IMG/VR virus record: IMGVR_UViG_3300031673_000026
Location: 4,007-68,006 of that record
Length of the DNA: 64,000 bases
DNA from: a virus
Strand: one strand, 5' to 3'
Part shown: positions 1 through 64,000 of the stretch, one piece after another
Layout: the number at the start of each line of letters is the position of its first letter
Numbering within the stretch: position 1 is the stretch's first letter
Notes under the pieces: generated by a model
What the model was told of the DNA's origin: nothing
Database searches by the model: none
What the model saw: the letters and a program-made list of their open reading frames with translations, nothing else
Translations under genes and position numbers: made by a program

Positions 1-78
1 TACCGGCCTGCCAAGCACCATAGGCCTCACGTTCGGCGACGATGCAAATATCAATGTCAAGCTAACGGAGGCGCTGTA

Positions 79-1524
79 ATGAATATACTTCTCGACCTGG
101 CGCTTCCCGACGCGACTATTTACGTCGCAAAAATAAAAACAGAATATAACGGCCATCAGTATATCGATGACATAGTAAGCGTTTCGGAAATCGTGGACAA
201 CATGGGCTCTGCGAAAACATACGAATCCGGGGTAATTACAATTGTGATCAATGATATGTATGGAAAGTACCGCGATGTTATGGTATCCGACACCAATCAG
301 TACATTGCCAATATCACCGCTATACTCAGGAAAGAAGACGGTACGGTACTGGCAACGCAGGGCGTCAACACCTGGTCGTTTCAGGACGGAACCTGGACCC
401 TGAAATGCAACTCTCAAATCGACATGAATGCCGATATCACGGAAAAAATCAATACCACTACCTGGCCTGATGCTGCCGACGATGCGATTGGCGAGGTGGT
501 TCCGCAGGCATACAACACGATATTGGGGCTTAAGGCGTGGTTGGTGGACGATGTCGTCAATACTGGCGGGGAATGGCTGTTGAGCAGCAAGGAAATCAGC
601 ACTATCACCAAGGTTGTCGTCGCCGGAGAGACGATACTTCCCGCATATTATTCCTTACAAAGCGGCGGCGGCTATTGGTGGGTTAAAATGTCTCATGGGG
701 TGATTATGGGCAAGGCGGATTTCGCCATCGTGGATGTAACCACTCCCGCCTACACCCCGGTGGAGATAATCACCGCCCAACTGGCAGGGACCGTCACAGT
801 TGCCACAAACGCAGGGTTCAGCGCCCGGTTGGCCGCGCAGGGGTACACAGCAAGTAATTGTCGCTATTTACTCGACAGAACAATGAGCCCCGCTGCCGCA
901 CTCAAGGCCTTCTGTGAGAGTTTTGAATGTAACTATCGCCTCGATGCTTCCGGGGAAGTGATATTCAACTGGCTCAACCGCAGCACTATCAACCTGGCGG
1001 GGACGCTGCGGGAAGTCGATATCTTGACGGCAAAACAGTCGCAGGACTATAAGCCTGCGCAAATTAAGAACAGAATAAAAATTCACTATGATAGGAACTA
1101 CGTTGACGGCGGGTACACGTATTTCGAGACCTACGCAGGCGCAAGCCAATTAACCTGGGGCACCTTTGATGCTGAGATTGAATACGAATACCTGACGGAA
1201 ACAGTCCAGGCTAATGTGAGCGTTACGGAACTCTATTATCTGTGGGCTAACCCTCCGGCGACCTGGGAGATTACGACGACAATCGACACCGGGGAAGATT
1301 ACAATAATGGGGATTGGCTCCGGGTAAGTCACCCGCGATTCTTAACCCCGAACTCGTATTTCGTCCAGGTTATCAGGAAGGCAATCCAGGCGGACAATGA
1401 CATCATAACGTTTACCGTCAGGGATTATAATTATTTATCGAAAACGTTCTATCTAATCGATGAGCGGGGTTGGTTCCTGCTCGATGTGGATGGATACAGA
1501 ATCAAGGAGGTATACAATGGGTGA
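79..1524 (+). CDS. phage tail tip/baseplate hub-like structural protein
   Basis: 481 aa, beta-rich composition. Lies directly upstream of fibre-like genes; would follow the tape-measure gene in a circular genome. Confidence 0.6.
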   Translation: MNILLDLALPDATIYVAKIKTEYNGHQYIDDIVSVSEIVDNMGSAKTYESGVITIVINDMYGKYRDVMVSDTNQYIANITAILRKEDGTVLATQGVNTWSFQDGTWTLKCNSQIDMNADITEKINTTTWPDAADDAIGEVVPQAYNTILGLKAWLVDDVVNTGGEWLLSSKEISTITKVVVAGETILPAYYSLQSGGGYWWVKMSHGVIMGKADFAIVDVTTPAYTPVEIITAQLAGTVTVATNAGFSARLAAQGYTASNCRYLLDRTMSPAAALKAFCESFECNYRLDASGEVIFNWLNRSTINLAGTLREVDILTAKQSQDYKPAQIKNRIKIHYDRNYVDGGYTYFETYAGASQLTWGTFDAEIEYEYLTETVQANVSVTELYYLWANPPATWEITTTIDTGEDYNNGDWLRVSHPRFLTPNSYFVQVIRKAIQADNDIITFTVRDYNYLSKTFYLIDERGWFLLDVDGYRIKEVYNG

Positions 1525-2233
1525 GCAATCTGTCCCCGAAAAAACACAACTGGCAAACGCAGACATAACGGACGGAGATTTCTTTTATATCGTTGACACA
1601 AGCGCCGGGGACGACGGCGGCAAGTGCCTAGATGCGAACGGTGTAGTATGGACCGGGGTTGCAAGTCGCGTAGACTGCGGGGTTGCAATCAATTTTGGAA
1701 CGGCCCTTAACCCTAATGGACAAATAGTCGAGACGGCGGGCGGAGAGTTCCGGGTTCAGGGCAGGGAAAACGATTTCAAGATCAGGCATGTCGGGACGGT
1801 GGCAGGCAACATATATATCCAGAATTTATCGCACGGAAACAATATTATATGCACAGCCGAAGACGCTGGAGGGGTTGAAAGGGCGCTATTAACCCTATCC
1901 TCAGCGAACAGGACCGCTATAGTTTCCGGCATAGAGCGAACCAAAGCGGCCGCCTCTGCCGATAGCGATGCTTTTAACGTAGCCGGTGTTTCTGTCCTGG
2001 AAGTTGACACGGCCGCCGGAAACGTTACGCTTGGGGGTCTGGCTGGCGGAGTAGCCAACCAGGATTTGAGGATCGTCAAGATCAATACAGCGAACAGCCT
2101 GATTATAGAGAATGAAGAGGGCACCGGAACCCAGAAGTTTGGGACGGCGGACGGCGCAGACATAACGCTAACGCACCGGGGCGGGGTCGATCTTCATTTT
2201 AATGGTACCCTTTGGCTGGAAGTATCACATTAA
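1517..2233 (+). CDS. tail fibre/minor tail protein
   Basis: AGGAGG RBS before ATG 1517; Gly/Ala/Thr-rich; N-terminal 'ITDGDFFYIVD' segment resembles fibre attachment regions. Confidence 0.55.
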   Translation: MGEQSVPEKTQLANADITDGDFFYIVDTSAGDDGGKCLDANGVVWTGVASRVDCGVAINFGTALNPNGQIVETAGGEFRVQGRENDFKIRHVGTVAGNIYIQNLSHGNNIICTAEDAGGVERALLTLSSANRTAIVSGIERTKAAASADSDAFNVAGVSVLEVDTAAGNVTLGGLAGGVANQDLRIVKINTANSLIIENEEGTGTQKFGTADGADITLTHRGGVDLHFNGTLWLEVSH

Positions 2234-2243
2234 AGGGGAAATT

Positions 2244-3014
2244 ATGGGAAAACGAACAGAACTACCAAACATAAACGCTATCGGTACGGCGGATAACCCG
2301 GTTACAACAATCCACGTCAAGAATATAGCAGGTGTCGAGAAAATCTACTATACAGCGCCCGTATACACGACATCGCCGGACGCGGAGACGATAGCAGGGG
2401 TGAAATTTAACACCGGAACCGGTAACCTGGAATTTAGCGCGCCGATTGTTTCGGACATTGATGTTACCGGGGACCTGGACGTTACTGGCGACGTGACCAT
2501 TATCGGAGCGACCGACATAACCGGAGATACGGACGTTACCGGGGACCTGGTAGTTACTGGAGACATTGGTTGCACCGGGGACTACAATCTAACCGGAGTC
2601 GCAAACAAGGGGTTCAAGCCGAATTCGGCTGGGGATATTACGTTTTATCAGAAGGGGATATTTACGGGGAATATCGAGGCGAATGGGAATATAAAGCTCC
2701 CAGTTGGGAAATACATAAACGATACTGGTGGGAGTACACGAGGCATAAATTTTGACGCCAGCGGGAACACCGTTATACAACAAAATCTTAACGCAACCGG
2801 ATACATTAACTCTACCGGGGCCAGTAACGGGCTAAGCTTTACGGGGGAAAACGCTTCATTCACCAAAAACGTAATAATTAACGGTGACTGCTCAGTCCCT
2901 TCCGCTACCGGGGATTACTATCACGGCTCCAATAAGGGAAAAACCGGAACGATAACTCTTGCATCTACAACACAGATACAGGTTAGTGGCGGTGTTATTT
3001 ACGGGTGGTCATAA
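2244..3014 (+). CDS. tail fibre/spike protein with 6-residue beta-helix repeats
   Basis: Repeats DVTGDL/DVTGDV/DITGDT/DVTGDL/VVTGDI typical of triple beta-helices. Confidence 0.6.
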   Translation: MGKRTELPNINAIGTADNPVTTIHVKNIAGVEKIYYTAPVYTTSPDAETIAGVKFNTGTGNLEFSAPIVSDIDVTGDLDVTGDVTIIGATDITGDTDVTGDLVVTGDIGCTGDYNLTGVANKGFKPNSAGDITFYQKGIFTGNIEANGNIKLPVGKYINDTGGSTRGINFDASGNTVIQQNLNATGYINSTGASNGLSFTGENASFTKNVIINGDCSVPSATGDYYHGSNKGKTGTITLASTTQIQVSGGVIYGWS

Positions 3015-3374
3015 ATTAAGGTTGACCACTCCCATAAAATTTACAACTTCCCACTTCCCATCGGAAGAGATGATTGCAAGGCCCTTCATTTTGTCCATCG
3101 CGTCAACGCTGCCCGAAAACCTTTTCTCTCCGATGGTGAAGTATACCGCAACGGTATTGCATGCATCCGATGATACATAATTCCATCCGCCTACCCTCTG
3201 CCAATCTCCATCCCTTTGCATGTACACGCCGTTATCGTTGAACCAAATCGAATCGATTGCCCCGTTATAGTATATGTCATATTTTTGATCGTGTATATAT
3301 CGAGCGCATAGCGTAACAGTACAAGTCATTATAGTTAAAACCAGAGTAAACGCACCCAATCTATTTATTTTCAT
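3009..3374 (-). CDS. secreted/membrane-anchored hypothetical protein
   Basis: N-terminal hydrophobic signal-like segment; AGGAG RBS. Confidence 0.5.
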   Translation of the reverse strand: MKINRLGAFTLVLTIMTCTVTLCARYIHDQKYDIYYNGAIDSIWFNDNGVYMQRDGDWQRVGGWNYVSSDACNTVAVYFTIGEKRFSGSVDAMDKMKGLAIISSDGKWEVVNFMGVVNLNL

Positions 3375-3399
3375 AGTATTCTCCTATAATTTAATTCTT

Positions 3400-3645
3400 T
3401 CATTGTCCTTCCCCCGGGTATCCAAAGTCGCCTATGCATCGGCTGCATCGCTCGATAATCCATACGCCGGGGTAGGTGACGCCAGGCTCCCTTTCTAATC
3501 TCATGGTTAACAGTATGTCGTATAGCGTGCAACCATAATCGTCTTCATGTGTATCTCCATCATTATACTGACAATCGTCACTGCACCATTCACCGTTTTC
3601 GGTAGTTACTATTCTTACCGGGATCATTTTGGTTATTTCTTTCAT
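3400..3645 (-). CDS. Cys-rich small protein (Cx3C..CxLY..RCxxC..FG family)
   Basis: Motif shared with 4833-5135, 35231-35446 and 35443-36015. Confidence 0.55.
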   Translation of the reverse strand: MKEITKMIPVRIVTTENGEWCSDDCQYNDGDTHEDDYGCTLYDILLTMRLEREPGVTYPGVWIIERCSRCIGDFGYPGEGQ

Positions 3646-3646
3646 T

Positions 3647-3916
3647 TCAATCTCCTTCTTGCTTAGATATATATCCCCTGACAATCCTGGTTGATTCCCT
3701 AATCCCTTCCAGAAACCCTTCCCGGCGCCCATCCGCGCAGCCCTTCCGGTAGGCCCCGATCACATTGACTACCATCCCACAAAGGATTCCAATCACAACG
3801 ACAATGCTCCTTCCGCCCGCGAGCAAATAGCTGGAAATGGTCATTACCGTAAGTAGTGCCGCGGTGACCGGCAGCAGGAATTCACGGATTGGCGCTATCA
3901 TCTTTTCATATTTCAT
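3647..3916 (-). CDS. small two-TM membrane protein
   Basis: Two hydrophobic segments; coupled to neighbouring genes. Confidence 0.5.
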   Translation of the reverse strand: MKYEKMIAPIREFLLPVTAALLTVMTISSYLLAGGRSIVVVIGILCGMVVNVIGAYRKGCADGRREGFLEGIRESTRIVRGYISKQEGD

Positions 3917-4071
3917 AATTCCTTCCCCCTCTTGTCCAGGCAGCCCGTACAGCCCTGCATTCCGTATTCTGAGAACGTAGTCACCTTATTATATTCCACC
4001 CAGTTCACCACCGATTCCAGGACTTTGATTACTTCGTTTTCGGTCATTTCGTACCATTGCTGCTTATTCAT
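3913..4071 (-). pseudogene. truncated copy of the 5' end of gene 18151-18594
   Basis: First 37 codons nearly identical (MNKQQWYEMTENEVIKVLESVVNWVEYNKVTTFSEYG), then diverges and stops. Confidence 0.7.
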
Positions 4072-4303
4072 TTTACCACTCCCTTGATTTTTGGCCGGCA
4101 TAAGCAATACTAATCAATTCGTCGCCGTTGAAATTTTCTGAAAAATATCTTTGTATATAATCGACCAGCGCACGCGACCCTTCATCTTCTTTTATTTTTG
4201 TAGTTATTGGCTTGCACCCTAAACTACAATACATATATGCAACACCAAAGCCTTCGTGATTATAAGTGTAAGAAGCCTTATATATTCTCATCGTGTCCTC
4301 TTC

Positions 4304-4522
4304 TTAGTTCATGCGGAGGTCTTCATCAAGCAACCCCTCATCGATCAATTGATCGGACACGTCCGAAGCTATCTCGAAAAGCTCTTCGCTTACTTCGGAT
4401 CCCGCCACGGCTGCATAATTTTCCGCCATCGTCGTCAGGCATAGGATGCCGTCATCTTCCGTGACGCTATCTAGCCAATTTGCCAACATCCATCTTTTAG
4501 CTTCTATGTTCTTTTGTTTCAT
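4304..4522 (-). CDS. acidic hypothetical protein (paralogue of 4547-4768)
   Basis: Shared AKRWMLxNW...EExFxxxxxVxDxLI pattern; GGAGG RBS. Confidence 0.6.
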   Translation of the reverse strand: MKQKNIEAKRWMLANWLDSVTEDDGILCLTTMAENYAAVAGSEVSEELFEIASDVSDQLIDEGLLDEDLRMN

Positions 4523-4546
4523 TTTAAAACCTCCGTTTTTATGATT

Positions 4547-4768
4547 TCAATTTGCCCAAATATATAAGTCATACGCTATTAACTGTTTATTAATCAGTAT
4601 GTCCGCCACTTCGTTTCCCAGGTTGAACATTTCCTCATCTCTTTCAATGCCCATTACTTCGGCGCACGTGCTGCTTAAGTCATCGGGATTAAGATGGTCG
4701 GTATAGATGGAACCTTTCCAATTCTTTAACATCCACCTTTTAGCTTTTGCTACGTCTTTCTTTTTCAT
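4547..4768 (-). CDS. hypothetical early protein (first gene after promoter cassette 1)
   Basis: GGAGG RBS inside the repeated leader; paralogue of 4304-4522. Confidence 0.6.
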   Translation of the reverse strand: MKKKDVAKAKRWMLKNWKGSIYTDHLNPDDLSSTCAEVMGIERDEEMFNLGNEVADILINKQLIAYDLYIWAN

Positions 4769-4863
4769 ATTAACCTCCGTTTTATTTAATTTCAACTATC
4801 TATATAATAGCATCTTTTTTCTATTTTGTCAACTATTTCCCAAATAAAAATAAAAAAAGTTTT
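4769..4863 (-). promoter_or_regulatory. repeated early promoter/leader cassette, copy 1
   Basis: TTGACA(4832-4827)-17-TATTAT with TG extension, then GTTGAAATTAAATAAAACGGAGG leader. Confidence 0.85.
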
Positions 4864-5135
4864 GCTACCCTGCCAAACAGGCGATGGAACAGCCCGCCCT
4901 TGACCCTGCCCCCAGTCCCGAATTGATCGACACATGCCTGGCACCGCCTGGTATATAGCCCGCGTGCCCCTACCGCGACGGCACGCATGTGCTCTCCGTA
5001 TAGACCGCACCTTTCCCTGGCATCTATCGTTTGGCTAAAGTGATCACAGTTACACATGTCGCAATTTAACGGGTCATTGTCGGCAACTTCAATGCTGGCT
5101 TCGATTTGTTTTGTGATTCTCAATTTGCGCTCCAC
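4833..5135 (-). CDS. Cys-rich small protein (CxLY..RCxxC..FG family)
   Basis: CGLY...RRCQACVDQFG; start codon uncertain. Confidence 0.5.
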   Translation of the reverse strand: MERKLRITKQIEASIEVADNDPLNCDMCNCDHFSQTIDARERCGLYGEHMRAVAVGARGLYTRRCQACVDQFGTGGRVKGGLFHRLFGRVAKLFLFLFGK

Positions 5136-5170
5136 GGGACGGCGGCCGAGTTGCCCCGGCCGCCACCTGG

Positions 5171-5359
5171 CTATACGGAACAGTTACAAGTGTTCGTCCC
5201 ACCGCTAACCGTAGTCGGCATGGCACACATCGTATCATCGAACGTTTCCCACAGGCTGCAAAGTTCAAAAAGCGATTTATCATATCCGCCCTTTGCCTCC
5301 TTCATTCCATCGCGACCGATAGTTGCGATGGTCACTTTTCCCAAGCTTAGCTTTTTCAT
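5171..5359 (-). CDS. RiPP/class I lanthipeptide precursor-like peptide
   Basis: Leader MKKLSLGKVTIATIGRDGMKEAKGG ending in double-Gly; Cys/Ser/Thr-rich core; AGGAGGAG RBS. Confidence 0.7.
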   Translation of the reverse strand: MKKLSLGKVTIATIGRDGMKEAKGGYDKSLFELCSLWETFDDTMCAMPTTVSGGTNTCNCSV

Positions 5360-5565
5360 TAAATCTCCTCCTTCCTGCACTCGTACCGGGAGCATGCGAC
5401 CTGGTACAGCATCTTATCGCCATTAAACGGGACGGCTACACGCGAATAAATATTCAGGGCGCTCTCGGATACCGTAAAGCCTCTGAGCCCCGGCGGATTT
5501 TTCCGGCATAAAAATGCAACCTGGAATCTGCAATCCTTACAGGTCTCGTTTATCCATCTTTTCAT
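5359..5565 (-). CDS. Cys-rich small protein (TCxxCxF..C..PP..CS family)
   Basis: Pattern shared with 39048-39299. Confidence 0.5.
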   Translation of the reverse strand: MKRWINETCKDCRFQVAFLCRKNPPGLRGFTVSESALNIYSRVAVPFNGDKMLYQVACSRYECRKEEI

Positions 5566-6332
5566 GGTCTCTCCCACTTTTCTTCTTTCTGTGCATCCGC
5601 TAGGTGGGATGCCATAACACCTACCGCAAACCCAAGAATAATTCCCCCGAGTATAAGATATGATAGGTTTTCAAGTATCAGGCCGCACGCGCCGCATAGC
5701 GCCCCGCAAAAGCCAACCAACAGCCAAATCGCTACCGCTATCGCTCTGGATTTCATTCTACACCCCGCAGCGCAGCCCACAGCCGCCCAAAGTATCCCCG
5801 CTTTTCTTCCTGGACCTCTTCTTCACCAAGGCGACCGATCATAAAGTGGTTAGGCCACTTATCTATCAGGCATGCTTCCGCTATGGCCTTTGATTTGTCG
5901 ATAAGCAATTGAACGGCGGCATGGTCAAATTTAGTAGAATCCGTATGCCATCCTTTCTGAACGCTGGAGACTTCGGGCATTAAGGCTATCATAATGCTAA
6001 GTGTTTCCGCTACAATCGCATCCGGGATAAAATTATACTCCAGAGCTTCCTGTACCCTTTCTTTTAATGTCATTTCGATTCACCTTCTCCTTCCTCTTTG
6101 TTCGTCCATGCGATAAAGTCTTCCCGGTCCTTCTCCAGGAACCCACGGTGTTGGTTCCCTACTATCAATTCGTAAGTCGGGCCGTTCACGGAAAAAAAAT
6201 ACCGCATGCTATCATCGGCCTGCTCAAGATGGTATATATGGCGGATGACGTGTATGTGCCCCTTTGCTGCCGCCTTTACTACTGTCCCGTCAATAAAAGT
6301 ATAATCTTCGTTCATATTTTCCTCCTTTATTT

Positions 6333-6746
6333 TTACACGACCCTATCCAGGGCCGCTTCCATTTCTTTTCTCGTACAATTATAGGGAACCTTTTCACCGT
6401 AGATAACTATCCAGTGCGGTTGATCAAGGCCCTTTTCGCGGACCCTCTCACCGTTCGGGAGAAACCCGCGTTCCCCAAGCCATTTCTCCGCCGCTTCCAG
6501 GTCGTAGAATACGCGGCCGTCCCTACCAGTTACGGCATGGTATCCGCCTTCCGGACGCATCGTAATCCCGGCGGTGTCGATTTTTTTGCCATCCGGTGTG
6601 AGTCCGCGGCGCTCCATCCACCGTTCCGCCCCGCGACGTGTTTTGAATACTTTCGATTGAGTTGCCGTCAGGGCTAAAAAGCTGCCCCTTTCCTCAATGA
6701 TGCCCACTACGTAGCTTTCGCCGTTTCCTAACTCATGCTTGGTCAT
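6333..6746 (-). CDS. DUF1391-like protein with tandem domain duplication
   Basis: ELGNGES..GI....FLALTATQSKVFKTRRGAERW resembles phage DUF1391; second internal repeat. Confidence 0.65.
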   Translation of the reverse strand: MTKHELGNGESYVVGIIEERGSFLALTATQSKVFKTRRGAERWMERRGLTPDGKKIDTAGITMRPEGGYHAVTGRDGRVFYDLEAAEKWLGERGFLPNGERVREKGLDQPHWIVIYGEKVPYNCTRKEMEAALDRVV

Positions 6747-6771
6747 TTCAACTCCTCCTTTATTTTAAAGC

Positions 6772-7167
6772 TTACACAGCTTTATTTAAGGCCGCGTTAA
6801 GCTCTTCTCTCGTACAATTATAGGGTATTTTCTCCCCATAGATAACTATAAAGCATGGCTTGTATGTCCCGCTTTTCACTACCCGCCCGTATCCATTATC
6901 ACCAAGCCATGTCTCTGCCTCTTCAGGGTTCAAAAATGAACACCCGAACATATCGGTCGTGGTGGAATAGCCGCCATCTGCCAGCTTCGTAATCCCGGCG
7001 GTACTGATTTTTTTGCCATGAGCAGCGAACCCCCTACTTAGCAGCCAGGCAGTTGCCCCCTTAAGATCATTGAAACGCTTTGATTCGGTCGGTGACAGGG
7101 CCATGAATTGCCGCCCTATCTTGGTGATACCGACCGTATAGTATCTATCGGGCTTGTTTTCTTTCAT
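6772..7167 (-). CDS. DUF1391-like paralogue of 6333-6746
   Basis: Shared GKKIxTAGIT and IVIYGEKxPYNCTRxE blocks, also similar at DNA level. Confidence 0.65.
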   Translation of the reverse strand: MKENKPDRYYTVGITKIGRQFMALSPTESKRFNDLKGATAWLLSRGFAAHGKKISTAGITKLADGGYSTTTDMFGCSFLNPEEAETWLGDNGYGRVVKSGTYKPCFIVIYGEKIPYNCTREELNAALNKAV

Positions 7168-7262
7168 AATTACCTCCGTTTTTTATTTAATTTCAACTTC
7201 GGTATAATAATAGCATCTTTTTTCTATTTTGTCAACTAATTTCTTAAACTTTTTTTATTTTG
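7168..7262 (-). promoter_or_regulatory. repeated early promoter/leader cassette, copy 2
   Basis: TTGACA(7235-7230)-17-TATTAT plus the same leader and RBS. Confidence 0.85.
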
Positions 7263-7439
7263 TTCAAGAATCTACCAGCGGTCGCCGCTGCCTTATTAAT
7301 TCATAATCCGCCGCCTCATCGTGGCCAACATTATTATAGTAATCATCTGATACCGCCTCGTAATCTATCGCGTCCGGGTCACCGCCGGAGCGCCACACGT
7401 CATAAAATACATCGTTTTCGTAATCCCGCCTACTTTTTC

Positions 7440-8030
7440 TCATTGTTTTTCTCCTTCCGGTGCAGCTAAAACGTTCCGCCACACATTTTCGATTTTCTTA
7501 TATGTTTCATCGGCTCCCAATAGCACCGATAGTCTTTCCCTAACAATCTTTATCTGTTTAATAAGAATTAGCAGCCCCTGCCACAGCGGTTCGCTATATT
7601 CAAGGTAATGATCTTTTCCGTGGTGAGACGGGACGGAAAACGTGTCCTGGTTGACTCCATGCGGAGGATAGAAGTTCCGCGCCCACTTCTCCTTAGCCGC
7701 TACCTCCGGCGTTTCCCATGAGCATGCCTTCCAGCAACTCCCGGGGCGAGCAAGATAAAATCTATCAGCCGATACTCCAACGATCGGAGTTTGATCACTG
7801 CTGTGAGACGCCTCGTATTGCTCAACGTGGATGATCGGCACCCAATCCCATACCTCCTGCGCCTTTTGCGCAACCAATAAGTATAGGTCGTTGCATTTTT
7901 CCATCATTAACTCTTCACCATACACAGTCGCGATGAAATTATTATCATTGCGGTTGAAGAATATGGGGATTACGACACCGCTGTCCGTCGTGTAACTTGA
8001 ACATTGTTGGGGTTTAAGCTTTCTTGTCAT
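7440..8030 (-). CDS. hypothetical protein
   Basis: 196-aa ORF with GGAGG RBS in the leftward operon. Confidence 0.6.
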   Translation of the reverse strand: MTRKLKPQQCSSYTTDSGVVIPIFFNRNDNNFIATVYGEELMMEKCNDLYLLVAQKAQEVWDWVPIIHVEQYEASHSSDQTPIVGVSADRFYLARPGSCWKACSWETPEVAAKEKWARNFYPPHGVNQDTFSVPSHHGKDHYLEYSEPLWQGLLILIKQIKIVRERLSVLLGADETYKKIENVWRNVLAAPEGEKQ

Positions 8031-8049
8031 TATTTTCCTCCTTGCATTC

Positions 8050-8310
8050 TCATAATCTCATCTCCCGCATCGCTTCTGCGTCGTAATCCGGTGAATCCGG
8101 GTCCGCTTGATTATACAAGGCCATCCTGCACATCAATCTGTTAAGTTTCGGGTCGTTGATTTCTGCTGCCCGGTCTGCCACTCGACCTAACAGGATGCGA
8201 AGAACGTTGAGCGGTACACGAAATACTCCACCGAGACCTCCTGCGCCTGCGATTTCTTCAAGTAAGCACGGCACGTGAACCTTCCATTGTAGCTTTGCTT
8301 TTTCAATCAT
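8050..8310 (-). CDS. conserved-looking phage hypothetical protein
   Basis: GGAGG RBS; RAAEINDPKLNRLMCRMALY..ADPDSPDYD motif. Confidence 0.55.
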   Translation of the reverse strand: MIEKAKLQWKVHVPCLLEEIAGAGGLGGVFRVPLNVLRILLGRVADRAAEINDPKLNRLMCRMALYNQADPDSPDYDAEAMREMRL

Positions 8311-8514
8311 TATTTTCCTCCTACCAATTAACTATCTTTGCTTCTTCCGTGTAGCCCGGGTCGCTATAATCGTGATAGACTACATTGCCATACGTGTACA
8401 TGATAACGCAGCTTTCCTTCTTGTCCCGGTGCGCCGCCCTATGCCTGGCGATTCCAAGATAATGAAAATCCTTCTCGCAGGTATTGCACCGGCAATCCTT
8501 GTCTTTAGTTGCGT

Positions 8515-9108
8515 TCATGATCTACACGTCCACTGCATAGACATAGCCTTAGCCATCCCCGGAAACGTGCGGCTCCTATCCTTCTGGCTTCTCGCATCAA
8601 GTTGATACCATTTCGACCCGTTACTTTTTCCGTTTTTCCTGAAATACCTTTCTCCCTTATCAACAATTCTGGTTGACATCAGCGGCGGGAGTCCCTTGAG
8701 CCACAAGCAAGTTCGCTTACTGTAGCTGTCTCCAAAATCGAAAGGGTTAACTATCTGGTTGTAGTCAGGTAGCTGAGCGTACCTGTGAGGTACGGGATTC
8801 TCTATGCACACCATGGGCACGTGCCGCAAGTTATAGAAAATACGAAAAAACTTAACCGCCTCTTGCATCTTTCCCCACCTACCGGGGTCCTTATGGAGAT
8901 GCTGCACCCCTACATTCGCCAGGTAGGTACATGGCGGATGAGCTATGACCATATTCCAGCCGTCATGTAAAATATCCATCACATCACCCTGGTAGTGTTT
9001 CCCCTGCCCTTCGGACGGCAGCAAGTCGCAGGATGTCACGTCGTGACCAAGGGCACGAAACTCCCTGCCTACCGTGTCGGTGAACTCACACGCGATTAGG
9101 ATTTTCAA
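8515..9108 (-). CDS. short phage DNA cytosine methyltransferase-like protein
   Basis: KILIACE..., SCDL, AHPPCT (catalytic PC), IENP motifs of C5-MTase-like phage family. Confidence 0.75.
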   Translation of the reverse strand: MKILIACEFTDTVGREFRALGHDVTSCDLLPSEGQGKHYQGDVMDILHDGWNMVIAHPPCTYLANVGVQHLHKDPGRWGKMQEAVKFFRIFYNLRHVPMVCIENPVPHRYAQLPDYNQIVNPFDFGDSYSKRTCLWLKGLPPLMSTRIVDKGERYFRKNGKSNGSKWYQLDARSQKDRSRTFPGMAKAMSMQWTCRS

Positions 9109-9369
9109 ATTTCCTTACCTTCATTAAAATCAATAAATGCCGACAGTGCTTCCCTGGCACCTACCATTTCCCACCATTCTTTTGCGTCCGCCAGGCTGGA
9201 GAAAGCATGGGGCATATAATGCTGAACTCCACTCCTTATTACCTGGTATATAACCCAACCTTCACCCCACGTCGTAGCATAGCACACCAATATGTCGCCC
9301 ATATATCCATTATATGTATGACTGGACGATTGTTTCCATGTAGTTTTTTTAACTTTCACCTTTGTCCTC

Positions 9370-9741
9370 CTAAATATCACTCTTCGTTACCCGGACCGAA
9401 AATGTGCAATTGCATGTCGGGGCCGTTACGATCCCCAGCTCTATCAGGTCTGAGAGCGCTTCGCTTATTTCCACACCGGAAATCGCCCCGGGAATCTCAG
9501 CCTCCGCAAAATAGTCAAAGACAACAACGCCATCGGCTGGAATCGGTGTCGGGAAATGCTCGATTCCAACCGCGTTACCTCTGAGAATGTGGTACGTTAC
9601 GCCACCGGTGGTAACGGAACAATCGCTGTCATCGTCGTGACCGAGAGCTGACAAGATCGCCTGCTGCCTCCTCCCTGCGGGACTACTCTTGGATAGTGGC
9701 GTGAATACCACCATTAGTATTAATCCGAATTTCTTTTTCAT
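9370..9741 (-). CDS. hypothetical protein
   Basis: AGGAGG RBS; short hydrophobic N-terminus. Confidence 0.5.
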   Translation of the reverse strand: MKKKFGLILMVVFTPLSKSSPAGRRQQAILSALGHDDDSDCSVTTGGVTYHILRGNAVGIEHFPTPIPADGVVVFDYFAEAEIPGAISGVEISEALSDLIELGIVTAPTCNCTFSVRVTKSDI

Positions 9742-9759
9742 ATTACCTCCTTATAAATT

Positions 9760-9832
9760 TGCCGGCGCAGGGAATCGAACCCCGAATCAATCGGTTATGA
9801 GCCGATAGCCTTAGCCGTTAGGCCACACCGGC
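9760..9832 (-). tRNA. tRNA with CAT anticodon (Met or Ile2), CCA not encoded
   Basis: Acceptor GCCGGTG/CGCCGGC, anticodon arm ATCGG-CTCATAA-CCGAT, T arm CGGGG-TTCGATT-CCCTG. Confidence 0.9.
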
Positions 9833-10360
9833 GGTATATTATATCATGATCTCCTGCCTGTCGATTAGACACTCGATCGCAGCCTTTAGTTCCGCCATTT
9901 TGCGCCTGCCCTTAGCGGACACTTTCATTTTTTCGATATCGGCATCCACATCGGCAAGGAATTTCCTCCAATCCGGCTGCGACAGTATGTACTTCCCACT
10001 TGCATTGAAGGTTCCAGGACACCCGCTATCAAGCCGCGTCAGGCAGCAATATATCGGCTCTTCCCTGTATTCACCGTATCCCACGCCAGGAGTATACGAG
10101 CCCTTATCGTAACCCTTGTGTAGACACTTGCGATACTTACATAGGCTATCACATTCAGGCGGGAGATTATCGAAATCATTCTTTTTCGGCATCGATATCC
10201 TCCTTCGAGCAATAATCACCTAACCTTACTATCCTCTGGAAAAATGCGTTGATAAGCAGTCCGTATGCTACCATTTCTTGATTAGCGTCCCCGCTCCTTT
10301 CGGCATGGCGGGGCATGGCGCAAACCCCATCTGCCATCTCAGTGGCTATTGTGGTGGTGG

Positions 10361-10573
10361 TCATGATTCCATCAGCTTTATCCCGGAATCCAACTCGAAT
10401 TCTGCCTTTCGATCAAATGCGAAAAGCATCATTTTTCTGGAAATTACTGCAACCGGAAACTGCTGTTCCAGCTCGATAATATACGCTGCCAACTCTTGCA
10501 ATCGCTTGTTCTCTGCCTTGTTCCTTACGTTACCCAGGAGCGTGGCAATTTTCTTAAATCTCGAATCTGTCAT
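10361..10573 (-). CDS. hypothetical protein
   Basis: GGAGG RBS before ATG 10573; downstream of leftward promoter. Confidence 0.55.
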   Translation of the reverse strand: MTDSRFKKIATLLGNVRNKAENKRLQELAAYIIELEQQFPVAVISRKMMLFAFDRKAEFELDSGIKLMES

Positions 10574-10670
10574 TTTGCCTCCAACAAAACGGCCGGTCAA
10601 GGCGGAAAAACCAAGGGAGGAGATCCCAAAAAACCGGCTCTCCCGGCCGCTAAGTAATTTGAACGTATAC

Positions 10671-10699
10671 AATATAGTATAAATTTGTTTAAATGTCAA
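10671..10699 (-). promoter_or_regulatory. leftward sigma70 promoter
   Basis: TTGACA-17-TATATT. Confidence 0.7.
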
Positions 10700-10746
10700 C
10701 AAAAAAATAAAAAAAGATTCCAGGGGGCCGATTGGGGCAAGTGGGT

Positions 10747-10817
10747 AAAAAAGGAAGGCGGGGCCCGTTAGGACCCCATGGAGTTGAAATCATATAAATT
10801 TGGAGGATTTGTATGAT
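10747..10817 (-). ncRNA. candidate antisense sRNA complementary to the repeated early leader/RBS
   Basis: Own promoter (TTGAAA 10852-10847, 17 nt, TATAAT 10829-10824); 5' hairpin with CCUCC loop; GC hairpin followed by U-tract. Confidence 0.55.
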
Positions 10818-10861
10818 GCTTATATTATACATCCATTTTCGGGCTTTTTCAACCGGGGCGG

Positions 10862-10957
10862 AAACTTTTTTTATTTTGTTTGAAAGAATAGTTGACAAAA
10901 TAGAAAAGTTATGCTATTATTATACCGAAGTTGAAATTAAATAAAACGGAGGTAATT
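10862..10957 (+). promoter_or_regulatory. repeated early promoter/leader cassette, copy 3
   Basis: TTGACA 10892-10897, TATTAT 10915-10920; 58-bp core identical to copy 4. Confidence 0.9.
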
Positions 10958-11713
10958 ATGAATAAAGAAACGTTGACAGTAAGGACGATGGATGGGCAAG
11001 AGGCGACCGTTCTTTTCGACGAATACAGGGACAGGGTCTTGCAAAAGAGGGGGCTCAAATGGTACGTGGAATTCAAGTACGATGAGGCCATCAAGCTGTT
11101 CACCGGGATTTCCGAAGCCTTTAAGGGAAAAGAAACCGCTGTCTTAATAGTAGAGCAAGATAAGGCTGCCCGGCTTGTCCGCGCCGAAAGGGAAAGGAAG
11201 GAAAGGGTCGTTGCCGAACTGGTTGAGGCCGGGCGGGTAGTTGGGTTTCACTATGAAATTGGCTGCGACTGCGGTGACAAGATTTACTTTGTCTATCACG
11301 ATGAAGAGGATGTCAGCTTTGACATTCTCTCTAAACGGTACAGAAGGGATGAGGGTTTAGCCGCTATGGTCGCCGACAAGTTACGCGCTGGCTGCGGAAT
11401 CGAAATGAATATCAACCCCGACCTGGGGAGCTACGGCGGATGGAAACTTACCGAAGCGCAGACCGCCTTGCTCATGGAAGCGGCCACCGAAGGCTTACAG
11501 GAAGAAGCTGAAATAAAAGAAAAAGAAAAGACCGAAGGAGAAGCGGCCACCGCCGCTATCTACCAGAAAGCCCAGGACACTGGTAAGCCGCAAGTATTGT
11601 CAATGTACTCCGAAGATTGCAATCGCCCTGACTATGCCTGCGACGTTGACAATATCGTTACTTACGCGATGCCGGATGGAAGCACATTCACGGAAAGAAT
11701 TCACTGCCATTGA
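10958..11713 (+). CDS. hypothetical early protein
   Basis: First gene after cassette 3; C-terminal C-x6-C...HCH putative metal site. Confidence 0.65.
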   Translation: MNKETLTVRTMDGQEATVLFDEYRDRVLQKRGLKWYVEFKYDEAIKLFTGISEAFKGKETAVLIVEQDKAARLVRAERERKERVVAELVEAGRVVGFHYEIGCDCGDKIYFVYHDEEDVSFDILSKRYRRDEGLAAMVADKLRAGCGIEMNINPDLGSYGGWKLTEAQTALLMEAATEGLQEEAEIKEKEKTEGEAATAAIYQKAQDTGKPQVLSMYSEDCNRPDYACDVDNIVTYAMPDGSTFTERIHCH

Positions 11714-11920
11714 GGAGAAAACAATGAACTTAACAGGACTCAAAGTAAAAACCGACAGTGGGCTTGGCGGAGTTTTTGATTGTGTGATAGTCAAGGCGGA
11801 CAGAGATCAATGCGAGCTTAAGGTAACGTCTGGCGGATGGACGAATCTCAAGCTGACGGTAGATGTCAAGGACATTCAGGTGAATCTAAAGTATGTCCTG
11901 GGTAGAATAGGAGGGGCAAG

Positions 11921-12352
11921 ATGAACCCGAAAATAGAAGCGAAAATAGAAAAATCCGGTGAGTATACACGGCGAATACACATCTTAATTACCGGAACGCT
12001 TTCCATGTACGATGTTGGCGGTGCATTCAAGGAAATTTCTAGAGTAATATTAATGGCGATTAGGTGCAACGGCGCCATGTCTGACAGCTATACGTTCAAG
12101 GAGATATGGGAGGAAGCAATAGAAGATGAAAACGTTACTTGCCAGGTCTGTGACAGCGGTCAAGACCATAACCTATTCCTTTCATACCAGACCGTTAGCG
12201 GACGAAATTTCTTTTTCCAGTATCACGACAAGGATTATGCGGAAATCAATTGTTACTTCCACCCAGAATCTAAGAATTTAGCTGCGATGATAATGGATGC
12301 GGTTAGTGGAACTGGATTATATGTCGATATTGAAGATGGAGGTAAAAAATGA
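11921..12352 (+). CDS. hypothetical protein
   Basis: RBS, coupled operon. Confidence 0.55.
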   Translation: MNPKIEAKIEKSGEYTRRIHILITGTLSMYDVGGAFKEISRVILMAIRCNGAMSDSYTFKEIWEEAIEDENVTCQVCDSGQDHNLFLSYQTVSGRNFFFQYHDKDYAEINCYFHPESKNLAAMIMDAVSGTGLYVDIEDGGKK

Positions 12353-12726
12353 GAAAAACAGTCGAAACGTTAAAAAAGGATTTCGAGGGAAAATACGGGG
12401 AACTACCAATAGTCGAAATAATAGAGCTGCTCGACTATTCCCTCTATGAGCAAACATACGAGAACGAAAAAATTAAACAAGCGTTTAATGGAGTGGCGCT
12501 GGCATTATTCTGGCCCCGGATTAAAGCAATAATCGAGGATTCGAGATGGCGGACCTTTGATGAGGAGCCAAAGCCGGGACACATCGCGATAGCCAATACT
12601 GTCGGCTCCGTTTATTCGTTTGTAGTAAAGGAGGAGGTGCGATACAATTGGAGAAGCGAAAAGAAAAGCGGTGCAATGTGGAAGCCGGTCGGGCCGCTGC
12701 CGAAAAATAAGGAAACTAAAATATAA
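12349..12726 (+). CDS. hypothetical protein with DUF551-like C-terminus
   Basis: W....EP ... WKPVGPLP pattern. Confidence 0.45.
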   Translation: MRKTVETLKKDFEGKYGELPIVEIIELLDYSLYEQTYENEKIKQAFNGVALALFWPRIKAIIEDSRWRTFDEEPKPGHIAIANTVGSVYSFVVKEEVRYNWRSEKKSGAMWKPVGPLPKNKETKI

Positions 12727-12978
12727 AAGGAGGAAACCATGGGTAAGGCAGTAAGGGTGATCTACAATCACAGCAGGCAGGGAATTATAATTAACGGCGA
12801 AAGGCACTGGGATGCGCACTGGGATGAGTATACAGTCGGGGACGGCATAAAGGAAATAACAGATTGCAGTGGAGATGGTGGCTCTACATCTGTACGTGTC
12901 GTTCGCAGCGACGGCACTTATTCGATTGTATACAATGCTGTTGAAGTGTTCTATGAAAAGTAAAACAAGCTAATCGAT

Positions 12979-13024
12979 GCCCGGCAGGCCGTGATTCATT
13001 ACCACTCCTGCCGGGCATTTTTTT
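12979..13024 (+). terminator. intrinsic terminator
   Basis: GCCCGGCAGG...CCTGCCGGGC followed by T-run. Confidence 0.8.
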
Positions 13025-13063
13025 ATTGTTGACAATTATGGGGGATTGATACATAATAGTGTC

Positions 13064-13381
13064 ATGATTATCAGACTGAAAAATGAAAAAATATATGATG
13101 GACTCGATTACCCTTACGTTGCAATCGGCAGCACCCTTGACCGGGGCGGCGGAAAACTGGTAATCGTTACCGATGAGGTAACGGACATGGAGACCGGGGA
13201 AAGGACATTAACGGTCGAGTCCTACAGCAAGGCCCTAAAAAAGAAATACTCCCGGCGACGCGGGGTTAACGTATTCTTTTGGGGGTACAATAAGAACGTA
13301 ACTGGGAAAGGCGACATTTCCATATTTAACAGAAATAAAGCCATACCAGAATTAAAGGAGATCAAATGCCAGACAAAATAA
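13064..13381 (+). CDS. hypothetical protein, apparently leaderless
   Basis: TTGACA-17-CATAAT then ATG 6 nt later. Confidence 0.55.
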   Translation: MIIRLKNEKIYDGLDYPYVAIGSTLDRGGGKLVIVTDEVTDMETGERTLTVESYSKALKKKYSRRRGVNVFFWGYNKNVTGKGDISIFNRNKAIPELKEIKCQTK

Positions 13382-14724
13382 AACTGATTTGCAGCCCGCT
13401 GGGTGGGTATTCGCTTTTGTCACGCGATAAGTGGCATATATCGTACATGAACCCGGACGGCAGCCTTGACATGCCGCGCCTGGAAGAAATCCTGCGGAGG
13501 ATAGCCAACGCTGGAGCGAACGCCATCAGGGAATTTCCCTGGTGGATACAGAATGAAGGGGAAATGGCGGTGCTTAGTGGCTTTACTGTAGACAAGTCTC
13601 TGCCTGCTCACAATGACATGATTATGAATCCTAACTATTTCAATAATCAACGTACGATAGCAGAGACAGCGAAGAAATATAACCTGGAATATATCTTTTG
13701 TCTCTACAACAACAGCGAAACGGTCCCTAATAAGGACGGCGTTTTCTCCCCATGGTCACAATGGAACGGCGATAAGGAATTTTTCTATAAGAATGAAGCC
13801 GGTCCCTACCGAAAGCAGTGGATAGAAAAAATACTAGAGACGTTCACCGGCATGGAAAACGTTTCTTATGATCTGGTCAATGAAGGGTCACACAAATACC
13901 CGGTAGAAATAGCGCAAATGTACCTGGGGATGCTAAGTTACGGGGTGCCGGTAAACAGGCTCAGTATCGGGATAAATTACGGTGAAAAGAAGATAAATAC
14001 CGATCTTATCGGCAGTTACAAAAAGTTTTCAGATAGGATCATATTCCTTCGCGGTGAGCAATTCTATATCGACAATGTTAAACGGCCCAGCGGGTCCTGG
14101 AGCCCGTTCCACGCCATCGATGATAAGAGATTGGCGGTATTCTGGACCGACGGGCTGGAGCCAGGCCAGGGAGTTCCAAAAGGCGGGCACCGGCCGACAA
14201 AATACAGCACCGACGGAACACGAATTGACGGCCTGCGCCCGAATCTCATGCAGACATACGATATGGCCAAGCGCGTCATGAGCACGAAATCAAGGGCGGT
14301 AGATAAGGGTATCGTTGCTATAGAGGTACTATTCGGAAAAGAAATGAATATTGTTGACCCCACGGCAGCCATGACAGGACTAACGCTGGCATACCAGGAA
14401 CATACCGGTGAATTTCCGGAAAATTACGGAAAATTCCCTGCCGAAGAAGTGCCGCCGGAGGATACAGATATCGATGAAGCGGTGGATTTGCTTTCGGGAA
14501 TGATAGGGGAGCGGCTACAGATTATCGAGAAAACAGAGAAAGCCCTCAAGTTAATCGATAGATTCGTCGCGGAAGCTACAGCGTTAGAGCCCACGGCGGC
14601 CTCACAATTAGGAAAGGCCGGCCGGGCCGTGTTCGCCGCAAAGGAAATGAGTACCGGCCCGATAGAACAAATAGTAAGCGCCCTGAAATTTATCGATGAA
14701 TATAATGGACAGGTGGCAAAATGA
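13366..14724 (+). CDS. clan GH-A (GH5-like) glycoside hydrolase-like protein with C-terminal helical tail
   Basis: GANAIREF, YDLVNEG acid/base motif, STDG at the usual nucleophile position. Confidence 0.55.
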   Translation: MPDKIKLICSPLGGYSLLSRDKWHISYMNPDGSLDMPRLEEILRRIANAGANAIREFPWWIQNEGEMAVLSGFTVDKSLPAHNDMIMNPNYFNNQRTIAETAKKYNLEYIFCLYNNSETVPNKDGVFSPWSQWNGDKEFFYKNEAGPYRKQWIEKILETFTGMENVSYDLVNEGSHKYPVEIAQMYLGMLSYGVPVNRLSIGINYGEKKINTDLIGSYKKFSDRIIFLRGEQFYIDNVKRPSGSWSPFHAIDDKRLAVFWTDGLEPGQGVPKGGHRPTKYSTDGTRIDGLRPNLMQTYDMAKRVMSTKSRAVDKGIVAIEVLFGKEMNIVDPTAAMTGLTLAYQEHTGEFPENYGKFPAEEVPPEDTDIDEAVDLLSGMIGERLQIIEKTEKALKLIDRFVAEATALEPTAASQLGKAGRAVFAAKEMSTGPIEQIVSALKFIDEYNGQVAK

Positions 14725-15635
14725 TACTTGGAATCAATCTACACAACCCACACCCTGACTCCTTGGGGGTTCTCAAGGAATTTGGTTTTAAGCACGTCCG
14801 GTTGGATTTTTCATGGGATATCCTGGAGCCGGAAAGAGATGCTCATAACAATGAGCAAATGGACTACGCTGTCGAATGGGCGAAGGAAAACGATATCGAT
14901 GTCCTGGGGATACTGGCATATACCCCCGGATGGGCTAATGGCGGGAATAGCAGGAATTATCCGCCCTTGGAAGTAGAAATCAGGTACTGGCAACGATTTG
15001 TTCATCTAACGATACAGCGTTACCACTGGGTGAAATATTGGGAAATATGGAACGAGCCCAATCTCGATCAATTTTTTCATGGCGACGTTGCGGAGTACAT
15101 GAGCAAGGTTTACGTGCCTGCGAAAGATGTCATCCGGGGGCACGCAAGCCGTCAAATAACGATGAATTATAGCGGGCCCTATGTATGCGGACCGGCGCTT
15201 GCACACCTGGAGGGGGCTAATTGGTCGCGGTGGATGAGGGATATCCTTGGTGGACATCCCTATTCCGATGATATTGCCGTTGTGACGCACCATAATTACC
15301 CGGAAGACCCAAACGAATTTTGGCAACGCATGGAGAAGGTTCGTAAAATACAGGCCGGGGAAGGGCACGCTGATAAGCCGCTGTGGATAACCGAGTTCGG
15401 GCGGAAGGTAGGTAGGTATATAACGGAAGCCGAACAGGCAGAGTGGTTCCGGGCGCAACTTTCCGTATTTAACGGTCACGATGAAATTGATAGGGCATAC
15501 ATATACGTACAATACGATGACTCGGACCCGAAATATGCAGGTTTTGGCCTTACCGGCCCGCCCCCTGAGTTTCGGATGAAACCGGCCGGGGAAGTGGTGA
15601 AAGAATATTTACGAAAACAAGGAGAAATAACATGA
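14721..15635 (+). CDS. clan GH-A glycoside hydrolase (GH5/GH39-like)
   Basis: VRLDFSW, YTPGWA, WEIWNEPN, HHNY, LWITEFG. Confidence 0.85.
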   Translation: MILGINLHNPHPDSLGVLKEFGFKHVRLDFSWDILEPERDAHNNEQMDYAVEWAKENDIDVLGILAYTPGWANGGNSRNYPPLEVEIRYWQRFVHLTIQRYHWVKYWEIWNEPNLDQFFHGDVAEYMSKVYVPAKDVIRGHASRQITMNYSGPYVCGPALAHLEGANWSRWMRDILGGHPYSDDIAVVTHHNYPEDPNEFWQRMEKVRKIQAGEGHADKPLWITEFGRKVGRYITEAEQAEWFRAQLSVFNGHDEIDRAYIYVQYDDSDPKYAGFGLTGPPPEFRMKPAGEVVKEYLRKQGEIT

Positions 15636-16024
15636 GTAGAAAAACGATATTAATGGTCGTGGGAGCAGTTGCGTCCGGGATCATTTTGTTAGGAAAAAAA
15701 TGGGGTATCGATTACGACCCGGTGCAAGTAGAAGGCGTTTTGGCGTCCATCATCATATTCCTTTTCGGAGTACAGAAACTGGACAAGATAAGATTGTCAT
15801 CCTTCCAGGGGATCAAGGACAAATTCAAAACCATCGAATTCCGAACGGTGATTATCGGTATAGCCGTTCACCTCCTATTGCCGGCGCTTAAAAAGTTCGC
15901 GGGTCTCTCAATAGACCCGGGCACGGTCACAATGATAATGACCGTAATCCTTACCGGAACCCTTGGCATCAAATACGCGAAGCAAACCCAAAAGAACAGG
16001 ATTGATGGGAGCATAACGAAATGA
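15632..16024 (+). CDS. holin-like four-TM protein
   Basis: Four hydrophobic segments with internal duplication (GIDYDP / GLSIDP). Confidence 0.55.
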   Translation: MSRKTILMVVGAVASGIILLGKKWGIDYDPVQVEGVLASIIIFLFGVQKLDKIRLSSFQGIKDKFKTIEFRTVIIGIAVHLLLPALKKFAGLSIDPGTVTMIMTVILTGTLGIKYAKQTQKNRIDGSITK

Positions 16025-16728
16025 CTATCAAGGGCTTAGGGGTGCTAATCGGCATCAAAAAAATCGGCAAATGGGCAGCCATCGTCGCCGGTGCAATCGC
16101 CATTGTTATCGTAATGCCGCACTACATCGGCAATTGCAACGCGGAGAAGATGGACGCAAGGATTGAGAGCCTGAAAGCGGCAGCGGGAATGGAAAAGATA
16201 AAGACTGATAGTGAGATAGCGGCCGCAAAAGAAAAAGCTAAAACCGGACATGAAAAAACAGACGAATTATTTATGCAGGCAGCGGAAGTACCACAGGGGC
16301 TCGTGACAGCCAAAATAAAGCCGAAACCCCAAAGCATAGATAAAGGGAAGAGCGACGTAACAAGAGCGGAATATGACCGGTTGCAGGCAGAATACCTGCT
16401 CCTTAGCGATGCATACAACCATCTTATAGTTACTAATCAGGAAATCCAAAGAGAATGGATTAAGAAAATATCAGAATTAAGCAGAGCCATGAGAGCAGAG
16501 CGTGATCTAAGCGAAGAAGTCCAGGCGAAAATGAAAGAAAAATATGACAGTCTTGAAAGGCTTACTAAAGAACTGCGAATAGGGTACAATAAATTGTACA
16601 GTACGCGGCATAGAAGTCCGTTCCGTTTGGGGCTTGGCCTGCTCGTAGGGAAAAGCCTTTTTCCGAAAGGAGGGGCGGTGCTTGCTGGCGGAGTGACGCT
16701 GACATTTGACACAAATATAATAAAATAG
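16021..16728 (+). CDS. spanin-like protein (N-terminal TM, coiled coil, C-terminal beta-hairpin)
   Basis: TM anchor, long coiled coil, C-terminal FRLGLGLLVG...GGVTLTF. Confidence 0.5.
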   Translation: MTIKGLGVLIGIKKIGKWAAIVAGAIAIVIVMPHYIGNCNAEKMDARIESLKAAAGMEKIKTDSEIAAAKEKAKTGHEKTDELFMQAAEVPQGLVTAKIKPKPQSIDKGKSDVTRAEYDRLQAEYLLLSDAYNHLIVTNQEIQREWIKKISELSRAMRAERDLSEEVQAKMKEKYDSLERLTKELRIGYNKLYSTRHRSPFRLGLGLLVGKSLFPKGGAVLAGGVTLTFDTNIIK

Positions 16729-16738
16729 TGACGCTTCC

Positions 16739-17092
16739 ATGCCACCGGGAGCAGGAGGGCGAGTGGCAGAACCAGCGGTTGAAATAGCGACCAATATAGG
16801 AATGATAGGGGGATGCATTGGGTTCCTTATAAGTGTTGTTAGGGGCTCTTACAGGAAGCGCGTCGAGACTGTGTCAACAGAAGTAAAGGTATTGAAGGAA
16901 AGGGTTGGCGCGGCGGAACGTGACATTGTGACCGTTCGCAGCGATGTGGATGTACTACAATGTGACACCGGGGAGCTGAAAGTTAAGGCGGCGACGGTTG
17001 CCGGTAGGCTTGAGGCGACCACCGAAAAACTCAGCGAAATATCCGAAACATTGACCAAGCTTGTCGATAGACTGATTGACAAGAGCAACTAA
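16739..17092 (+). CDS. TM + coiled-coil lysis-associated protein
   Basis: Single TM then heptad repeats; start uncertain. Confidence 0.45.
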   Translation: MPPGAGGRVAEPAVEIATNIGMIGGCIGFLISVVRGSYRKRVETVSTEVKVLKERVGAAERDIVTVRSDVDVLQCDTGELKVKAATVAGRLEATTEKLSEISETLTKLVDRLIDKSN

Positions 17093-17150
17093 TATCAAGT
17101 AATTTCACCGTTCGACCGGGCGATGGAAACGTAGGTCACCACTCCGCGCA

Positions 17151-17248
17151 AAACTTTTTTTATTTTGTTTAAGAAATTAGTTGACAAAATAGAAAAGTTA
17201 TGCTATTATTATACCGAAGTTGAAATTAAATAAAAATTGGAGGATAAA
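17151..17248 (+). promoter_or_regulatory. repeated early promoter/leader cassette, copy 4
   Basis: TTGACA 17181-17186, TATTAT 17204-17209, same leader. Confidence 0.9.
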
Positions 17249-17542
17249 ATGACTTTAAAGAGGAAGCTGTACAAGAAGGACGGAACGTTTGTCAAGCTGG
17301 AAACACCACTCAATCTCATCAGCATAGACAAGATGAGCGACTGCAAGAACGTCGATGCCCCTATATTCGGTGACATCGATGAAAATACCGAAATCGCTAT
17401 CTACAAAATCGACGGGACGAATGATTACCTCGTTTCCATTGATTTTTACGGTGATGACGTTGACTATACAGACGATTCGATTGTGAGCGCTGACGAAAGA
17501 ACGGTGCTCATCGAAAAGTACAATTTAGGGAGGAAAAAATGA
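17249..17542 (+). CDS. acidic early protein
   Basis: GGAGG RBS; Asp-rich. Confidence 0.6.
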   Translation: MTLKRKLYKKDGTFVKLETPLNLISIDKMSDCKNVDAPIFGDIDENTEIAIYKIDGTNDYLVSIDFYGDDVDYTDDSIVSADERTVLIEKYNLGRKK

Positions 17543-17811
17543 ACGTATATTTTAAGTTAGAAGAAAAAAAGGAAGGCCAGGAAATCTTTTGGTGCGGCAT
17601 TGATGCCGAAACGGCATGGGAGTACGATGATTATTGTGACGAAGTGGGGCGCTATGGAGACGAAGGCACCTACACCATGACAGGGCATGAGTTTCGGAAT
17701 AGCGATATTCACAGTGATTTTAACCGGGCCTACAACTTGCTCCCGGTAGGCGTTGAGATGGCGGACATTAGGTGTCTGCCCACCACAAGACACGGAGGAC
17801 AAAATGAATGA
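17539..17811 (+). CDS. acidic early protein
   Basis: GGAGG RBS; D/E-rich. Confidence 0.6.
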   Translation: MNVYFKLEEKKEGQEIFWCGIDAETAWEYDDYCDEVGRYGDEGTYTMTGHEFRNSDIHSDFNRAYNLLPVGVEMADIRCLPTTRHGGQNE

Positions 17812-18139
17812 AGTAAAATTTAGAGAAAGAACAACCATGGTGGTCGATAACAATCCAAACGGTAATTATGAAGAAAGTATCGGCGACCACACGCTTTTAG
17901 TATCCGATACTGTAATTTGTGAGTGGGACTCCGATGACAGCGAATACGGCTACCAGGCGAACGCTATTTACCCGGCGTATTGGGATGGAAAAAAATCATG
18001 GTTGCACACCACAAGCTGGATTCCAGGTAGTGGGTATTGTGCAGACGGCGGCGGAGACAATATCCTATCATGGGAAGATGGGGTCGATCTCTTGCTAAGG
18101 CGAGGGGCCTACGAGCAAGCTTTTGAAAATAGCAAATAA
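17804..18139 (+). CDS. acidic early protein
   Basis: GGAGG RBS; D/E-rich. Confidence 0.6.
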   Translation: MNEVKFRERTTMVVDNNPNGNYEESIGDHTLLVSDTVICEWDSDDSEYGYQANAIYPAYWDGKKSWLHTTSWIPGSGYCADGGGDNILSWEDGVDLLLRRGAYEQAFENSK

Positions 18140-18150
18140 CGGAGGATAAA

Positions 18151-18594
18151 ATGAGTAAGCAACAATGGTACAAGATGACCGAAAACGAAGTAATCAAAGT
18201 CCTGGAATCGGTGGTGAACTGGGTGGAATATAATAAGGTAACTACGTTCTCGGAATACGGAACGCAGGTAATTATCGAGACGGACGGAAGCGTCGAAACA
18301 ATGGGCTCCAATACCCGCCCGACGGATGATTACGCCGGTGATATCCTATATATGACCGACGTTATCGGGTACGGAAATATCGACCAGGATTACTACCTGG
18401 ACGGCTGGGGCGAAGTCATAGAGGATGGAGACTTTTTCTTAACCGACGATGGGAGAAAACTGGAGATAAAAGAGGCCATAGAAGAAGCCATCGAGGATGG
18501 AGATTTTACCGACGATATTCAGAAGGTAAAAGACCAGGCGCTTTTCGTCTGGAGCGAAGCTATGAGAAACTATCGCGAAGGCTTCGGGGAATAA
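18151..18594 (+). CDS. very acidic early protein (possible DNA mimic)
   Basis: GGAGG RBS; strongly D/E-rich. Confidence 0.6.
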   Translation: MSKQQWYKMTENEVIKVLESVVNWVEYNKVTTFSEYGTQVIIETDGSVETMGSNTRPTDDYAGDILYMTDVIGYGNIDQDYYLDGWGEVIEDGDFFLTDDGRKLEIKEAIEEAIEDGDFTDDIQKVKDQALFVWSEAMRNYREGFGE

Positions 18595-19118
18595 TCAACC
18601 AACTTATATGTCCGATCGGCTCCCGGTCGGGCGGCACAAGTTGATTGATAGAAAAAATTGGAGGAAAAAATGAAACAAAAAACAGAAGGAAAGTTATTAA
18701 CGCGGAGCCTGTGTCCGTGTGGAAACAAGATAGATGACATCTATCTTAATGCAGGCGGGTATCCCATCTGCGAAAAGTGTGCGGGAATCGAATACTCATC
18801 CCCGGCTTACGGGGAAAAAAAGGAGGCGTGCTATGAATGAAATGACACATATAATTGAAGGCGGGAACGTACTGGAAGTTATAGTTTTGAGAAGCGACGA
18901 AATTGTGAAGGCATTGCAATTAGCCGCTTATCCAAAATTATATATACTGCCAAACGGAATAATGATGGAGACAATTACTTTCCACTGGCACTACAACGAA
19001 ATGACAGGACAGACATTTTTTCATAGCAATGGCCGACCGGTCAAAGAAAATTCAGTAATTTCTTCCCTGCGGTATTGCATGGGGCGAATTGAAATGACTT
19101 TAAAAGGAGGAAAAAACA

Positions 19119-19523
19119 ATGACAATTGACAAATATATCAGAAGCGCAAACGCAGAGTACAGTCGCATAACCGCACTTAACGTTGCGGTATTAACGGCAC
19201 CGGGGCGATTCCGGTTAATTTCAGTCACACCGGAGGATGCAAGAAAAATATGGAAGGAAACCCCAATCAGGGAATCTGCCATAGGGCACGAGGCGACCGC
19301 GAAGGTAATGTCAACATTACTGGACGATGATATCCCCGTCAATCGGGTTAAATTCGTGCAGGAAGCCGGGGAAATAGTCATGGTGTTACAAATGCGGGAA
19401 CGCATCCCCGAAGGAACCGTATTGACAACCGTAGAAGAAATGGACGCCATCGGTTATGATTTTTTTCTCCTGTATATGGGGAAGGCAGATGGTCAAGCGG
19501 GTTGGCTGGAAAGGCACTGTTAA
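19119..19523 (+). CDS. acrIII-1: AcrIII-1 family ring nuclease (DUF1874/STIV B116/YddF-like)
   Basis: SAIGHEATA (catalytic His), IPVNR, RERIPEGTVLT..E motifs. Confidence 0.8.
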   Translation: MTIDKYIRSANAEYSRITALNVAVLTAPGRFRLISVTPEDARKIWKETPIRESAIGHEATAKVMSTLLDDDIPVNRVKFVQEAGEIVMVLQMRERIPEGTVLTTVEEMDAIGYDFFLLYMGKADGQAGWLERHC

Positions 19524-19546
19524 TAACAGGCGGAAGGAGAAAAACA

Positions 19547-19927
19547 ATGAATAGCAAAACAAAAGCCCTGCTCTCCGGAGAAGTCCTAACCGACTTCGCC
19601 CCGCGAGAAAGTAAGTTCTACGCCTTCGCAACCGGCGGAACAATGTACAGATGGGAAGGGGATGTCTTTATGAGCCGGACAATCGTATTCTACTACAATA
19701 GCAAGTACAAGATTGTCGTAGCGGGAACAGTTACCTACCGAATAGATGGAGTCGCTGCAGCCTACTCCCCGGCGAGATTTGCGGAGCACATCAGCAACGC
19801 AAAAACCGAAACCCACGAACTATGCCCCCCGGAAAAATTAGCAGAACACATGGCTCTGGAAAGCTTTCGGGTCATGGACCCGGAAATAATGAAGGAAGTA
19901 AACGAAAGAAAAGGAGAAATAAAATGA
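19547..19927 (+). CDS. hypothetical protein
   Basis: AAGGAG RBS; coupled. Confidence 0.55.
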   Translation: MNSKTKALLSGEVLTDFAPRESKFYAFATGGTMYRWEGDVFMSRTIVFYYNSKYKIVVAGTVTYRIDGVAAAYSPARFAEHISNAKTETHELCPPEKLAEHMALESFRVMDPEIMKEVNERKGEIK

Positions 19928-20292
19928 AAAAAGAAAACCAATACAGGAAAATCGTGATCAAGTTGCACCCGGATGGGAAAAACTATGAGATCGGCATGTA
20001 CCTATCAAAAAACAAGAAAGAAGACATGAAACTTTACCGGCGGCTATTATCCATGACTGTGAATAGCGGAAGACAAATCGGTCGAGAAACAATCTACCAT
20101 CTCTACCGCAACCAGGGTCTTGTTATAAGGAGCTTTCATAACGATAGCGTACTGATAGTGCGTATCAAAGAAATATCGGAAAGAATGTACGGGAAACGTG
20201 ACCGGGGAAAGTACGGGGATGTCTGCCGGAGGATGCTGTTAGAAGAAACCGGCATCGACAGCCGCGCCACACGCAAGGTAACAGTGCAATGA
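19924..20292 (+). CDS. basic hypothetical protein (possible DNA binding)
   Basis: RBS; K/R-rich. Confidence 0.5.
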   Translation: MKKENQYRKIVIKLHPDGKNYEIGMYLSKNKKEDMKLYRRLLSMTVNSGRQIGRETIYHLYRNQGLVIRSFHNDSVLIVRIKEISERMYGKRDRGKYGDVCRRMLLEETGIDSRATRKVTVQ

Positions 20293-21260
20293 AACGCGGA
20301 ATGATCCCCACTTCCCTGGCGATAGGTGCCACGGCGATAAGCCTCTATGCCGGGTGGGGATTTTACATTAATTATGTCGCCTGGGAAACCGCCGCTCTAA
20401 TCGTTGTAGTTCTGGAGTCCGGGCGGCTTTCTACCGGGTACTATTGCATATACCGTAAGAAGCGGCCGCTTTGGTTCGCATATGCCATTATCGCCCTTAT
20501 GTGTGCAGTTCCAGCCTGGGTCTCAATAACCGCTGAGATGATACACGCGGAGCGGGAAGCTAACCGGCAATATGAGCCCGCCATCTATAGCATTAAGCGG
20601 GCGGCGGTGAAATTCTACAGCGAAGAAATAGCGACGTTACAGCGGGAATTAGCGGAAGCGGAGCAGGGCAAAGGGGATGCAATCGCTGGGGTAGAAAGGA
20701 ATAGCGGGAACCGATACGAGCGAAGCTGGAAAGGAAAATCGAAGCGATACTCGGCAGCGGCGGAGCGGATAAAAAGCGAAATTGCAGCGGTGCAGAGTAA
20801 GAGCGCCGCGGCGACAAGCCATATCCCGGATAACCCCCGGGAATGGTGCGAGATTAACTCCGCCCGGTACGGGGTAACAGTAGGCCTGCCGATCAATAAG
20901 ACCTCGGTTGTATCATCCGTGATAATTGATATCATTGGTGTACCGGAACGGACAGTTAAGGCGATACTCGCCGGGTGCCTGGTAGGCGTCGTGGAACTTT
21001 GTATAATTTTGTTTTCTTTTCTGGCTAACGGGAAGAAGGAAGAAGGGAGCGGGCCGGTAGCGGAAAAGAGCGAAGCGGTAGCGGAAAATGGCGGGCCGGT
21101 AGCGGACAAACTTAAAGGTATGCGACCCGGTAAAAAGGAAGATTTTCTCTATTACTGCGACAGGCATAAGGTAGGGACCAACAATGCAAAAGTATACAAC
21201 GGGCATTGCAGCAAGGACGCCCGGGAAGATAAAGAAATAAAGAAAAAGGAGGAAAAATGA
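20289..21260 (+). CDS. membrane protein with TM cluster, coiled coil and further TM
   Basis: Three N-terminal TMs, coiled coil, C-terminal TM. Confidence 0.6.
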   Translation: MKRGMIPTSLAIGATAISLYAGWGFYINYVAWETAALIVVVLESGRLSTGYYCIYRKKRPLWFAYAIIALMCAVPAWVSITAEMIHAEREANRQYEPAIYSIKRAAVKFYSEEIATLQRELAEAEQGKGDAIAGVERNSGNRYERSWKGKSKRYSAAAERIKSEIAAVQSKSAAATSHIPDNPREWCEINSARYGVTVGLPINKTSVVSSVIIDIIGVPERTVKAILAGCLVGVVELCIILFSFLANGKKEEGSGPVAEKSEAVAENGGPVADKLKGMRPGKKEDFLYYCDRHKVGTNNAKVYNGHCSKDAREDKEIKKKEEK

Positions 21261-21443
21261 ATCTCACGGAAATCACAAGTATAGTGAACAGGGCGATAGT
21301 CATCATAATCGACCTAATAGACGAAGATGATTGTTACTTCGATCATCACGGCTATTGCCAGGCCCACGGATGGCCCGATAAAGGCTTCACCTGCCCACAT
21401 GCACGAGGCAAAATGCTACTGAAAGAACTAAAGGAGGATTACG

Positions 21444-22061
21444 GTGAAAACAAATTATGACAAGGAGGTGCAGCCCGGAAGAGATCGGGACAAGTATGGC
21501 ATCAGCGTGCCGTCAACGATTGCGAAGCAAGACGTAAAGGCGGTGGCAGTAGAGATAGCTGCGGTTCTTTTGCGATACGGAAACGATGGGTGGCACGTTG
21601 CCACCGATAAGGAGATTCTAAAAAAGCATACGAGTGCTAACGAAATATGGGTTGAAAAAATACAGGCATGGGAATACTGGTGTGGCGTCCCCGTTGAAAA
21701 GTGGGTAGAAAAGAAAGAAATAAGGGAGGCTAAAGAGAAGACATACAAGGTAATACGTCACCAGGATACGGGCATACTGGAATCGGTATCGGGTCACAGG
21801 TACGGCCGCGTAAATTACCAAGTCGGAAAATTTGTTACGGCTCCCGAAGAAAATAGGGAAATCGGACACCACCTTCTTGCATTCAATAGTCTGGAGTCCG
21901 CCACAAAATTCATGAAAGGCGGCTATTGCCTGGAATTGTGGGAGTGCGAAGTTTCAGAGCCGTTACTTCCGCTTTTTGGATTGCCCTTCGGGAGCTTCCC
22001 GTGGCAAAATGGCACTATCCATGCCGAGAAAGTGAAATTAATAAAAAAATTATATAGTTGA
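21444..22061 (+). CDS. hypothetical protein
   Basis: 205-aa ORF, AGGAGG RBS before GTG. Confidence 0.55.
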   Translation: MKTNYDKEVQPGRDRDKYGISVPSTIAKQDVKAVAVEIAAVLLRYGNDGWHVATDKEILKKHTSANEIWVEKIQAWEYWCGVPVEKWVEKKEIREAKEKTYKVIRHQDTGILESVSGHRYGRVNYQVGKFVTAPEENREIGHHLLAFNSLESATKFMKGGYCLELWECEVSEPLLPLFGLPFGSFPWQNGTIHAEKVKLIKKLYS

Positions 22062-22111
22062 AAATATCAAAAATATATACTATATATAATATATATCAAA
22101 TAGGAGGTATA

Positions 22112-22291
22112 ATGAAAAAAAGTAACAGTATTTACGTCACGTTAAGTGGCAAAGACGGCGCCGCGTTATTAAGGATAATCGATACATGGGCAATCAAAAA
22201 AAAATGGTCAAGAGCGCAAGTGGCACGGGAACTAATGACGGCCGGAGTTGCCGCCTTTACCAGGACAGAAAATGAAACCAAAACAGCATAA
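22112..22291 (+). CDS. ribbon-helix-helix (Arc/CopG-like) regulator
   Basis: SIYVTL strand plus WSRAQVARELM helix; own promoter TTGAAA-17-TATATA at 22058. Confidence 0.6.
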   Translation: MKKSNSIYVTLSGKDGAALLRIIDTWAIKKKWSRAQVARELMTAGVAAFTRTENETKTA

Positions 22292-23220
22292 CCAATCTGA
22301 TGCCGCAGGTAACAACTCATGGTTCCTGCAATTAAGGGAAGACATATCGCAGGCGGAGAAGGACAACGAAATTAAAGAAAAAAAGGATAAGAAAAATGAC
22401 TAAAACAAAAATTAAGGCTGGGTACAAAGATGAATATCTCGTCATTAAAGGCGACGGGAACCCATCGGACCCGGAAGCATGGTTTTGGGTGGCGAGGATT
22501 GATACAGGCGGAGACCCACACGCCCTGGAAGCATTTCAGCATTACGCATATGGGATAAGTGAAATAGACCCACAGGCATCATTAGAAATGCTCATGGTAT
22601 ACAGGTTGATAAAAATGGGTTACGCCAAAAAAAGTATCGAAGACATGATGAGAAATTTCAGCTATGACATTGAAAGGTTAGATGAAAGGATGGGCGGCGA
22701 GGGTAAAAAATGAAACCGGCGGAGCTTGAAAAAATCAAAGAAACCAGGGAAAGCCTATTAGTATTCCTTGACGGCGTTTTCATCGATGGCTTCCTGCGCC
22801 TGGACGAACCAGGGTGGGGAAGCAGTGGCATGGAGTTTGACGGCAGTGACCCGGAACACTTACAGAAACTATACGAAAGAATAGAGAGTTTCTATGCGAC
22901 CAGGACACCCCTGTACATCAGGGGACAAGAAAAGGAGGAAAAATGAGGCAAAACGCAGTTAGTATTAAAGAGGTAAAGGAGCTCATGGGAATAGCATGTG
23001 GGCTCGGAATCGAAGTTATTTACAGCGAAAAAAAGTTAGACCGGTGCTACCTCGGAAGTAGTGAATCCGTAATAATCAATGTAGACAGTAGGTTGCCTGA
23101 AATTTACAACGACCTGTATGAAAAAATTGAAGCGGCCGGGGGCAACCCACTGGAAGACCAAAACGGTTCGCTTTATGGATATTGGTTACTATTGAAAGAA
23201 GAAGAAAAAGAGGAGGAAAA

Positions 23221-24024
23221 ATGACAAAAACTAAGAATGCAGTGGTGAAAGCCACAGAAAACGGAGATAACGGAAACGGAATACTTCCGATGTGGCAGGC
23301 CGATTTTCTAGCCAAAACACGGAAGCTGTTCGCCCCGACCCTAAGTGAAACCGAATTCCTGTTCTTCGTGTCTTTGGGAAAGAAATACGGAGCGGACCCA
23401 AGGGCCGGGGAAATATGGCCGGTCAAGTATGGCGATGCTCCAGCCGCTATATTTCTGGGGAAAAACTTCTACCTCAAAAAGGCCCAAGAGCAACCGGACT
23501 ACAATGGGCATAGGTCGGCATGCGTATACGAGAACGATATATACAAGCCAGCCTTTGACGGCACCGGCAAGATAACAATGATTCACGAACCCGCAAGAAA
23601 GAAAGATCGTGGCAAATTGGAGTCGGCTTACTGCATTGTACACAGAAAGGGAATAGACACCCCGTTTTTTGTTACGGTTGACATCGATGAGTGTAATAAG
23701 GACGCGAAAGGAAACCCGAAAGGGGCAAAGTGGAAAACAGAACCCGCGGTAATGTTAGAAAAAGTAGCATTGTCGCGGTGCCTGCGACTTGCATTCTATA
23801 GCTATTTCAAAGGAACATATGCTGGAGAAGAGCAATCGATAATCGAGGCATCCGCCGGCGAAGAACCCAGCGAATTTGCGGAAAACGGAACCAACTACCC
23901 CGACGAACCCCCTGCAATAGAAGAAGAGCATGAAGAAATCATTGAAACGGAAGTAGAAGAGGTGTCGCAGCCGGTTGAGTCGCAAGCAAAACCACCAGCC
24001 AATGGTAACGGGAAACTGTTCTAA
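23221..24024 (+). CDS. bet: Bet/RecT-family single-strand annealing recombinase
   Basis: FAP..SETEF..F, DP..GEIW.VKYG, AYCIVHRKG, W...P..MLEKVA..RCLR.AF. Confidence 0.85.
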   Translation: MTKTKNAVVKATENGDNGNGILPMWQADFLAKTRKLFAPTLSETEFLFFVSLGKKYGADPRAGEIWPVKYGDAPAAIFLGKNFYLKKAQEQPDYNGHRSACVYENDIYKPAFDGTGKITMIHEPARKKDRGKLESAYCIVHRKGIDTPFFVTVDIDECNKDAKGNPKGAKWKTEPAVMLEKVALSRCLRLAFYSYFKGTYAGEEQSIIEASAGEEPSEFAENGTNYPDEPPAIEEEHEEIIETEVEEVSQPVESQAKPPANGNGKLF

Positions 24025-24034
24025 AGGTACTATA

Positions 24035-24619
24035 ATGATAATCTACGACTGGAAAACCGGAGCGGAAAACAAGAAGCGCGACCACCTACAGCTATGTGCT
24101 TACGCGAAGCTGTGTAGCGTCAACCCCTCACTCTGCACACCCGGACTGGAGTTCAGCAAAGAAGAGCATATGTATACCTTTAACGGCAATACCCTTTCGA
24201 GCGTTAGCGCGCTACTCGATCAATTCTATGGCAACCAGTTCTATAAGGATGATTCAGCCGCGAAGCGTGGCACGTTTGTCCACAGCCTATGCCAACAGTA
24301 CGTTGAGCACGGGGCTATTAACTGGCGGGTCATATCGACCAAGTACCCGGAAATCTTGCCCTATATGGAAGCCTTCCGCGACTTCTACGATGCTGAAAAT
24401 ATCAAGGAAAAAAACGCTGTCTGCGAGGTAATGTTGGGCTCTTTTTCCCTGGGAATTGCCGGTAGAATCGACATGATCGTGAAGGACGCGACCCCGGTCA
24501 AGGCTTTTAATGTTTATCTTAAGTCAACCGGGAAGTACCGTCTTATCAACAGGGCGTTAAACAAGAGTGATTGGAACAGGTTTCTATCATACATTAACGT
24601 TTACAACGATATGAAATAG
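24035..24619 (+). CDS. PD-(D/E)XK (Cas4/RecB-like) exonuclease with permuted motif order
   Basis: DWKTG..LQLCAY at the N-terminus; H.YT..G..SVS, RGT.VH and AGRID motifs follow. Confidence 0.7.
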   Translation: MIIYDWKTGAENKKRDHLQLCAYAKLCSVNPSLCTPGLEFSKEEHMYTFNGNTLSSVSALLDQFYGNQFYKDDSAAKRGTFVHSLCQQYVEHGAINWRVISTKYPEILPYMEAFRDFYDAENIKEKNAVCEVMLGSFSLGIAGRIDMIVKDATPVKAFNVYLKSTGKYRLINRALNKSDWNRFLSYINVYNDMK

Positions 24620-24832
24620 GAGGATTTATGAGCAGCGTTATACACAAGAAGTCAATTAGCTCCCTGCGTGCCCTTGAGATAGCCGCTATCAACAGGAAGG
24701 CCGTCGTGTGCGTCGTAGGGACTTATTGCAGCAAGCCATTACCGGCAGCCTTTGTTATACAGTTCCAGGGGTCGGCAATACTCAGGATGATAAAGGAAGG
24801 ACTATATTTATATGAAAAAATTGGAGGAAAAA

Positions 24833-25603
24833 ATGAAGGAAAATGGTATAGTTATCAATAAAAGCAGCCTGGCGCCTTTCGACGACGTAAAGACGCTGAC
24901 TGCGCGGATTGAAAACGAAATACTCAAGATCAGAGAGGTGCAAGAAGCTATCAGCGAACTGCAAACTGAGTATGAAAAAGCGGGAAGCCTTAAGATTATT
25001 TCGGAGAAGGATTACGCGGCAGCCGGAGCGTCACTAACAGTGATATCTAACAACATAAAGCGGCTAAGGGACGGGATAAAAGTAACCCCATCCGGCAACA
25101 GGATGAAAGAACTAAAGTCAGCCCTGCATGCTTTACACAAGGGTGTCAAGGCCATCGAAGACGATCTGATATCCAAGGGTATCAAGGCGGAAATCATTCT
25201 AAAAGAAAAATCCCGCGCCTACCTTAACGAGCAGCAGCGAAAACAGGACCTCCTGGAAGCGGAAGCATTAGCGAAAGCTGAAAAAAAGCGGGCAGAGTTG
25301 TTCAAAAAAGCGGAAGTGGCCAAACGAGACCAAACAAGAGAGCGGCTAATAGAGGAAGCGAGGCAGACGGTAGCGGCGACACCCGATGTTATGCCCAACA
25401 AAACAGATGGCATCAAAAAGGTAAAGGTATGGAATGCCGATATAACTGATAAACGGACGCTAATATTGTGGTTGCTTGACAACCGCCTTACAGGGTTCGT
25501 GACGATAAAAGAAAGTGACATTAGCCAGCACGCAAAAGACAATAATTTAGAAATAATTCCAGGGGTGAAAATTACCACATCCTGGGATGTCTACAGGAAG
25601 TAA
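24833..25603 (+). CDS. coiled-coil recombination-module protein
   Basis: Long coiled coil; C-terminal GIKKVKVW...IPGVKI. Confidence 0.55.
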   Translation: MKENGIVINKSSLAPFDDVKTLTARIENEILKIREVQEAISELQTEYEKAGSLKIISEKDYAAAGASLTVISNNIKRLRDGIKVTPSGNRMKELKSALHALHKGVKAIEDDLISKGIKAEIILKEKSRAYLNEQQRKQDLLEAEALAKAEKKRAELFKKAEVAKRDQTRERLIEEARQTVAATPDVMPNKTDGIKKVKVWNADITDKRTLILWLLDNRLTGFVTIKESDISQHAKDNNLEIIPGVKITTSWDVYRK

Positions 25604-25753
25604 AGACCATGACTGCGACCGAGCTCCTAAGAATGCGTTTCCAGGAAATCCTGAAATACATTAACGATCTTGAAAAGGAGCTCGCGTCGCGGGCTGTGGA
25701 AGAGCTGGAAATAACTTATACTGACTGAGATTAACGAAAAAAAGGAGAAAAAT

Positions 25754-25903
25754 ATGAAACATTTAAATTTTAGAAAAGTAACGATTGCCAACCTTAACCG
25801 CTTGTATACCCCTGGGTATGATGATGAAACCAGAAGAACAGATTGCGGGTCCTATTGTGTTTGTCAGGAAGGCGATATCACCGATACCTATGGTGACAGG
25901 TAG
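25754..25903 (+). CDS. second RiPP-precursor-like peptide (49 aa, not in ORF track)
   Basis: AAGGAG RBS; MKHLNFRKVTIANLNR leader-like start; core TDCGSYCVC. Confidence 0.55.
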   Translation: MKHLNFRKVTIANLNRLYTPGYDDETRRTDCGSYCVCQEGDITDTYGDR

Positions 25904-27392
25904 ACTTATTGTGGTCGCGGCCCCCATAGGGCCGCACCTATCAGTATAAACATAAAAACGGAGAAAAAATGAATATTCCACGCTTACTTGAAAGATACTG
26001 GTTGCCGCACCTGGTCGGAATTAGCCAGGTAATTAGATTCGACGATGATCGTGTTGAAAGAAATATCGGCGACCCGGTGAAATTAATCGGGCTAAATCCG
26101 AAGCTTTGTCGTTGCTGCAACGAAGGCGAGCCGTGCTTAGATTACGATGTCCTTCAATGGGAAAAAAATATGCTAATCGTAACGACCGCGACGAAATGCT
26201 TGCTTTGCAATATGCAGGGAAGCGACTCGTTTGCAATTCACTTTTGTGAGAATTGCCATGCACCAATCGAACCCAGGGGTAAGAAATTTATGTATAGTAG
26301 TCAATATCGAGAGCTTGACGATATGGAAGTATGCGAAAAATGCTTCGATGATTTAGGCGGGGAAGAAGCAACGGGAAGTATTTTTGGTAAATAAAGTTAA
26401 AAAATATATAGGAGGAAAACATGGCACACGACGATATACCAGAAGACGACTACCAAAGTTTCCCCTGCAACTGTGGCGGGGAAATAAAGAAAAATGCGTA
26501 CGGGTATTGGGAATGCGATACTTGCGATTTTCGCAAGGAAGTGTAATATGCCCATGACATACGATGAAGCATTTGAATTTTTCGATAAGCACTATAGGGG
26601 CGAATGGCACTTCCCTTACCCAATAAAGAAGTGCGGAGGTGGCTGGAGCATGCTTTGCCACTCTAAAGAAAATCTATCAACATACGACAACAACAACCTG
26701 ACAAGGCTTGTTCTTAGGGCACATCACGAGGCTTACCGGTTACACATTGAAAGCGCGGGAAATAAGATGAAAATTGTTATCTACAAGCGCGTCAGGGACC
26801 CGGAGGAGAGGTATTACAGAAGGCACCCGTCGATAGAAGAGGCGATTGAACACTGGCTGGAGTGCGGATAATATGAAACGCAGTGAAAGAAAGCTCATGA
26901 ATAGAATCGCAAAAATAGGTGACCTAAAAGAAGAAATAGAAGGCTTCCTTTGGAAAACCAATTATGACTTATGGAAAATATTAGATGATAACGACCTGTA
27001 TGTTCCTAACATTTATGAATACAGGGTTGACTTTAACAGCATGGTTGTGTATTTTGTGGATGTAGGAAGCGGCGATGTAGTAACCAATAAGTACGGTGAA
27101 AGATTCGAGATCGATATATTGGGAATGTTAATGAAAAAATACGGAGGATGACATGAAGTATATACTGACAGAAAAAGAGTTAAGGCGATATGAAAAAAGG
27201 ATTGAGGAAAAGCAAAGCATAATTAACGGCCTATGTCAGCGCGTCTGCGATAGCGAGCCAATCAGCATAGAGGGCTGTTATAAAAACACCTGGGGATGTA
27301 TCTATAGTAGCGACCATAAAAACGAATGGTACTGCGATGAATGCCCTGTCCTAAATATATGCGGGAAGATAAAACATTTTTCAAAATAAAAG

Positions 27393-27421
27393 TTGAAAAA
27401 ATAGCAAAAATGTATTATAAT
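27393..27421 (+). promoter_or_regulatory. sigma70 promoter
   Basis: TTGAAA-17-TATAAT. Confidence 0.75.
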
Positions 27422-27438
27422 AGTAATATGAAAAACAA

Positions 27439-28132
27439 AATGATTGTCCAGGCAAATGCACTTATAAAATTCACGGATTCCCTCAGTTGCCGATCTGGAC
27501 AATCATTGCTGAGGGAGTCCCGTGAATAAGCAATCACTATCTTATGGCGTGGTTATTCCTTATGGAATAAGTTATCGGGTTCATGGCCGGGACGCAAGGT
27601 TATACCTTGCCCACGTCAACACCCAAAAAAAGAATAAGCAATCATACCATCTACAATCCAGAAATGGTCTCCCGGGAGGCGTAACATCAGACCTATTGCT
27701 GTCCCGGCGGACACCGTTAGTGCGAAACGGCTGTAGCGGCTTATTATTCTTACGTCTTCCAATAGGGGGCGTAGGGTTGCACTCTCAGGCCCGTACAAGT
27801 TACGATGTGGATGGTTACTTAAAGGAAGAGGCGGTAACGTCGAGACGACAGGTTGCAGGCTTGGCAACCTGCAACGGTCGGAGTAGGCACGTTTTAAGAA
27901 AGCCAATCGTAGTGCAGTTCTCTTTTCTCATTCCGGGGTGGAAGTCCCCGGGCTTCCTTTTAGTACTAATAATGGCGGAAGTTGTAGAATGCATTTCCTT
28001 AGCCGTGCGCGTGCCAGGTGGCAGGCATGGTCAACGGCGACATCAAGTAAGGAGTGTTCCACGGCAGCAAGGGTGGTTCCCGGTGGCGATTCTTTCGCTG
28101 CTGACGGTTCAATTCCGTCGCAGCCGCCTTTT
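27439..28132 (+). ncRNA. array of structured, partly tRNA-like RNAs / large ncRNA
   Basis: Consecutive multibranch folds; terminal T-arm GACGG-TTCAATT-CCGTC; the overlapping long ORF looks non-coding. Confidence 0.65.
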
Positions 28133-28468
28133 TATGAAATTTAACGGTAAGATATCATGACTAAAGAACTACTTAGAAAAGCACGGAAAGCACACATGTG
28201 CTATCGGTGCGAGTTTCCGATTATAAAAGGCAGCAGGTATTACGAGACTGTCGGCAGGTTCCCGTTGTACGATAAGGAAGAAGAGCAAATCGGCATTGAG
28301 TATTACCGTGAAAAGTGCTGTACTTTTTGTCACGACTTACCATCAGAAAAGCATGAGTGTGAGTGGATAACGGAAATCGATTATCAGGACTACGGGGCAC
28401 CCACAGGTTTTGAGTATTGCACGGTATGTTATACGAAAAGGGAAATACAATAATACAGGAGTAAAATA

Positions 28469-29335
28469 ATGGCAAATAGATTCATCGATACAAGTACATT
28501 TGACTCGCCGTCAATCCGGCGATTACCAACAAAATTTAAATTATTTTGGTTTTACCTCATATCCACGTGCGATCATGCCGGGATATGGTCCGTTGATTAT
28601 GAAATTGCCAGCATTCTTTGCGGTGGAAAAATAACAGAAAAAGACGCAAAGGAAAAAATGCATGGCAAATTCATTGAGATCGATAATGGGAAGCGTTGGT
28701 TTTTACCTGGATTTATTTTATTCCAGTACAAAACTTTCAGTTTAAAGCCCAGCATCGCCCCCCACTTATCAACAATAAATATCTTATCCCGTTATGGCTT
28801 ATGGGATGAGGATTCTCTAACTGTTAGGCAGGGGTTAGTTAACGGTTACCCTACCGTTACGGTAAGGGATAAGGATAAAGATAAAGATAAAGATAAAGAT
28901 AAAGATAAAGATAAGAACTATTCTCAAGAAGTAAAAGAAGTTGTAAGTTATTATTTTTCCACTCTGGATGCCGGGCAGCGGGAAAGATTCGAGAAAAATA
29001 GGGATAAATACCACGATGAAGCTGCAAAATTAATAAAAAATGGATTCACCGCCATTGCTATCAAGGCCGCCGTCCGGTTTGCCCGCGAGGATGTTTTCTG
29101 GAGGCCTAATTTCTTAAGCTTTTCTAAGCTAATGGCCAAAAATAAAGACGGGGTATTGTATATCGATGTTTTCCTGGAAAAGGCTAACTGTGAGACCAAG
29201 ACCCCAGGGACAAACAAAGTTACTCCAGGGCTAAGCCAAGCGGAAATCGACTATAATTACGGGCCGGAATACATCGAAGGGATGAACTACCAGCAATTCA
29301 AAATAATGAAGGAAAAGGAGGGGGGGGTAAAATAA
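28469..29335 (+). CDS. phage replication initiator protein
   Basis: N-terminal wHTH-like 'KLFWFYL..CDHAGIW', DK repeat linker, C-terminal 'D.FW..N.LS..KL'; upstream of DnaC-like gene. Confidence 0.75.
   Translation: MANRFIDTSTFDSPSIRRLPTKFKLFWFYLISTCDHAGIWSVDYEIASILCGGKITEKDAKEKMHGKFIEIDNGKRWFLPGFILFQYKTFSLKPSIAPHLSTINILSRYGLWDEDSLTVRQGLVNGYPTVTVRDKDKDKDKDKDKDKDKNYSQEVKEVVSYYFSTLDAGQRERFEKNRDKYHDEAAKLIKNGFTAIAIKAAVRFAREDVFWRPNFLSFSKLMAKNKDGVLYIDVFLEKANCETKTPGTNKVTPGLSQAEIDYNYGPEYIEGMNYQQFKIMKEKEGGVK
28868..28915 (+). repeat. (GATAAR)n hexamer tandem repeat encoding poly-DK
   Basis: Eight tandem GATAAG/GATAAA units. Confidence 0.9.
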
Positions 29336-30321
29336 TGGCAAAACTAAAAAAATGGCAAACCCAAAGGGCGCTATCGGCACTCCTCATGGATATAGAAAAA
29401 GATTTGCGGGAAGCGATCTGTGACTGCAATAAGTACCGGAACTATTGGGGGTCAATGTACCCGGAGGGCGATAAGGAAAAATATGACCAGGCAATGAATC
29501 ATCTACTGTACGAGGCGGAAACTATCGTCAGTCAAATAGAGAGAACGTTGGGTAAGGTATAGGGCGATGAAGGAAAAAGGAGAAAACAATGTGTCATGAA
29601 TGTGAAAACTGCGGCAACTGCGTCAGTAGGGATGGTGATACTTGTGGGGTGCTCGGAATTAAGATTGGGGCTAATAGGCGGGACTATGATAGTGGCTATG
29701 AACGTTACGAATACAGTGTTAAATGTAATCTGTATGAGCATGATGGCGGAATACGACCTTTAGTTTGCCCGGAAGCGTGGAAAAGCGCGCAAGGCTATAT
29801 TGACGAACTATTAGATGAGGTAATAGGCGAAATGGAAGGAGGAAGCCATGAAAGCAAGTGATGGGTCTAAATTAATCAAAAGAAGCATATTTATATGCGA
29901 AGATTGCTATGAGCTAAAAGGGGAAATGTGCTGTACCCCTGAATGCGTATTCTGCTGGCATCCGATGAGTGAAGCGGCAGAGATTCTTGATATACTAAAG
30001 ATTCGCCCGGTCGTTAATGATGAGAGATTAAGGCTATAGGAGTAAAATAATGGAATTAAAAGAAAAAAGAAGCCATATAGTTGCTATAGATCGCGGCAAC
30101 GGTAAGTATTCAGGACTAGAAAAGAGATATCACCCGATACTGTCTGGCCGTGATCGCTGGGTGGATGGGTATGGAGATAATAGAATGTGGGAAAGCCCGG
30201 ACATAGCAATTGATGAGATGAAGAAATTGTTAAGGTCCATATTGGTTGACGATACGCTGGCTAATAATAATTTCAGCGGTATCATAAAAGCAATAATAAG
30301 AAATATTGAAGGGGTCGTATA

Positions 30322-31014
30322 ATGCAAGCCGATAATAGCCCAACAACATGCCGCGACTGCGTGATTGAAGGTTGCTGGATAGTCAATGATGAAGGTATGG
30401 CGCGCCGCTGCGTGCTTTTCCTCGAAAAATTGGCAAAGCGAAAGATCGGGGATATGGTAGGTGCGGCGTCCAATTACGATGTAAAGATACCATCATTTTC
30501 TGATTTAGAGTACGACATTAACGATATACGGTCGATTGTCGAGGCTGTAAAAAGCTTCCCGGATAGCCAGGGCAACTTCCTTTTTCTCTCCTCCCCCAAT
30601 GGTACCGGAAAAACCCATCTTATGTTATCGCTCCTCTACCAGGTACTGGCGGCCGGAGAAACAGCCTACTATATCCGGGCGATAGCACTTAAGGAATTAT
30701 GGGTTAAGCAAGCCAGGGGGGGGCTGAGTCAAGAAGACAGCGCAGAGCTTTACGGGTTTATCAGCTCTCAATGGAAATTCATCGATGAGCTTGGCGGTGA
30801 AGATAACCCCAATCACTTCGAGGGAAAATTAACCGAGCTATTAGATCGCCGCTACGATAGGTTTGTAATGGCGTCTAACCTTGACCCGGAAAGAGGGGTG
30901 ACGAAATTTTCATACACAGATAATAGGTTATTGTCCAGGCTATCAGGGGCTACAGTTTTGCGGTGGCCTGGGGAGAGTTATCGGAAAATTAAAAAAAATG
31001 GAGGGTTGAAATGA
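30322..31014 (+). CDS. DnaC/IstB-like helicase loader ATPase
   Basis: SPNGTGKTHL Walker A, FIDELG Walker B, ASNL, RLLSRL. Confidence 0.85.
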   Translation: MQADNSPTTCRDCVIEGCWIVNDEGMARRCVLFLEKLAKRKIGDMVGAASNYDVKIPSFSDLEYDINDIRSIVEAVKSFPDSQGNFLFLSSPNGTGKTHLMLSLLYQVLAAGETAYYIRAIALKELWVKQARGGLSQEDSAELYGFISSQWKFIDELGGEDNPNHFEGKLTELLDRRYDRFVMASNLDPERGVTKFSYTDNRLLSRLSGATVLRWPGESYRKIKKNGGLK

Positions 31015-31961
31015 AACCTATAAAGCGCGGACAAGTAGTAACCGTAAAAAGTATATGTGAAGACACGTACCGTTACGCACTTGAATGCTATAGCGTCGCC
31101 AGGCAATTTGAATATATTACGGATGATATGTACCGGTTGTCTGATGGGATTTATGGCAATAATGGAATCGTCGTAAATGTTGCACCTGGTAGATTCGAGG
31201 TAATGTTAGAAAAGAAAACTTCCGATTTGAAAGATGATTTTAGGAAGCTTCGGATAGACGGAAGGTTGACAATATTTCAGCGTGGCGGTCACTGGTGGAC
31301 GGGTGATCAATTTGAGTTACTGGAGGACTAAGATGAAATACGTGTATGATTATTTTGTTGGTAGCGTTGCCGAATTGGGCAGTATGATAACCGAAGGTGC
31401 GAAAGGCGGATGGGAGCCCGACGGGCCAATGGTTGCCTATAGATGGAAAAAACGCGAGTATGATGTCCAGGTAATTAATTTCGTGCAGAGAATAAGGATG
31501 GAAGCTATGGCAGACCCATTTCCGGGTGGCAGTGGTAAGGAGGAATAAGATGGGTGACCAGAAAGATTATACAGCAATTAACGAAGGGAATTACTACACG
31601 GTGGGCGAAGACCGAAACCCCCGAACAAATAAAAGGTACGAGTGCGAAAAATGTGGACACGATACGATAAGGCGCGGGCTAAAGACATGCCCGGAATGCG
31701 GAAGAAAGATTATATGGGTCCGCAAGGAGAACTAAAATGAGCGAAGCTTTTTCGGTAAGAATTAAGCATAACGGCAAGTGGTCAAGTTGGTCCACGCCGG
31801 AAGTGGAAGAGGTAGAGTTTGTGTCTGGAGGATTGGGTGTGCTGAATATTAAGCTCGGCCAGAACGGAGAACAAAAATGTTTCGATGTAACGATGGCTGA
31901 AGGCGAGATGTTAATCGAAGCCGCCTATGATAGTAAAATAAAAATATCGTGAGGAGGAAAT

Positions 31962-32456
31962 ATGATTAGAGAAATCAAAAATTTCGACTTGACCGCCGAA
32001 CTCGTTATTAACGGATTTATCGATACGGACCCGGTTGACCGTAACATTGTTATGTCAATTCATCCGAAATACGCGGATGCTATTTTATCCGGCAGGAAGA
32101 AAGTGGAATTAAGAAGGGTTTTTCTGGCAACCGGGGTGAAACATGCATATATCTATGCGACGGAACCGGTTGGATTGGTTATTGGCAAATTTACAATAGT
32201 GAATGCGGTATCATATATACCGGAGACATATGGTATGCTATGGCATTACTGCCGTATGGGAATCGCGATAGAAAAAACGGAATATGATCTGTATGTAAGC
32301 GGAGCGAACATGATAAGGGCTATCAGTATTGCAAGCCCCATCCGCTGCACACCGTTCCCGATTGGAAGATTCCTTGGAGCTGACGGAAAGCCGATAAGGA
32401 CGCCGCCGAAAAATTACCGGTATGTTACCGGGTATAGGAGGACTGATAATGTATAA
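31962..32456 (+). CDS. ASCH domain protein
   Basis: MSIHPKYADAILSGRKKVELRR, YIYATEPV. Confidence 0.85.
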   Translation: MIREIKNFDLTAELVINGFIDTDPVDRNIVMSIHPKYADAILSGRKKVELRRVFLATGVKHAYIYATEPVGLVIGKFTIVNAVSYIPETYGMLWHYCRMGIAIEKTEYDLYVSGANMIRAISIASPIRCTPFPIGRFLGADGKPIRTPPKNYRYVTGYRRTDNV

Positions 32457-32850
32457 GCCAAGACAGGGATGCAAGAGGTTGTATCGGTATTGGGATACCG
32501 ATGCAAACGAAATGTATTATAAGGGTGATTTTGATGGAAGCATTGGTAGACTTATATGCGCGGCGGAAACATTTCCGAAATCAATTACCCTGATGGAGGG
32601 TGTTGAGGTAAGCGGGCGCAACGTCTATTGTGGAGACATACTGGTCGACTGCAACCAGGGCGGGATATACGTTTGCGAACAAAATGAGTTCGGGGAATTG
32701 TCGCTCGGACTATGCCTGCCGGTTGGCTTACAATATATTATGACCAGCACACTAATTAGCAAGTTTTGTTTTACCAGCGTTTATATCGCCGGCAATATTT
32801 ATCAGAACCCGGAGCTTTTGGAAACAGGAGGTGAAAAATGTACAAGCTAA
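32449..32850 (+). CDS. YopX family protein
   Basis: YR.WD, Y.GDI, GNIYQNPELL. Confidence 0.75.
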   Translation: MYKPRQGCKRLYRYWDTDANEMYYKGDFDGSIGRLICAAETFPKSITLMEGVEVSGRNVYCGDILVDCNQGGIYVCEQNEFGELSLGLCLPVGLQYIMTSTLISKFCFTSVYIAGNIYQNPELLETGGEKCTS

Positions 32851-33236
32851 AGAAAGGGTGCAAGAGGTTGTACCGTTGCTATGACACCGAGATAGAAAGC
32901 ATGCAGTATACTCACGATTATTATAGTGCTGGCGTAATGATGGATAACTGTGAATTCTATGACCATATATTCCTAATGGAGGGCATCGAAATTGGCAAGC
33001 TCAAGTTATATGAGGGCGATATTTTTAGGAACATCCCGGGCAGTGGAGACGCAAAAGCATATGATTATTCATTGTGGGTGTTAAGTCAAGATAAATTTGG
33101 AAGGTTCACCTTTAGCCCGATTAGAGAGGATTGTGCTCAGTTGGGGTATTTCAATTTGACCGATTTTAAGAAATTCAAAAAAGTCGGCAATGTTTTCGAG
33201 AATCCCGAACTGCTGCAAGGTGGGGGCAAATCATGA
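32838..33236 (+). CDS. YopX family protein (tandem paralogue)
   Basis: LYEGDI, GNVFENPELL; shared GCKRLYR start. Confidence 0.75.
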   Translation: MYKLKKGCKRLYRCYDTEIESMQYTHDYYSAGVMMDNCEFYDHIFLMEGIEIGKLKLYEGDIFRNIPGSGDAKAYDYSLWVLSQDKFGRFTFSPIREDCAQLGYFNLTDFKKFKKVGNVFENPELLQGGGKS

Positions 33237-34643
33237 AATGCAAGAACTGTGGAGGCACGGAGATTGTCGAGAGGCTTGACATTAATGGTTACCAATGCCT
33301 TACATGTGGTAGAGCCTGGCAGGTAATATTCCCAACGTTTGACGCGGCCCGGGGCGATAGCGAGCACTTTTGCCCGGAGTGCCAGAAAGACATAGAAATG
33401 GTGTCAACCCCTGCGGGCTGGGAATGCACGGGGTGCTATCGGCTATGGGAAGACGGGAAATTTTAAAGAAAAGGAGGAAATATGATTTATGAATACAACG
33501 GATGCACGGTTGTGTATAATTCCACTGAAAGGGAGGATGTCAGGGCGTTGCAGTCAATGACCTATCTCTTGAAAGGAATACTGGAGGTAACAAAAGATGA
33601 AAGAATTGACAAAATTACAGCAAGAAATAATTGAGACCGTAAGGGCTGCCGGGAGCATTAGAAAGCGGGAGCTAACGGTGGGCGGACAATGCGTTGACCG
33701 GTTCCTCATGTCACTTAGCCGGTTGGTAAGGGCCGGCCACATCGAGGAGGTGAACACTTACGAAGGTGTGGTCTTGACAATTGGAGATGGAAAATGAAAA
33801 GAACATTAAATGTTGAAGTCGAGCGATATCCGCCGGGGCTAAGGGGTATCGTAGAAGCTATGGGCGACATGAATGCATATAAGGCGATTTACGTGTTGGT
33901 CTATGCCTTTTTAGGAATCCCATTCCTTTCTGTTATATCCGTTGCATGCGACAGGGAAATATATGTGATAGTCGCTTCCTGGTATCAGGGCGGGTCCTTA
34001 TGTTTCGCCTATTATTGTTGGCAGGCGATAAGGTATTTTCACCGGGCTGGAGCGGAAAAATGAAAAAAGGCAATAATCCAGAGCAAATTCTAAGATATAT
34101 GGCGCTTAAGGAAGTATGTATCGTAATCAACGCAAGTGATGTTGAAGAAGAAATGACCACGAAAGATTTTCTTAGCGACATTGAGGATCATTGCTATGAG
34201 TCCGATCTGCTGGCGCCATCCCTGGATCATGTGGAGTGCGTTGAATTATTCGACAATGATGGCAATTGGCTGGAGAATCTTAAGTGTTGTCCTAATTGTG
34301 GGGCGCAAAGTCTGCACGTTTCCCTGTCATACCTTAGTATCGCAAGGGGGTCAGTCGCAGTGGAGATAGAGTGTCCTAATGGTAGTTGTCGAAAGAAATG
34401 GAAGGCAGAGCTCTTACCAGGTGAATTCGAGGTGGTGAAATGAGATACACAAATTACATTACAGAGATACGTGGAAGCTCTAATTGTGTTTGCGGGCGAA
34501 GTTATTTCGAGGTGCGAGTCGAACTTACTGGCACCCGCAAAAAACACTTAGGTGTGGACGGGGTTGAATTGTCCGTAAGGTGCCCCGGCTGCAATAGGGA
34601 ACGGAGAGCTATAATCGAGATTGGAAAAATATAAGGTGACAAA

Positions 34644-35234
34644 ATGAAATATAGCAGGAAGGATTACAAAAAACTGGCAAAAAAACCAAAGCCACCAAAG
34701 CACCGAAACGTGAAGGTTCATGCGTGCCCGGTGTGCTGGACGGAGTTAACGCCGGACAGTATGAGGTGCCGTTACGGGCATAGATTTGTTGGAAAAGAAA
34801 TAAAGATTTTTGATTCCAGGGCCGAGCATGCTTACGGGCTTACACTTAAGAATCTAAGGAGGATTTCCGGCCTACAGCATCACAAAAAGTGGGTGGTTAG
34901 GCCGGCGGAATACCTTAACATGCATCCGCCGATTACATTGGGCTCGCTTACGTTTCGTTCGGCCAGCTATATTACCAAGCAGAAACACAAAAAGATAGCC
35001 CCGGCGCAAACCTACGAGGCTGACTATAGTTATCGCGATGCAACGGGCCGTGAAGTAGTAATTGACGTTAAGGGCCTTGATAGAAAGACCGGGATGCCGC
35101 GGCTAATAGGCACTGGATTTAAGAAGAAATGCAGGCGGATGAAATTGATCTATAGTATAGATGTCCAGGTCTACGCCGGTGGCATGCTGTGGCAATGGGA
35201 TGAGAAGTTTAGGAAATTGGAGGTGAAAAAGTGA
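34644..35234 (+). CDS. DUF1064-like PD-(D/E)XK endonuclease
   Basis: FDSRAE, YEADY, VVIDVKG. Confidence 0.75.
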   Translation: MKYSRKDYKKLAKKPKPPKHRNVKVHACPVCWTELTPDSMRCRYGHRFVGKEIKIFDSRAEHAYGLTLKNLRRISGLQHHKKWVVRPAEYLNMHPPITLGSLTFRSASYITKQKHKKIAPAQTYEADYSYRDATGREVVIDVKGLDRKTGMPRLIGTGFKKKCRRMKLIYSIDVQVYAGGMLWQWDEKFRKLEVKK

Positions 35235-36240
35235 AAGGTATATCAAGAGATGTCATGGCAGAAATCGAGATATCCGAAAATGAGGAATACTGTGGAGCGG
35301 GATGCGGGTTCCTGCGTAATATAGTCGGCGGTCCGGCCTGGGAGTGCGTGTTGTATAACAGGATACTCACTGTTAGCTGCATAAGGGGCCATAAGATCGA
35401 CAGGTGTTTGGCGTGCGTGGTTAATTTCGAGGGGGCAGCAAAATGAAAGTGCTAAGACGCATCGAGCCGCTGGAAGTCCAGGTAAGCGATTGTGGAAAAT
35501 ATTGCAACACTGCCTGCGGAGACTTTCTGTTCATCAAAGAGAAGTTCAATAAGTGTGGGCTCTACGATTGGAAACTCGACGTGAATTACACGAAAGGAAA
35601 AAGGAATTATAGGTGCCGTCCATGCATAGAGGATTTCGGTATGCCCTCTCAGGAGAAAAGCAGGCAGGAAGGGAGAGATGTGATTAGGGTTATTGCTGAA
35701 ATTATCACCTTTATGCTGGATTGCTATGATGACACCACTGATCGGGCGGTAAATGAGCGATTCAAAGAAATGATAAGAATTGCAAAAGAGCACGGCATTG
35801 AAGGGTGCATCGAGATTACTGAGACCATAAGGGAGATTGAAGGCTGTGGCCTTGAAATTCCAGCCGTCAATGAGTACGTAGAAGAAAACATGAAGGCGGC
35901 AATGGAAGGTTTTAAGAAACTGGGGACATATTTAGACAGGTCGCTATTTCCACTTTATGTCATGGGAACATGGGGAAAAGATTCGGAGGCAAAAAATGAA
36001 AGACGGACTAAATGAGTGGAACCACGTCGCTGGCGGCGCCCCTGATTATGAGGCGATGTTGGCTGACGGCGAACACTGGATGGAGCGTGGCAAATGTATA
36101 GGCTGCGGCGGCATGGCATGGCTCGACTGGAGAGGGATTTGTTACAATTGTGACCCAGGCCCCTGCAAGTGCGGAAACATGCTGGAATTAGGGCAAGAAA
36201 AGTGCTTCGAGTGTAGAAATTAAAAATAAAGGAGGAAAAT

Positions 36241-37071
36241 ATGAGTGGACTAACAAGAAGTAGAATATTCCAGGGCGACGGCAAAATAAACGAGGTAAAG
36301 GTGTACCAGTGGTCACCCGTGAAGGGGTGCGACTTCTTTCATAAGGAGTGCCCGGTAAACGATTGTTGGGCAGCCAAAGCCGCCCGATTACATGCGAAGC
36401 CATGGGCGGAATCCGAAAATCTTTACCGCGTAAACAAACTGGTAATGCCGGAAAGTAAGGATGCCTATGAAAATTTCAGAAGCTTCACCCCCCAGTTCCT
36501 TGAAAGTATGTTTGATAAAGATTTCCCGTCCGGGTCAATTATCCTGGTTGGTTGGCAATCGGATTTCGCCTGCTGGAAACCGGAATGGAAAAAGAGGGTG
36601 ATCCAAAGAATTAAAGATGATAATATAGATGCAGCTATGCCCGGGGAAAAGCAAAACGTTTTCCTTTTCCTCTCTAAGTTCCCCGGGAAAGCTTACGATA
36701 TTGATATGCCGTCGAATTGCTGGAAGGGGTGGACGATTACCAGCCCTACCGATTATTGGTCAAATTTAGACCATAATTACTATAAGGGCGGTAATAAAAC
36801 CTTCATGTTTTTAGAGCCATTGATAAAAAATTTCTTTTTTGAATGTAGGGGTAAATTAACAGATTGGGTAATTGTTGGAGGGGAAACTGGCAACAATGCG
36901 AGACCGCTAAAACCGGAAGGGATAGAAAGGATTGTCCATAATGCAAAGTCGCAAGGAATACCCTTATGGTTCAAGGGTTGGGGAAAACGTTTACCGGCCG
37001 GTCAAGACTTTTCCGGCGACACTATTGACGGTAAGATTTACCACGAAACCCCGGATTGGTGGAAAAAATGA
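36241..37071 (+). CDS. DUF5131 (Gp37/Gp68-like) radical-SAM-related protein
   Basis: WSPVKGC..C..CWA, FLSK, EPL, DWVIVGGETG..ARP, P.WFKGWG. Confidence 0.8.
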   Translation: MSGLTRSRIFQGDGKINEVKVYQWSPVKGCDFFHKECPVNDCWAAKAARLHAKPWAESENLYRVNKLVMPESKDAYENFRSFTPQFLESMFDKDFPSGSIILVGWQSDFACWKPEWKKRVIQRIKDDNIDAAMPGEKQNVFLFLSKFPGKAYDIDMPSNCWKGWTITSPTDYWSNLDHNYYKGGNKTFMFLEPLIKNFFFECRGKLTDWVIVGGETGNNARPLKPEGIERIVHNAKSQGIPLWFKGWGKRLPAGQDFSGDTIDGKIYHETPDWWKK

Positions 37072-37671
37072 ACCACATCAAATTGCTGAAAAATAACGAC
37101 AAGCGTAACCTGGACGATGTCGAGTGGATTGGGGGGCTTGTAGAATTTTTGCTCGGAAATTGCCCGGATTCAATTCACCTCCCCAGGGGGCATCAGCCGA
37201 AAATGTCACTGAAAAAAGCAGAGGCAATCGTGTGGTATCTCCAGGAGCATTTCCCGGTATTGCCGGATAATATCGAATTTTGCCACAACTGTGGCGACCC
37301 GTACGACAGTTATGGAGACGGCCTGTATTGGGAGACCAAGGGAAGGCATTACTGTGGTTCTTGTATGTACCTGGTCCCTGAGAACTATGATCGCGGAAAA
37401 AGATAGAAGGAGAAAACATGTTAAGGATTACAAAAAACACGTTCCCGGTATACCCGGGCGTTGCACATGGCGAGCCAGGAGACCTTGTCCAATGGGAACA
37501 GGTTCGGGCAAACGATAGGGGCCTGGTAAGAAAAAAAGACGGCAGGTCCGTCTGGGGGCAATCAAGAAAAAGCCAACACGTAGACTTTCCGCCTGGAGTT
37601 GGGGTAATCGCGGAAAATAAAAAGCGCGGCTGGATAATGATATTAGAAAATGCTGGAAATGGAGAAGAAAA

Positions 37672-38445
37672 ATGAGACTGTCAAAAGAAAAAAAAGAGTT
37701 ATTAAGGGAAATGGTTTATCATGGAAAGCGACTGTACAATGATAATCGCTGGTGGTGGATAGCTGATGAATTCAGTAAGGAAGGCGAATTCGATAGGGAA
37801 AAGGACAAATTATACGTCACCATTAAGATGGCAAGGTACTTGTTGGAAAACAGCCTTGTCGAGTACGTGCATTACGCGGAAAACTATAAGGTCACGATGT
37901 ACGGGATAGAAGCTGTAGCAAACAAGAAGCTCGTTGCCCGGGCGGAACGGCTGCTAAAGAAAAAAAGTGAATCATTTCACCCGAAACGCCGCGTTTATTA
38001 TCTTGTGTACGAAGATGAAGATGGCAGTGAAGTCGAAGAAGTGGAGCCGATAGAAGGGAGCGAGTTTTGCGAAGATTGCATTGATAAGGCCGAAGAGAAA
38101 TACAAAGCAGAATATGCAAAAGAAAGCATAGTGCCGGATGATACAGATGCGTGTGATATCGACTACAGGCGGGATGACGGCGAAAGCGATAGATTCATTT
38201 ACTGCGCAGACTGCGGAAAGCTAATAATGCACCCCTTGCTGTTGAGCGACGATGAAATAAAATACTGGCTAAACGAAAGGGGTAAGGGGCCGGACGGGGA
38301 ACTTTTGCCACAAACGAAATATGACAGCCAGGACGCCTATATGCTTACCGAGATGCTGTATGATCACCCATGCGAAGAGTATACCCCGCTGTTAGAGGAG
38401 TTGGCCGCGAAAATAATCGAAGTAGAAAAAGGAAGTGGGAAATGA
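37672..38445 (+). CDS. hypothetical protein with CxxC pairs
   Basis: 257-aa ORF; CEDC and CADC. Confidence 0.55.
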   Translation: MRLSKEKKELLREMVYHGKRLYNDNRWWWIADEFSKEGEFDREKDKLYVTIKMARYLLENSLVEYVHYAENYKVTMYGIEAVANKKLVARAERLLKKKSESFHPKRRVYYLVYEDEDGSEVEEVEPIEGSEFCEDCIDKAEEKYKAEYAKESIVPDDTDACDIDYRRDDGESDRFIYCADCGKLIMHPLLLSDDEIKYWLNERGKGPDGELLPQTKYDSQDAYMLTEMLYDHPCEEYTPLLEELAAKIIEVEKGSGK

Positions 38446-39826
38446 TAGATAAGGAGTGCCCGAAGTGCAAATGGGAAAACATGGAATATATTGTAGTCGC
38501 AAACAATAAGGTGCTGCGCCGCTGCCGATGGTGCGGAACCATACAGTACTACGGCTCAGATTACAGTGAGGCCGGCAGGCTACCTCATTGCCACATATGG
38601 AAAGAATTCACAACTCCTCCTCCGGCACTTTCCACAATTCTGATCGTCTATCCGAATAACAGGGTAATTCTGGCGGCGAAAATTCATCCTGGCGCGACAT
38701 GGGAACCTGAAATAAGGGCCGGGGTCAAGTGGCGGGAGGTTGCGTTTTTGCCGGAGTGGTGAAAGGAGGAAATTTAAATGAATCTAAAAAAAATAGAGTG
38801 GGTTGCAGATGAGGAGGGAGCGGACGGATATATCGGGCCCCGTGAGCCTTGGAAGCACTTAAGGGTATGCCAAATCGTAAAAGAATACGGATGTTATAGC
38901 ATAGTGCAGAAAATTACCTATTTGACTGAAAGGAAGGTCAAGGGGATATGCTTTAGTGAATTGGAAAATGCCAAAGAGCATTTTGAAAAAACGGTAATGA
39001 AGGATATCTTTGATATGTTTTTTGAGGAGTAGGAAAAGGAGGGTTAAATGTGGATTCGTAAAATTTTTGAATGGGTAGTTTTGTTGTTTTGTGGAAACAC
39101 CTACCGAAAAGATTGGAGGTACAAAACATGTGAAAGCTGTAATTTCAGGATGGGTGATTGCTGTCACTACGGACCGCCTGCGATGGTGGCGTACGGCGGG
39201 GAAGTGGCATGGCCAGTATATCCGAAAGCAAACTTTAATAACGTCAATGGTTTTTTGGTTTATGTGAGCTCCTGCTCAAAGTGGAAGGAAAGAAAGTGAA
39301 ATGCCCGTATTGTGATTCCGTACATGCTTATGCCTACATTATAGGTCAAGGACAGGAGTGCATTCTTTATCGATGCCCAATATGCTTGGAAGTTTTTAGG
39401 TGGGTGGAAAGGAAGGAGAAAAAATGAAATGCCCAACGTGCGAAAGTGAAAGGATTAACTTAAGGGTTGTTTGTGGGGCGATTAATCAACAGGCTTGCAA
39501 GATGTGTGGCACCATGTATACCATAAGGGAGGGGGAGGTAATCGATAGCGATATCCCCGATTATATGAGATGGCGGAATGCAGAGAGAGAGCCTTCCGTA
39601 TCGGAAACGGAAATAATCGCAACTTCAAAACTTGCTGGGTCCGGGGAATATTGCACGGATATAGCGTGGTACAACGTGCATTCTAGTAATTTCGAGCGAG
39701 ATACCTATGTGGGTGTGGCAATCGAATGGTGGCGGCCGTTAGGACCGATGCCGGAGAAAGGAGAAGAAAGTGGCAAGAAAAACGAATATTGTTGACAAAA
39801 GCGAAAAATTGTTCTAACATTACTAT

Positions 39827-40078
39827 ATGGAAGAAGAAATAACAGCACGCGACGGCACCAAGATAATCCCTGAAAGAGTTTATTATAAGCATGAGATAGC
39901 CGATATGTTTTGCGTCGGCAAGAGAACAGTCGAGCTGTGGATACGTGGCGCCGGACTTAGAGACTGGGATAACGGTGTACAGCGATATCTGAAGACTACC
40001 TGGTTGGGCGGGAGTGTGGCCGTCAGGGGTAGGGATATAATAAATTTCGCAAGGGCAACGACGCGGAGAGAGCAATGA
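39827..40078 (+). CDS. HTH DNA-binding protein (excisionase/MerR-like), apparently leaderless
   Basis: YYKHEIADMFCVGKRTVELWIR; promoter TTGACA-17-TAACAT ending 6 nt upstream. Confidence 0.7.
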   Translation: MEEEITARDGTKIIPERVYYKHEIADMFCVGKRTVELWIRGAGLRDWDNGVQRYLKTTWLGGSVAVRGRDIINFARATTRREQ

Positions 40079-40707
40079 TAATTACAAATAGAGTTAACGG
40101 CCTGGAGCTTGTATACTGGAAAAAGCTAACCTGGCTCCAGATTAAAGGGGCTGAAGGCGGGGATACGGGACTCAAGGAGCTATATGAAAGGGAAGCAAAG
40201 CAATTAATGAAGTCCCTTGGTAAGCACAGCTTCGTGGACCCGTTCAAGGTTTGGAAGGACCCGAAAGGCAAAATGTGGATACTTGACGGACACCATAGGC
40301 AGGCCATATTGGAAGAGGTATTGAAGCAAAACGGAACCGTACCGGACCTATTGCCCGCGGTATTTATCGATTGCCGGGACAGAAAGGAAGCCGGGGAATT
40401 GGTGTTGACGTTCACGGCGATTTATGCGAAGCCCACCGGGCAGGGTGTTACCAGGCATATGGAGGAGTTCGGATTGGAGCTAAGTGATATCGACGACCTG
40501 TCATTGCCGGGAATAAATTTTGATGATTTCAAGAGTGAGTTTTTTGATGAGACGGGATTGCTGGGGGGGGCACCATCAGGTATCGACCAAAACAAGTTAA
40601 AAACAGAATTTGAAATTGTGGTGGAATGCCGGGATGAAGAAGAACAAGAAAGTATTTACAATAAATTGAAAGGGGACGGATATACATGCCGAATTTTAAC
40701 ATTGTAA
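40075..40707 (+). CDS. ParB/Srx-like N-terminal domain protein
   Basis: SL..HSF..P..VW, ILDGHHR; C-terminal VEC.DEEEQ. Confidence 0.8.
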   Translation: MIITNRVNGLELVYWKKLTWLQIKGAEGGDTGLKELYEREAKQLMKSLGKHSFVDPFKVWKDPKGKMWILDGHHRQAILEEVLKQNGTVPDLLPAVFIDCRDRKEAGELVLTFTAIYAKPTGQGVTRHMEEFGLELSDIDDLSLPGINFDDFKSEFFDETGLLGGAPSGIDQNKLKTEFEIVVECRDEEEQESIYNKLKGDGYTCRILTL

Positions 40708-41747
40708 GGAGAATTAAGCCAAGTGATTCGTTCCGGGTGAATTCGATAAAAGGGCAGTTTGATCTCAGTCTGGATGAGGTGGAAGAAAGGTTTACCGGAG
40801 ATATTGACATAGACGGTGCGGATTGGAATATTGGCCTTATATATGGAGCGAGCGGAACCGGAAAAACCACAATAGCAACGGAATTGTTTGGGGAGGGGTG
40901 CGTGTCTGAGTACGAATACAAGGAAAAGTCCATAATAGATGATATGCCGAAAAGCGTATCAACCGAGGACATAAGCAAATCTTTCAATTCTGTGGGCTTT
41001 TCGACTGTGTGGAGTTGGCTGAAGCCATACAGCGTCCTCTCAACCGGGGAAAAAATGAGGGTTAATTTATCCCGCGCTCTACTCAGCGATGCCGCCCTGA
41101 TTGTTTTCGATGAATTCACAAGCGTTGTGAATCGTGAGGTGGCGAAGGCCGGGAGTTACGCCATATCCAAAGCAATAAGGAAACAAAAAAAGAAATTCAT
41201 CGCCGTTTCCTGTCATGATGACATCGTTGAGTGGTTAGGGCCGGACTGGACCCTATGCACGGACAATATGGAATTTTCAAGGAGGTCGGTTCGGCGACCT
41301 GAAATCAAGCTCGACATCTACCCGTCCGCCTACCGAAGATGGGCAACTTATAGGAAGTATCATTATATGAGCGAAAAACTGAATAAAGCGGCAAGGTGCT
41401 ATGTGGCGAAAATAGGTAAGGTGGCGGTGGCGTTTGCTGCGGTGCTGCATTTGCCACACTGGAAAAGCAAAAATTTAAAGCGGCTCCACCGGATGGTGGT
41501 GTTGCCCGATTACCAGGGATTGGGGATCGGGCATAAGTTCAATACTTTTTTGGCGGGGCATTACAAAGGGCTTGGATTTAGGTATGTGTTCACGTCTTCG
41601 AGCAAAGCGATGTTGAATTCAATAATCGGGGACAGAAACTGGGTGGTCAGGTCTAAGAAAAGGGGAATGGCCGGTGCGGTAAGCACTGTGGTAATAAATA
41701 AAACGGCATCGAAAAGGTACACCTTTTCTTATGAGTACGTTGGTTAG
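40686..41747 (+). CDS. ABC-type ATPase fused to GNAT acetyltransferase
   Basis: GASGTGKTT, LSTGE signature, VFDEFTS, SCH; C-terminal RMVVLPDYQGLGIG acetyl-CoA motif. Confidence 0.85.
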   Translation: MPNFNIVRRIKPSDSFRVNSIKGQFDLSLDEVEERFTGDIDIDGADWNIGLIYGASGTGKTTIATELFGEGCVSEYEYKEKSIIDDMPKSVSTEDISKSFNSVGFSTVWSWLKPYSVLSTGEKMRVNLSRALLSDAALIVFDEFTSVVNREVAKAGSYAISKAIRKQKKKFIAVSCHDDIVEWLGPDWTLCTDNMEFSRRSVRRPEIKLDIYPSAYRRWATYRKYHYMSEKLNKAARCYVAKIGKVAVAFAAVLHLPHWKSKNLKRLHRMVVLPDYQGLGIGHKFNTFLAGHYKGLGFRYVFTSSSKAMLNSIIGDRNWVVRSKKRGMAGAVSTVVINKTASKRYTFSYEYVG

Positions 41748-41751
41748 TGTG

Positions 41752-42294
41752 ATGGCGACAAAGAAAAAAGCGGTTGAGGAAAAACAGAAAGCTGGAAAGC
41801 ATACGAAATATAATGATGACTTCCCACTCCTCGCCGAACACTATGCCAGGCAGGACCTTAACGATGTTCAGATAGCGGAGAAGCTGGGGATTAAGAAAAC
41901 TTCACTGTACCTATACCAAAGAAAGTACCCGGAATTTGCGGCGGCATTAAAGAGGGGAAAGGCCCCGGTGGACGCTGAAATCGTTAATGCGTTTTTCAAG
42001 AGGGCCAAGGGATACAAGTATACAGAGAAAAAAATAATTCGGCTTACGACTCCGGGTGAAATCAAGAAAGCGAAAGAAGCCGGACTAGAAGTAAAGGGTA
42101 TTGTCATAAGGGTAGAGGAAACCGTTAAGGAGGTCGCACCGGATGTGTATGCCGGATGGAAACTGTTGTGTAACCGAATGCCGGGGTGGTTCCGCGATAA
42201 GGTCGAGCTGGAGCATAAAATTGAGAAAGAAACCCTCGCCGCTCTACTCCAGAGGGACCCGTTCGAGAATAAGGAGGATGGTAAAGATGAGTAA
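41752..42294 (+). CDS. terS: terminase small subunit
   Basis: HTH (QIAEKLGI..TSLY), YPEF..ALKRGK, KRAKGY, PDV.A...L.NR. Confidence 0.8.
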   Translation: MATKKKAVEEKQKAGKHTKYNDDFPLLAEHYARQDLNDVQIAEKLGIKKTSLYLYQRKYPEFAAALKRGKAPVDAEIVNAFFKRAKGYKYTEKKIIRLTTPGEIKKAKEAGLEVKGIVIRVEETVKEVAPDVYAGWKLLCNRMPGWFRDKVELEHKIEKETLAALLQRDPFENKEDGKDE

Positions 42295-42489
42295 TGATGA
42301 AGGAAGAAAGAAGCGGTGTGACAATGAGTTGTATAAGTTTGAGGCAGGCGAAGAGCAACGCGATAAGATCATAGCCAATGAAAAGAAGTGGATGAAGCGA
42401 AATATCCCGCCGTATATGGCGAAGGTTTCCGGCAAATTCGTTGATGCAGGCCCCGGACCATTCTGGCTAAAAAACAGGGATTAAGTGAT

Positions 42490-43416
42490 ATGAAAGCGAT
42501 TACAGAACACGAAGCTGAATATAGTTTTGCCGGTATTGATTTTGCCGATGGTGAAGCGAAGACAGTGTTTTGTATAATCTCCCGCATAAAGGAGGGGGCC
42601 ATGAAAATAAATGAAGCTGGCGTCAAAGCTATAAGCCAACTGAAAGCAATCGCGGTACATGCGAGGCCAGAGGATATAGACAAGTATTGCTTCCCGCTAA
42701 ACTTAGCGATGAGAAAATTCGGCATTGATACCCCGTTAAGAAAGGCCCATTTCCTTGCACAGGTGATTCATGAAAGCGGGCACTTCCGGTATGTCGAAGA
42801 AAATCTTAATTATAGCGCAGGGGCTCTTCGCATGGTATTTCGGAAGTATTTTCCTGTGGATGCGATGGCGGAGAAATATGCCGGGCAACCGGAAGCAATC
42901 GCTAACAGGGTGTACGCGAACCGGATGGAGAACGGGGATGAGAGGAGTGGTGATGGCTGGAGGTATAGGGGGCGGGGATTGATACAGTTGACCGGGAGGA
43001 GGAACTATCGAAGGTGCGGCAATGGTATAGGCGCTAATTTAGAAGATTACCCGGACGTGGTCGCAGAGAACACGTTTTATGCGGTCACAGCGTCAGCCTG
43101 GTATTGGAGAGATAATAACCTGAACTGGTTCGCCGACAAGGACGATATCGAGGAGGTAACCAGGGCTATAAATGGCGGGCTTAATGGGTTACGGGGCAGG
43201 CATGTACTGTTGGAAAAGGCAAAGAAAGTAATCGTAGAAGAGCAAAGGGAAATAATACGGGAGATGTTAGGCGCCGTGGGCAATATAGGTATAACTGTCG
43301 AAGATTTAGAAAAAAAGCAACGGGAGCTAAACACGGAATGGAACAAGGTGCGTGGGTATGAGGAAAGCGCAACGATGAGGATGGGAAAAGCGGCGCAAGG
43401 ATGGCGGAAAGCATGA
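42490..43416 (+). CDS. GH19 chitinase-like endolysin (alternative start 42601)
   Basis: AHFLAQ..HESG, EENLNYS, YRGRGLIQLTGR.NY, TRAINGG.NG. Confidence 0.9.
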   Translation: MKAITEHEAEYSFAGIDFADGEAKTVFCIISRIKEGAMKINEAGVKAISQLKAIAVHARPEDIDKYCFPLNLAMRKFGIDTPLRKAHFLAQVIHESGHFRYVEENLNYSAGALRMVFRKYFPVDAMAEKYAGQPEAIANRVYANRMENGDERSGDGWRYRGRGLIQLTGRRNYRRCGNGIGANLEDYPDVVAENTFYAVTASAWYWRDNNLNWFADKDDIEEVTRAINGGLNGLRGRHVLLEKAKKVIVEEQREIIREMLGAVGNIGITVEDLEKKQRELNTEWNKVRGYEESATMRMGKAAQGWRKA

Positions 43417-43691
43417 GGGGCGATGGGCGGCTCGCTAATGGTGGAGATTTTTTTATTTGCAAGAGCCAAGAAAGCAATCATAGAGGAGTAAGAGGAAACA
43501 AAATGAAAACATATGAACAGCAAAAAGAAGAGAACGCGGCGGAAATAATGCGGCAAATGAGCGGTGAGTACGTGCAATTTGAATACGTTACCGAGGATAC
43601 GAGAAAGAAGAAACGGGAACTCGATGCCTTGTGGGAAGCGATACAAAGGCATAGGGAAAGGAATGGCCTTGTTTAGCAGTGTCAATGGCGT

Positions 43692-45119
43692 ATGAACCTC
43701 TCCGATGAAGAACAAAAGAATCTGTTCGCAAATCGACACCGTTACCGGACGCACCGGGACGGCATTATCATGTTTGCCCGGGAAGTCATGCAGTGCAACC
43801 CGGACAGGCAGCAACGAAAGGCATTAAGGGCATACCGAAAAACCGGTAGAATCGCGGTAAAATCAGGGCACGGGACCGGAAAGACCGTGTTTCTTGTAAT
43901 CCTTCTTTTTCATCACCTGTTTTGCTACACCAATTCAATGATAATACCGACCGCGCCTACGGAGAGGCAAATTTACGGGGTGCTATGGAGAGAAGCGAAA
44001 CGGTGGATGGTTAAATCGCCTATCCTGGAGAGCCTGTTTGCGTGGACCAAGACCACCATCCACGCACGCGACCCGCTGTACGCGGATATATGGATTGCAG
44101 AGGGGGCCGTTTCATCAAACCCGGATAGTTTGCCCGGTCGGCATGAAAAGAACATGCTTTTCCTCCTGGATGAGGCTCCTTCGATTAAAGAGGCGGCCTT
44201 TCCTATCATCATGGGGGCAATCACGCAACCGGGGAATAAGGTCGCCATGGTTGGCAACCCTACCAAGATAACCGGGTTCTTCCGCAGCGTATTCATGAAG
44301 CCGCAGGGGTGGGAAACGATGACGTTTTCATGCCTGGAATCAGACCAAGTGGACCCGTCCTATGCTGTGTCCATGGCCGCCCGCTTTGGTGTTGATTCCA
44401 ATATCTACCGGGTCCGCGTCCTGGGGCAGTTCCCCACCGGCGAAGATAATACGATATTGCCGTTCGATCTGGTTGAGGGTGCGCAAAACCGTATCGAAAG
44501 CGGTATGACTGACAATCTGCGATGGGGCGGCATGGACGTTGCCAATACCGGGAAAAACAAAACCGTGATATACGCACGGCACGGATACCAGATTAAGGGC
44601 TCTCTGGAATTGGACTGTGCAAGCTCTGACGACGATGTGACGGCAATGAACATTAACGCTGCTATCCGTATGATAAGAAAATACGATCTCGAGGGTATCA
44701 ATATCGATAAGGGCGGCTATGGGAAAGCGATATTCGATGGCGTACGGTCGGCAGTGGCGCGATTGAGGATAGACTGCCAGGTGATAGGGGTCGATAACGG
44801 TGGGGCGGCGAACGATAGCGGTATATACTATAACGCGGGAACCGAGATGTATTTCAATCTCCAGCAATTCCTCAAGGATGCGGTCATCCCGGATAACGAG
44901 GACCTTTTCCTTGGCCTGGTATGCCGGAAGTACGAAGAGAAAGATGGTAAGCTGTGGATGATCGGCAAGAAAGCCATGATGGAAGCGGCAAAGAAAGAAG
45001 ATGTCCCGACGTTCAAGTACCTGGATTATGCTGATGCCCTGGCGCTGTGCTGCTGGGTTATGGGGAGGGAAGTAATTAAGCAGAAAATTAAAGTTATCCA
45101 GAGCCGGAGCGATTGGTGA
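43692..45119 (+). CDS. terL: terminase large subunit
   Basis: SGHGTGKT, TAPT..Q, LLDEA, GNPT, GMDVA, D.ADAL. Confidence 0.92.
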   Translation: MNLSDEEQKNLFANRHRYRTHRDGIIMFAREVMQCNPDRQQRKALRAYRKTGRIAVKSGHGTGKTVFLVILLFHHLFCYTNSMIIPTAPTERQIYGVLWREAKRWMVKSPILESLFAWTKTTIHARDPLYADIWIAEGAVSSNPDSLPGRHEKNMLFLLDEAPSIKEAAFPIIMGAITQPGNKVAMVGNPTKITGFFRSVFMKPQGWETMTFSCLESDQVDPSYAVSMAARFGVDSNIYRVRVLGQFPTGEDNTILPFDLVEGAQNRIESGMTDNLRWGGMDVANTGKNKTVIYARHGYQIKGSLELDCASSDDDVTAMNINAAIRMIRKYDLEGINIDKGGYGKAIFDGVRSAVARLRIDCQVIGVDNGGAANDSGIYYNAGTEMYFNLQQFLKDAVIPDNEDLFLGLVCRKYEEKDGKLWMIGKKAMMEAAKKEDVPTFKYLDYADALALCCWVMGREVIKQKIKVIQSRSDW

Positions 45120-45338
45120 CAAAATGATTGAGAAAGTTGACAAAACAGGGAGAAGGAAGCATAATAGTGGTATGAATAAAGCATGTAAAATCACAAGATG
45201 GTATCTGTGGCATTTCTGGATAAATGCCAGGGTGTCGTTATGGTCTATAGTATATTTCGTATCCCACCTGCTACATGCGATTGTACCAATCAAGTATACG
45301 TCGCATGAGTGGTGGGAAGCAAGAAAGGAGCGAAAGAA

Positions 45339-46021
45339 TGGGAGATAATAAAGGATTGACGGTTGTAGAAAAATACATTTCAGGCTTAAGCAAAGATAGC
45401 GTAGAATACCTGGGAAGGCAAATTGAGAGGAGGTCGCTCGCTCATTGGGCGCAGGGTTACTTGATGCGACCTAAATGGCTTGTAGATAAAATCGAAGCGG
45501 CGAAACGCCAGACGCAAATTGATCGCATCGCAAAAAGTAATGAAGAGTTAGAGGTGGAGTCTAGAAAAGAGCCATTGCCCGAAAATATCGTGCAACTAAT
45601 ACCCCGCATGAAAGAAAACAAAGGGCATATTGAAAGGGTTATCGAGTATATAAGGGGGCGAGTTAGTGCATGTAGCGGTTTTTCTCTAAAAAAAATAACG
45701 CTTACGTGCCAGCGGGAAGAGACCCCGTACAATTGCATTGGTAGGGGGCCGGGCGGGCGTGGAGTGTATTGGCATGAACCGGACTACAAGCTTCAGTGTT
45801 TTATTCATTTCAACGTTGAGGGCCGCTCATTCGGCGGGGATGGGGAGGACGGCGATTGGTTTTGTTTGTCGTTTACCCAATCCCATAACTGGTATGCCGA
45901 TATCACATTTGGGAGCCCGAAGGAGGCGTTGAAGTGCATGTTTAGTAGGCTAAACCCGGATGCGAAAGGGGCTTTCTTGGAATTGGCTGGAGTTGGTGGT
46001 GTGGATGAGATTGACATGTAA
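45339..46021 (+). CDS. hypothetical moron protein
   Basis: ORF between TerL and portal. Confidence 0.5.
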
Positions 46022-46030
46022 GGAGGGAAA

Positions 46031-46732
46031 ATGAAAATATATTTATTCGCCACGACTTCGCTATTCATCATGTTCTTAGTTACGGTGATAAGTTATAAGC
46101 GGATGCGGCGCAACGATATCTCTGTCAAGGCTACATTGCTCGAGTATCAAAATACAATAGTTATAGCGTCAATTACAGCGGCCTGCGCCTCCGTGTTCTT
46201 CTCTTCGGTATGGCTGGTTGCGAATATACAGTATAGCCCGGATGTCAATATGGCCAAGCTGGAAGAACAATTCTATAGCGGGGTGGCGAGCAAAGTAGCA
46301 AAGCAAAAGAAAATATTATCCGCCCTGAACATCGAACTTAAATCATCCAGAAGTGAATATGCGAATCTTAAAAAATGGAATAAGGACCTGGAAAAACAAC
46401 ACCGGGAACTATTGGCGAAAGTGGAAAAACCTACAAAAGATACCGTCACCCTAAAAGAACAATGGGAAGGATGCGAGGAGCTACCTACATTATACATTAC
46501 CAAGATAAAATATTATACTTTCAGCAGTCATGAGTGCTGGAGATTTTATGTTAAAAAAGTTGAGCATGGTTATATCGGCGTCTGGTGGAATACCCAGAAT
46601 AGAAAAATAACTGATTATTATGAGCTTAGAACCGGGCGCATTCTAAATAAGGATTATTATAGCGATAGTGACTATCATGAGGAGTTGCTTTTCCTATTCA
46701 GCGCCCCTATGAAAAATGTATACGATAAATAA
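46031..46732 (+). CDS. membrane protein (two TMs + coiled coil)
   Basis: Hydrophobic segments; AGGAGG RBS. Confidence 0.55.
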   Translation: MKIYLFATTSLFIMFLVTVISYKRMRRNDISVKATLLEYQNTIVIASITAACASVFFSSVWLVANIQYSPDVNMAKLEEQFYSGVASKVAKQKKILSALNIELKSSRSEYANLKKWNKDLEKQHRELLAKVEKPTKDTVTLKEQWEGCEELPTLYITKIKYYTFSSHECWRFYVKKVEHGYIGVWWNTQNRKITDYYELRTGRILNKDYYSDSDYHEELLFLFSAPMKNVYDK

Positions 46733-47228
46733 GTGAGCTAAAGAATGATCACTAAAACTATCCACGAACGCATACAACGCGCCATACTTAGACGCAAGCT
46801 CCCCGGTAGGTTCTACAGCCTAAGATTGTTTTTCTCCGGCCTGCGGTACTTCTGGAATACATGCGGGGCCTATAGGCTGGACTTCGGTCGGGCGACTTCA
46901 TTCTGGCATACGATTAGATGGTTTTGCGTTCTGTTAGGAAAACCAAAACGGAGCAAAAAATGAAACATGTTGCCGGTCCGGCAAAGGGTAGCCGTGAATA
47001 TATATACGACAGAATTAGATGTTATGTCCCCGATGAAATACTAGATAGCACCAATATAAAAGAAAGTCCAATCGATATACTCGAGTCGATACATTGGCGA
47101 TTAAGTCACGGCTATGAAGCAATGGCGGTGCTGAATCCATTTTTTAGCGGTGGGCCCATATGTCGATAGATATGATAAAGTTGAAATAATGCCGAATCTA
47201 TGCGATAATCCCGCAGAGGTATAAAAAC

Positions 47229-48569
47229 ATGAAAGATAATAACGATAACATCGACCTTATGCAAGTCAAGGAGATGTACGGAAAGGAATTCGCGGAGCTA
47301 ACCGAACGGGTAAGTCTGGCAGAGGCAGCGGTTGCGGCAGCAAAGAAACCGAAACCCGGAGAGGTAAAGGTCGCACGGGACTATGAAAATTGGGAAGATG
47401 ATCTTAATTCCAACCTGGGTGAGGGGCAGGATAAGGTTGATGCGATTAAGGCAATGGACGTGGGGGATATCAGGCTATCAGGCATCACAAGTGACAGGAT
47501 ACTTGCGATAACCGGCACCAAGCGACAAATTGTGGGGGAAGGCGCCGAAGCGGACGCGACACGGGAAATGTTCGGAAGGTTCAATAATTTTTCTGATATC
47601 CTCACGCAGGTAATAACACCGGCATTGAAGGGCGGAGCAGGCCATATAGAGCAGGTATGGGGCCTGGTAGATGGGAAATTTATATACGAAAATTTAATCC
47701 CCCGGTCCCCGGCAAAATTTAAATTTGATAAAGATAATAATACCTTACTCGTTACTGAGGATAACAGTGATGGGGCGAAGGTTGCCGATAATAAATTTCA
47801 GACACTAACTTACCGGTCCGAATTCGGAAACAAGTACGGCTTTGGGCTGTACGAGCAGGTGTACAAAATGTACGCTATGAAAAAGATTGTTTTCCCGTTC
47901 TGGGGTCAGGCGTGCGAGAAGAAATCAACCGGGGTAACGACCGTCGGGCTACCAGAAGGTGGTGTTAGTTCCGAAAACATGGGATTGCTCGAAGCGTTCA
48001 TCAAAGGAACTCGCGTCAATACAGGGGTTATACTCCCTTTCGGGATGACCGTCGATATCAAGCATATGACCGGAGACTTTTCAAGGGACTTTGAAATGTT
48101 TATTTCCGCTATTGATAAGGCATACGCCATCTTGATTTTAGGGCAAACACTCACTTCCGACATTGGAAACGTAGGCTCTAAGGCGGCCGCGACTGTTCAC
48201 AATAAGGTAAGACAGGACATACTAGCCGCGGACACCCTTTGGGTAGAAAACTATATCAACGATGGACTTATCATGCCTTACATTAATTTTAATTTTCCGA
48301 ACGTCAAGGAATATCCTAAGTGGCGGCTATCCGCGGAAGAAGGCGAAGACCTCGAAGCCCTGGCCAAGGTCCTGGATATCCTCACGAAATTGGGATTCAA
48401 GACGGTTCCCACTGAGTGGATACACGAAAAGTTTTCGATCCCTATCCCGGCAGACGGTTCGCCTGTTCTGGAATTACCCGGGGCGGGGGCCGCGCAGCCT
48501 GGAGAAAGTGGTACGAATCTGTGGGAAAACAGGGCGAAGTGGGTTAAGGCGCTTTATGAGATTGTTTAA
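47229..48569 (+). CDS. portal protein, DUF935/Mu gp29 family
   Basis: AILILGQTLTSD..GS.AAATVHNKVRQDI. Confidence 0.9.
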   Translation: MKDNNDNIDLMQVKEMYGKEFAELTERVSLAEAAVAAAKKPKPGEVKVARDYENWEDDLNSNLGEGQDKVDAIKAMDVGDIRLSGITSDRILAITGTKRQIVGEGAEADATREMFGRFNNFSDILTQVITPALKGGAGHIEQVWGLVDGKFIYENLIPRSPAKFKFDKDNNTLLVTEDNSDGAKVADNKFQTLTYRSEFGNKYGFGLYEQVYKMYAMKKIVFPFWGQACEKKSTGVTTVGLPEGGVSSENMGLLEAFIKGTRVNTGVILPFGMTVDIKHMTGDFSRDFEMFISAIDKAYAILILGQTLTSDIGNVGSKAAATVHNKVRQDILAADTLWVENYINDGLIMPYINFNFPNVKEYPKWRLSAEEGEDLEALAKVLDILTKLGFKTVPTEWIHEKFSIPIPADGSPVLELPGAGAAQPGESGTNLWENRAKWVKALYEIV

Positions 48570-49095
48570 GGAGGAAAGAAATGGTCACACATTTAATTTG
48601 GATTTTAGTTTGCCTGGCATACGGGTTTGTGAGTTACCGCTTAGGTAGGCTAAGGAGCTACCGCGAAATGAGTGCGGATATAGGCAAGGCCACAGAAGCG
48701 GTGAGAGGTCTGTTTGATAATGGTGGTGAAATAAAGAAATGAAATATTTAAGCGGGAGTTGGACCGCCACTTAAAATAAGGAGAAAAGATGAAAAATTAT
48801 CAAGAGCTAAGGGACATAGTCGAGGCGGCAGGCAAGATTGGCTATGCGGTTAGGTGCCGCTGTTGTGAATACGCCGGCAGTGCAGGCTCGTATATAACGA
48901 GTTCCCTTGACAAAGATTCGGGGGATATGGAAGTGTGGCTTAACTGCCCCAAATGCAATCATGGCAGCGTAGAAATAGCCGAAGACATTGGGTTGAGTAG
49001 CACGGAAATACTTGATTTGCAAAGCGGGAAAAAGAATATGGGTTTCGACTTTAGCAGGCTTGAGGCGTTCACTGAGAAATGCCAGGGAGAAAACA

Positions 49096-49674
49096 ATGTA
49101 CACAATAAATTATGAAGGTGACGTCGATGAAGAAATGGTGGTTTTCTTTGTGAAGGAACTGAATTCGGCGACCGGTGATGAGGACATGACGATATACCTG
49201 TCCTCCGATGGTGGTACCATGGCGTGCGCGGAAGTAATAATCGATGTGATAAGCAGGGCCGCAGTCAATAGGAACGTAACACTAGTCGCCAATTGGTCGG
49301 TGTCAAGTTGCGGCGCCTTGATATTCTTAGAAAGCATATGCAATAAATGCGTACTGCCGTCAGCGCACGGGGTACTTCACGAATTGTCAAGCTATGACAA
49401 CTCATTGATGATGAAGAGAGAAGACCCGCTACACGTAGGTCTTGAAAAAAGTCATGCGAAGTTACAAGAAAGTAAGATGAAACTATTCCGAATTATCGGA
49501 CTAAGCGAAAAGGAATTATCCGATATCAAGAAAGGCAAGGATATTTATTTTGATGCCGAAAGGTTGCGGGAATTTGTCGCTAACGTCGAAGCTGCCCGGG
49601 CCGAAAATTTAAAAGATTTACAAAAAGGTCTTATCGATCATTTCAGTGGGGAAACGGACGGTGACAGAAAATGA
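49096..49674 (+). CDS. ClpP-like serine protease
   Basis: IYLSSDGG, VSSCGA (Ser), VLHE (His), DIYFDA. Confidence 0.65.
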   Translation: MYTINYEGDVDEEMVVFFVKELNSATGDEDMTIYLSSDGGTMACAEVIIDVISRAAVNRNVTLVANWSVSSCGALIFLESICNKCVLPSAHGVLHELSSYDNSLMMKREDPLHVGLEKSHAKLQESKMKLFRIIGLSEKELSDIKKGKDIYFDAERLREFVANVEAARAENLKDLQKGLIDHFSGETDGDRK

Positions 49675-50198
49675 AAGCAATAGGATGGCGTGGCGATATC
49701 GACGCGGAAGCGTTGGGATTTTTTATAGATCAACTTAACGATACGGAGCCGGAGGAATCGGTATGCATATATATCGATTCGTCTGGCGGGCAGCCGGACT
49801 GTAGCGATGCGATTATCGATGTTATAGACCGATTCTCTGAGGACAGAAATTTGACACTTGCTGCCTACTGGGAAATATCGAGTGCCGCGTTTCAGATATT
49901 CATGAAGAGTAGGTGCGAAAAGGTGGTCCTCCCGGGCGCCCATGCGATAGTCCATAAGACAACACACCGAAATAACACACTGATGATGGACCGTGGCGAC
50001 CCTTTGCACGTAGGCGTCGCATGCCAAAACGAAATGTTGCAGGTTGAAAAGTTGTCCTGGTTCTCTTCGATTGAGCTAACTGAAAGCGAAATGAGTGTAA
50101 TAAAAAATAACGGAGACGTGTACCTCAATGCTAAAAGGTTGCGGGAAATCGTTAACAACATCGATACCGGTAAGCTCACCAACCAAAACAATAAATGA
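49671..50198 (+). CDS. ClpP-like serine protease (tandem paralogue)
   Basis: IYIDSSGG, ISSAAF, IVHK, DVYLNA; shares DPLHVG with the previous gene. Confidence 0.65.
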   Translation: MKAIGWRGDIDAEALGFFIDQLNDTEPEESVCIYIDSSGGQPDCSDAIIDVIDRFSEDRNLTLAAYWEISSAAFQIFMKSRCEKVVLPGAHAIVHKTTHRNNTLMMDRGDPLHVGVACQNEMLQVEKLSWFSSIELTESEMSVIKNNGDVYLNAKRLREIVNNIDTGKLTNQNNK

Positions 50199-51907
50199 CC
50201 ATCGAACAAATAATCATTAAGTCTATCGAAATAGCCCGCGAGAAAATATACGCGAAACAGGTACTTGTCTGGATTAAGGAAATCCAGGAGATGAAAACTT
50301 TCATGTCACCGGTCAAGATATCGGAGATGAACCACTCCCTTGCTGTGCTGCTAGAAAAATCAATGATGTTAGCCTATGCGCTGGGGACCTTTGAGGAGAC
50401 AGAAGTTATTAATCGGCAAATCGAACCGCAGCTAAAGGATTATATATCGAAAGAAGTCTGGCAAACGATAGGTTACGATGAGGCGTTGCAGTTCCTGAAC
50501 AGCAAGAAGATCATATCGCCGCAGGCCTTTAAAGAGGCGTCCGCACAAATCAAGGCGATAGCGTTCTCGGTACAGCATATCGAAACACAAAACGCATTAC
50601 TTGCAACGAAAATCCACCTGAAAGATACTATCGACCAGGGGCTTTCGCTGTCCGATTTTAAGAAGACGATGGGCGGTGTATACACGAAATACGGTATCAC
50701 CCCGTTGAGTGACCGCCATATCGAGACGGTATTTCGCACCAACATTCAAAGTACCTACAACCAGGCCCATTGGGATACCGCGCAAGGTAGCAAATATGTG
50801 GTAATGCTGGAGTTCCTGGGTATAGAAGACGATAGACAATCGGATATTTGCGCGCCGTTTAACGGATTTATTGCCCTAAAGACAGACCCAATTTGGAACA
50901 CCATCCGGCCGGTGAACCATTACCAATGTAGGACCGGGATAGGGTCGATAACTAAGGCGCGGGCGGACCGGGAGGGGCTAAAGCCTTCGCCGCGTCCATC
51001 AAAAGACGATATCGGCAGGATACATGGAGATTTCAATAGTATGCCCCGGACGTTGAAGGGGCAGAGGGTCAGGATCGATAGGCTTTATGAAAGAAAGGTA
51101 AAGGCGAACGGGGCATTGGCAAGAGAAATCTTAAACCCGAATGATGTGGTTGTTGAGAGGATGAAAAAGAACCTCGGTATTGAAACCGTAGATGTGAGAA
51201 GGATAAAGGACGCCAGAATACTAAGTGATGTAGAAGCTCAGCTAAACAAGTTGATATTAGACGACAAGTACAAGCGAAAATTAAAATCGCTAACCGAACG
51301 AGTCAACGGCGCGTTGATGTGGGGCGGCAACGGCAAGATAAAACTAAACCCCAACATGCTCGGAGACTACGACGATGTTATCCAGAGAATATATGATAGT
51401 GTAAAGCGGGGGTGGTCGCCGGGCGGGGTAAGTAGTGCGGATGGGATAAAATCCGTTATATCGCACGAATTTGCACACCACCTAACCCTCACGGAGATAA
51501 ATAGCGGCACTGGGCTATTTAATGATTTCAGGAAGATTCAAAGCGCGTATAAAGACAAGCTTTCAAGGTTGCTAAATAACAAGGCGGCTAAAAATAGGGC
51601 TATAAAAAAAGAAATAAGCGATACCGTCAATAGAATAAATGCAAAAATAAAGGCCGGCGACATAACGAAAAAGAACGGGAATATGGTAATCGAATCCAGG
51701 GTCAATCAGTTACAGGCAAAGATCGATGCGATAAATAAAGCATACCGTGAAGAAAAGGCAAAAATATACGTAAGCGACTATGCCAGAACGAATCTCAACG
51801 AATTCGTCGCGGAATCGTTTCGGATGTATAAGCACTCCAATAGCCCATCGCCTTACGCGACGCAGGTGGGGAAGCTTATCGATAAAAAATACAAGACAGG
51901 GGGATAA
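50195..51907 (+). CDS. MuF (gp30/SPP1 gp7-like) head protein with C-terminal HExxH metallopeptidase-like domain
   Basis: ETVFRTN..STY, P.HYQCR; C-terminal SHEFAH and VSDYA.TN..EFVAESF. Confidence 0.85.
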   Translation: MTIEQIIIKSIEIAREKIYAKQVLVWIKEIQEMKTFMSPVKISEMNHSLAVLLEKSMMLAYALGTFEETEVINRQIEPQLKDYISKEVWQTIGYDEALQFLNSKKIISPQAFKEASAQIKAIAFSVQHIETQNALLATKIHLKDTIDQGLSLSDFKKTMGGVYTKYGITPLSDRHIETVFRTNIQSTYNQAHWDTAQGSKYVVMLEFLGIEDDRQSDICAPFNGFIALKTDPIWNTIRPVNHYQCRTGIGSITKARADREGLKPSPRPSKDDIGRIHGDFNSMPRTLKGQRVRIDRLYERKVKANGALAREILNPNDVVVERMKKNLGIETVDVRRIKDARILSDVEAQLNKLILDDKYKRKLKSLTERVNGALMWGGNGKIKLNPNMLGDYDDVIQRIYDSVKRGWSPGGVSSADGIKSVISHEFAHHLTLTEINSGTGLFNDFRKIQSAYKDKLSRLLNNKAAKNRAIKKEISDTVNRINAKIKAGDITKKNGNMVIESRVNQLQAKIDAINKAYREEKAKIYVSDYARTNLNEFVAESFRMYKHSNSPSPYATQVGKLIDKKYKTGG

Positions 51908-51920
51908 GGTGACAGTATAT

Positions 51921-52103
51921 ATGCCAATATGCAAAGACTGTGAATATCTTCATAGTGATAATGACCAGGGGTTAACCTGTGATGCGTTCCCGTCCGGCAT
52001 ACCGATGAAGGTCGTAACGGGAGACGATAAACACGAATCACCCCTACCAGGCCAAAAAAACAATATAGTGTTTAAGCGCGATGGAAAAAAGGATTCAAAA
52101 TGA
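51921..52103 (+). CDS. small CxxC/CDAFPxGIP protein (MuF partner)
   Basis: CKDC...TCDAFPSGIP...H motif. Confidence 0.6.
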   Translation: MPICKDCEYLHSDNDQGLTCDAFPSGIPMKVVTGDDKHESPLPGQKNNIVFKRDGKKDSK

Positions 52104-52726
52104 AAATAATAGTAATCACACTAACACGCGGCGATGATAAAGGGGTTATCGGGAAACAATTCTGGATGCATCAGGGTGAGGACGCGGAAAAATATTACCT
52201 GGAGCGGTTACAAGAAAATTATCCGGGGCAATCTACTTCAATTCATATCATAAAATCGTAGAAAAATAAAAAATATTGTTGACAAATCGAAATTAAGCAT
52301 ATATAATTACAGCATGGCGAACAAAAATGGAACGTTTAGAAATGGGGGTGACCATGCCGAAGGGAAAACAAGATATAAAGAACACGGGGTATAAGTTCGA
52401 TAATATCACCTATAACGTTGGAGCCTGGTATCTACATGCGAATTTGCCACAGCGTGGCATGATAGAAATATCCAATAATGGGATCAACCACGTGCTGACC
52501 ACGTCCGGGTACATATACTATGATATCAATATGACCGGGGCGGTATCCACCAAGGATATACTCGATGCCAGCGTTGGCGTCCTGGCGGTAGGCGATAGCC
52601 AATCGCTTAACCTAACGGCCGATAGCTACATAAGTATCCGGGCATCCGTTGTCGATCTTGATTGCAATATATTTGAAACTGATGACGTTCATCTTGACAG
52701 CAACCTTGATACATAAGGGGGACAAA

Positions 52727-53257
52727 ATGCCATTAAGTAGACTTATAGATCAGACGCCGGTATTAGAAGAGGTCCACGAGCTTTCTTGCCATTGGCATAA
52801 TTGGGAGCTTTTCGGCGGATTGGCGGTAGTTCCTGACGGCGAGACGCATAGATGTGATTGGGACTCCATGGAACCGTTTCGGATGGTGCCGGGCAATGAC
52901 ACATATGGGGATTGGGTGCAAGTGCTAGGTTCAGAAGATACTCCCGTACGCAGCGGTGCACTAGAATATGACATGGACCGCATAATGATACACGATGTTT
53001 CTAGTGACAGGGTATTGACCAGAATGCAATTTGGGTTCGGCCCTAACATTCAACAAATTTTCCTACAACAATCTTTCACAAATTACGGATATAGACCATA
53101 TAAGGAAACACAACCGAACACTTTCAAGATAAGGGTGAGTCAAGTGGATTCGGGACAAAAGGCATGGGCAAGATGCTGGGTCAAAGGTGTTTCGGGCGGA
53201 TATATTGATTTTTATGTGTACGTTCACGAATACCCTTGTTTACCGATGCAGGTTTGA
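52727..53257 (+). CDS. hypothetical protein
   Basis: RBS; beta-rich. Confidence 0.55.
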   Translation: MPLSRLIDQTPVLEEVHELSCHWHNWELFGGLAVVPDGETHRCDWDSMEPFRMVPGNDTYGDWVQVLGSEDTPVRSGALEYDMDRIMIHDVSSDRVLTRMQFGFGPNIQQIFLQQSFTNYGYRPYKETQPNTFKIRVSQVDSGQKAWARCWVKGVSGGYIDFYVYVHEYPCLPMQV

Positions 53258-53829
53258 TAGCGACACTCATTTTCAGCCTCGGCATTTTTTCGGTATTCCT
53301 CCATGCTCCTAAGTTGCATCTCTAATGATGCGTGCGACCTTCTTGGGTACGGCATGACATGAATCGTGTGTTTGTATGCTCTGTCTGATTGGCAGTTGCG
53401 GCCCATGCTCCATTTATATTCAATGGAACGCCTAACGAATAGGTAATCAGAAAGGCGCGCTACAAAGTATTCCCGGATATAGTCACCGCTTGCATACTCA
53501 TCGCTACCATATGCAACCAATATAGATGCGTGAATAGGATTGAAATCAAATGCATCTTCACGGATACGGGTGGACGCACTGACATGGTAACATCTGTCAT
53601 CAGAAAAATCAACACTATATAGCGTTAGCCCGCGATTGGCTATGTAGTGGGCTATGGAATGAGCGACGGCGCGCCTCATCCGCGTAATCGCATCCGGGTT
53701 GCGCGGCAGACTATCGACACTTATGGTATAATCGGTGCTGAGTGTAACGATACCCTTGTCCACCCTGGCGTCAACCTCAAGGGCGGGGTTACCGTAAAAA
53801 ATATCACAATGTATTTCTTTTGATTTCAT
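53224..53829 (-). CDS. hypothetical protein (paralogue of 53804-54427)
   Basis: VTLxxDY..MRRxVA..IA and SLExxxR motifs. Confidence 0.55.
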   Translation of the reverse strand: MKSKEIHCDIFYGNPALEVDARVDKGIVTLSTDYTISVDSLPRNPDAITRMRRAVAHSIAHYIANRGLTLYSVDFSDDRCYHVSASTRIREDAFDFNPIHASILVAYGSDEYASGDYIREYFVARLSDYLFVRRSIEYKWSMGRNCQSDRAYKHTIHVMPYPRRSHASLEMQLRSMEEYRKNAEAENECRYQTCIGKQGYS

Positions 53830-54427
53830 AAAACACCTCAATGTCTCTCATGCTCTGTTCCAGCGATGTGTACCTGAGTGGCTCAATTTTCTTAATACGC
53901 ATCACCCCCCTGAATATAGCCCATAACCGCTCGTTTCTATATTGAAAATAGTTTACCAGTGGCTCACCGGATAGCAGATCGGTGAATGAATTTTTGAACT
54001 TTTCCGCCAGGATATCAATTGTCGCCGGTCCGGCTTCCGAAAAGGGCAGTTGCGCGCCTATGCCCCATTTAACGGTGCGACCGAATGGCTGTCTCCGCAG
54101 CCCTGATATCAAGTACCTCGTTTCAAAATCGACGTTAATCCGCTTATCGATCGGCAACCTTTCTTCCATGATGGCCTTGTCAACACTTATGGTAGCATGA
54201 ATAGCATGCGACGCGCCATCTCCTTGAGAGGCACGGATAGTCATAAGCGTCCTATCCCTTGCGATATGGTCCATCATTATACGCGCCACATCGCGTTTCA
54301 TGTCTACAAAGGCATTTTTATTATATAGTCGCAGTTTATCGACAGGATAATCTACACACAGGGTTACCTTGTCATCCCAATCGGGCTTACTTTCTGTGAC
54401 CTTCATTATATCAGGATCATCATGCAT
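53804..54427 (-). CDS. hypothetical protein, antisense moron
   Basis: GGAGG RBS and TATAAT upstream on minus strand. Confidence 0.6.
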   Translation of the reverse strand: MHDDPDIMKVTESKPDWDDKVTLCVDYPVDKLRLYNKNAFVDMKRDVARIMMDHIARDRTLMTIRASQGDGASHAIHATISVDKAIMEERLPIDKRINVDFETRYLISGLRRQPFGRTVKWGIGAQLPFSEAGPATIDILAEKFKNSFTDLLSGEPLVNYFQYRNERLWAIFRGVMRIKKIEPLRYTSLEQSMRDIEVFYEIKRNTL

Positions 54428-54549
54428 AATTTACCTCCACCAATATTATAACGTAAATTAACGTAGAAAACAACAGGAAGACACAAAATAAGCTAAATCA
54501 GCGCAAAAAGCGCGTTGAAAAGTAGGTGCAAACGAAATAACATAACTGC

Positions 54550-55572
54550 ATGATCGCAGAAATCTATCAAGATATAGCCGATGTAATGATCGGGAAACCT
54601 CATGAGCTGTTGTCCGAACAGGATATCGATGAAATCATAGGGAACTTCGATCCTCAAAGATTCGAGCCGCCCGTCGTATTAGAGCATGATGAGGATGGGA
54701 CAGCGAAAACGTTTCCGTTCAATCTAGGAAAAATCATGAAGCTGTACAAGGAAGGGCGCGCCCTATGGGCAAGGGTCGGGATGCATACAGCATTGGCGCA
54801 ACTGATAAAAGATGGACTGGTCAAAGGTAGGAGTATTCAGTTTTTCAGGAACTATGAAAATACGGGAAAGGCCGGGATGAGGCATTTATCGTTCTTGGGA
54901 AAATCGCCCCCACAAATCAAGGGAATGCCGGCAGTGGCGCTAAGTGAAAATTATAACGATAACAATAAGGAATCCGTTACTATCGAATTCCAGGAAGAGG
55001 AGAAAAGATGCAAATTAGAACCGATAAATTTACGGGAGGGAGAGAAGATGCCTGATGTAAAAGAAAGTGTATTCACCCTTTCGCAGCATGAGGCGCTGCT
55101 TGACGCCGCTGTCGAAAAGGCGAAGAGCGACGCTGCGGTCATGCTTAGCGAAAAAGAAGCGGGGCTCAGCGGGGAAATAGAGAAGCTGAGCGAAACCGTA
55201 TCCGCTAAGGACGCTGAGATAACGACGCTGAGAGAAAGTATCGTCGCTCTTAGTGAAGAGAAAAAGAAAATTCAGATCGTTTCTTTTCTTAATGAAAACC
55301 AACTGAAATTCCTTCCCGCTCACAGGGAATCGATCGAAGCGGAGCTGATGGAACTGTCTGATAAGACAAGGGCGGTAAAAATGAAGAACATGGCGGAGTT
55401 GCCTGACATCATTGAGCTCGGAGAGCGCAGCGGAGCGAGTACAGCCGCTCCTATATCCTCCGCTGGGGGTGTAACGGCGGTGGAACGAGCCATGTTCGGA
55501 CTCACGGAAGACGACATGCGAAAATACGGCGGGATGGCAGAGCGGGCACTTAACGCCGGGAGGCAAAAATGA
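54550..55572 (+). CDS. Mu-like prohead protease/scaffold (gpI/Z)
   Basis: PPVVLEH, GRSIQF, RHLSFLGKSPPQIKGM; coiled-coil scaffold C-terminus. Confidence 0.8.
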   Translation: MIAEIYQDIADVMIGKPHELLSEQDIDEIIGNFDPQRFEPPVVLEHDEDGTAKTFPFNLGKIMKLYKEGRALWARVGMHTALAQLIKDGLVKGRSIQFFRNYENTGKAGMRHLSFLGKSPPQIKGMPAVALSENYNDNNKESVTIEFQEEEKRCKLEPINLREGEKMPDVKESVFTLSQHEALLDAAVEKAKSDAAVMLSEKEAGLSGEIEKLSETVSAKDAEITTLRESIVALSEEKKKIQIVSFLNENQLKFLPAHRESIEAELMELSDKTRAVKMKNMAELPDIIELGERSGASTAAPISSAGGVTAVERAMFGLTEDDMRKYGGMAERALNAGRQK

Positions 55573-56651
55573 CGGCACTGGCAGCAGCAAATGAAGTATA
55601 TGAGTTCGCTGAAGTCGGGCGACACGAAATCGAAGTCGCCGCTTCGACAACTATATATAAGGGGGCCGGTGTGTGTCTCGATACATCGACCGGTTACGGT
55701 GTTCCCGCATCCGATGCAAGCGGGTATATAAGCAAGGGCGTCAACCTGGCGGCAACCGTTGACAATAGTTCAGGTTCCAATGGGGACAAGAAGGTTGGCA
55801 CGTTTACAAATAAGTACTTTCTCCTGACAGCGTCGGGCGCAAGCCAAACCTGGGAAGGGCAAATGTTATACTGGGTAGACGATGCAACGGTCGCCCTGGC
55901 GGCTTCGGTGACATACAATATCGCGGCGGGCCGCTGCGTAGAATACAGGAGTTCCACGAGGGTATGGGTAAACCTCATGGATACCGGGATCGACACGTTA
56001 ACGGCCGGTACTGTAACGGCTTCTATGCCTGTTGTGGCGGATGAGAATAAGGATGTTGGGGATTTCAGGAACCTGGATGCTGTTAATATCGATGCCGGTT
56101 CCTCCGGTGTCGCCGGGTCGGTGGATGTATTCCCCACCACGGCGGCAAGCGGGAAGCTTGTGCTGACATGTGATGATCAGGCCGGAGATACCGCCGTTAC
56201 GATCAGTGCTAACGCCATGGGGCAGGCGACTGCAATCGGCGTACCTGACCCCGGAGCCGCGTCAGCCTACTTCGTCCTTTCATCGGTTGCACTGACAACA
56301 GAAGAGGCTACGACCCGATATCTCACCGTCGATATACCTGACATCTCAACGGCTAATTCCACCGGCCTAATATACTGCCCATACGCTGGCACGATCACAA
56401 GTATCAAGTCCGTCCTGCACGGGGCGATTACTGTAGGGGATGCCGCGATAACCACCTACATCGGCAGCACGGCAATCACCGGCGGCGGCCTGACAATTGC
56501 AACCGCGGGGTCCGCGAAAGGTGATATCGATACCGCGTCGCCATCCGGTCTCTATACGGTGGCAGTAGGCGATTACCTGGAAGCAATTTCAGACGGCGGA
56601 AGTACTGACGCGGCAAGAGCGACCGTGACATTTGTGATCACGCTCACCTAA
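55569..56651 (+). CDS. capsid cement/decoration protein with long C-terminal extension
   Basis: VAASTTIYKGAGV..., Y.VDD.TV N-terminal domain typical of the gene between Mu-like protease and capsid. Confidence 0.65.
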   Translation: MTALAAANEVYEFAEVGRHEIEVAASTTIYKGAGVCLDTSTGYGVPASDASGYISKGVNLAATVDNSSGSNGDKKVGTFTNKYFLLTASGASQTWEGQMLYWVDDATVALAASVTYNIAAGRCVEYRSSTRVWVNLMDTGIDTLTAGTVTASMPVVADENKDVGDFRNLDAVNIDAGSSGVAGSVDVFPTTAASGKLVLTCDDQAGDTAVTISANAMGQATAIGVPDPGAASAYFVLSSVALTTEEATTRYLTVDIPDISTANSTGLIYCPYAGTITSIKSVLHGAITVGDAAITTYIGSTAITGGGLTIATAGSAKGDIDTASPSGLYTVAVGDYLEAISDGGSTDAARATVTFVITLT

Positions 56652-56664
56652 TAGGAGGGAAAAG

Positions 56665-57555
56665 ATGGCAATAGGAGCAATAAGTGGCGGTACACAAAAG
56701 GCCGCAATCACGGGAATATTTAAGCAGGTAGAGCAAATACAGGGCGGGGAGTACGTGGGGGAACTGATTATGGAAGTTCCTTCTAACGCGGCTTCCAATC
56801 TATATCAATGGTTTCTTAACGGAGTAATTGTCCGCGAGTGGATCGGCGCGAGGAAATACCGTCAAGGAAAAATGGCGGAATTCACTATTATCAACAGAAA
56901 GTGGGAAATTTCCGAAGCGTGGGAACTGGATATGGTGGATGACAATCCGGAGATCATAGCTCAGGTGGTCAATCCGGTGGCACGGGCCATTGTCGAGCAC
57001 AAATATCAATTGGCACTGGAAGCCCTAATCAATAATAACACGTGTTACGATGGGGGCGTGTTCTTCCGTACCAGTCACCCGTCATATCAGGAAGGTGTCA
57101 CATTTTCCAACCTCCAGACCGGAACCGGAACGTCGGCAGCAAATATCCTGGCGGACTATAACACCTGTATGCTGAAATATCGCAGCATGAAAAAGGAAAA
57201 CGGATACTCCCTATTCCCCGGCAATTTTACCGTTGGATGCCTGTATCCCCCGGCCCTGGACTCCGTAATGAGAACCAATTTCGCGGTCGCTAAGCAAGCT
57301 GGCGGTGGCGATAACCAATATCTGAACGCAGTCGCATTGAGGTCGTGTGGGGAGCTTTCCGATGCCAACGACTATTATTTCTACATTAAGGACGGCACCT
57401 ATATGAAGCCTGTTGTTATTCAACTCCGAAAAAGCTTCGCCATGAAGTTCAAGGAAGATCGTGACGAAGAAAACCTTCTAAAATTACTTGGCGACGCCAG
57501 GTATGAGGCCGCCGTGGGCTCGCCATATGTAATAACAAAAGTGACAAATACTTAA
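56665..57555 (+). CDS. major capsid protein, Mu gpT family
   Basis: VPS...NLYQW, REWIG.R, I.NRKWE, CYDG..FF...H, KPVVIQ.RK. Confidence 0.9.
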   Translation: MAIGAISGGTQKAAITGIFKQVEQIQGGEYVGELIMEVPSNAASNLYQWFLNGVIVREWIGARKYRQGKMAEFTIINRKWEISEAWELDMVDDNPEIIAQVVNPVARAIVEHKYQLALEALINNNTCYDGGVFFRTSHPSYQEGVTFSNLQTGTGTSAANILADYNTCMLKYRSMKKENGYSLFPGNFTVGCLYPPALDSVMRTNFAVAKQAGGGDNQYLNAVALRSCGELSDANDYYFYIKDGTYMKPVVIQLRKSFAMKFKEDRDEENLLKLLGDARYEAAVGSPYVITKVTNT

Positions 57556-57573
57556 TCCAGGGAGAGACGGAAA

Positions 57574-58275
57574 ATGTACATAAAAAAATCTGTACCTGAA
57601 ATAGGCAGGATATACCTTAAGACTGCCGGTATCGAGGTGTCCGATGACTGGCAGGAAATTGGGGGGAGAACTGAACAAATCGCCTACCACGAAAGAAACG
57701 GCGAAGTGGTAGTAGTCGATGAAATCCCTGTTGAACCGGATATTATGCCCGACGGCAAGCTGGAAGGTGAAAGGCCAATTGAGAAAGGAATAAAGATAAG
57801 AAAGCTCCCGGGTATCGGAAAGATACTCCTGTCAAGGCCGAATAAAATCGAAGTAACGGAAACCTGGAAGGTACTTGATATCATAGAGCCTACCCCTGAG
57901 ATCGCTATGAAAAAATGCAACGGTGAAATCGAGTGGGTGCCCTACGTTATCGGGGATGTAATTAATGAAGCGCGCAGGATAATGCCGGTCCCGGAATTTG
58001 AAAAAGTGAAAGAGGAAACGGAAGTGGTAGAGCCTGAACCGGAACCGATGAAAAGTGAAATCGAAGAAGAGGTATGGCCCATACCGGAAGTCACGGAAGA
58101 AAAAACGATTCGAGACGTGCCGGGGATTGGCCCGGCCTATGCGGAAAAACTGTCACGGACTAAGATAAGGACTATTGAAGATATGATAGAAGCTGGCGCG
58201 AGCATGCTGGCGGAAATTTTAGGTTGCAAAGAAAGCAAGGCGGAAAATATTATCGCCGCCGCAAAAGAGGTATAA
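57574..58275 (+). CDS. protein with duplicated N-terminal module and C-terminal helix-hairpin-helix
   Basis: IRDVPGIGPAYAEKL HhH motif. Confidence 0.65.
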   Translation: MYIKKSVPEIGRIYLKTAGIEVSDDWQEIGGRTEQIAYHERNGEVVVVDEIPVEPDIMPDGKLEGERPIEKGIKIRKLPGIGKILLSRPNKIEVTETWKVLDIIEPTPEIAMKKCNGEIEWVPYVIGDVINEARRIMPVPEFEKVKEETEVVEPEPEPMKSEIEEEVWPIPEVTEEKTIRDVPGIGPAYAEKLSRTKIRTIEDMIEAGASMLAEILGCKESKAENIIAAAKEV

Positions 58276-58278
58276 ATA

Positions 58279-58701
58279 GTGGCATATTGCACGCAGGCCG
58301 ATATCGTCCTGGCAAAAAATGACGCACTGCTTAAGCAGTTGGCCCCGGATGGGGCTGGCGGTATCAGTGCGTCCATTATCACCGGGGCGATTACTAACGC
58401 AGACGCTATAATCGACGGGTACATGTTATCTGGCGAATATACCGTGCCACTAACATCGCCACCCGGTATTATTAAGGAAATATCCGTCGGCCTGGCAATA
58501 TGCTTCTTGTATGGGAGAAGCGACAATACTCCGGAACAAGAGGCCGTTGAGTGCGCACGGTGGCATGGTATACTCGACAAGTACGCGAAAGGAACTATGT
58601 CTCTGGGTGCTGCCGATGTAACGAGTAATGTTGAGACGGTAACCCTTGTCAACTTCTACGATGAAGACCAGATCAGCAGCGACGCATTGGATTACCCATG
58701 A
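58279..58701 (+). CDS. Mu gp36/DUF1320 head-tail adaptor
   Basis: MAYCTQAD, A.AIIDGY...Y.VPL..PP. Confidence 0.85.
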   Translation: MAYCTQADIVLAKNDALLKQLAPDGAGGISASIITGAITNADAIIDGYMLSGEYTVPLTSPPGIIKEISVGLAICFLYGRSDNTPEQEAVECARWHGILDKYAKGTMSLGAADVTSNVETVTLVNFYDEDQISSDALDYP

Positions 58702-59171
58702 TTGTCAATCTCAACTTAAAGAACATCTTCCGCGTGAAGAAAAACATGACAAAAATGGACCTCTCTCATATCGGGATTGAAGGTGTGGCGGATGTAAGAA
58801 AAAACTTCACCACGCAGGGCGGGAATATTGGTCTGACATGGGAACCGCTAAAAGTCCGGGCCGGGGATGCGTTACGCAATGTAGGAATCATGATGAACTC
58901 AACCAGTTGGGTACAGAAGGGCGGTGTGATATATGTATTGGTGAGGCGGGTGCGGAGATGGAAAGGGAAAGTTATCAATATCGCGCAAATCCAAAACGAT
59001 GGCTGCGTAATTAACGTAACCGCTAAGATGAGGAATTTCTTACATACAATTGGGATACACCTAAAGAAATCGACAACGAAAATCGTAATCCCCCCGCGAA
59101 AATTCATGGCGTTCTCCTGGTTTTTCAAACGTGAAGTTCTCCGCTGGATAAAAAAGGAAGTGATGTCATGA
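58698..59171 (+). CDS. virion morphogenesis protein (Mu gpG-like)
   Basis: NF..QG...W.PL, A.IQN.G, IPPRKFM. Confidence 0.75.
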   Translation: MIVNLNLKNIFRVKKNMTKMDLSHIGIEGVADVRKNFTTQGGNIGLTWEPLKVRAGDALRNVGIMMNSTSWVQKGGVIYVLVRRVRRWKGKVINIAQIQNDGCVINVTAKMRNFLHTIGIHLKKSTTKIVIPPRKFMAFSWFFKREVLRWIKKEVMS

Positions 59172-59626
59172 GCGGACTCCATGAAATTCAAAACGCACTA
59201 AAATCAAGGATATCAGGGAGTTTCACCGCTGCGAAAAGTGTCAATATCGTACCGGTTCGCGGGGCAAGCCAATTGCATTCGTACATAACGCCATTAGTGG
59301 AAATTGTTTTTGCCGGCGGACCTTACAGCCCATCAAAAGGAAGCTCCGGCGGGATGAATCGATTCGACTTCCAGGTATTCATTGTGCAGGTCAATTGGGC
59401 CGGTACAGATGTTACTACGGGCGGTGGCGGGGCAACGGGGCTTGCTGAAATGATCGACACGCTATTGCCGATCCTGGATGACTACCGGCTTACCGATGAG
59501 TTAGGCGGCATAATATCGGCCGCAACCATAGAGTCTTACATCGGAACCGGACTGCATCCCGTCGGTGACGGTTCTAATTACGCGGCTTCGATCGGGCTGC
59601 AAATATCGTATTATTATCACGTATGA
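59168..59626 (+). CDS. tail terminator-like protein
   Basis: Position and size. Confidence 0.5.
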   Translation: MSGLHEIQNALKSRISGSFTAAKSVNIVPVRGASQLHSYITPLVEIVFAGGPYSPSKGSSGGMNRFDFQVFIVQVNWAGTDVTTGGGGATGLAEMIDTLLPILDDYRLTDELGGIISAATIESYIGTGLHPVGDGSNYAASIGLQISYYYHV

Positions 59627-59983
59627 GGAAGGATATGAAAAAGAAATTAAAAGAAGTAAAAGTTAAATACGTAGGACCTCACCCAAAAGTAAGGGTTATG
59701 GGATTGAGCGATTTCATCAATGGCAAGGAGATCATGTTTACCGTGCCTGGAAAAGTAACGATCGAAGCCGTCCCGGGAAAAACCTTGAAATTTGTAACGC
59801 TCGATTTCCCTGGTGGATATTGGTTGGAAACGTGGCGGGCTATTAGCGGCCTTCGGACGGACGATGGCTTTTCCATAGAGGAAATATATCATGAAGAAGC
59901 CGTGATCGAAGAGACCGCGATTGGAGAGGCTAAAACAAAAGAAATTAAAGCCAAAGAAGCTAAGAAAAACGAGGTAAAGTAAA

Positions 59984-61195
59984 ATGGCACTACCCACATA
60001 TATAGCGTTTGGAAAGGATCAAATAATGTGGGCGGCTGTGGAAACCGCCCCCGGTACAGTTAATTTCCCGGTAGCAGCCGGGACGATACAGGTTACATCA
60101 GACATCGACGTAAATCAAATCGTAATGAAGGCAGCCGACAAACAGAAGCGAAACACCCTGGGGCGAATAGAGGAACTCAGAGGGCCTTATGAACCTGGAA
60201 AAATTGGATTCTCAACCTATATCAAGCCTTCGGGGGCATTGGGTACGGCGCCGGCGGAAGGGGATTTGTTACGGGCGCTATTCGGAATTGAAACGGTTAC
60301 CGGGGCAACGTCCGTCGTCTACACCCAGTCGGGCATAACGGTCGCACCGGTCACACTGACGCTACTAATCAAGCGCGGATTCTTTTCATATCTGTGTACC
60401 GGATGCATAATCAAGCAGGGAGTTTTCGCTATCAAGGCTGACGGGTCCGATGATGCCTGGGGTGGCGCCGTGTGGACCGCGGAATGCATGAAGGTAGTTC
60501 AGGCCGGGCAACTGACACTCGACGGGGCCCATGATGGTACGGGCGTACCAATAACGGAAATAACCGTCAATGAATATGCAGAAATCGATGAAGTGGGCGC
60601 GAAGATAACTATCGGAACCGACGACAATACCGGAAGCGGGTTCACGATTACCGCCGTTAATGCGGCAACGAAGGTTATAACATTCACTCCGGCATGTGCG
60701 ACTCTCCAGGCGGATGACGCGCTGGTATACCCTTACGTGCCTGCAATTGTAGAATCCGGGTATATTCAACACGGAAGATATGGGGCATTTAGTGAGAACA
60801 GGGCGGCGGCGGGAGTGGCGGCAAGGGATATTGTGGAAGCCACGGTAACATATGTTAATCCTTATGTGATCGCCACGAACGTAAAAACCAATACCGCGTA
60901 CCCGGAGCAAGTTCTTACTTCTGATGGCAGTGACAGAGAAATAACGGTTGACTGGTCATTCTATATAGCCGCAACGGAAGGATACCAGCGATACGATGCC
61001 GCGCAAGGCACGGACTACGCGCTGTCGATTCCCGTTGGTGACACAGCAGCTTACCGCTATGTGTTTGCGATTCCTAAGGTAGAAATTGAAACCCCCAATG
61101 AATCAGGTGACGGGGCAAGGACGATGGAGTTGACTGGCAAGGGCCTGGAGACGGCAGCAACGCTTAATAACGCCATTTCCCTGACATTTGCATAA
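59984..61195 (+). CDS. major tail tube protein
   Basis: 403 aa, ET.PGT start, beta-rich; upstream of chaperone and tape measure. Confidence 0.75.
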   Translation: MALPTYIAFGKDQIMWAAVETAPGTVNFPVAAGTIQVTSDIDVNQIVMKAADKQKRNTLGRIEELRGPYEPGKIGFSTYIKPSGALGTAPAEGDLLRALFGIETVTGATSVVYTQSGITVAPVTLTLLIKRGFFSYLCTGCIIKQGVFAIKADGSDDAWGGAVWTAECMKVVQAGQLTLDGAHDGTGVPITEITVNEYAEIDEVGAKITIGTDDNTGSGFTITAVNAATKVITFTPACATLQADDALVYPYVPAIVESGYIQHGRYGAFSENRAAAGVAARDIVEATVTYVNPYVIATNVKTNTAYPEQVLTSDGSDREITVDWSFYIAATEGYQRYDAAQGTDYALSIPVGDTAAYRYVFAIPKVEIETPNESGDGARTMELTGKGLETAATLNNAISLTFA

Positions 61196-61247
61196 GAAGA
61201 CTAAGACTAAAATAATCGCCCAAATATAGGGCGTAAGGAGGGCCTGA

Positions 61248-61703
61248 GTGCCTAAAAAAACATATAATTTTGTGTGGTTAAATGATGACAATGAAGAAAC
61301 ACAATTATCTTTCGAGATCGTGGAATTGGACCAAAATGCATCGATGGAAATCATGGACGAATGCAAATCGCCAGCTTCCAGCGGATACAGGAGAAATAAA
61401 GTAAAGACCGGCCTGATGGAAGGAATTGACATGCTAAAATTCCAGCGATTGACAATATTAAAATCTGTTACCGGTTGGAGCGGGATGACATGGAGATTAC
61501 TGATCGACCTCGTAGTGCCGAACGAAGAAATCACCGACCTGGTTAACGGTAAGGTTGGCACCGACCAGGTCCCGTTCGACATCGAAATGCGAAGACTGAT
61601 TGCAAGTAGCCCGTCCCTTGACTTTGTCAACTTTCTCACATATCACCAAAACAAGATTAAGGACATAGAAAGGGAAAACCTCCTGGCGGCCCTGGGAAAC
61701 TAA
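61248..61703 (+). CDS. tail assembly chaperone (gpG-like)
   Basis: SVTGWSG motif; ends in slippery GGGAAAC. Confidence 0.75.
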   Translation: MPKKTYNFVWLNDDNEETQLSFEIVELDQNASMEIMDECKSPASSGYRRNKVKTGLMEGIDMLKFQRLTILKSVTGWSGMTWRLLIDLVVPNEEITDLVNGKVGTDQVPFDIEMRRLIASSPSLDFVNFLTYHQNKIKDIERENLLAALGN

Positions 61704-62113
61704 CGGAAGTTTTCCGATGGAGAAAAAGCTTTCCGAACCCCGTCACGGAAAGCGACAGGGAAGCTTACCGGCAGCAAAAGCTAAAAGAGACGGGGACTAT
61801 ACAGGAACACCCGCAGACGGAAGAACCGGCACTGTGGGAAGAAAACTATACCGCAGAGGAAATATGGTATACCTGCGAAAAGAACGTGGTAACGGTGGGC
61901 GGTGTCGTGTTGGGGCTGGACATGCGCGCCGTTATCCCTGTATGCCAACTGTACGGGCTGGACCGGCAAGAAACATTAATTATAATCAAGAAACTAAAGC
62001 ATATCGAAAACATTGGGTATTTTTCGTGGGAAGCGCCACTCAAAAAATATCACAAGGAGCGGGAAAAGGCCGCGAAAAAAGGGGCTAAAAAAAAGAATGG
62101 CAACCGACACTGA
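61694..62113 (+). other. -1 programmed frameshift extension of the tail chaperone (gpGT-like)
   Basis: G GGA AAC at 61694-61700; -1 frame is open to 62113 and contains a GLD..AV motif. Confidence 0.8.
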
Positions 62114-64000
62114 CACCCTAAAGCTAAAGATCGAGGTCGATAGTAAAACAGGAAAGCTAAAGGTGACGCAGTTTGCGGACGCAACGGAAAAGGCTGCTAA
62201 AAAAACTAAGAAATCCACTGACAAGATGGATGACGGGTTTTCTAAGTTATGGAAAAAGATTGCCCTGGGTGCCGCCGCTGTAATTGCTCTAAAGAACCTT
62301 GTCTCTGCGACCGCTGGCTTTGAGGCGTCTTTTGCCAATCTTACGACACTGATTCCCACCGGAACCGCTAACCTTGCGGACCTGGAATCGGGGCTGCTCG
62401 GTATCGCCGGGAAACTAGGAAGCGTAGAAGAGCTTACCATTGCCGCTTACGATGCGATTTCCGGTGGCGTAGAGCCCGCAAAGGTAATCGAGTTCCTTTC
62501 TTCCACCGCAGCATTTGCGAAGGCCAATATGATTGGACTGTCCGACGCCACAGATGTTGTGACGTCCGTCCTCAACACATACGGGGAAAAGGCGGGAAAC
62601 GTAACTCAAATTACTGACATGCTGACAACCACTATTCGGCTTGGAAAAACCAGGGGAGCGGAATTAGCCGCAACGCTGGGGAACGTCGCCGGGACAGCGG
62701 AAGCGGTCGGGATAAGTTTCATTGATTTTAATGCCATTCTGGTTGCTGCCACTGCTGGGGGGATAAAAACAAGTCAGGCTGTAAGTGCGCTAAAGGCCGT
62801 TATAGCCAATATTGCTACCCCTACGGATAAGGCGGCGGAAGCCGCTAAGGGGATGGCTGGTGGATTTTCATTGGCGTCTCTAAAGAGCCAGGGGTTTGCA
62901 CAGTTTCTAAAGAATTTAACGGCGCAGGTCGCCGGTGACATCCAGGCGCAGAAAGATTTGTTCGGTTCCGTGGAGGCATTCAATGAGGTAGCGGTACTCA
63001 CATCGGAAACCGGGATGAAGAAATTTACCGAGGCGCACGTTGCGTTGAAAAACTCAACTAATGCAACGAAAGAGGCATTCGATAAACAACAAAAGTCCGC
63101 TTCCGCCGCCTTCACAACCATTAAAAATGAAGTTGAAGCAGCGATGATAAATGCGTTCCTCCCCGTGCTGAAAGACGTTGCTACCTGGTTAACGGCAAAC
63201 AAGGAAAGCGTGGTTTCATTTGCCAATTCGGTGGTCACCTCATTCGTTTCGGTAACGAAAGCTGTAACGGGGATAACATCTAAAGTAGTGGAATTGTCAG
63301 GGGGCATAAAAGGTGTCGCTATCGCATTGGCCGGAGCACTCATTATCACGAAGATAGCTCCATATTTTCTCATGTTCGTTAAGGGGCTTCGGGATACGAT
63401 ATTATATTTCCGCGTGCTTAAATTAGAGGGCCTGACCGCGACAAATGCACTTGCGGGCGGATTCACGGCCGCGACCGGAAAGCTCGGCGCCCTGTCCGCG
63501 AATGTGAGTGGACTTAAAGGCGCTGTATCTAAAATAGGGCCTATCGCTGCCGCCGGATTCGCTGGGTGGCAAATAGGCAGGCTAATCGGTGAAGTGACCG
63601 GCCTTGATAAGGCCGTTACCAATATGTACGACAGTATGATCAATAAGTCGCTGTCCGCATCTATCACGGCTTCGGAGGTTGAAACAGGGGTCAGGACCGC
63701 GATAGGGTCTCAGATGGATGAGATCGAAGCAATAAGAAAGGTTGCCGCCCATTACAAGATAAAATCAACGAGACTGAGAACGATTGCATCGGAAATCCAG
63801 AAAATCGATGGTGCATTCGATGCCCTTAGCATCAGGCAACGCGGTATACTCCTGGGGCTCGACGAAAACACCAAGAAGCTAAGGGAAGTTACCAGAGTGA
63901 TTAAAGAGAAGAAAGAAGCGGAAGTCGCGGCAATAGCCGTATCGGAAGAACAGAAAAAGACATATGAGGAGACCGCTAAGAGCCTGGGGGTTATCACAAG
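62097..64000 (+). CDS. tape measure protein (TP901-like), 3' truncated by window
   Basis: MATDTDTLKLKIEVD..., Ala-rich helical repeats; open to window end. Confidence 0.85.
   Translation, partial: MATDTDTLKLKIEVDSKTGKLKVTQFADATEKAAKKTKKSTDKMDDGFSKLWKKIALGAAAVIALKNLVSATAGFEASFANLTTLIPTGTANLADLESGLLGIAGKLGSVEELTIAAYDAISGGVEPAKVIEFLSSTAAFAKANMIGLSDATDVVTSVLNTYGEKAGNVTQITDMLTTTIRLGKTRGAELAATLGNVAGTAEAVGISFIDFNAILVAATAGGIKTSQAVSALKAVIANIATPTDKAAEAAKGMAGGFSLASLKSQGFAQFLKNLTAQVAGDIQAQKDLFGSVEAFNEVAVLTSETGMKKFTEAHVALKNSTNATKEAFDKQQKSASAAFTTIKNEVEAAMINAFLPVLKDVATWLTANKESVVSFANSVVTSFVSVTKAVTGITSKVVELSGGIKGVAIALAGALIITKIAPYFLMFVKGLRDTILYFRVLKLEGLTATNALAGGFTAATGKLGALSANVSGLKGAVSKIGPIAAAGFAGWQIGRLIGEVTGLDKAVTNMYDSMINKSLSASITASEVETGVRTAIGSQMDEIEAIRKVAAHYKIKSTRLRTIASEIQKIDGAFDALSIRQRGILLGLDENTKKLREVTRVIKEKKEAEVAAIAVSEEQKKTYEETAKSLGVIT

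Follow-up and report, generated by a model that had tools for sequence, protein, structure and literature searches.

A conserved, duplicated gene resembling class I lanthipeptide precursors in a soil phage that encodes no detectable maturation or export enzymes

We describe a short phage gene, pep1, which is under purifying selection and whose product appears to be a precursor of the class I lanthipeptide type with a leader of the form LxLxKx5L...Gly-Gly ("L1a"); a second gene of the same genome, pep2, would be a diverged copy. Because the phage has no maturation or export enzymes that we could detect, pep1 and pep2 most likely act through the machinery of the host. The peptide type itself is known, but a duplicated and conserved copy of the precursor standing alone in a virus is an arrangement on which we found no published report in the accessible parts of the literature on phage-borne orphan lanthipeptide precursors.

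Results

The phage record is 68,006 bp long, and the window, by which we mean the whole stretch analysed here (64,000 nucleotides), corresponds to its bases 4007-68006. The two ends of the record share 144 bp, with one mismatch; the genome can therefore be taken as effectively complete, and the absence of a gene can be tested. A first-pass annotation, made from the letters alone, had called it near-complete. Both sequencing runs containing the phage are labelled soil metagenome. GC content ranges from 43 to 51%, a crude count over the proteome gives 1.9% Cys and 11.5% Ser plus Thr, and the only Rfam match is the tRNA. The head module is Mu-like (portal, gpF, gpT), with TerS at 41731-42294 and TerL at 43692-45119; neither a tyrosine integrase nor an rve transposase was found when these were searched for in the phage.

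pep1 is a precursor-type gene on the minus strand (5171..5359) with 62 codons and a TAG stop, and its translation in the first-pass annotation was exact. The strong ribosome-binding site claimed there is also present, as a Shine-Dalgarno sequence GGAGGAG (5365..5371, minus strand, read by eye) 5 nt ahead of the ATG. Upstream lies a small Cys-rich ORF (about 5359..5565-5577, minus strand, likely start MKRW), the TAA of which overlaps the pep1 ATG as TAATG, a stop-start overlap that is common in tightly packed operons. Residues 1-25 (5285-5359, minus strand) make up the leader, which ends in Gly-Gly, and the 37 residues that follow (5174-5284, minus strand) make up a core with 4 Cys and 10 Ser/Thr, counted by eye. 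The C-terminus, TNTCNCSV, resembles the TSTCKCSC and TCVSCP of genuine cores, and the residues at -4, -7 and -12 (Ala, Met and Ile, read by eye) are all non-polar, a feature of double-glycine leaders. The Atlas structure model of pep1 is of very low confidence (pLDDT 0.32) and thus shows no sign of a fold.

A metagenome contig, L063, encodes pep1 at 100% protein identity. It comes from a related phage and is not a copy, its nucleotide identity to the window being 93.7% over 4774-7148, 94.4% over 1380-2455 and 97.4% over 3390-3655. The two versions of pep1 differ at five positions, with four synonymous changes (two of them in the core), a TAG>TAA and no nonsynonymous change (pS 0.10, pN 0); by a hand calculation, the chance that four of four changes would be synonymous is (40/186)^4 = 0.002, and pN in the other seven ORFs of the aligned stretch is 0.019-0.085. 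Contigs from another soil run, X2, carry the identical five changes. In L063 the loss of 3 nt at 5361-5363 turns TAATG into ATGA while leaving both frames intact, and the upstream Cys-rich ORF is itself kept there. With the protein identical and every coding change synonymous, pep1 is a real gene under purifying selection. That it is a chance frame, or the shadow of a plus-strand ORF at 5106-5426, is very improbable: the five changes are silent in the antisense frame too, third positions being shared (hand calculation), but frameshifting and many stop codons disrupt the antisense ORF in L063, and no Shine-Dalgarno sequence or other ribosome-binding site was found for it, whereas pep1 is preceded by a strong ribosome-binding site, overlaps the upstream stop in both variants and keeps its own stop codon.

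Searches for relatives of pep1 were unproductive. No whole-length homologue was found among 5.8 billion clustered proteins, nor, besides pep1 itself, among 1.84 billion representatives; a 1979-aa protein matching at E 9e-4 was judged spurious from its length and from the match's consisting of five short stretches. No relatives were found in 50,697 phage records, either at the DNA level or by tblastn, and searches of IMG/VR with pep1, pep2, the portal and a 196-aa neighbour returned nothing. The pattern MKxLxxxKVTIA had 3 matches in IMG/VR and 42 in genomes, all inside larger proteins, signal peptides or stubs, and both IMG/VR matches to the canonical pattern KLSLxKET[IV]AxL were junk; we rejected all of these.

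The leader of pep1 is nonetheless recognisable. In a search of 18,950 NCBIfam models, the better of the two families that it matched was NF038153 (lant_leader_L1a, a class I lanthipeptide leader model of 32 positions with a curated cut-off of 22 bits), at 20.1 bits and E 5.5e-4, residues 2-25 aligning to model positions 9-32. When the whole 68-kb genome was scanned in six frames with this model, pep1 scored 21.1 bits (E 3.7e-5), and pep1 and pep2 were the only two matches at E<=10. The scores of pep1, 20.1-21.1 bits, thus fall 1-2 bits short of the cut-off. The first-pass annotation had likened the leader to both class I lanthipeptide and TIGR04149-type precursors; the class I likeness stands, at a score just under the cut-off, while that to TIGR04149 is far weaker (12 bits, E 0.14, against a cut-off of 25). 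Neither Pfam nor PHROGs gave a match to pep1.

Leaders with the LxLxKx5L motif, often with a Gly-Gly end, are described for class I precursors of Bacteroidetes in the accessible text of Walker et al. (2020, PMC7268733), which also reports that a C39 protease is often present in clusters with such leaders. In pep1 the motif reads L4-S-L6-G-K8-VTIAT-I14, with Ile replacing the last Leu. From KKLSL through GG the peptide aligns without gaps to genuine leaders (for example MKKQLKTKLSLNKETVAKLNEEQMELVAGG, followed by its core), G24-G25 falling on the GG of 11 of them. Columns M1, L4, K8 and G24 are invariant across pep1 and the genuine leaders, and K2, K3, L6, L14, G25 and C34 are nearly so; some genuine members, like pep1, start at NF038153 position 8-9. 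A language-model look-alike search with pep1 ranked class I leader clusters second and third, at 0.84 and 0.83, under the bar of 0.9, so we treat this ranking as a lead only.

How often such a match arises by chance can be judged from bacterial genomes searched with the same model. At E<=0.01 there were no matches in 401 Bacillota, 120 Chloroflexota or 10 single genomes reached through loci, and none there exceeded the cut-off; matches occurred in 2 of 400 Gammaproteobacteria (one over the cut-off, at 22.2 bits), 6 of 301 Bacteroidota (five over) and 6 of 120 Acidobacteriota (five over). The 921 genomes of the three groups without true members (401 Bacillota, 400 Gammaproteobacteria and 120 Chloroflexota) thus yielded two matches. 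The 22.2-bit match lies antisense to a P-type ATPase gene and was rejected as spurious, and the other (17.9 bits) lies inside a 171-aa frame. Chance matches of about 21 bits are therefore rare, though possible. A match from the Bacteroidota search at 20.8 bits, G528, is likely a genuine member below the cut-off, being precursor-like as judged by sequence alone.

Double-glycine leaders are also read by exporters, and leader positions -4, -7 and -12 occupy a hydrophobic groove of the C39 domain (PMC6363468, as far as its accessible text goes). One could envision that the leader serves for export only, in which case the peptide would leave through a C39-ABC exporter of the host without modification, perhaps held by disulfides, to act as a signal or bacteriocin-like molecule free of lanthionine. 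The Gly-Gly and the three non-polar positions of pep1 are what C39 domains read according to that source, its four Cys could make two disulfides, and the weak TIGR04149 match points to a leader style common to several modification systems. However, the best model match is to a class I leader, in which the LxLxKx5L part lies upstream of the region that C39 domains read; the C-terminal TxTCxC is as in genuine lanthipeptide cores; and pep2 has no Gly-Gly. We consider this explanation distinctly improbable.

pep2 is a 49-codon gene on the plus strand (25754..25903), a diverged second copy that begins MKHLNFRKVTIANLNRLYTPG, continues YDDE... and reads MKHLNFRKVTIANLNRLYTPGYDDETRRTDCGSYCVCQEGDITDTYGDR, with AAGGAG (25742..25747, plus strand, read by eye) 6 nt ahead of its ATG. 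It matches a single NCBIfam family, NF038153, at 14-14.8 bits, below the cut-off of 22. Its leader motif is L4-N-F6-R-K8-VTIAN-L14, with Phe replacing the second Leu; the leader ends in Pro-Gly rather than Gly-Gly and does not have the hydrophobic pattern at -4, -7 and -12, and the core contains, by eye, 3 Cys and 5 Ser/Thr in 28 residues. The two peptides have in common M1, K2, L4, K8-V-T-I-A12, R16 and a G-Y-D junction, and share the start MKxLxxxKVTIA. Among 2006 six-frame segments of the phage, K[VIL]T[IVL][AS] occurs in two, pep1 and pep2, at residues 8-12 in both. Because BLASTP gave no alignment between them, their kinship rests on the motif, the model matches and a shared hairpin. pep2 lies in a recombination/replication module with RecT (23221-24024), a PD-(D/E)XK nuclease (24035-24619) and a DnaC-like ATPase (30322-31014).

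The hairpins were found in a genome-wide scan for perfect stems of at least 7 bp with at least 6 G-C pairs and loops of 3-8 nt. Exactly two such perfect GC hairpins exist in the 68 kb, and they stand directly after pep1 and pep2: one at 5141..5164 (minus strand; 8-bp stem, 8-nt loop, 6 nt past the stop) and one at 25917..25935 (plus strand; 7-bp stem, 5-nt loop, 13 nt past the stop). The folding energy of the former is -28.9 kcal/mol (z -1.8) and that of the latter -23.0 kcal/mol (z -3.96), none of 200 shuffles being as stable; a U run is missing from both. The two changes that L063 carries in the pep1 stem (5141 and 5159, plus-strand G>A) give G-U pairs in minus-strand RNA and A-C mismatches in the other (worked out by hand). 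Since the changed stem pairs only on the minus-strand RNA, the pep1 hairpin appears to belong to the sense RNA. Hairpins after lanA genes serve as attenuators or stabilisers, and 7 of 16 genuine precursors have one with z<=-2.5 within 63 nt of the stop.

pep1 belongs to a block of small leftward ORFs (about 3009-10200) that is flanked by tail-fibre genes on one side and a divergent control region on the other. A promoter-like repeat, TTGACA-17-TATTAT with a TG (7207..7241, minus strand), heads the leftward unit that contains it; the repeat is 35-69 nt long and exists in three copies, the others at 4804-4838 (minus) and 10886-10920 (plus). From this layout pep1 would be transcribed from the promoter at 7235, behind five or six small genes. 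A DUF1391 domain protein is encoded at 6333-6746. Between pep1 and the next promoter are the hairpin and one more small Cys-rich ORF (4833..5123, minus strand, CxxCxC...CxxC), with a TTG start here and an ATG in L063; its pS is 0.147 and its pN 0.029 over 4900-5123, and its C-terminus is frameshifted in L063. In L063 some 416 nt with a RadC-like gene take the place of the stretch 3655-4774 and its five small ORFs. Since small Cys-rich proteins are numerous around pep1, Cys-richness is nothing special within the block.

These surroundings bear on a plainer account, namely that pep1 is an ordinary small intracellular phage protein, binding for instance a metal or a host target, with a leader-like N-terminus acquired by capture or chance and no longer engaged with RiPP machinery. 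Its neighbours are likewise small and Cys-rich, full-length homologues were not found, and matching clusters were not found in most of the groups sampled; it is the NF038153 score, under the cut-off, that lets this account keep weight. We think it rather unlikely. Two independent genes share both the leader start and a hairpin design unique in the genome, the leader fit is free of gaps up to the Gly-Gly, the model match reaches E 3.7e-5 over the whole genome, and the very-low-confidence Atlas model likewise argues against it.

The first-pass annotation had seen no LanB/LanC, SPASM maturase or peptidase-ABC exporter in the genome, and six-frame searches at E<=10 agree. There was no match in the phage to the LanB domains or LanC (PF04738, PF14028 and PF05147: Lant_dehydr_N, Lant_dehydr_C and LANC_like), the controls for PF14028 and PF05147 staying under the cut-off and both families being detected in Acidobacteriota loci; each of these three models recovers its target in bacterial genomes. 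Nor was there any to Peptidase_C39 (PF03412), for which the control was positive in 7 of 14 genomes, or to Radical_SAM (PF04055), positive in 14 of 14. A Pfam search found no RiPP-enzyme families among 50 window proteins, a set that included all ORFs of at least 300 aa wholly inside the window and left out a tail gene crossing its end. Two candidates were rejected: an ABC_tran match in 40686-41747, which is a soluble ATPase-GNAT fusion with neither ABC_membrane nor C39 by Pfam, was discarded as an exporter, and a 452-aa protein considered as a hidden cyclase looks like a GH5-type barrel. As no modifying, cutting or exporting enzyme is found in the phage, the mechanism proposed below is one that we infer.

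Which host could supply these enzymes can be approached through the genomes in which genuine L1a leaders occur. They were present in 5 of 301 Bacteroidota and 5 of 120 Acidobacteriota sampled, the latter being the highest rate, and none was found in the Bacillota, Gammaproteobacteria or Chloroflexota sampled. LanB lay 0.3-3.5 kb from the precursors in all five Bacteroidota genomes. Six Acidobacteriota loci with L1a leaders were inspected. L077 comprises a precursor, LanC, an HlyD/GAF protein, a C39-ABC exporter and LanB; L072 two precursors, LanC, LanB and a C39-ABC exporter; and L078 two short precursors, LanC and LanB. Most of the Acidobacteriota matches begin at NF038153 position 8, and pep1 begins at 9. 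The precursor at L075 has a leader ending in KGG, as in pep1, and is the closest to pep1 in alignment A2, at 37% identity. The L1a loci of two Acidobacteriota genomes (G1218 and G1199) have a GC content of 47-52%, with GGAGG or GAAGGAG ahead of the precursor. In the phage, GGAGG or AGGAG stands no more than 20 nt from the start in 39 of 81 ORFs of at least 100 aa, while 3% of random 20-mers contain it; in this count the choice of start partly favoured the motif. The matching GC content, Shine-Dalgarno sites, leaders and soil habitat make a low-GC acidobacterium a plausible host lineage, as far as we can infer from such features; positions 1-20000 of the window had no match in the DNA of G1218. 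Shine-Dalgarno sites and TTGACA/TATTAT promoters are unusual in Bacteroidota, and by this rule the frequent Shine-Dalgarno sites and the promoters of the phage led us to reject Bacteroidota as hosts.

Other genes of the phage conflict over the host group. The nearest relatives of TerL and RecT are mostly in Bacillota phages, at about 30% identity; the DUF1391 domain was found in 19 records, exclusively from Gammaproteobacteria phages and one unclassified phage; the named relatives of the GH19 protein are from Gammaproteobacteria and Bacteroidota; and portals of named phages share no more than 28% identity with the portal found here.

Discussion

The reading that we tentatively prefer, at somewhat less than an even chance, treats pep1 as a functional substrate: synthesis would take place early, a LanB/LanC pair of the host would recognise the leader, and cleavage after Gly25 would be followed by export. 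Under such circumstances pep1 would be transcribed early from a strong sigma-70-type promoter, inside a variable block of small accessory genes, and its 3' hairpin would stabilise or attenuate the message. A class I system of the host would then recognise the leader, its LanB dehydrating Ser and Thr and its LanC joining the four Cys into thioether rings, and a host C39-ABC exporter would remove the leader and export a phage-specified product of 37 residues. Several observations count against this reading: the score below the model cut-off, the lack of full-length homologues, the Pro-Gly leader end of pep2, and a leader type not found in the sampled Bacillota and Gammaproteobacteria, groups that several phage genes resemble. 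If the phage is lytic, as the failure to find an integrase or rve transposase may indicate, the benefit of export to it would also be hard to see.

Alternatively, the peptides could be leader decoys or competing substrates that occupy the host's LanB, LanC or C39 exporter and block a host lanthipeptide, as a form of counter-defence. The statement of the first-pass annotation that lanthipeptide clusters are reported to defend against phages is supported for class I clusters by two sources (PMC11118758; bioRxiv 10.1101/2024.06.26.600839) as far as their accessible parts extend, and a decoy would fit an early, variable accessory block in which five small ORFs beside pep1 are replaced in L063, as well as a phage in which lysogeny genes were not found. 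pep2, moreover, keeps the first half of the leader as LxFxKx5L, which would suffice for enzyme binding and not for C39 cleavage. However, the core of pep1 is conserved as much as its leader, all of the L063 changes, including the two in the core, being synonymous, and this leans weakly against a pure leader decoy; Cys and Ser/Thr are retained in both cores; and the reported anti-phage clusters, in the text accessible, are actinobacterial with different leaders. We therefore regard a decoy as unlikely.

More generally, one could envision precursor-only lanthipeptide genes as a recurring auxiliary class in unrelated phages, such that the host's LanB, LanC and exporter either make a ring peptide specified by the phage or come to a halt on the precursor, and a secondary-metabolite or defence pathway of the host is reprogrammed or jammed. 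We hold this only as a tentative proposal, its chances clearly less than even. RiPP precursors are usually read together with their enzymes; the virus here carries the substrate alone, under purifying selection. If host enzymes do act on pep1, this would let a phage redirect or block a natural-product pathway of its host at little cost, about 190 nt of DNA standing in for a cluster of roughly 8 kb, and, if true, it would add a phage side to anti-phage class I lanthipeptide defence. The pairing is testable, by combining pep1 or pep2 with LanB, LanC and C39 proteins of the L1a type that come from soil Acidobacteriota or Bacteroidota. For genome miners, caution is necessary, as an "orphan" precursor on a viral contig may have a function.

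Among known systems, the closest are the L1a class I precursors (NF038153; Walker et al. 2020, PMC7268733, in its accessible text), which are like pep1 in leader motif, in length to the Gly-Gly and in a Met at -7, and also in a Cys/Ser/Thr-rich core that ends TxTCxC and a hairpin after the gene; the first eight positions of the model are missing from pep1, as they are from some genuine members. L1a precursors sit by LanB and LanC, whereas pep1 is phage-encoded, with LanB, LanC and a C39 exporter absent genome-wide, and unlike theirs the cores of pep1 and pep2 have no detectable relatives. Viridisins, thalassomonasins, Ped15 and pinensins (Vermeulen et al. 2022, PMC9680876, as far as its text was accessible) are Gram-negative class I products for which several precursors combine one conserved Gly-Gly leader with different cores; unlike pep1 and pep2, their precursors lie in the enzyme operon and none described in that text is phage-borne. 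The "lanthiphages" (bioRxiv 10.1101/2024.06.26.600839, accessible portion) likewise tie class I lanthipeptide chemistry to phage-host conflict, but they are complete, host-encoded, anti-phage clusters of Actinobacteria with other leaders, unlike the phage genes described here.

The Acidobacteriota clusters (L072, L077 and L078, with the precursor at L075) share with the phage genes short-headed leaders, a KGG leader end and a soil habitat, and L075 and L077 also share the phage's GC range and Shine-Dalgarno sequences (47-52% GC; GGAGG or GAAGGAG before the precursor). In contrast to the phage genes, the Acidobacteriota precursors adjoin LanC and LanB, and in L072 and L077 a C39-ABC exporter as well. 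Phage-borne RiPP clusters with enzymes of their own are known, as in sublancin on SPbeta. In the prochlorosin system, a conserved leader is joined to variable cores, and the enzyme, ProcM, is encoded elsewhere and acts in trans. Prochlorosins are named as precursors with ProcM in the accessible part of one source (PMC12360287). They belong to class II (LanM) and have precursors and enzyme in one genome, whereas for pep1 and pep2 the enzyme would be the host's.

Small genes and repeats around the precursor-like genes

The region beside pep1, a lanthipeptide-precursor-type small gene (5171–5359, minus strand), appears to be prone to exchange. In L063, a metagenome contig from a related phage that encodes the identical pep1 protein, the five small ORFs of window positions 3655–4774 are replaced by a gene for a RadC-like JAB-domain protein (101 bits; 2451–2870 of that contig, plus strand), and because of this substitution we regard the block adjoining pep1 as a swap-prone accessory region. 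Two small minus-strand ORFs here, 4304–4522 and 4547–4795, form a paralogous pair in which AKRWML.NW stands near both N-termini; neither has a family match.

Four further small proteins, also lacking family matches, carry CxxC-type cysteine pairs and look like zinc-binding proteins (3400–3645, 4833–5123 and 5359–5565, minus strand; 25969–26394, plus strand); pep1 has one of them on each side, and another follows the second precursor-type gene, pep2. A second paralogous pair, at 6333–6746 and 6772–7167 (minus strand), has DUF1391 at the N-terminus (68 and 16 bits, respectively) and shares the C-terminal motif IVIYGEK.PYNCTR.E; DUF1391 is found elsewhere in phages of enterobacteria, Pantoea, Serratia and Salicola. 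Rfam matches the window once, at a lone tRNA-Met (CAT) gene (9760–9832, minus strand) with which the leftward block closes on its inner side.

A promoter-like element, TTGACA-17-TATTAT with a TG and an A/T-rich part upstream, occurs three times in the window, at 4804–4862 and 7181–7249 (minus strand) and at 10862–10946 (plus strand), with arms of up to 69 nt that are 83–97% identical. Assemblies break at the promoter-like copy at 7016–7266, where public contigs are stacked at a depth of 717 in X1, a soil metagenome run. The full virus record is classified as linear and 91% complete; its bases 1–144 recur with one mismatch at 67863–68006 as a 144-bp terminal repeat, and it probably represents the whole genome, assembled as a circle.

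Phage enzymes and a lanthipeptide cluster for comparison

Two adjacent GH5-like glycoside-hydrolase-type proteins are encoded in the early/replication region (13366–14724 and 14721–15635, plus strand), one assigned from Pfam and the other solely from language-model and structural look-alikes. The gene for a GH19 muramidase-type protein (42490–43416, plus strand) is placed between TerS and TerL rather than within a lysis cassette, with no holin or spanin evident beside it. A 353-aa protein encoded at 40686–41747 (plus strand) joins an AAA/ABC-type ATPase to a GNAT acetyltransferase; a 2024 preprint reports that mutations in a phage-encoded GNAT allowed phages to escape a defence based on lanthipeptides (bioRxiv 10.1101/2024.06.26.600839). 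In a class I cluster at an Acidobacteriota locus, two very short precursors (577–696 and 1393–1644 of that locus, minus strand), with cores of ∼10–12 residues and a single Cys, are oriented divergently from LanC-LanB.

Follow-up and report, generated by a model that had tools for sequence, protein, structure and literature searches.

The segment at 10747–10852 of this viral DNA reads as a self-contained candidate RNA gene on the minus strand, well formed and apparently derived from its own presumed target, and we assign a probability of roughly 0.45 to the proposal that its product would act in trans as an antisense RNA against the leaders of four early promoter cassettes. The sequence signals, the fold, the complementarity and the statistics on which this proposal draws can be read or computed from the DNA itself, and are laid out below together with the alternatives that they bear on.

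The window, that is, the whole 64-kb stretch of DNA that was analyzed, spans bases 4007–68006 of an IMG/VR virus record of 68,006 nt that is rated 91% complete, and 148 ORFs were called in it. None of 50,697 deposited phages gave a nucleotide match to the surroundings of the locus (blastn, query 10300–11300), and the 534-aa head protein has a best identity below 30% among phages (tblastn). PHROG matches comprise a portal, a terminase-like protein, a minor head protein and a DnaD-like loader, and the early genes flanking the locus belong to no informative family, with the exception of a DNA methyltransferase at 8515–9108. The host of this uncultured phage is probably a Bacillota-like soil bacterium. 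One block of genes is oriented leftward, from 10573 to about 3009, and another rightward, from 10958 on; the candidate unit lies within the 384-nt divergent gap that separates the two.

Promoter, terminator and predicted RNA

The features of the unit, and of the promoter that follows it, are these:

10824–10852, minus strand: promoter P_s, TTGAAA (10852–10847), 17-nt spacer and TATAAT (10829–10824), an 11/12 match with predicted start at ~10817
10747–10817, minus strand: predicted non-coding RNA of ~70 nt, a 5′ antisense domain (nt 1–40) and then the terminator
10789–10817, minus strand: 5′ stem-loop (nt 1–29), weak (−2.7 kcal/mol, with a C.A mismatch), presenting the anti-Shine-Dalgarno loop CCUCCAA (10806–10800)
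10778–10788, minus strand: single-stranded linker UUCAACUCCAU of 11 nt, which together with the preceding AU complements the cassette mRNA 5′-terminal AGUUGAAAU
10747–10778, minus strand: terminator, consisting of a hairpin (10778–10759, GGGGUCC-UAAC-GGGCCCC, −14.5 kcal/mol) and then CCUUCCUUUUUU
10671–10699, minus strand: promoter P_L, TTGACA-17-TATATT, the next one downstream on the same strand, driving the leftward operon that starts at 10573

The minus-strand TTGAAA-17-TATAAT promoter, GC hairpin and U-tract from which the first-pass annotation had set out are thus all present in the sequence. P_s would provide the unit with a host-type promoter of its own, as expected of a stand-alone sRNA gene. 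When both strands of the 64-kb window are searched, ten promoters match at 11/12 or better, P_s among them, whereas 50 first-order shuffles of the window average 1.14 such matches and reach at most 4. Locally, dinucleotide shuffling of the 192-nt segment 10700–10891 (40% G+C) produced a match of at least 11/12 in 21 of 5000 cases. The nine further sites of this strength are the four cassette promoters, P_L (10699–10671) and positions 13029, 27393, 45137 and 52279; since six of these nine belong to the four cassettes, to P_L and to the promoter before another apparent non-coding unit, strong promoter matches in this genome appear to be mostly meaningful.

The terminator begins some 40 nt past the predicted start on the strand of P_s, and an intrinsic terminator within ~50–300 nt on the promoter's strand, the second hallmark of an sRNA gene, is accordingly in place, with the qualification that its U-run is offset. 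One stem position is U.G on the minus strand but a C.A mismatch on the plus strand (−14.5 vs −10.9 kcal/mol), which suggests that the hairpin is built for leftward transcription, and the predicted RNA tail after the hairpin reads GCCUUCCUUUUUU. Strict hairpin-plus-T-tract sites number two in the window (this terminator and 27932–27952). Across the genome such sites show no enrichment, ten shuffled windows averaging 1.7. Simple arithmetic from that mean over 128 kb of strand puts the chance of finding a strict terminator within 100 nt downstream of P_s at about 0.001. It is thus the position of the terminator, 40 nt after a top-ranked promoter and on the same strand, that is improbable, and not the terminator class itself.

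Folding of the predicted RNA gives a minimum free energy of −17.3 kcal/mol (z −2.83), with one of 200 shuffles equally stable. The loop CCUCCAA and the linker each have a predicted unpaired probability of about 0.9 or more, which, combined with the weakness of the 5′ stem, suggests that the antisense domain is accessible. The RNA holds no translated ORF with a ribosome binding site, its sole AUG lacking an upstream Shine-Dalgarno sequence. Rfam searches around the locus (10300–11100, E up to 10) returned chance-level matches only and no c4/CI-type family, and at gathering score the whole window contains one tRNA and no other Rfam match. A short minus-strand transcription unit is supported as the most economical reading of this stretch of DNA.

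The same stem arms raise the question of a DNA operator, the 11-bp inverted repeat (10789–10799, 10807–10817) then being the binding site of a phage protein controlling P_s or the neighboring cassette. The arrangement would suit such a role, being a palindrome at 10 of 11 positions around a 7-bp centre and lying just downstream of the P_s −10 element. The half-site, however, has three matches in the window at one mismatch or fewer, two of which are its own arms, against 4.1 expected, the repeat is absent from all four cassettes, and no HTH_3 protein was found in the record, and we regard this explanation as very improbable.

A more serious alternative, albeit in our estimation an unlikely one, is that the unit is transcribed but does something other than repress the leaders specifically. 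P_s and P_L form a tandem pair on one strand, spaced by 153 nt, with ~48 nt between the end of the small unit and P_L, and the one relative that we found (see below) also has a promoter at the P_L position. The unit could in that case be a tandem promoter with a leaky attenuator that feeds the leftward operon, an insulator that shields P_L from divergent transcription, or an RNA directed at something else, for example host mRNAs or priming close to a replication origin. Because the U-run begins 3–4 nt beyond the stem, termination may be leaky, and read-through is plausible. In both phages, moreover, the leftward 5′ UTR carries a long hairpin that has CUCCUCC in its loop and a U-rich stretch after it, so that structured, terminator-like leaders seem to be a theme of the region. 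Against these roles stand the strength of the hairpin (−14.5 kcal/mol) and the end-to-end antisense match to a leader described in the next section, for which an insulator or attenuator would have no need.

Complementarity to the early cassette leaders

The presumed targets are four cassettes of ~100 nt, each made up of an A/T tract, a TTGACA-17-TATTAT promoter with an upstream TG, and a leader that opens with A(A/U) and the invariant AGUUGAAAUUAAAUAAAA and continues past GGAGG as far as AUGA. Genes 4304–4522 and 19119–19523 are likewise preceded by related leaders, that of the former being a possible fifth target:

4761–4865, minus strand: early cassette 1, predicted pairing site 4798–4764 (26 bp, −25.0 kcal/mol)
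7163–7270, minus strand: early cassette 2, predicted pairing site 7199–7163 (26 bp, −25.1 kcal/mol)
10862–10965, plus strand: early cassette 3, which starts gene 10958–11713, predicted pairing site 10928–10962 (26 bp, −25.2 kcal/mol)
17148–17253, plus strand: early cassette 4, predicted pairing site 17217–17253 (29 bp, −28.8 kcal/mol)
4519–4552, minus strand: internal leader of the same family before gene 4304–4522, possible fifth target (−22.1 kcal/mol), with an 11-nt exact match at 4540–4550

In a duplex test, the 40-nt 5′ domain was hybridized in silico to the start regions (−35 to +20) of those 119 of the 148 ORFs that have a Shine-Dalgarno-like motif, after dropping ORFs at the window edge and one spurious ORF within the locus. 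Of these 119, the start regions of the four cassettes take ranks 2, 3, 4 and 5, at −28.9, −25.3, −25.2 and −25.0 kcal/mol, where all 119 average −14.4 (sd 4.6) kcal/mol. The block complementarity to the four cassette leaders claimed in the first-pass annotation is thus borne out and clearly exceeds chance: in 200 shuffles with CCUCC held fixed, the observed cassette mean and rank sum were never reached. Rank 1 is taken by the start region of gene 7440–8030 (−29.9 kcal/mol), and the internal leader of gene 4304–4522 comes at rank 8.

Each cassette duplex comprises 26–29 bp in four blocks that together span the message from its 5′ end as far as the start codon. UCAU(A) pairs with (U)AUGA, CCUCC with GGAGG (extended to as many as 9 nt at 17237–17245), and UUUAU with AUAAA, and the fourth block, present in every cassette duplex, lays 11 bp onto the mRNA 5′-terminal AGUUGAAAUUA. 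Complementarity thus covers the Shine-Dalgarno sequence and start codon of targets encoded elsewhere, as would be expected of a repressor acting in trans. Two exact matches had been singled out previously, and both are there: the 11-nt match at 4540–4550 on the minus strand, within the 4523–4550 stretch named for it, and the 9-nt match at 17237–17245 on the plus strand. Neither is significant alone, since the complement of the RNA shares nine 11-mers, as well as three 12-mers, with the window, and the majority of these fall in the A-rich tail.

The full 73-nt RNA was then scored against both strands by cofolding (cofold energy minus the two self-folds) in 70-nt windows every 15 nt; the 8526 windows, 8516 after removal of self-antisense ones, collapse into 1348 sites. 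Of these 1348, ranks 2, 12, 24 and 36 fall to the cassettes and rank 28 to the internal leader, all in the top 3%, and their neighbors in rank include many other start regions that bear GGAGG. The cassette leaders would on this basis be preferred targets, not exclusive ones, and because CCUCC pairs with every strong Shine-Dalgarno sequence of the phage, specificity would have to rest on the AU-rich flanking blocks. The earlier expectation that the cassette leaders would come out on top genome-wide was thus realized in part: they occupy ranks 2–5 of 119 by duplex energy, but gene 7440–8030 pairs best, and cofolding puts them at 2, 12, 24 and 36. In a similar vein, the idea of one sRNA silencing several early operons gains from the transcription-unit signals and the four-block complementarity, and loses from the fact that the leaders are not uniquely top. 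That several non-cassette start regions equal the cassettes in the cofold scan also speaks for the alternative discussed above, in which the RNA has other targets.

The leader copy and its conservation in a relative

The template of the antisense domain is itself recognizable on the opposite strand:

10781–10817, plus strand: diverged leader copy without a promoter, reading (GA)GTTGAAAT, CATATAAATTT, GGAGG, ATTTGT and ATGAT; template of the antisense domain

This copy has three mismatches to the 17-mer core of the cassette leader, and the first 37 nt of the predicted RNA are its exact complement. The complementarity between RNA and leaders therefore follows automatically from homology. The first-pass annotation had itself named the case that would count against it, namely that 10783–10817 is only a decayed plus-strand leader copy with no conservation in relatives, and half of this applies, in that 10783–10817 is a diverged leader copy. 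It is accordingly conceivable, though we think it unlikely, that 10781–10817 is the decayed remnant of a fifth cassette leader, and that the promoter and terminator on the opposite strand are fortuitous and nothing functional is made. GGAGG and ATG have been kept in the copy at their normal spacing, terminator-like sites are equally frequent in shuffled windows, and the patch that is conserved in the relative (see below) reaches beyond the unit. A remnant should, however, show promoter homology upstream, and there is no trace of the cassette promoter upstream of the copy: cassette homology at the locus runs from the leader 5′ end to ATGA, stops exactly at that 5′ end, and equals the predicted start-to-terminator span exactly. 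The copy has in addition gained the 11-bp inverted repeat, which the real leaders do not have, and upstream of it, within 9500–10891, the plus strand has no promoter match of 9/12 or better. On the strength of these three observations we argue that the leader copy is more than a decayed remnant. A fortuitous origin of the flanking signals would also have to accommodate the rarity of a promoter of at least 11/12 (just 21 of 5000 local shuffles) and the placement of one of only two strict terminators within 100 nt downstream of P_s, with its chance of about 0.001.

The plus strand could alternatively be the functional one. Its 5′ hairpin is the stronger of the two (−8.7 kcal/mol, with U.G in place of C.A, vs −2.7 kcal/mol on the minus strand), and with the Shine-Dalgarno sequence in the loop and the AUG in the stem it might control a 43-codon ORF (10813–10944), the minus-strand RNA then possibly being its cis-antisense partner, as in type I toxin–antitoxin systems or P22 sar. 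GGAGG lies 6 nt before the ATG, and the ORF is intact in the relative, where the change at 10839 is synonymous. Two of three differences inside the ORF, however, alter the amino acid, the peptide has no uninterrupted hydrophobic helix, and 9500–10891 offers no plus-strand promoter of at least 9/12 from which the ORF could be expressed. The ORF moreover crosses the cassette promoter, and since a second cassette copy leaves this frame open as well (ORF 4792–5010), the openness is a property of the repeat. We consider a functional plus strand scarcely credible, and the idea of a type I toxin–antitoxin module or small protein was rejected on the two grounds of the missing plus-strand promoter and the frame being open in the other cassette.

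A metagenome scan returned one relative, the 1492-nt contig L006. The RNA body is identical to it in 72 of 73 columns, the 1-nt deletion at 10757 bringing the U-run nearer to the stem, and P_s in 34 of 35, the single change (10839 T>C) falling in the spacer. The 108-nt unit as a whole thus differs at two positions, the A/T tract is identical throughout (39/39), and the leader adjoining the unit is the same as in this phage. The adjoining gene is 89.6% identical (523/584), and at that divergence of 10.4% the binomial probability of two or fewer differences in 108 nt is 6.5e-4. Divergence is patchy, with 10 differences in 372 nt (10696–11067) versus 60 in 473 nt (11068–11540), and the low-divergence tract takes in the first 110 nt of the next gene. 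Since the conserved patch is wider than the RNA gene, it may reflect recent recombination or exchange and not selection on the RNA. To the left of ~10696 identity drops to 44–62%, and the promoter, leader hairpin and first gene there, though analogous, are different. This mosaic breakpoint, between the terminator and P_L, shows that the unit moves together with the right-hand cassette, apart from the leftward operon, which argues against its serving as an attenuator or other accessory of that operon.

Contigs from two other soil runs (X2 and X3, both DNA) have the same four differences and are probably the same variant as L006, not independent support. Among the sequencing runs listed as containing the phage, none was of RNA. 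Protein-guided scans of the viral_contigs set with 9839–10219 (minus strand), 10958–11710 (plus strand) and the portal gene (47229–48566) found no relative, and two 29-mers, one from the cassette promoter and one from the RNA 5′ hairpin, have no exact match in the same set. Two matches of a gapped leader pattern in viral_contigs, and one of a degenerate leader-copy pattern in genome_contigs (a Bacteroidota MAG), proved unrelated when inspected.

Proposed mechanism, known systems and significance

From these signals we infer a course of events in which the unit is transcribed, its RNA has the predicted ends and pairs in vivo, and expression of the targets is affected. A host sigma-A-type promoter would start the RNA at ~10817, and the hairpin and U-tract would end it at ~10747. 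Its first ~37 nt would represent the reverse complement of the leader used on four strong early promoters, presented in an almost unstructured 5′ domain (stem of −2.7 kcal/mol) with the CCUCCAA loop and the UUCAAC linker free. Pairing of the RNA with each cassette mRNA would begin at nucleotide 2 of the message, take in the Shine-Dalgarno sequence and reach the AUG (about −25 to −29 kcal/mol), and it would block 30S binding and make a long duplex at the mRNA 5′ end. The predicted outcome is less translation, and probably lower stability, of the first gene of each early operon. With P_s being of the same host type as the promoters of its targets, and with no lysogeny genes found, the RNA would damp early expression, or time it as it accumulates, and would not serve as a lysogenic repressor. 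The further-reaching picture, in which one trans-acting RNA of ~70 nt, made from an inverted copy of the leader, switches off all four early operons plus one or two internal leaders, is possible but doubtful. That the phage would in this manner achieve an RNA-only early shut-off, a job of proteins in other phages, we likewise advance tentatively.

The first-pass annotation had cast the RNA as the RNA-only repressor of a phage without CI, conceptually like P1 C4 or P4 CI. This part of the proposal we abandon. Phage_integrase, Resolvase and HTH_3 gave zero matches across the 68-kb record (91% complete), on which ground the phage looks, and probably is, virulent; it would need no immunity repressor, and a CI-like role does not fit.

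The nearest comparisons are with small antisense RNAs of temperate phages. As outlined in PMC12197685, the c4 antisense RNA of P1/P7 is 77 nt long and uses loop-exposed sequences to pair around a ribosome binding site and block translation, and P22 sar RNA (68/69 nt) and lambda OOP RNA (77 nt) are of similar length, sar pairing at the translation start of its target. With c4, as outlined there, the candidate shares small size, a phage origin, loop-exposed anti-RBS pairing and more than one complementary site. It differs in that c4 serves the immunity of temperate phages through a single target gene, the antirepressor ant, whereas four dispersed operons would be targeted here. c4 is processed out of the transcript under its control; the candidate has its own promoter, no accompanying lysogeny genes and no Rfam match.

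P4 CI RNA, from a satellite prophage, works by terminating transcription prematurely and is excised from the very leader under its regulation. The likeness lies in an RNA-only regulator whose sequence is repeated, inverted, in the transcripts it controls; the difference is that the candidate is predicted to act on the ribosome binding sites of finished 5′ leaders, from a separate gene. Given the absence of an Rfam match, the promoter of its own and the lack of a temperate context, the candidate, as judged from these features, is not a member of the c4/CI family. sar and OOP resemble it in size and in being mini-genes of promoter plus terminator. Both are transcribed opposite the gene that each controls, whereas here the opposite strand carries no promoter or gene and the presumed targets, found on both strands, are 0.1 to 6.4 kb distant. 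With the opposite strand silent by every signal tested, the candidate does not appear to be a cis-antisense RNA.

Outside phages, RsaE/RoxS-type sRNAs of Bacillota use an exposed C-rich loop to pair with the G-rich Shine-Dalgarno sequences of several mRNAs, and have their own promoter and intrinsic terminator; they are chromosomal, pair through short seeds and control metabolic regulons. The candidate is, by contrast, phage-borne, is predicted to cover the whole 5′ UTR (26–29 bp), and is evidently derived from its target. A similar functional goal is served in T4 by RegB, an endoribonuclease that shuts off many early messages via their Shine-Dalgarno region, with the difference that RegB is a protein and the candidate an RNA. 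To our knowledge, early-gene shut-off in virulent phages is, where understood, the work of proteins (repressors, sigma and anti-sigma factors, nucleases like T4 RegB), and the phage antisense RNAs known to us, c4, CI, sar and OOP, each control one gene and belong to temperate phages. A full-text literature search, mostly at the level of search listings, found no phage sRNA aimed at a repeated early leader.

Should the locus be inert, it would serve as a warning that a stray copy of a repeat automatically yields antisense complementarity to the whole repeat family. The unit is small enough for direct testing by reporter fusions in a surrogate host. If the antisense reading is true, an RNA would control a whole early regulon through the shared, repeated leader from which it is visibly derived. 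Such a design would be simple and evolvable, requiring that the target be copied, inverted and given a promoter and a terminator, and the locus would offer a clean model of the origin of an sRNA gene.

The leader hairpin beside the candidate RNA and the mosaic breakpoint

The candidate small RNA, a predicted minus-strand transcript of about 70 nt (10747-10817), lies next to the leader of the leftward operon, which was compared with that of L006, a 1492-nt metagenome contig and the single relative found.

Predicted leader hairpins
10574-10664, minus strand: 5' UTR of the window's leftward operon, forming a hairpin (predicted fold, -35.8 kcal/mol, z -1.66)
L006 515-612, minus strand: corresponding leader in the relative, likewise forming a hairpin (predicted fold, -38.2 kcal/mol, z -3.82)

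The hairpin in the window is long and GC-rich and exposes CUCCUCC in its apical loop, and is followed on its 3' side by a U-rich stretch immediately ahead of the Shine-Dalgarno sequence; the leader in L006 has the same architecture in largely different sequence. Such a hairpin could serve in attenuation, in stabilising the 5' end or as a cis-acting anti-Shine-Dalgarno element. It is the second RNA element here to expose CCUCC, and adjoins the candidate small RNA.

The two sequences part at a sharp mosaic breakpoint (window position ~10696, L006 position ~640), to the right of which identity is 96-100% up to the cassette, one of four early promoter and leader repeats, and to the left of which it is only 44-62%. 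Left of this point L006 carries a different promoter, read by eye as TTGAAA-17-TATACT, together with its different leader hairpin, and the first gene (70 aa) has diverged between the two phages, its C-terminus still being similar. Contigs from the soil run X2 make the same jump as L006, from 10192 to 10696.

The best-scoring predicted partner of the candidate RNA falls outside the family of leaders common to the cassettes: it is the start region of gene 7440-8030 (8012-8066, minus strand), with a predicted duplex of 28 bp at -29.9 kcal/mol that includes several G.U pairs.

A putative long non-coding RNA at 27393-28135

27393-28135, plus strand: putative long non-coding RNA, with promoter, strong fold and strict terminator and no credible ORF

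Judged from its sequence, this region appears to specify a long RNA that is non-coding. It opens with a TTGAAA-17-TATAAT promoter (27393-27421), followed by ~740 nt in which no credible ORF was found, and contains a strict terminator (27932-27952); apart from those of the candidate small RNA, promoter and terminator are each the only one of their kind in the window. The CUUCCUUUU tail of this terminator is similar to that of the small RNA terminator. Positions 27428-27962 fold at -187 kcal/mol, against -156 +/- 6 in shuffles (z -4.98). The final ~115 nt contain GGTTCAATTCC, which resembles a T-arm, and match tRNA-Sec weakly (18.5 bits, E 0.27). Rfam gave no family match for the region, ARAGORN reported nothing in it, and blastn against phages returned no match.

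Layout of the early region and abundance of its cassettes

Further features of the early region
3954-4075 and 18147-18268, opposite orientations: arms of a 122-nt inverted repeat, 94% complementary
9760-9832, minus strand: tRNA-Met gene (anticodon CAT) within the leftward early operon
6333-6746 and 6772-7167, minus strand: paralogous neighbour genes (137 and 131 aa) with similar 3' ends

The inverted repeat flanks the entire 14-kb early region, including all four cassettes, and its arms are connected on opposite strands by contigs from soil runs X1 and X2; possible explanations are a segment that can invert, gene starts that are paralogous to each other, and an ambiguity in the assembly. The paralogous genes share 76% identity over 78 nt at their 3' ends, and 6772-7167 is the first gene downstream of the second cassette.

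In X2 and in a third soil run, X3, summed contig depth at the cassette bins (6802-7268 and 10538-11004) far exceeds that of neighbouring bins (86 vs ~7 in X2, 25 vs ~2 in X3), and a variant leader behind 10922 is present in X2. This suggests that many related elements in these soils share the promoter cassette.

Follow-up and report, generated by a model that had tools for sequence, protein, structure and literature searches.

The C4 antisense RNA of phages P1 and P7 and the CI RNA of phage P4 are small RNAs processed from an early leader transcript; they are reportedly the subject of Hartmann 1995 and Forti 1995, both cited in PMC5499578. These RNAs are about 70–80 nt long, and the P1 circuit includes translational coupling of downstream genes. 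In trp-type leaders attenuation is ribosome-dependent, and the leader frame covers a couple of dozen codons. For the lactococcal phage c2 (Ceduovirus), PMC7150918 describes PE1-T of the replication origin, an early transcript that is made from a strong promoter, does not code for protein and is linked to replication, and distinct sequence types between conserved flanks among close relatives. In that source, the length of the transcript and its sequence or structure are said to be important for c2-type origins, and the corresponding regions are described as free of a ribosome binding site and of ORFs of at least 100 bp (PMC7150918).

Here we analyzed a 0.77-kb gap ahead of the replication genes of a soil phage. 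"The window" denotes the whole stretch of DNA analyzed, 64 kb in length, and all features described below are given for its plus strand. The gap is flanked by a 78-aa gene and a 98-aa gene, the latter being the first of the downstream replication genes; the others encode an organiser resembling DnaD and a loader resembling IstB/DnaC. Tentatively, and at somewhat less than an even chance, we favor an early leader/attenuator RNA, long and structured, through which ribosomes could read and which would leave a stable RNA product. Like the C4 and CI RNAs, it would be folded, partly tRNA-like and placed within an early-operon leader, with a hint of 5'-processing; unlike them, its core would measure about 474 nt, and no Rfam C4 match was obtained. 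Terminator-like folds inside a leader frame and a downstream start overlapping the leader stop are shared with trp-type leaders. However, the frame comprises 212 codons, and a terminator would need far less conservation and modularity than the RNA core has. The GOLLD and ROOL RNAs, which the original prediction had named as an analogy and which are described as large, often phage-borne, elaborately folded and of unknown function, resemble the locus in these respects. The locus differs from them by its open frame, its operon-leader position and its only two genomic copies, and kinship at the level of sequence models was not borne out, neither Rfam model giving a match. With c2 PE1-T the locus shares the strong early promoter and the change of sequence type between relatives. 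Unlike there, a 212-codon frame with a Shine-Dalgarno (SD)-like motif is kept open, and the likeness to an origin would be one of position only.

Promoter, leader and cloverleaf insert

A near-consensus sigma-70-type promoter (TTGAAA-17-TATAAT) is located at positions 27393–27421. It matches 11 of the 12 consensus positions, in agreement with the strong promoter predicted originally upstream of the folds. Only one genomic relative, L071, was found, and the comparisons made here rest on these two genomic copies. The L071 copy of the promoter is identical, and promoter plus leader agree in 130 of 134 positions. A second promoter ahead of 27658 (TACAAT, 27652–27657) was considered and rejected, as it has no -35 element and its position is, by eye, not kept in L071. 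The leader (27428–27530) consists of two interlocked helices and folds clearly better than shuffled sequence (z -3.70, 1 of 200 shuffles as good). Its first helix (27439–27451/27495–27507) is 100% complementary, its second (27475–27486/27509–27520) 92%. Both the SD-like GAGGGAG (27512–27518) and the GTG at 27522 fall into this second helix, on its 3' side. An ATG at the predicted transcription start opens an upstream ORF of 33 codons, whose three differences to L071 are all nonsynonymous.

A 108-nt insertion/deletion polymorphism (27524–27644) is absent from L071 and in frame with the ORF 27522–28160. The 13-nt direct repeats GAATAAGCAATCA (27524–27536 and 27632–27644) flank a 95-nt insert, which has A7 at its 3' end and contains a 74-nt cloverleaf at 27545–27618. 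The minimum free energy (MFE) structure of the latter is exactly the four-way junction proposed in the original prediction (-32.3 kcal/mol), with a z-score of -4.13 and none of 200 shuffles folding as well. Its arms have 7 bp and loops of 4 and 3 nt, and a 7-nt anticodon-type loop is present in none of them. Further copies of the insert were found neither in the 64-kb window nor in the viral contigs.

The very good fold of this cloverleaf and the T-arm-like hairpin of the 3' junction described below count in favor of an array of small, individual RNAs resembling tRNAs, such as the anticodon-nuclease decoys or Y-RNA-like species envisaged at the outset. Nevertheless, ARAGORN reported neither a tRNA nor a tmRNA for the region. 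The single tRNA it found, tRNA-Met at 9760–9832, was likewise the only match of the Rfam tRNA model. No tRNA-clan or Y-RNA-type family of Rfam reached its gathering score in the region, the best tRNA-clan score being 18.5 bits for tRNA-Sec versus a gathering score of 47 (E 1). Furthermore, the only true cloverleaf is the one missing from L071, only one arm is tRNA-like, and RNA-library contigs of run X2 tile the core contiguously and not as separate units. Such an array is very improbable, and the corresponding part of the original prediction was not borne out.

Folds, conservation and RNA-library contigs of the core

The stems named in the original prediction are present as sequence features at their positions, and the folds built from them fared differently. 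AAGAATAAGC and GCTTATTATTCTT both occur in the sequence, but no MFE structure contains the helix between them; its 5' strand lies upstream of the RNA-library contig starts. The core hairpin at the 5' side (AATGGTCTCCCGGGAGGCGTAACATCAGACCT, 27663–27694) is conserved, with an identical L071 copy. Variable region 1 (27695–27796) is strongly diverged in L071, of the same type in the RNA-library runs X2 and X4, and without folding signal (z -1.0; +0.6 in L071). The hairpin proposed at 27750–27774 does occur in the MFE structures, but the enclosing block 27663–27800 has no folding advantage over its shuffles (z -1.0, with 33 of 200 as good). A multibranch domain at 27816–27965, closed by the helix 27816–27828/27953–27965, reached a z-score of -3.59 (0 of 200 shuffles). 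It contains variable region 2 (27835–27930) and the conserved hairpin CCGGGG-N7-CCCCGG (27933–27952), which was found as predicted and is altered in L071 in the loop only. The L071 counterpart of the domain (z -3.13, 1 of 200) shares the closing helix and this hairpin, but its inner hairpins differ. For a further predicted fold, the inner hairpin GTTGCAGG/CCTGCAAC is part of the MFE structure, while the outer stem TTGCACT/AGTGCAG is not.

Downstream, the segment 27966–28065 with a conserved long irregular hairpin (27981–28065) belongs to a 3' block identical to L071 in 216 of 225 positions. A terminator-like three-way junction (28066–28133), whose closing helix leads into a stretch of U5, carries an 8-bp hairpin (28082–28102) and the T-arm-like GACGG-TTCAATT-CCGTC (28103–28119). 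The latter had been predicted and was found. The acceptor-like closing predicted along with it has two competing forms, GGCGG/CCGCC for 27974–28128 (z -2.24, 2 of 200) and the compact junction 28066–28133 (z -3.21, 0 of 200). The terminator pattern scan did not call the junction, because it is branched. The T-arm-like hairpin has 5 bp in its stem and a 7-nt loop, TTCAATT, which presumably fits the T-loop consensus; it is followed by a helix strand, as is a T-arm beside the acceptor stem of tRNA or tmRNA. Unlike in these, anticodon arm, D arm and CCA are missing at the 3' junction, a 2-nt linker separates arm and closing helix, and the helix meets a U-tract. A tmRNA-like acceptor pairing of 27727–27733 with 28117–28123 was tried and rejected, since its 5' strand is, by eye, not kept in L071. 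In the shuffle test called for in the original prediction, the pieces 27545–27618, 27816–27965 and 28066–28133 beat their shuffles (z -3.2 to -4.1), while the putative mature RNA 27658–28133 as a whole was weak (z -1.81, 4 of 100 as good; -1.33 and 13 of 100 for the L071 equivalent). The reverse strands of the pieces fold about as well as the forward strands (z -3.2 to -4.7).

Comparing both phages, L071 was found to be a mosaic, with the promoter/leader and the 3' block nearly identical and the middle largely replaced. The 3' block is changed at 9 of its 225 positions, whereas the adjacent gene carries 10 changes over some 49 synonymous sites (Fisher p 3.7e-4), making the block about 5 times less diverged than neighboring synonymous sites. 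Read in the frame 27522–28160, these changes comprise 1 synonymous and 8 nonsynonymous ones at a neutral expectation of 75% nonsynonymous; in the neighboring gene, 10 changes are synonymous and 2 nonsynonymous. As judged from these sequence comparisons, constraint on the core acts at the level of nucleic acid and not of protein. The two-sequence alifold energy was better than that of most shuffles (z -2.71, 2 of 100). The covariation check, here with two sequences only, gave 9 compensatory pairs versus 8.2 ± 2.5 in column shuffles, 47 of 100 of which reach 9, and is hence not above chance. Among single changes, a G.U pair has become G-C through 28099 T>C (L071 and X2), 28022 C>T turns G-C into G.U with the pair kept, and 28057 T>A in X2 removes a predicted A-U pair of the 27974–28128 fold.

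Contigs from RNA libraries, which may include DNA and from which starts, ends and strand cannot be read, cover the core at 27658–28131. Those of run X2 tile it with 27658–27832, 27827–27977 and 27981–28131; those of run X4 cover 27664–27834 and 28067–28128, the latter with unlike flanks. The contig starts in the two studies, 27658 and 27664, show no loose ends, and the DNA run X1 continues past them. The last X2 contig stops within the U-tract, at 28131, and the contig 27827–27977 spans the first terminator-like hairpin. Neither X2 nor X4 covered 27200–27657, and X2 did not cover 28132–28600; these gaps carry no weight as evidence. The X2/X4 changes listed comprise 3 synonymous and 4 nonsynonymous ones. 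As a weak hint, the contig ends point to an RNA of about 474 nt.

Searches for relatives were mostly negative. None of the 4,227 Rfam families matched 27300–28300 at its gathering score. At E ≤ 10 five chance-level matches far below threshold remained, none of them to tmRNA, GOLLD, ROOL, RNase P, group I/II introns, C4 or a Y-RNA-like family. The L071 equivalent had no Rfam match either, and for the six loci with the largest gaps plus L071 the only match was one tRNA; these six came from a survey of 68 loci (all but L064) for gaps without ORFs ahead of the DnaD-like gene. A search with the DnaD-like gene had yielded 69 distant loci, in which neither blastn nor nhmmer detected similarity to the RNA, and for a covariance model of the 3' junction the best other match had an E of 7.7. 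Blastn of 27380–28160 versus 50,697 phage records gave no match. Exact and degenerate patterns for the 3' junction, the 3' hairpin, the 5' core, the cloverleaf and the conserved island had 0 matches each in the viral contigs, as had the 5' core pattern in the genome contigs. Protein-guided locus searches of the viral contigs, one with the 98-aa neighbor and one with the ORF alignment, found no relative. The idea of an attP site at a host tRNA 3' end was dropped: a 21-nt pattern of the T-arm and the strand after it matches one genome contig (L072), within a stretch that looks coding and has no tRNA, and the match was put down to chance.

The original proposal of a large, structured ncRNA outside the known families is supported insofar as gathering matches in Rfam are absent, conservation is seen for nucleotides and not for protein, and RNA-library contigs lie on the core. 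We regard it as possible, though rather unlikely, that 27658–28131 is a trans-acting large phage ncRNA of about 474 nt and of a new family, with conserved cores, swappable hairpins and a T-loop 3' module, for which the open frame is secondary; its partner in host or phage would be, e.g., met as a tRNA-like decoy or scaffold. That RNA-library contigs are confined to the core, and that their 5' starts are similar between the two studies, is a weak hint in this direction. The modules recombine, X4 sharing 27664–27834 and 28067–28128 but not the part between, and L071 sharing the cores but not the variable regions. The nucleotide-level constraint without codon pattern, the T-arm-like hairpin within the well-folding three-way junction and the lack of an Rfam family agree with it as well. 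Against it stand the chance-level covariation of two sequences, the weak z-scores of the whole RNA, and the failure to find a further homologue in viral-contig, genome and metagenome scans or in word-index and exhaustive protein searches. It also leaves the stop-free frame, the SD and the ATGA overlap unexplained. A variant that takes up the frame, i.e., a new family of modular phage RNAs of about 0.47 kb that act in trans and are yet held stop-free for ribosome passage, is likewise doubtful. Here, the cores would be conserved, the hairpin domains exchangeable, and the 3' module, Y-shaped and with a T-loop, would recur in the X4 context; the RNA would be stable enough to show in environmental RNA libraries, with tRNA-handling or replication machinery as conceivable targets. 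Such a structured RNA would be selected for its translatability and not for its protein.

The open frame 27522–28160

A frame of 212 codons starts with the GTG 4 nt after GAGGGAG, a spacing also seen in other genes of the window, and ends in a stop overlapping the ATG of the 98-aa gene (ATGA), an overlap also present in L071. It is open in both phages, with 179 codons in L071, and the 108-nt insert keeps it in frame. Among 5,000 dinucleotide shuffles of these 636 nt of the window none was open; for the 240 nt replaced in L071 an open frame has a P of 0.012. The frame is clearly kept open and is therefore probably translated, as far as sequence can tell. It is not protein-like. Its codon log-odds of -0.053 lies 4.3 sd below the phage genes (0.201 ± 0.059, minimum 0.075) and resembles that of antisense shadow ORFs (-0.03 to -0.18). 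The product would have a pI of 11.4, 3.8% D+E versus 13.3% in phage genes, and two hydrophobic C-terminal segments. Over the variable part, amino-acid similarity to L071 is 69 in frame 0 versus 48 and 54 in the other frames. AlphaFold2 gave a mean pLDDT of 33.1, with 203 of 212 residues below 50 and a helix at 143–162.

A real, fast-evolving and very basic orphan protein, with RNA folds that are incidental or tune translation, would account for the open frame, the in-frame insert, the SD-like motif at its usual spacing, the ATGA overlap and the AlphaFold2 helix. We nevertheless hold it to be improbable. The codon score is far too low, the best conserved block has a single synonymous change against eight nonsynonymous ones, amino-acid conservation is not frame-specific, and the U-tailed junction is located 29 nt ahead of the stop codon. 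No relative of the 212-aa product was found in Pfam, PHROG, NCBIfam, PDB or Atlas. An exhaustive protein search returned only P0002 of L071 and one weak repetitive match (E 2.7e-4); word-index protein searches with shorter C-terminal forms of the ORF and with a 68-aa ORF in the +2 frame gave no match. The original prediction had set its RNA against a 212-aa ORF translated and conserved as protein: the frame is indeed kept open, but protein-level conservation was not seen. Should the frame encode a real protein after all, the locus would be an early orphan gene of the ordinary kind, whose mRNA is heavily folded.

Relation to the replication genes

Under the preferred leader/attenuator reading, the gap between the 78-aa and 98-aa genes would be one early transcription unit heading the replication genes. 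RNA would start at the near-consensus promoter, and its first ~100 nt would form the two interlocked helices, which bury SD and GTG. The 108-nt cloverleaf insert of this phage would follow, then the G+C-rich modular core of about 474 nt, ending in the Y-shaped, U-tailed three-way junction with its T-arm-like hairpin. Where the leader permits initiation at the GTG, ribosomes would traverse the stop-free frame across the whole core, melt the internal terminator-like folds and be delivered to the 98-aa gene, which has none of the GGAGG/AGGAG motifs preceding most neighboring genes; the replication genes would then be expressed. Where initiation is blocked, the RNA would fold and end at 28131, and trimming of its 5' part would leave a stable RNA of about 474 nt, possibly with a role of its own. 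Against this, a simple attenuator needs no conserved modular core of 474 nt, and an open frame is just what a real gene shows.

If the leader/attenuator reading is true, the locus would be a clear natural case of a long frame kept open by selection regardless of protein, over an RNA constrained as nucleic acid. It would bear on the way in which phages control access to their replication genes, on gene callers that mislabel structured RNAs as orphan proteins, and on the evolution of large modular RNAs via domain swapping. The T-arm-bearing 3' junction, which is found again in a different context, might serve as an RNA end module that can be reused.

Being placed directly upstream of the genes for the organiser (DnaD-like) and the loader (DnaC/IstB-like), the region would also suit a transcription-activated replication origin or primer transcript, by analogy to c2 PE1-T or ColE1 RNA II. 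The strong promoter with a folded, protein-unlike transcript agrees with it, and the sequence type differs between close relatives as in the c2-type origins described in PMC7150918. Such an origin is nonetheless quite improbable here, since both an ORF and a ribosome binding site, missing from c2-type regions in that description, are present. Furthermore, the region is G+C-rich (0.46–0.54) and not A+T-rich. Within the DnaD-like gene, an array of 7.8 GATAAA copies at 28868–28914 represents an alternative origin candidate.

Genomic setting and mosaic conservation

The window covers most of a 68-kb IMG/VR virus record, in which early and replication genes surround the region 27390-28156. RecT, an exonuclease-like protein (phrog_10477) and several small Cys-rich ORFs are encoded nearby, and the region is followed by a 98-aa gene, a DnaD-like/replisome-organiser protein (phrog_2514 and phrog_4880) and an IstB/DnaC-like ATPase (PF01695). 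Within 27390-28156 itself no gene matched any family, and the G+C content was 0.46-0.54 versus about 0.33-0.45 in the flanks. In this setting a c2-like origin transcript (PMC7150918) was considered, and we regard it as rather doubtful. The small early ORFs of 25969-28453 (141 aa, 41 aa, 78 aa and 98 aa) were rich in CxxC pairs, such as CYRC...CCTFCH...CTVCY of the 98-aa protein; they belonged to no Pfam family and possibly encode zinc-ribbon-like proteins.

Among 5.8 billion clustered proteins, a single relative was found for the product of the 212-codon ORF 27522-28160 (long frame, GTG start), namely P0002 (179 aa, 60% identity). When 1.84 billion representatives were searched exhaustively with HMMER, the one further match was weak and repetitive (E 2.7e-4). 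P0002 is encoded on the 2856-bp contig L071, which is syntenic with the window. No further copy of any part of the region was found in the window or any collection scanned. The DNA alignment with L071 is a mosaic of conserved and diverged parts. At 27524-27644 a 108-nt segment is present in the window only, where a perfect 13-nt direct repeat, GAATAAGCAATCA, flanks a 95-nt insert. The insert ends in A7 and holds an entire cloverleaf, while L071 has one repeat copy without insert. The arrangement is reminiscent of either the duplicated target site flanking a small mobile element or a deletion that ran from one repeat to the other; neither the window nor viral contigs yielded another copy of the insert. 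Downstream, the 5' core (27663-27694) is conserved, and two stretches (27695-27796 and 27835-27930), on either side of a conserved island, have strongly diverged; the 3' block (27932-28156) is identical at 216 of 225 positions.

Folding and comparison with known RNA families

The consecutive stems of the original prediction (27545-28132) were found in the sequence, but the outer stems of the second and fourth fold were used by no minimum free energy structure. The cloverleaf 27545-27618 was the minimum free energy fold of its segment (-32.3 kcal/mol, z -4.13, 0/200 shuffles). Folding also surpassed the shuffled controls for the domain 27816-27965 (z -3.59, 0/200 as good), the 3' three-way junction 28066-28133 (z -3.21, 0/200) and the block 27966-28133 (z -2.24, 2/200), but stayed at shuffle level for 27663-27800 (z -1.0, 33/200). 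The whole of 27520-28135 yielded z -3.53 on the + strand (0/20) and -2.67 on the - strand (1/20), and the putative mature RNA 27658-28133 only -1.81 (4/100). Reverse strands of the pieces showed low z-scores too, with absolute energies 4-7 kcal/mol weaker.

Using RNAalifold for the two sequences, -116.85 kcal/mol was obtained versus -101.3 +/- 5.8 for column shuffles, which preserve the conservation pattern (z -2.71, 2/100 as good). Pairs changed on both sides numbered 9 versus a null of 8.2 +/- 2.5, a count reached by 47 of 100 shuffles of the two sequences. In the equivalent domain of L071 (z -3.13, 1/200) the closing helix 27818-28/27953-63, with a C-G to U.G change seen by eye, and the CCGGGG hairpin are kept, while the inner hairpins differ. 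Changes at 27941/27942 fall into a hairpin loop and leave its stem intact.

ARAGORN detected one tRNA in the window, far off at 9760-9832, and no tmRNA; the same tRNA was the only Rfam 15 match at gathering level. At E<=10, Rfam 15 gave 5 matches in the region, all far under threshold, the best of the tRNA clan being tRNA-Sec with 18.5 bits versus a threshold of 47. By model, then, the region cannot be classed as a tRNA, tmRNA, RNase P RNA, intron, C4, GOLLD or ROOL. It belongs to no known family and is represented by two genomic copies plus fragments. The predicted feature is real, but its interpretation was right only in part: an array of tRNA mimics, with neither a tRNA or tmRNA nor a gathering-level match in the region, is highly improbable.

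An open frame lacking a coding signature

A translated and conserved 212-aa ORF had been named as evidence against a structured RNA. The frame was open in both phages, but no conservation was found at the protein level. It contains zero stops in both, versus 5-18 (window) and 3-15 (L071) in the other five frames; when the 636 nt were dinucleotide-shuffled 5000 times, an open frame never arose. The 240 nt replaced in L071 are open in the right frame (P 0.012), and the 108-nt insert keeps the reading frame. In the window as in L071, the 98-aa gene starts at an ATG that overlaps the stop of the frame; this gene is without the GGAGG/AGGAG present ahead of most neighbours.

The codon log-odds of the long frame were -0.053 versus 0.201 +/- 0.059 for 39 phage genes (minimum 0.075), falling among the values for 9 antisense shadow ORFs. 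Codon-position periodicity was weak (p 0.07 window, 0.63 L071), in a test of low power where small real genes often performed no better. The product (pI 11.4; D+E 3.8% versus 13.3% in the genes) had no family, PDB or Atlas relative, and its AlphaFold2 mean pLDDT of 33.1 is weak evidence given the shallow alignment. Differences in the 3' block were 1 synonymous and 8 nonsynonymous, with 75% nonsynonymous expected under neutrality; their density (9/225) was about 5x below that of synonymous sites in the 98-aa gene (10/~49; Fisher p 3.7e-4), which showed 10 synonymous and 2 nonsynonymous changes. Amino-acid similarity in the variable part was not frame-specific (69 versus 48 and 54 in other frames). 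With the open frame on one side and these coding measures on the other, a real orphan protein appears improbable. In our reading, selection acts on the DNA/RNA sequence and on the openness of the frame, but not on the amino-acid sequence. This paradox of an open, protein-indifferent frame over a constrained RNA is the main reason for wet-lab interest.

Putative transcript and contigs from RNA libraries

A promoter-like site, TTGAAA-17-TATAAT (27393-27421, 11/12 positions), precedes a leader at 27428-27530 (folding z -3.70, 1/200 shuffles as good); both together are identical to L071 at 130/134 positions. GAGGGAG lies 4 nt upstream of the long frame's GTG. The predicted transcription start coincides exactly with an ATG, the first codon of a 33-codon uORF (27428-27529), whose stop TAA (27527-29) overlaps this GTG and whose differences to L071 are nonsynonymous in 3 of 3 cases.

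Four public runs contain part of the region. X1, a DNA run, is probably the source run, and X3 carries the L071 form. In the RNA library X2, three short contigs tile 27658-27832, 27827-27977 and 27981-28131 with 5, 2 and 5 differences; the last one stops within the U-tract. In X4, an RNA library of another study, one contig matches 27664-27834 (6 differences) before continuing into unlike sequence. The X2 and X4 contigs start <=6 nt apart with no loose ends, while the DNA run continues upstream, which weakly hints at an RNA end. We are aware that RNA libraries can include DNA and that contigs prove neither ends nor strand. A second X4 contig matches 28067-28128 with 8 differences and unlike sequence on both sides. 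This 62-nt three-way junction (~87% identity, wholly different flanks) has boundaries agreeing with the purely energy-based prediction of the junction and, with its T-arm-like hairpin GACGG-TTCAATT-CCGTC, suggests an exchangeable RNA end module. The listed X2/X4 changes in the long frame were 3 synonymous and 4 nonsynonymous. The change 28099 T>C, shared by L071 and X2, turns G.U into G-C; in X2, 28022 C>T keeps a wobble pair (by eye), 28057 T>A breaks an A-U pair of the 27966-28133 fold, and two further differences lie near the ends of the same contig (27981-28131).

From the motifs, folds, mosaic conservation, open frame and missing coding signature observed, we tentatively favour a composite reading in which the long frame, running across a folded RNA, is translated; left untranslated, the RNA would end at 28131. 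We infer all kinetic steps as follows. The promoter would start a transcript at about 27428, and the leader could hide or expose the Shine-Dalgarno sequence and GTG of the long frame. Ribosomes starting there would traverse the stop-free frame, keep terminator-like folds from forming and, through coupling, arrive at the 98-aa gene. If no ribosome starts, the RNA would fold, end at 28131 and persist, giving the ~474-nt species of which X2 and X4 offer a hint. A trans-acting new RNA, although unlikely, is kept under consideration because core size, modularity and tight conservation exceed the needs of an attenuator.

Further downstream, a GATAAA tandem array (x7.8, 97% matches) at 28868-28914 encodes a (DK)n run inside the DnaD-like/replisome-organiser gene. 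Origins are known to lie within initiator genes, and by analogy the array is a candidate for an iteron or origin. Some 40 nt around the start of the same gene (28442-28481) were the sole match of several short X1 and X3 contigs (depth up to 77, 6-7 differences, unlike flanks) and may represent a short element common to other DNA in these samples.
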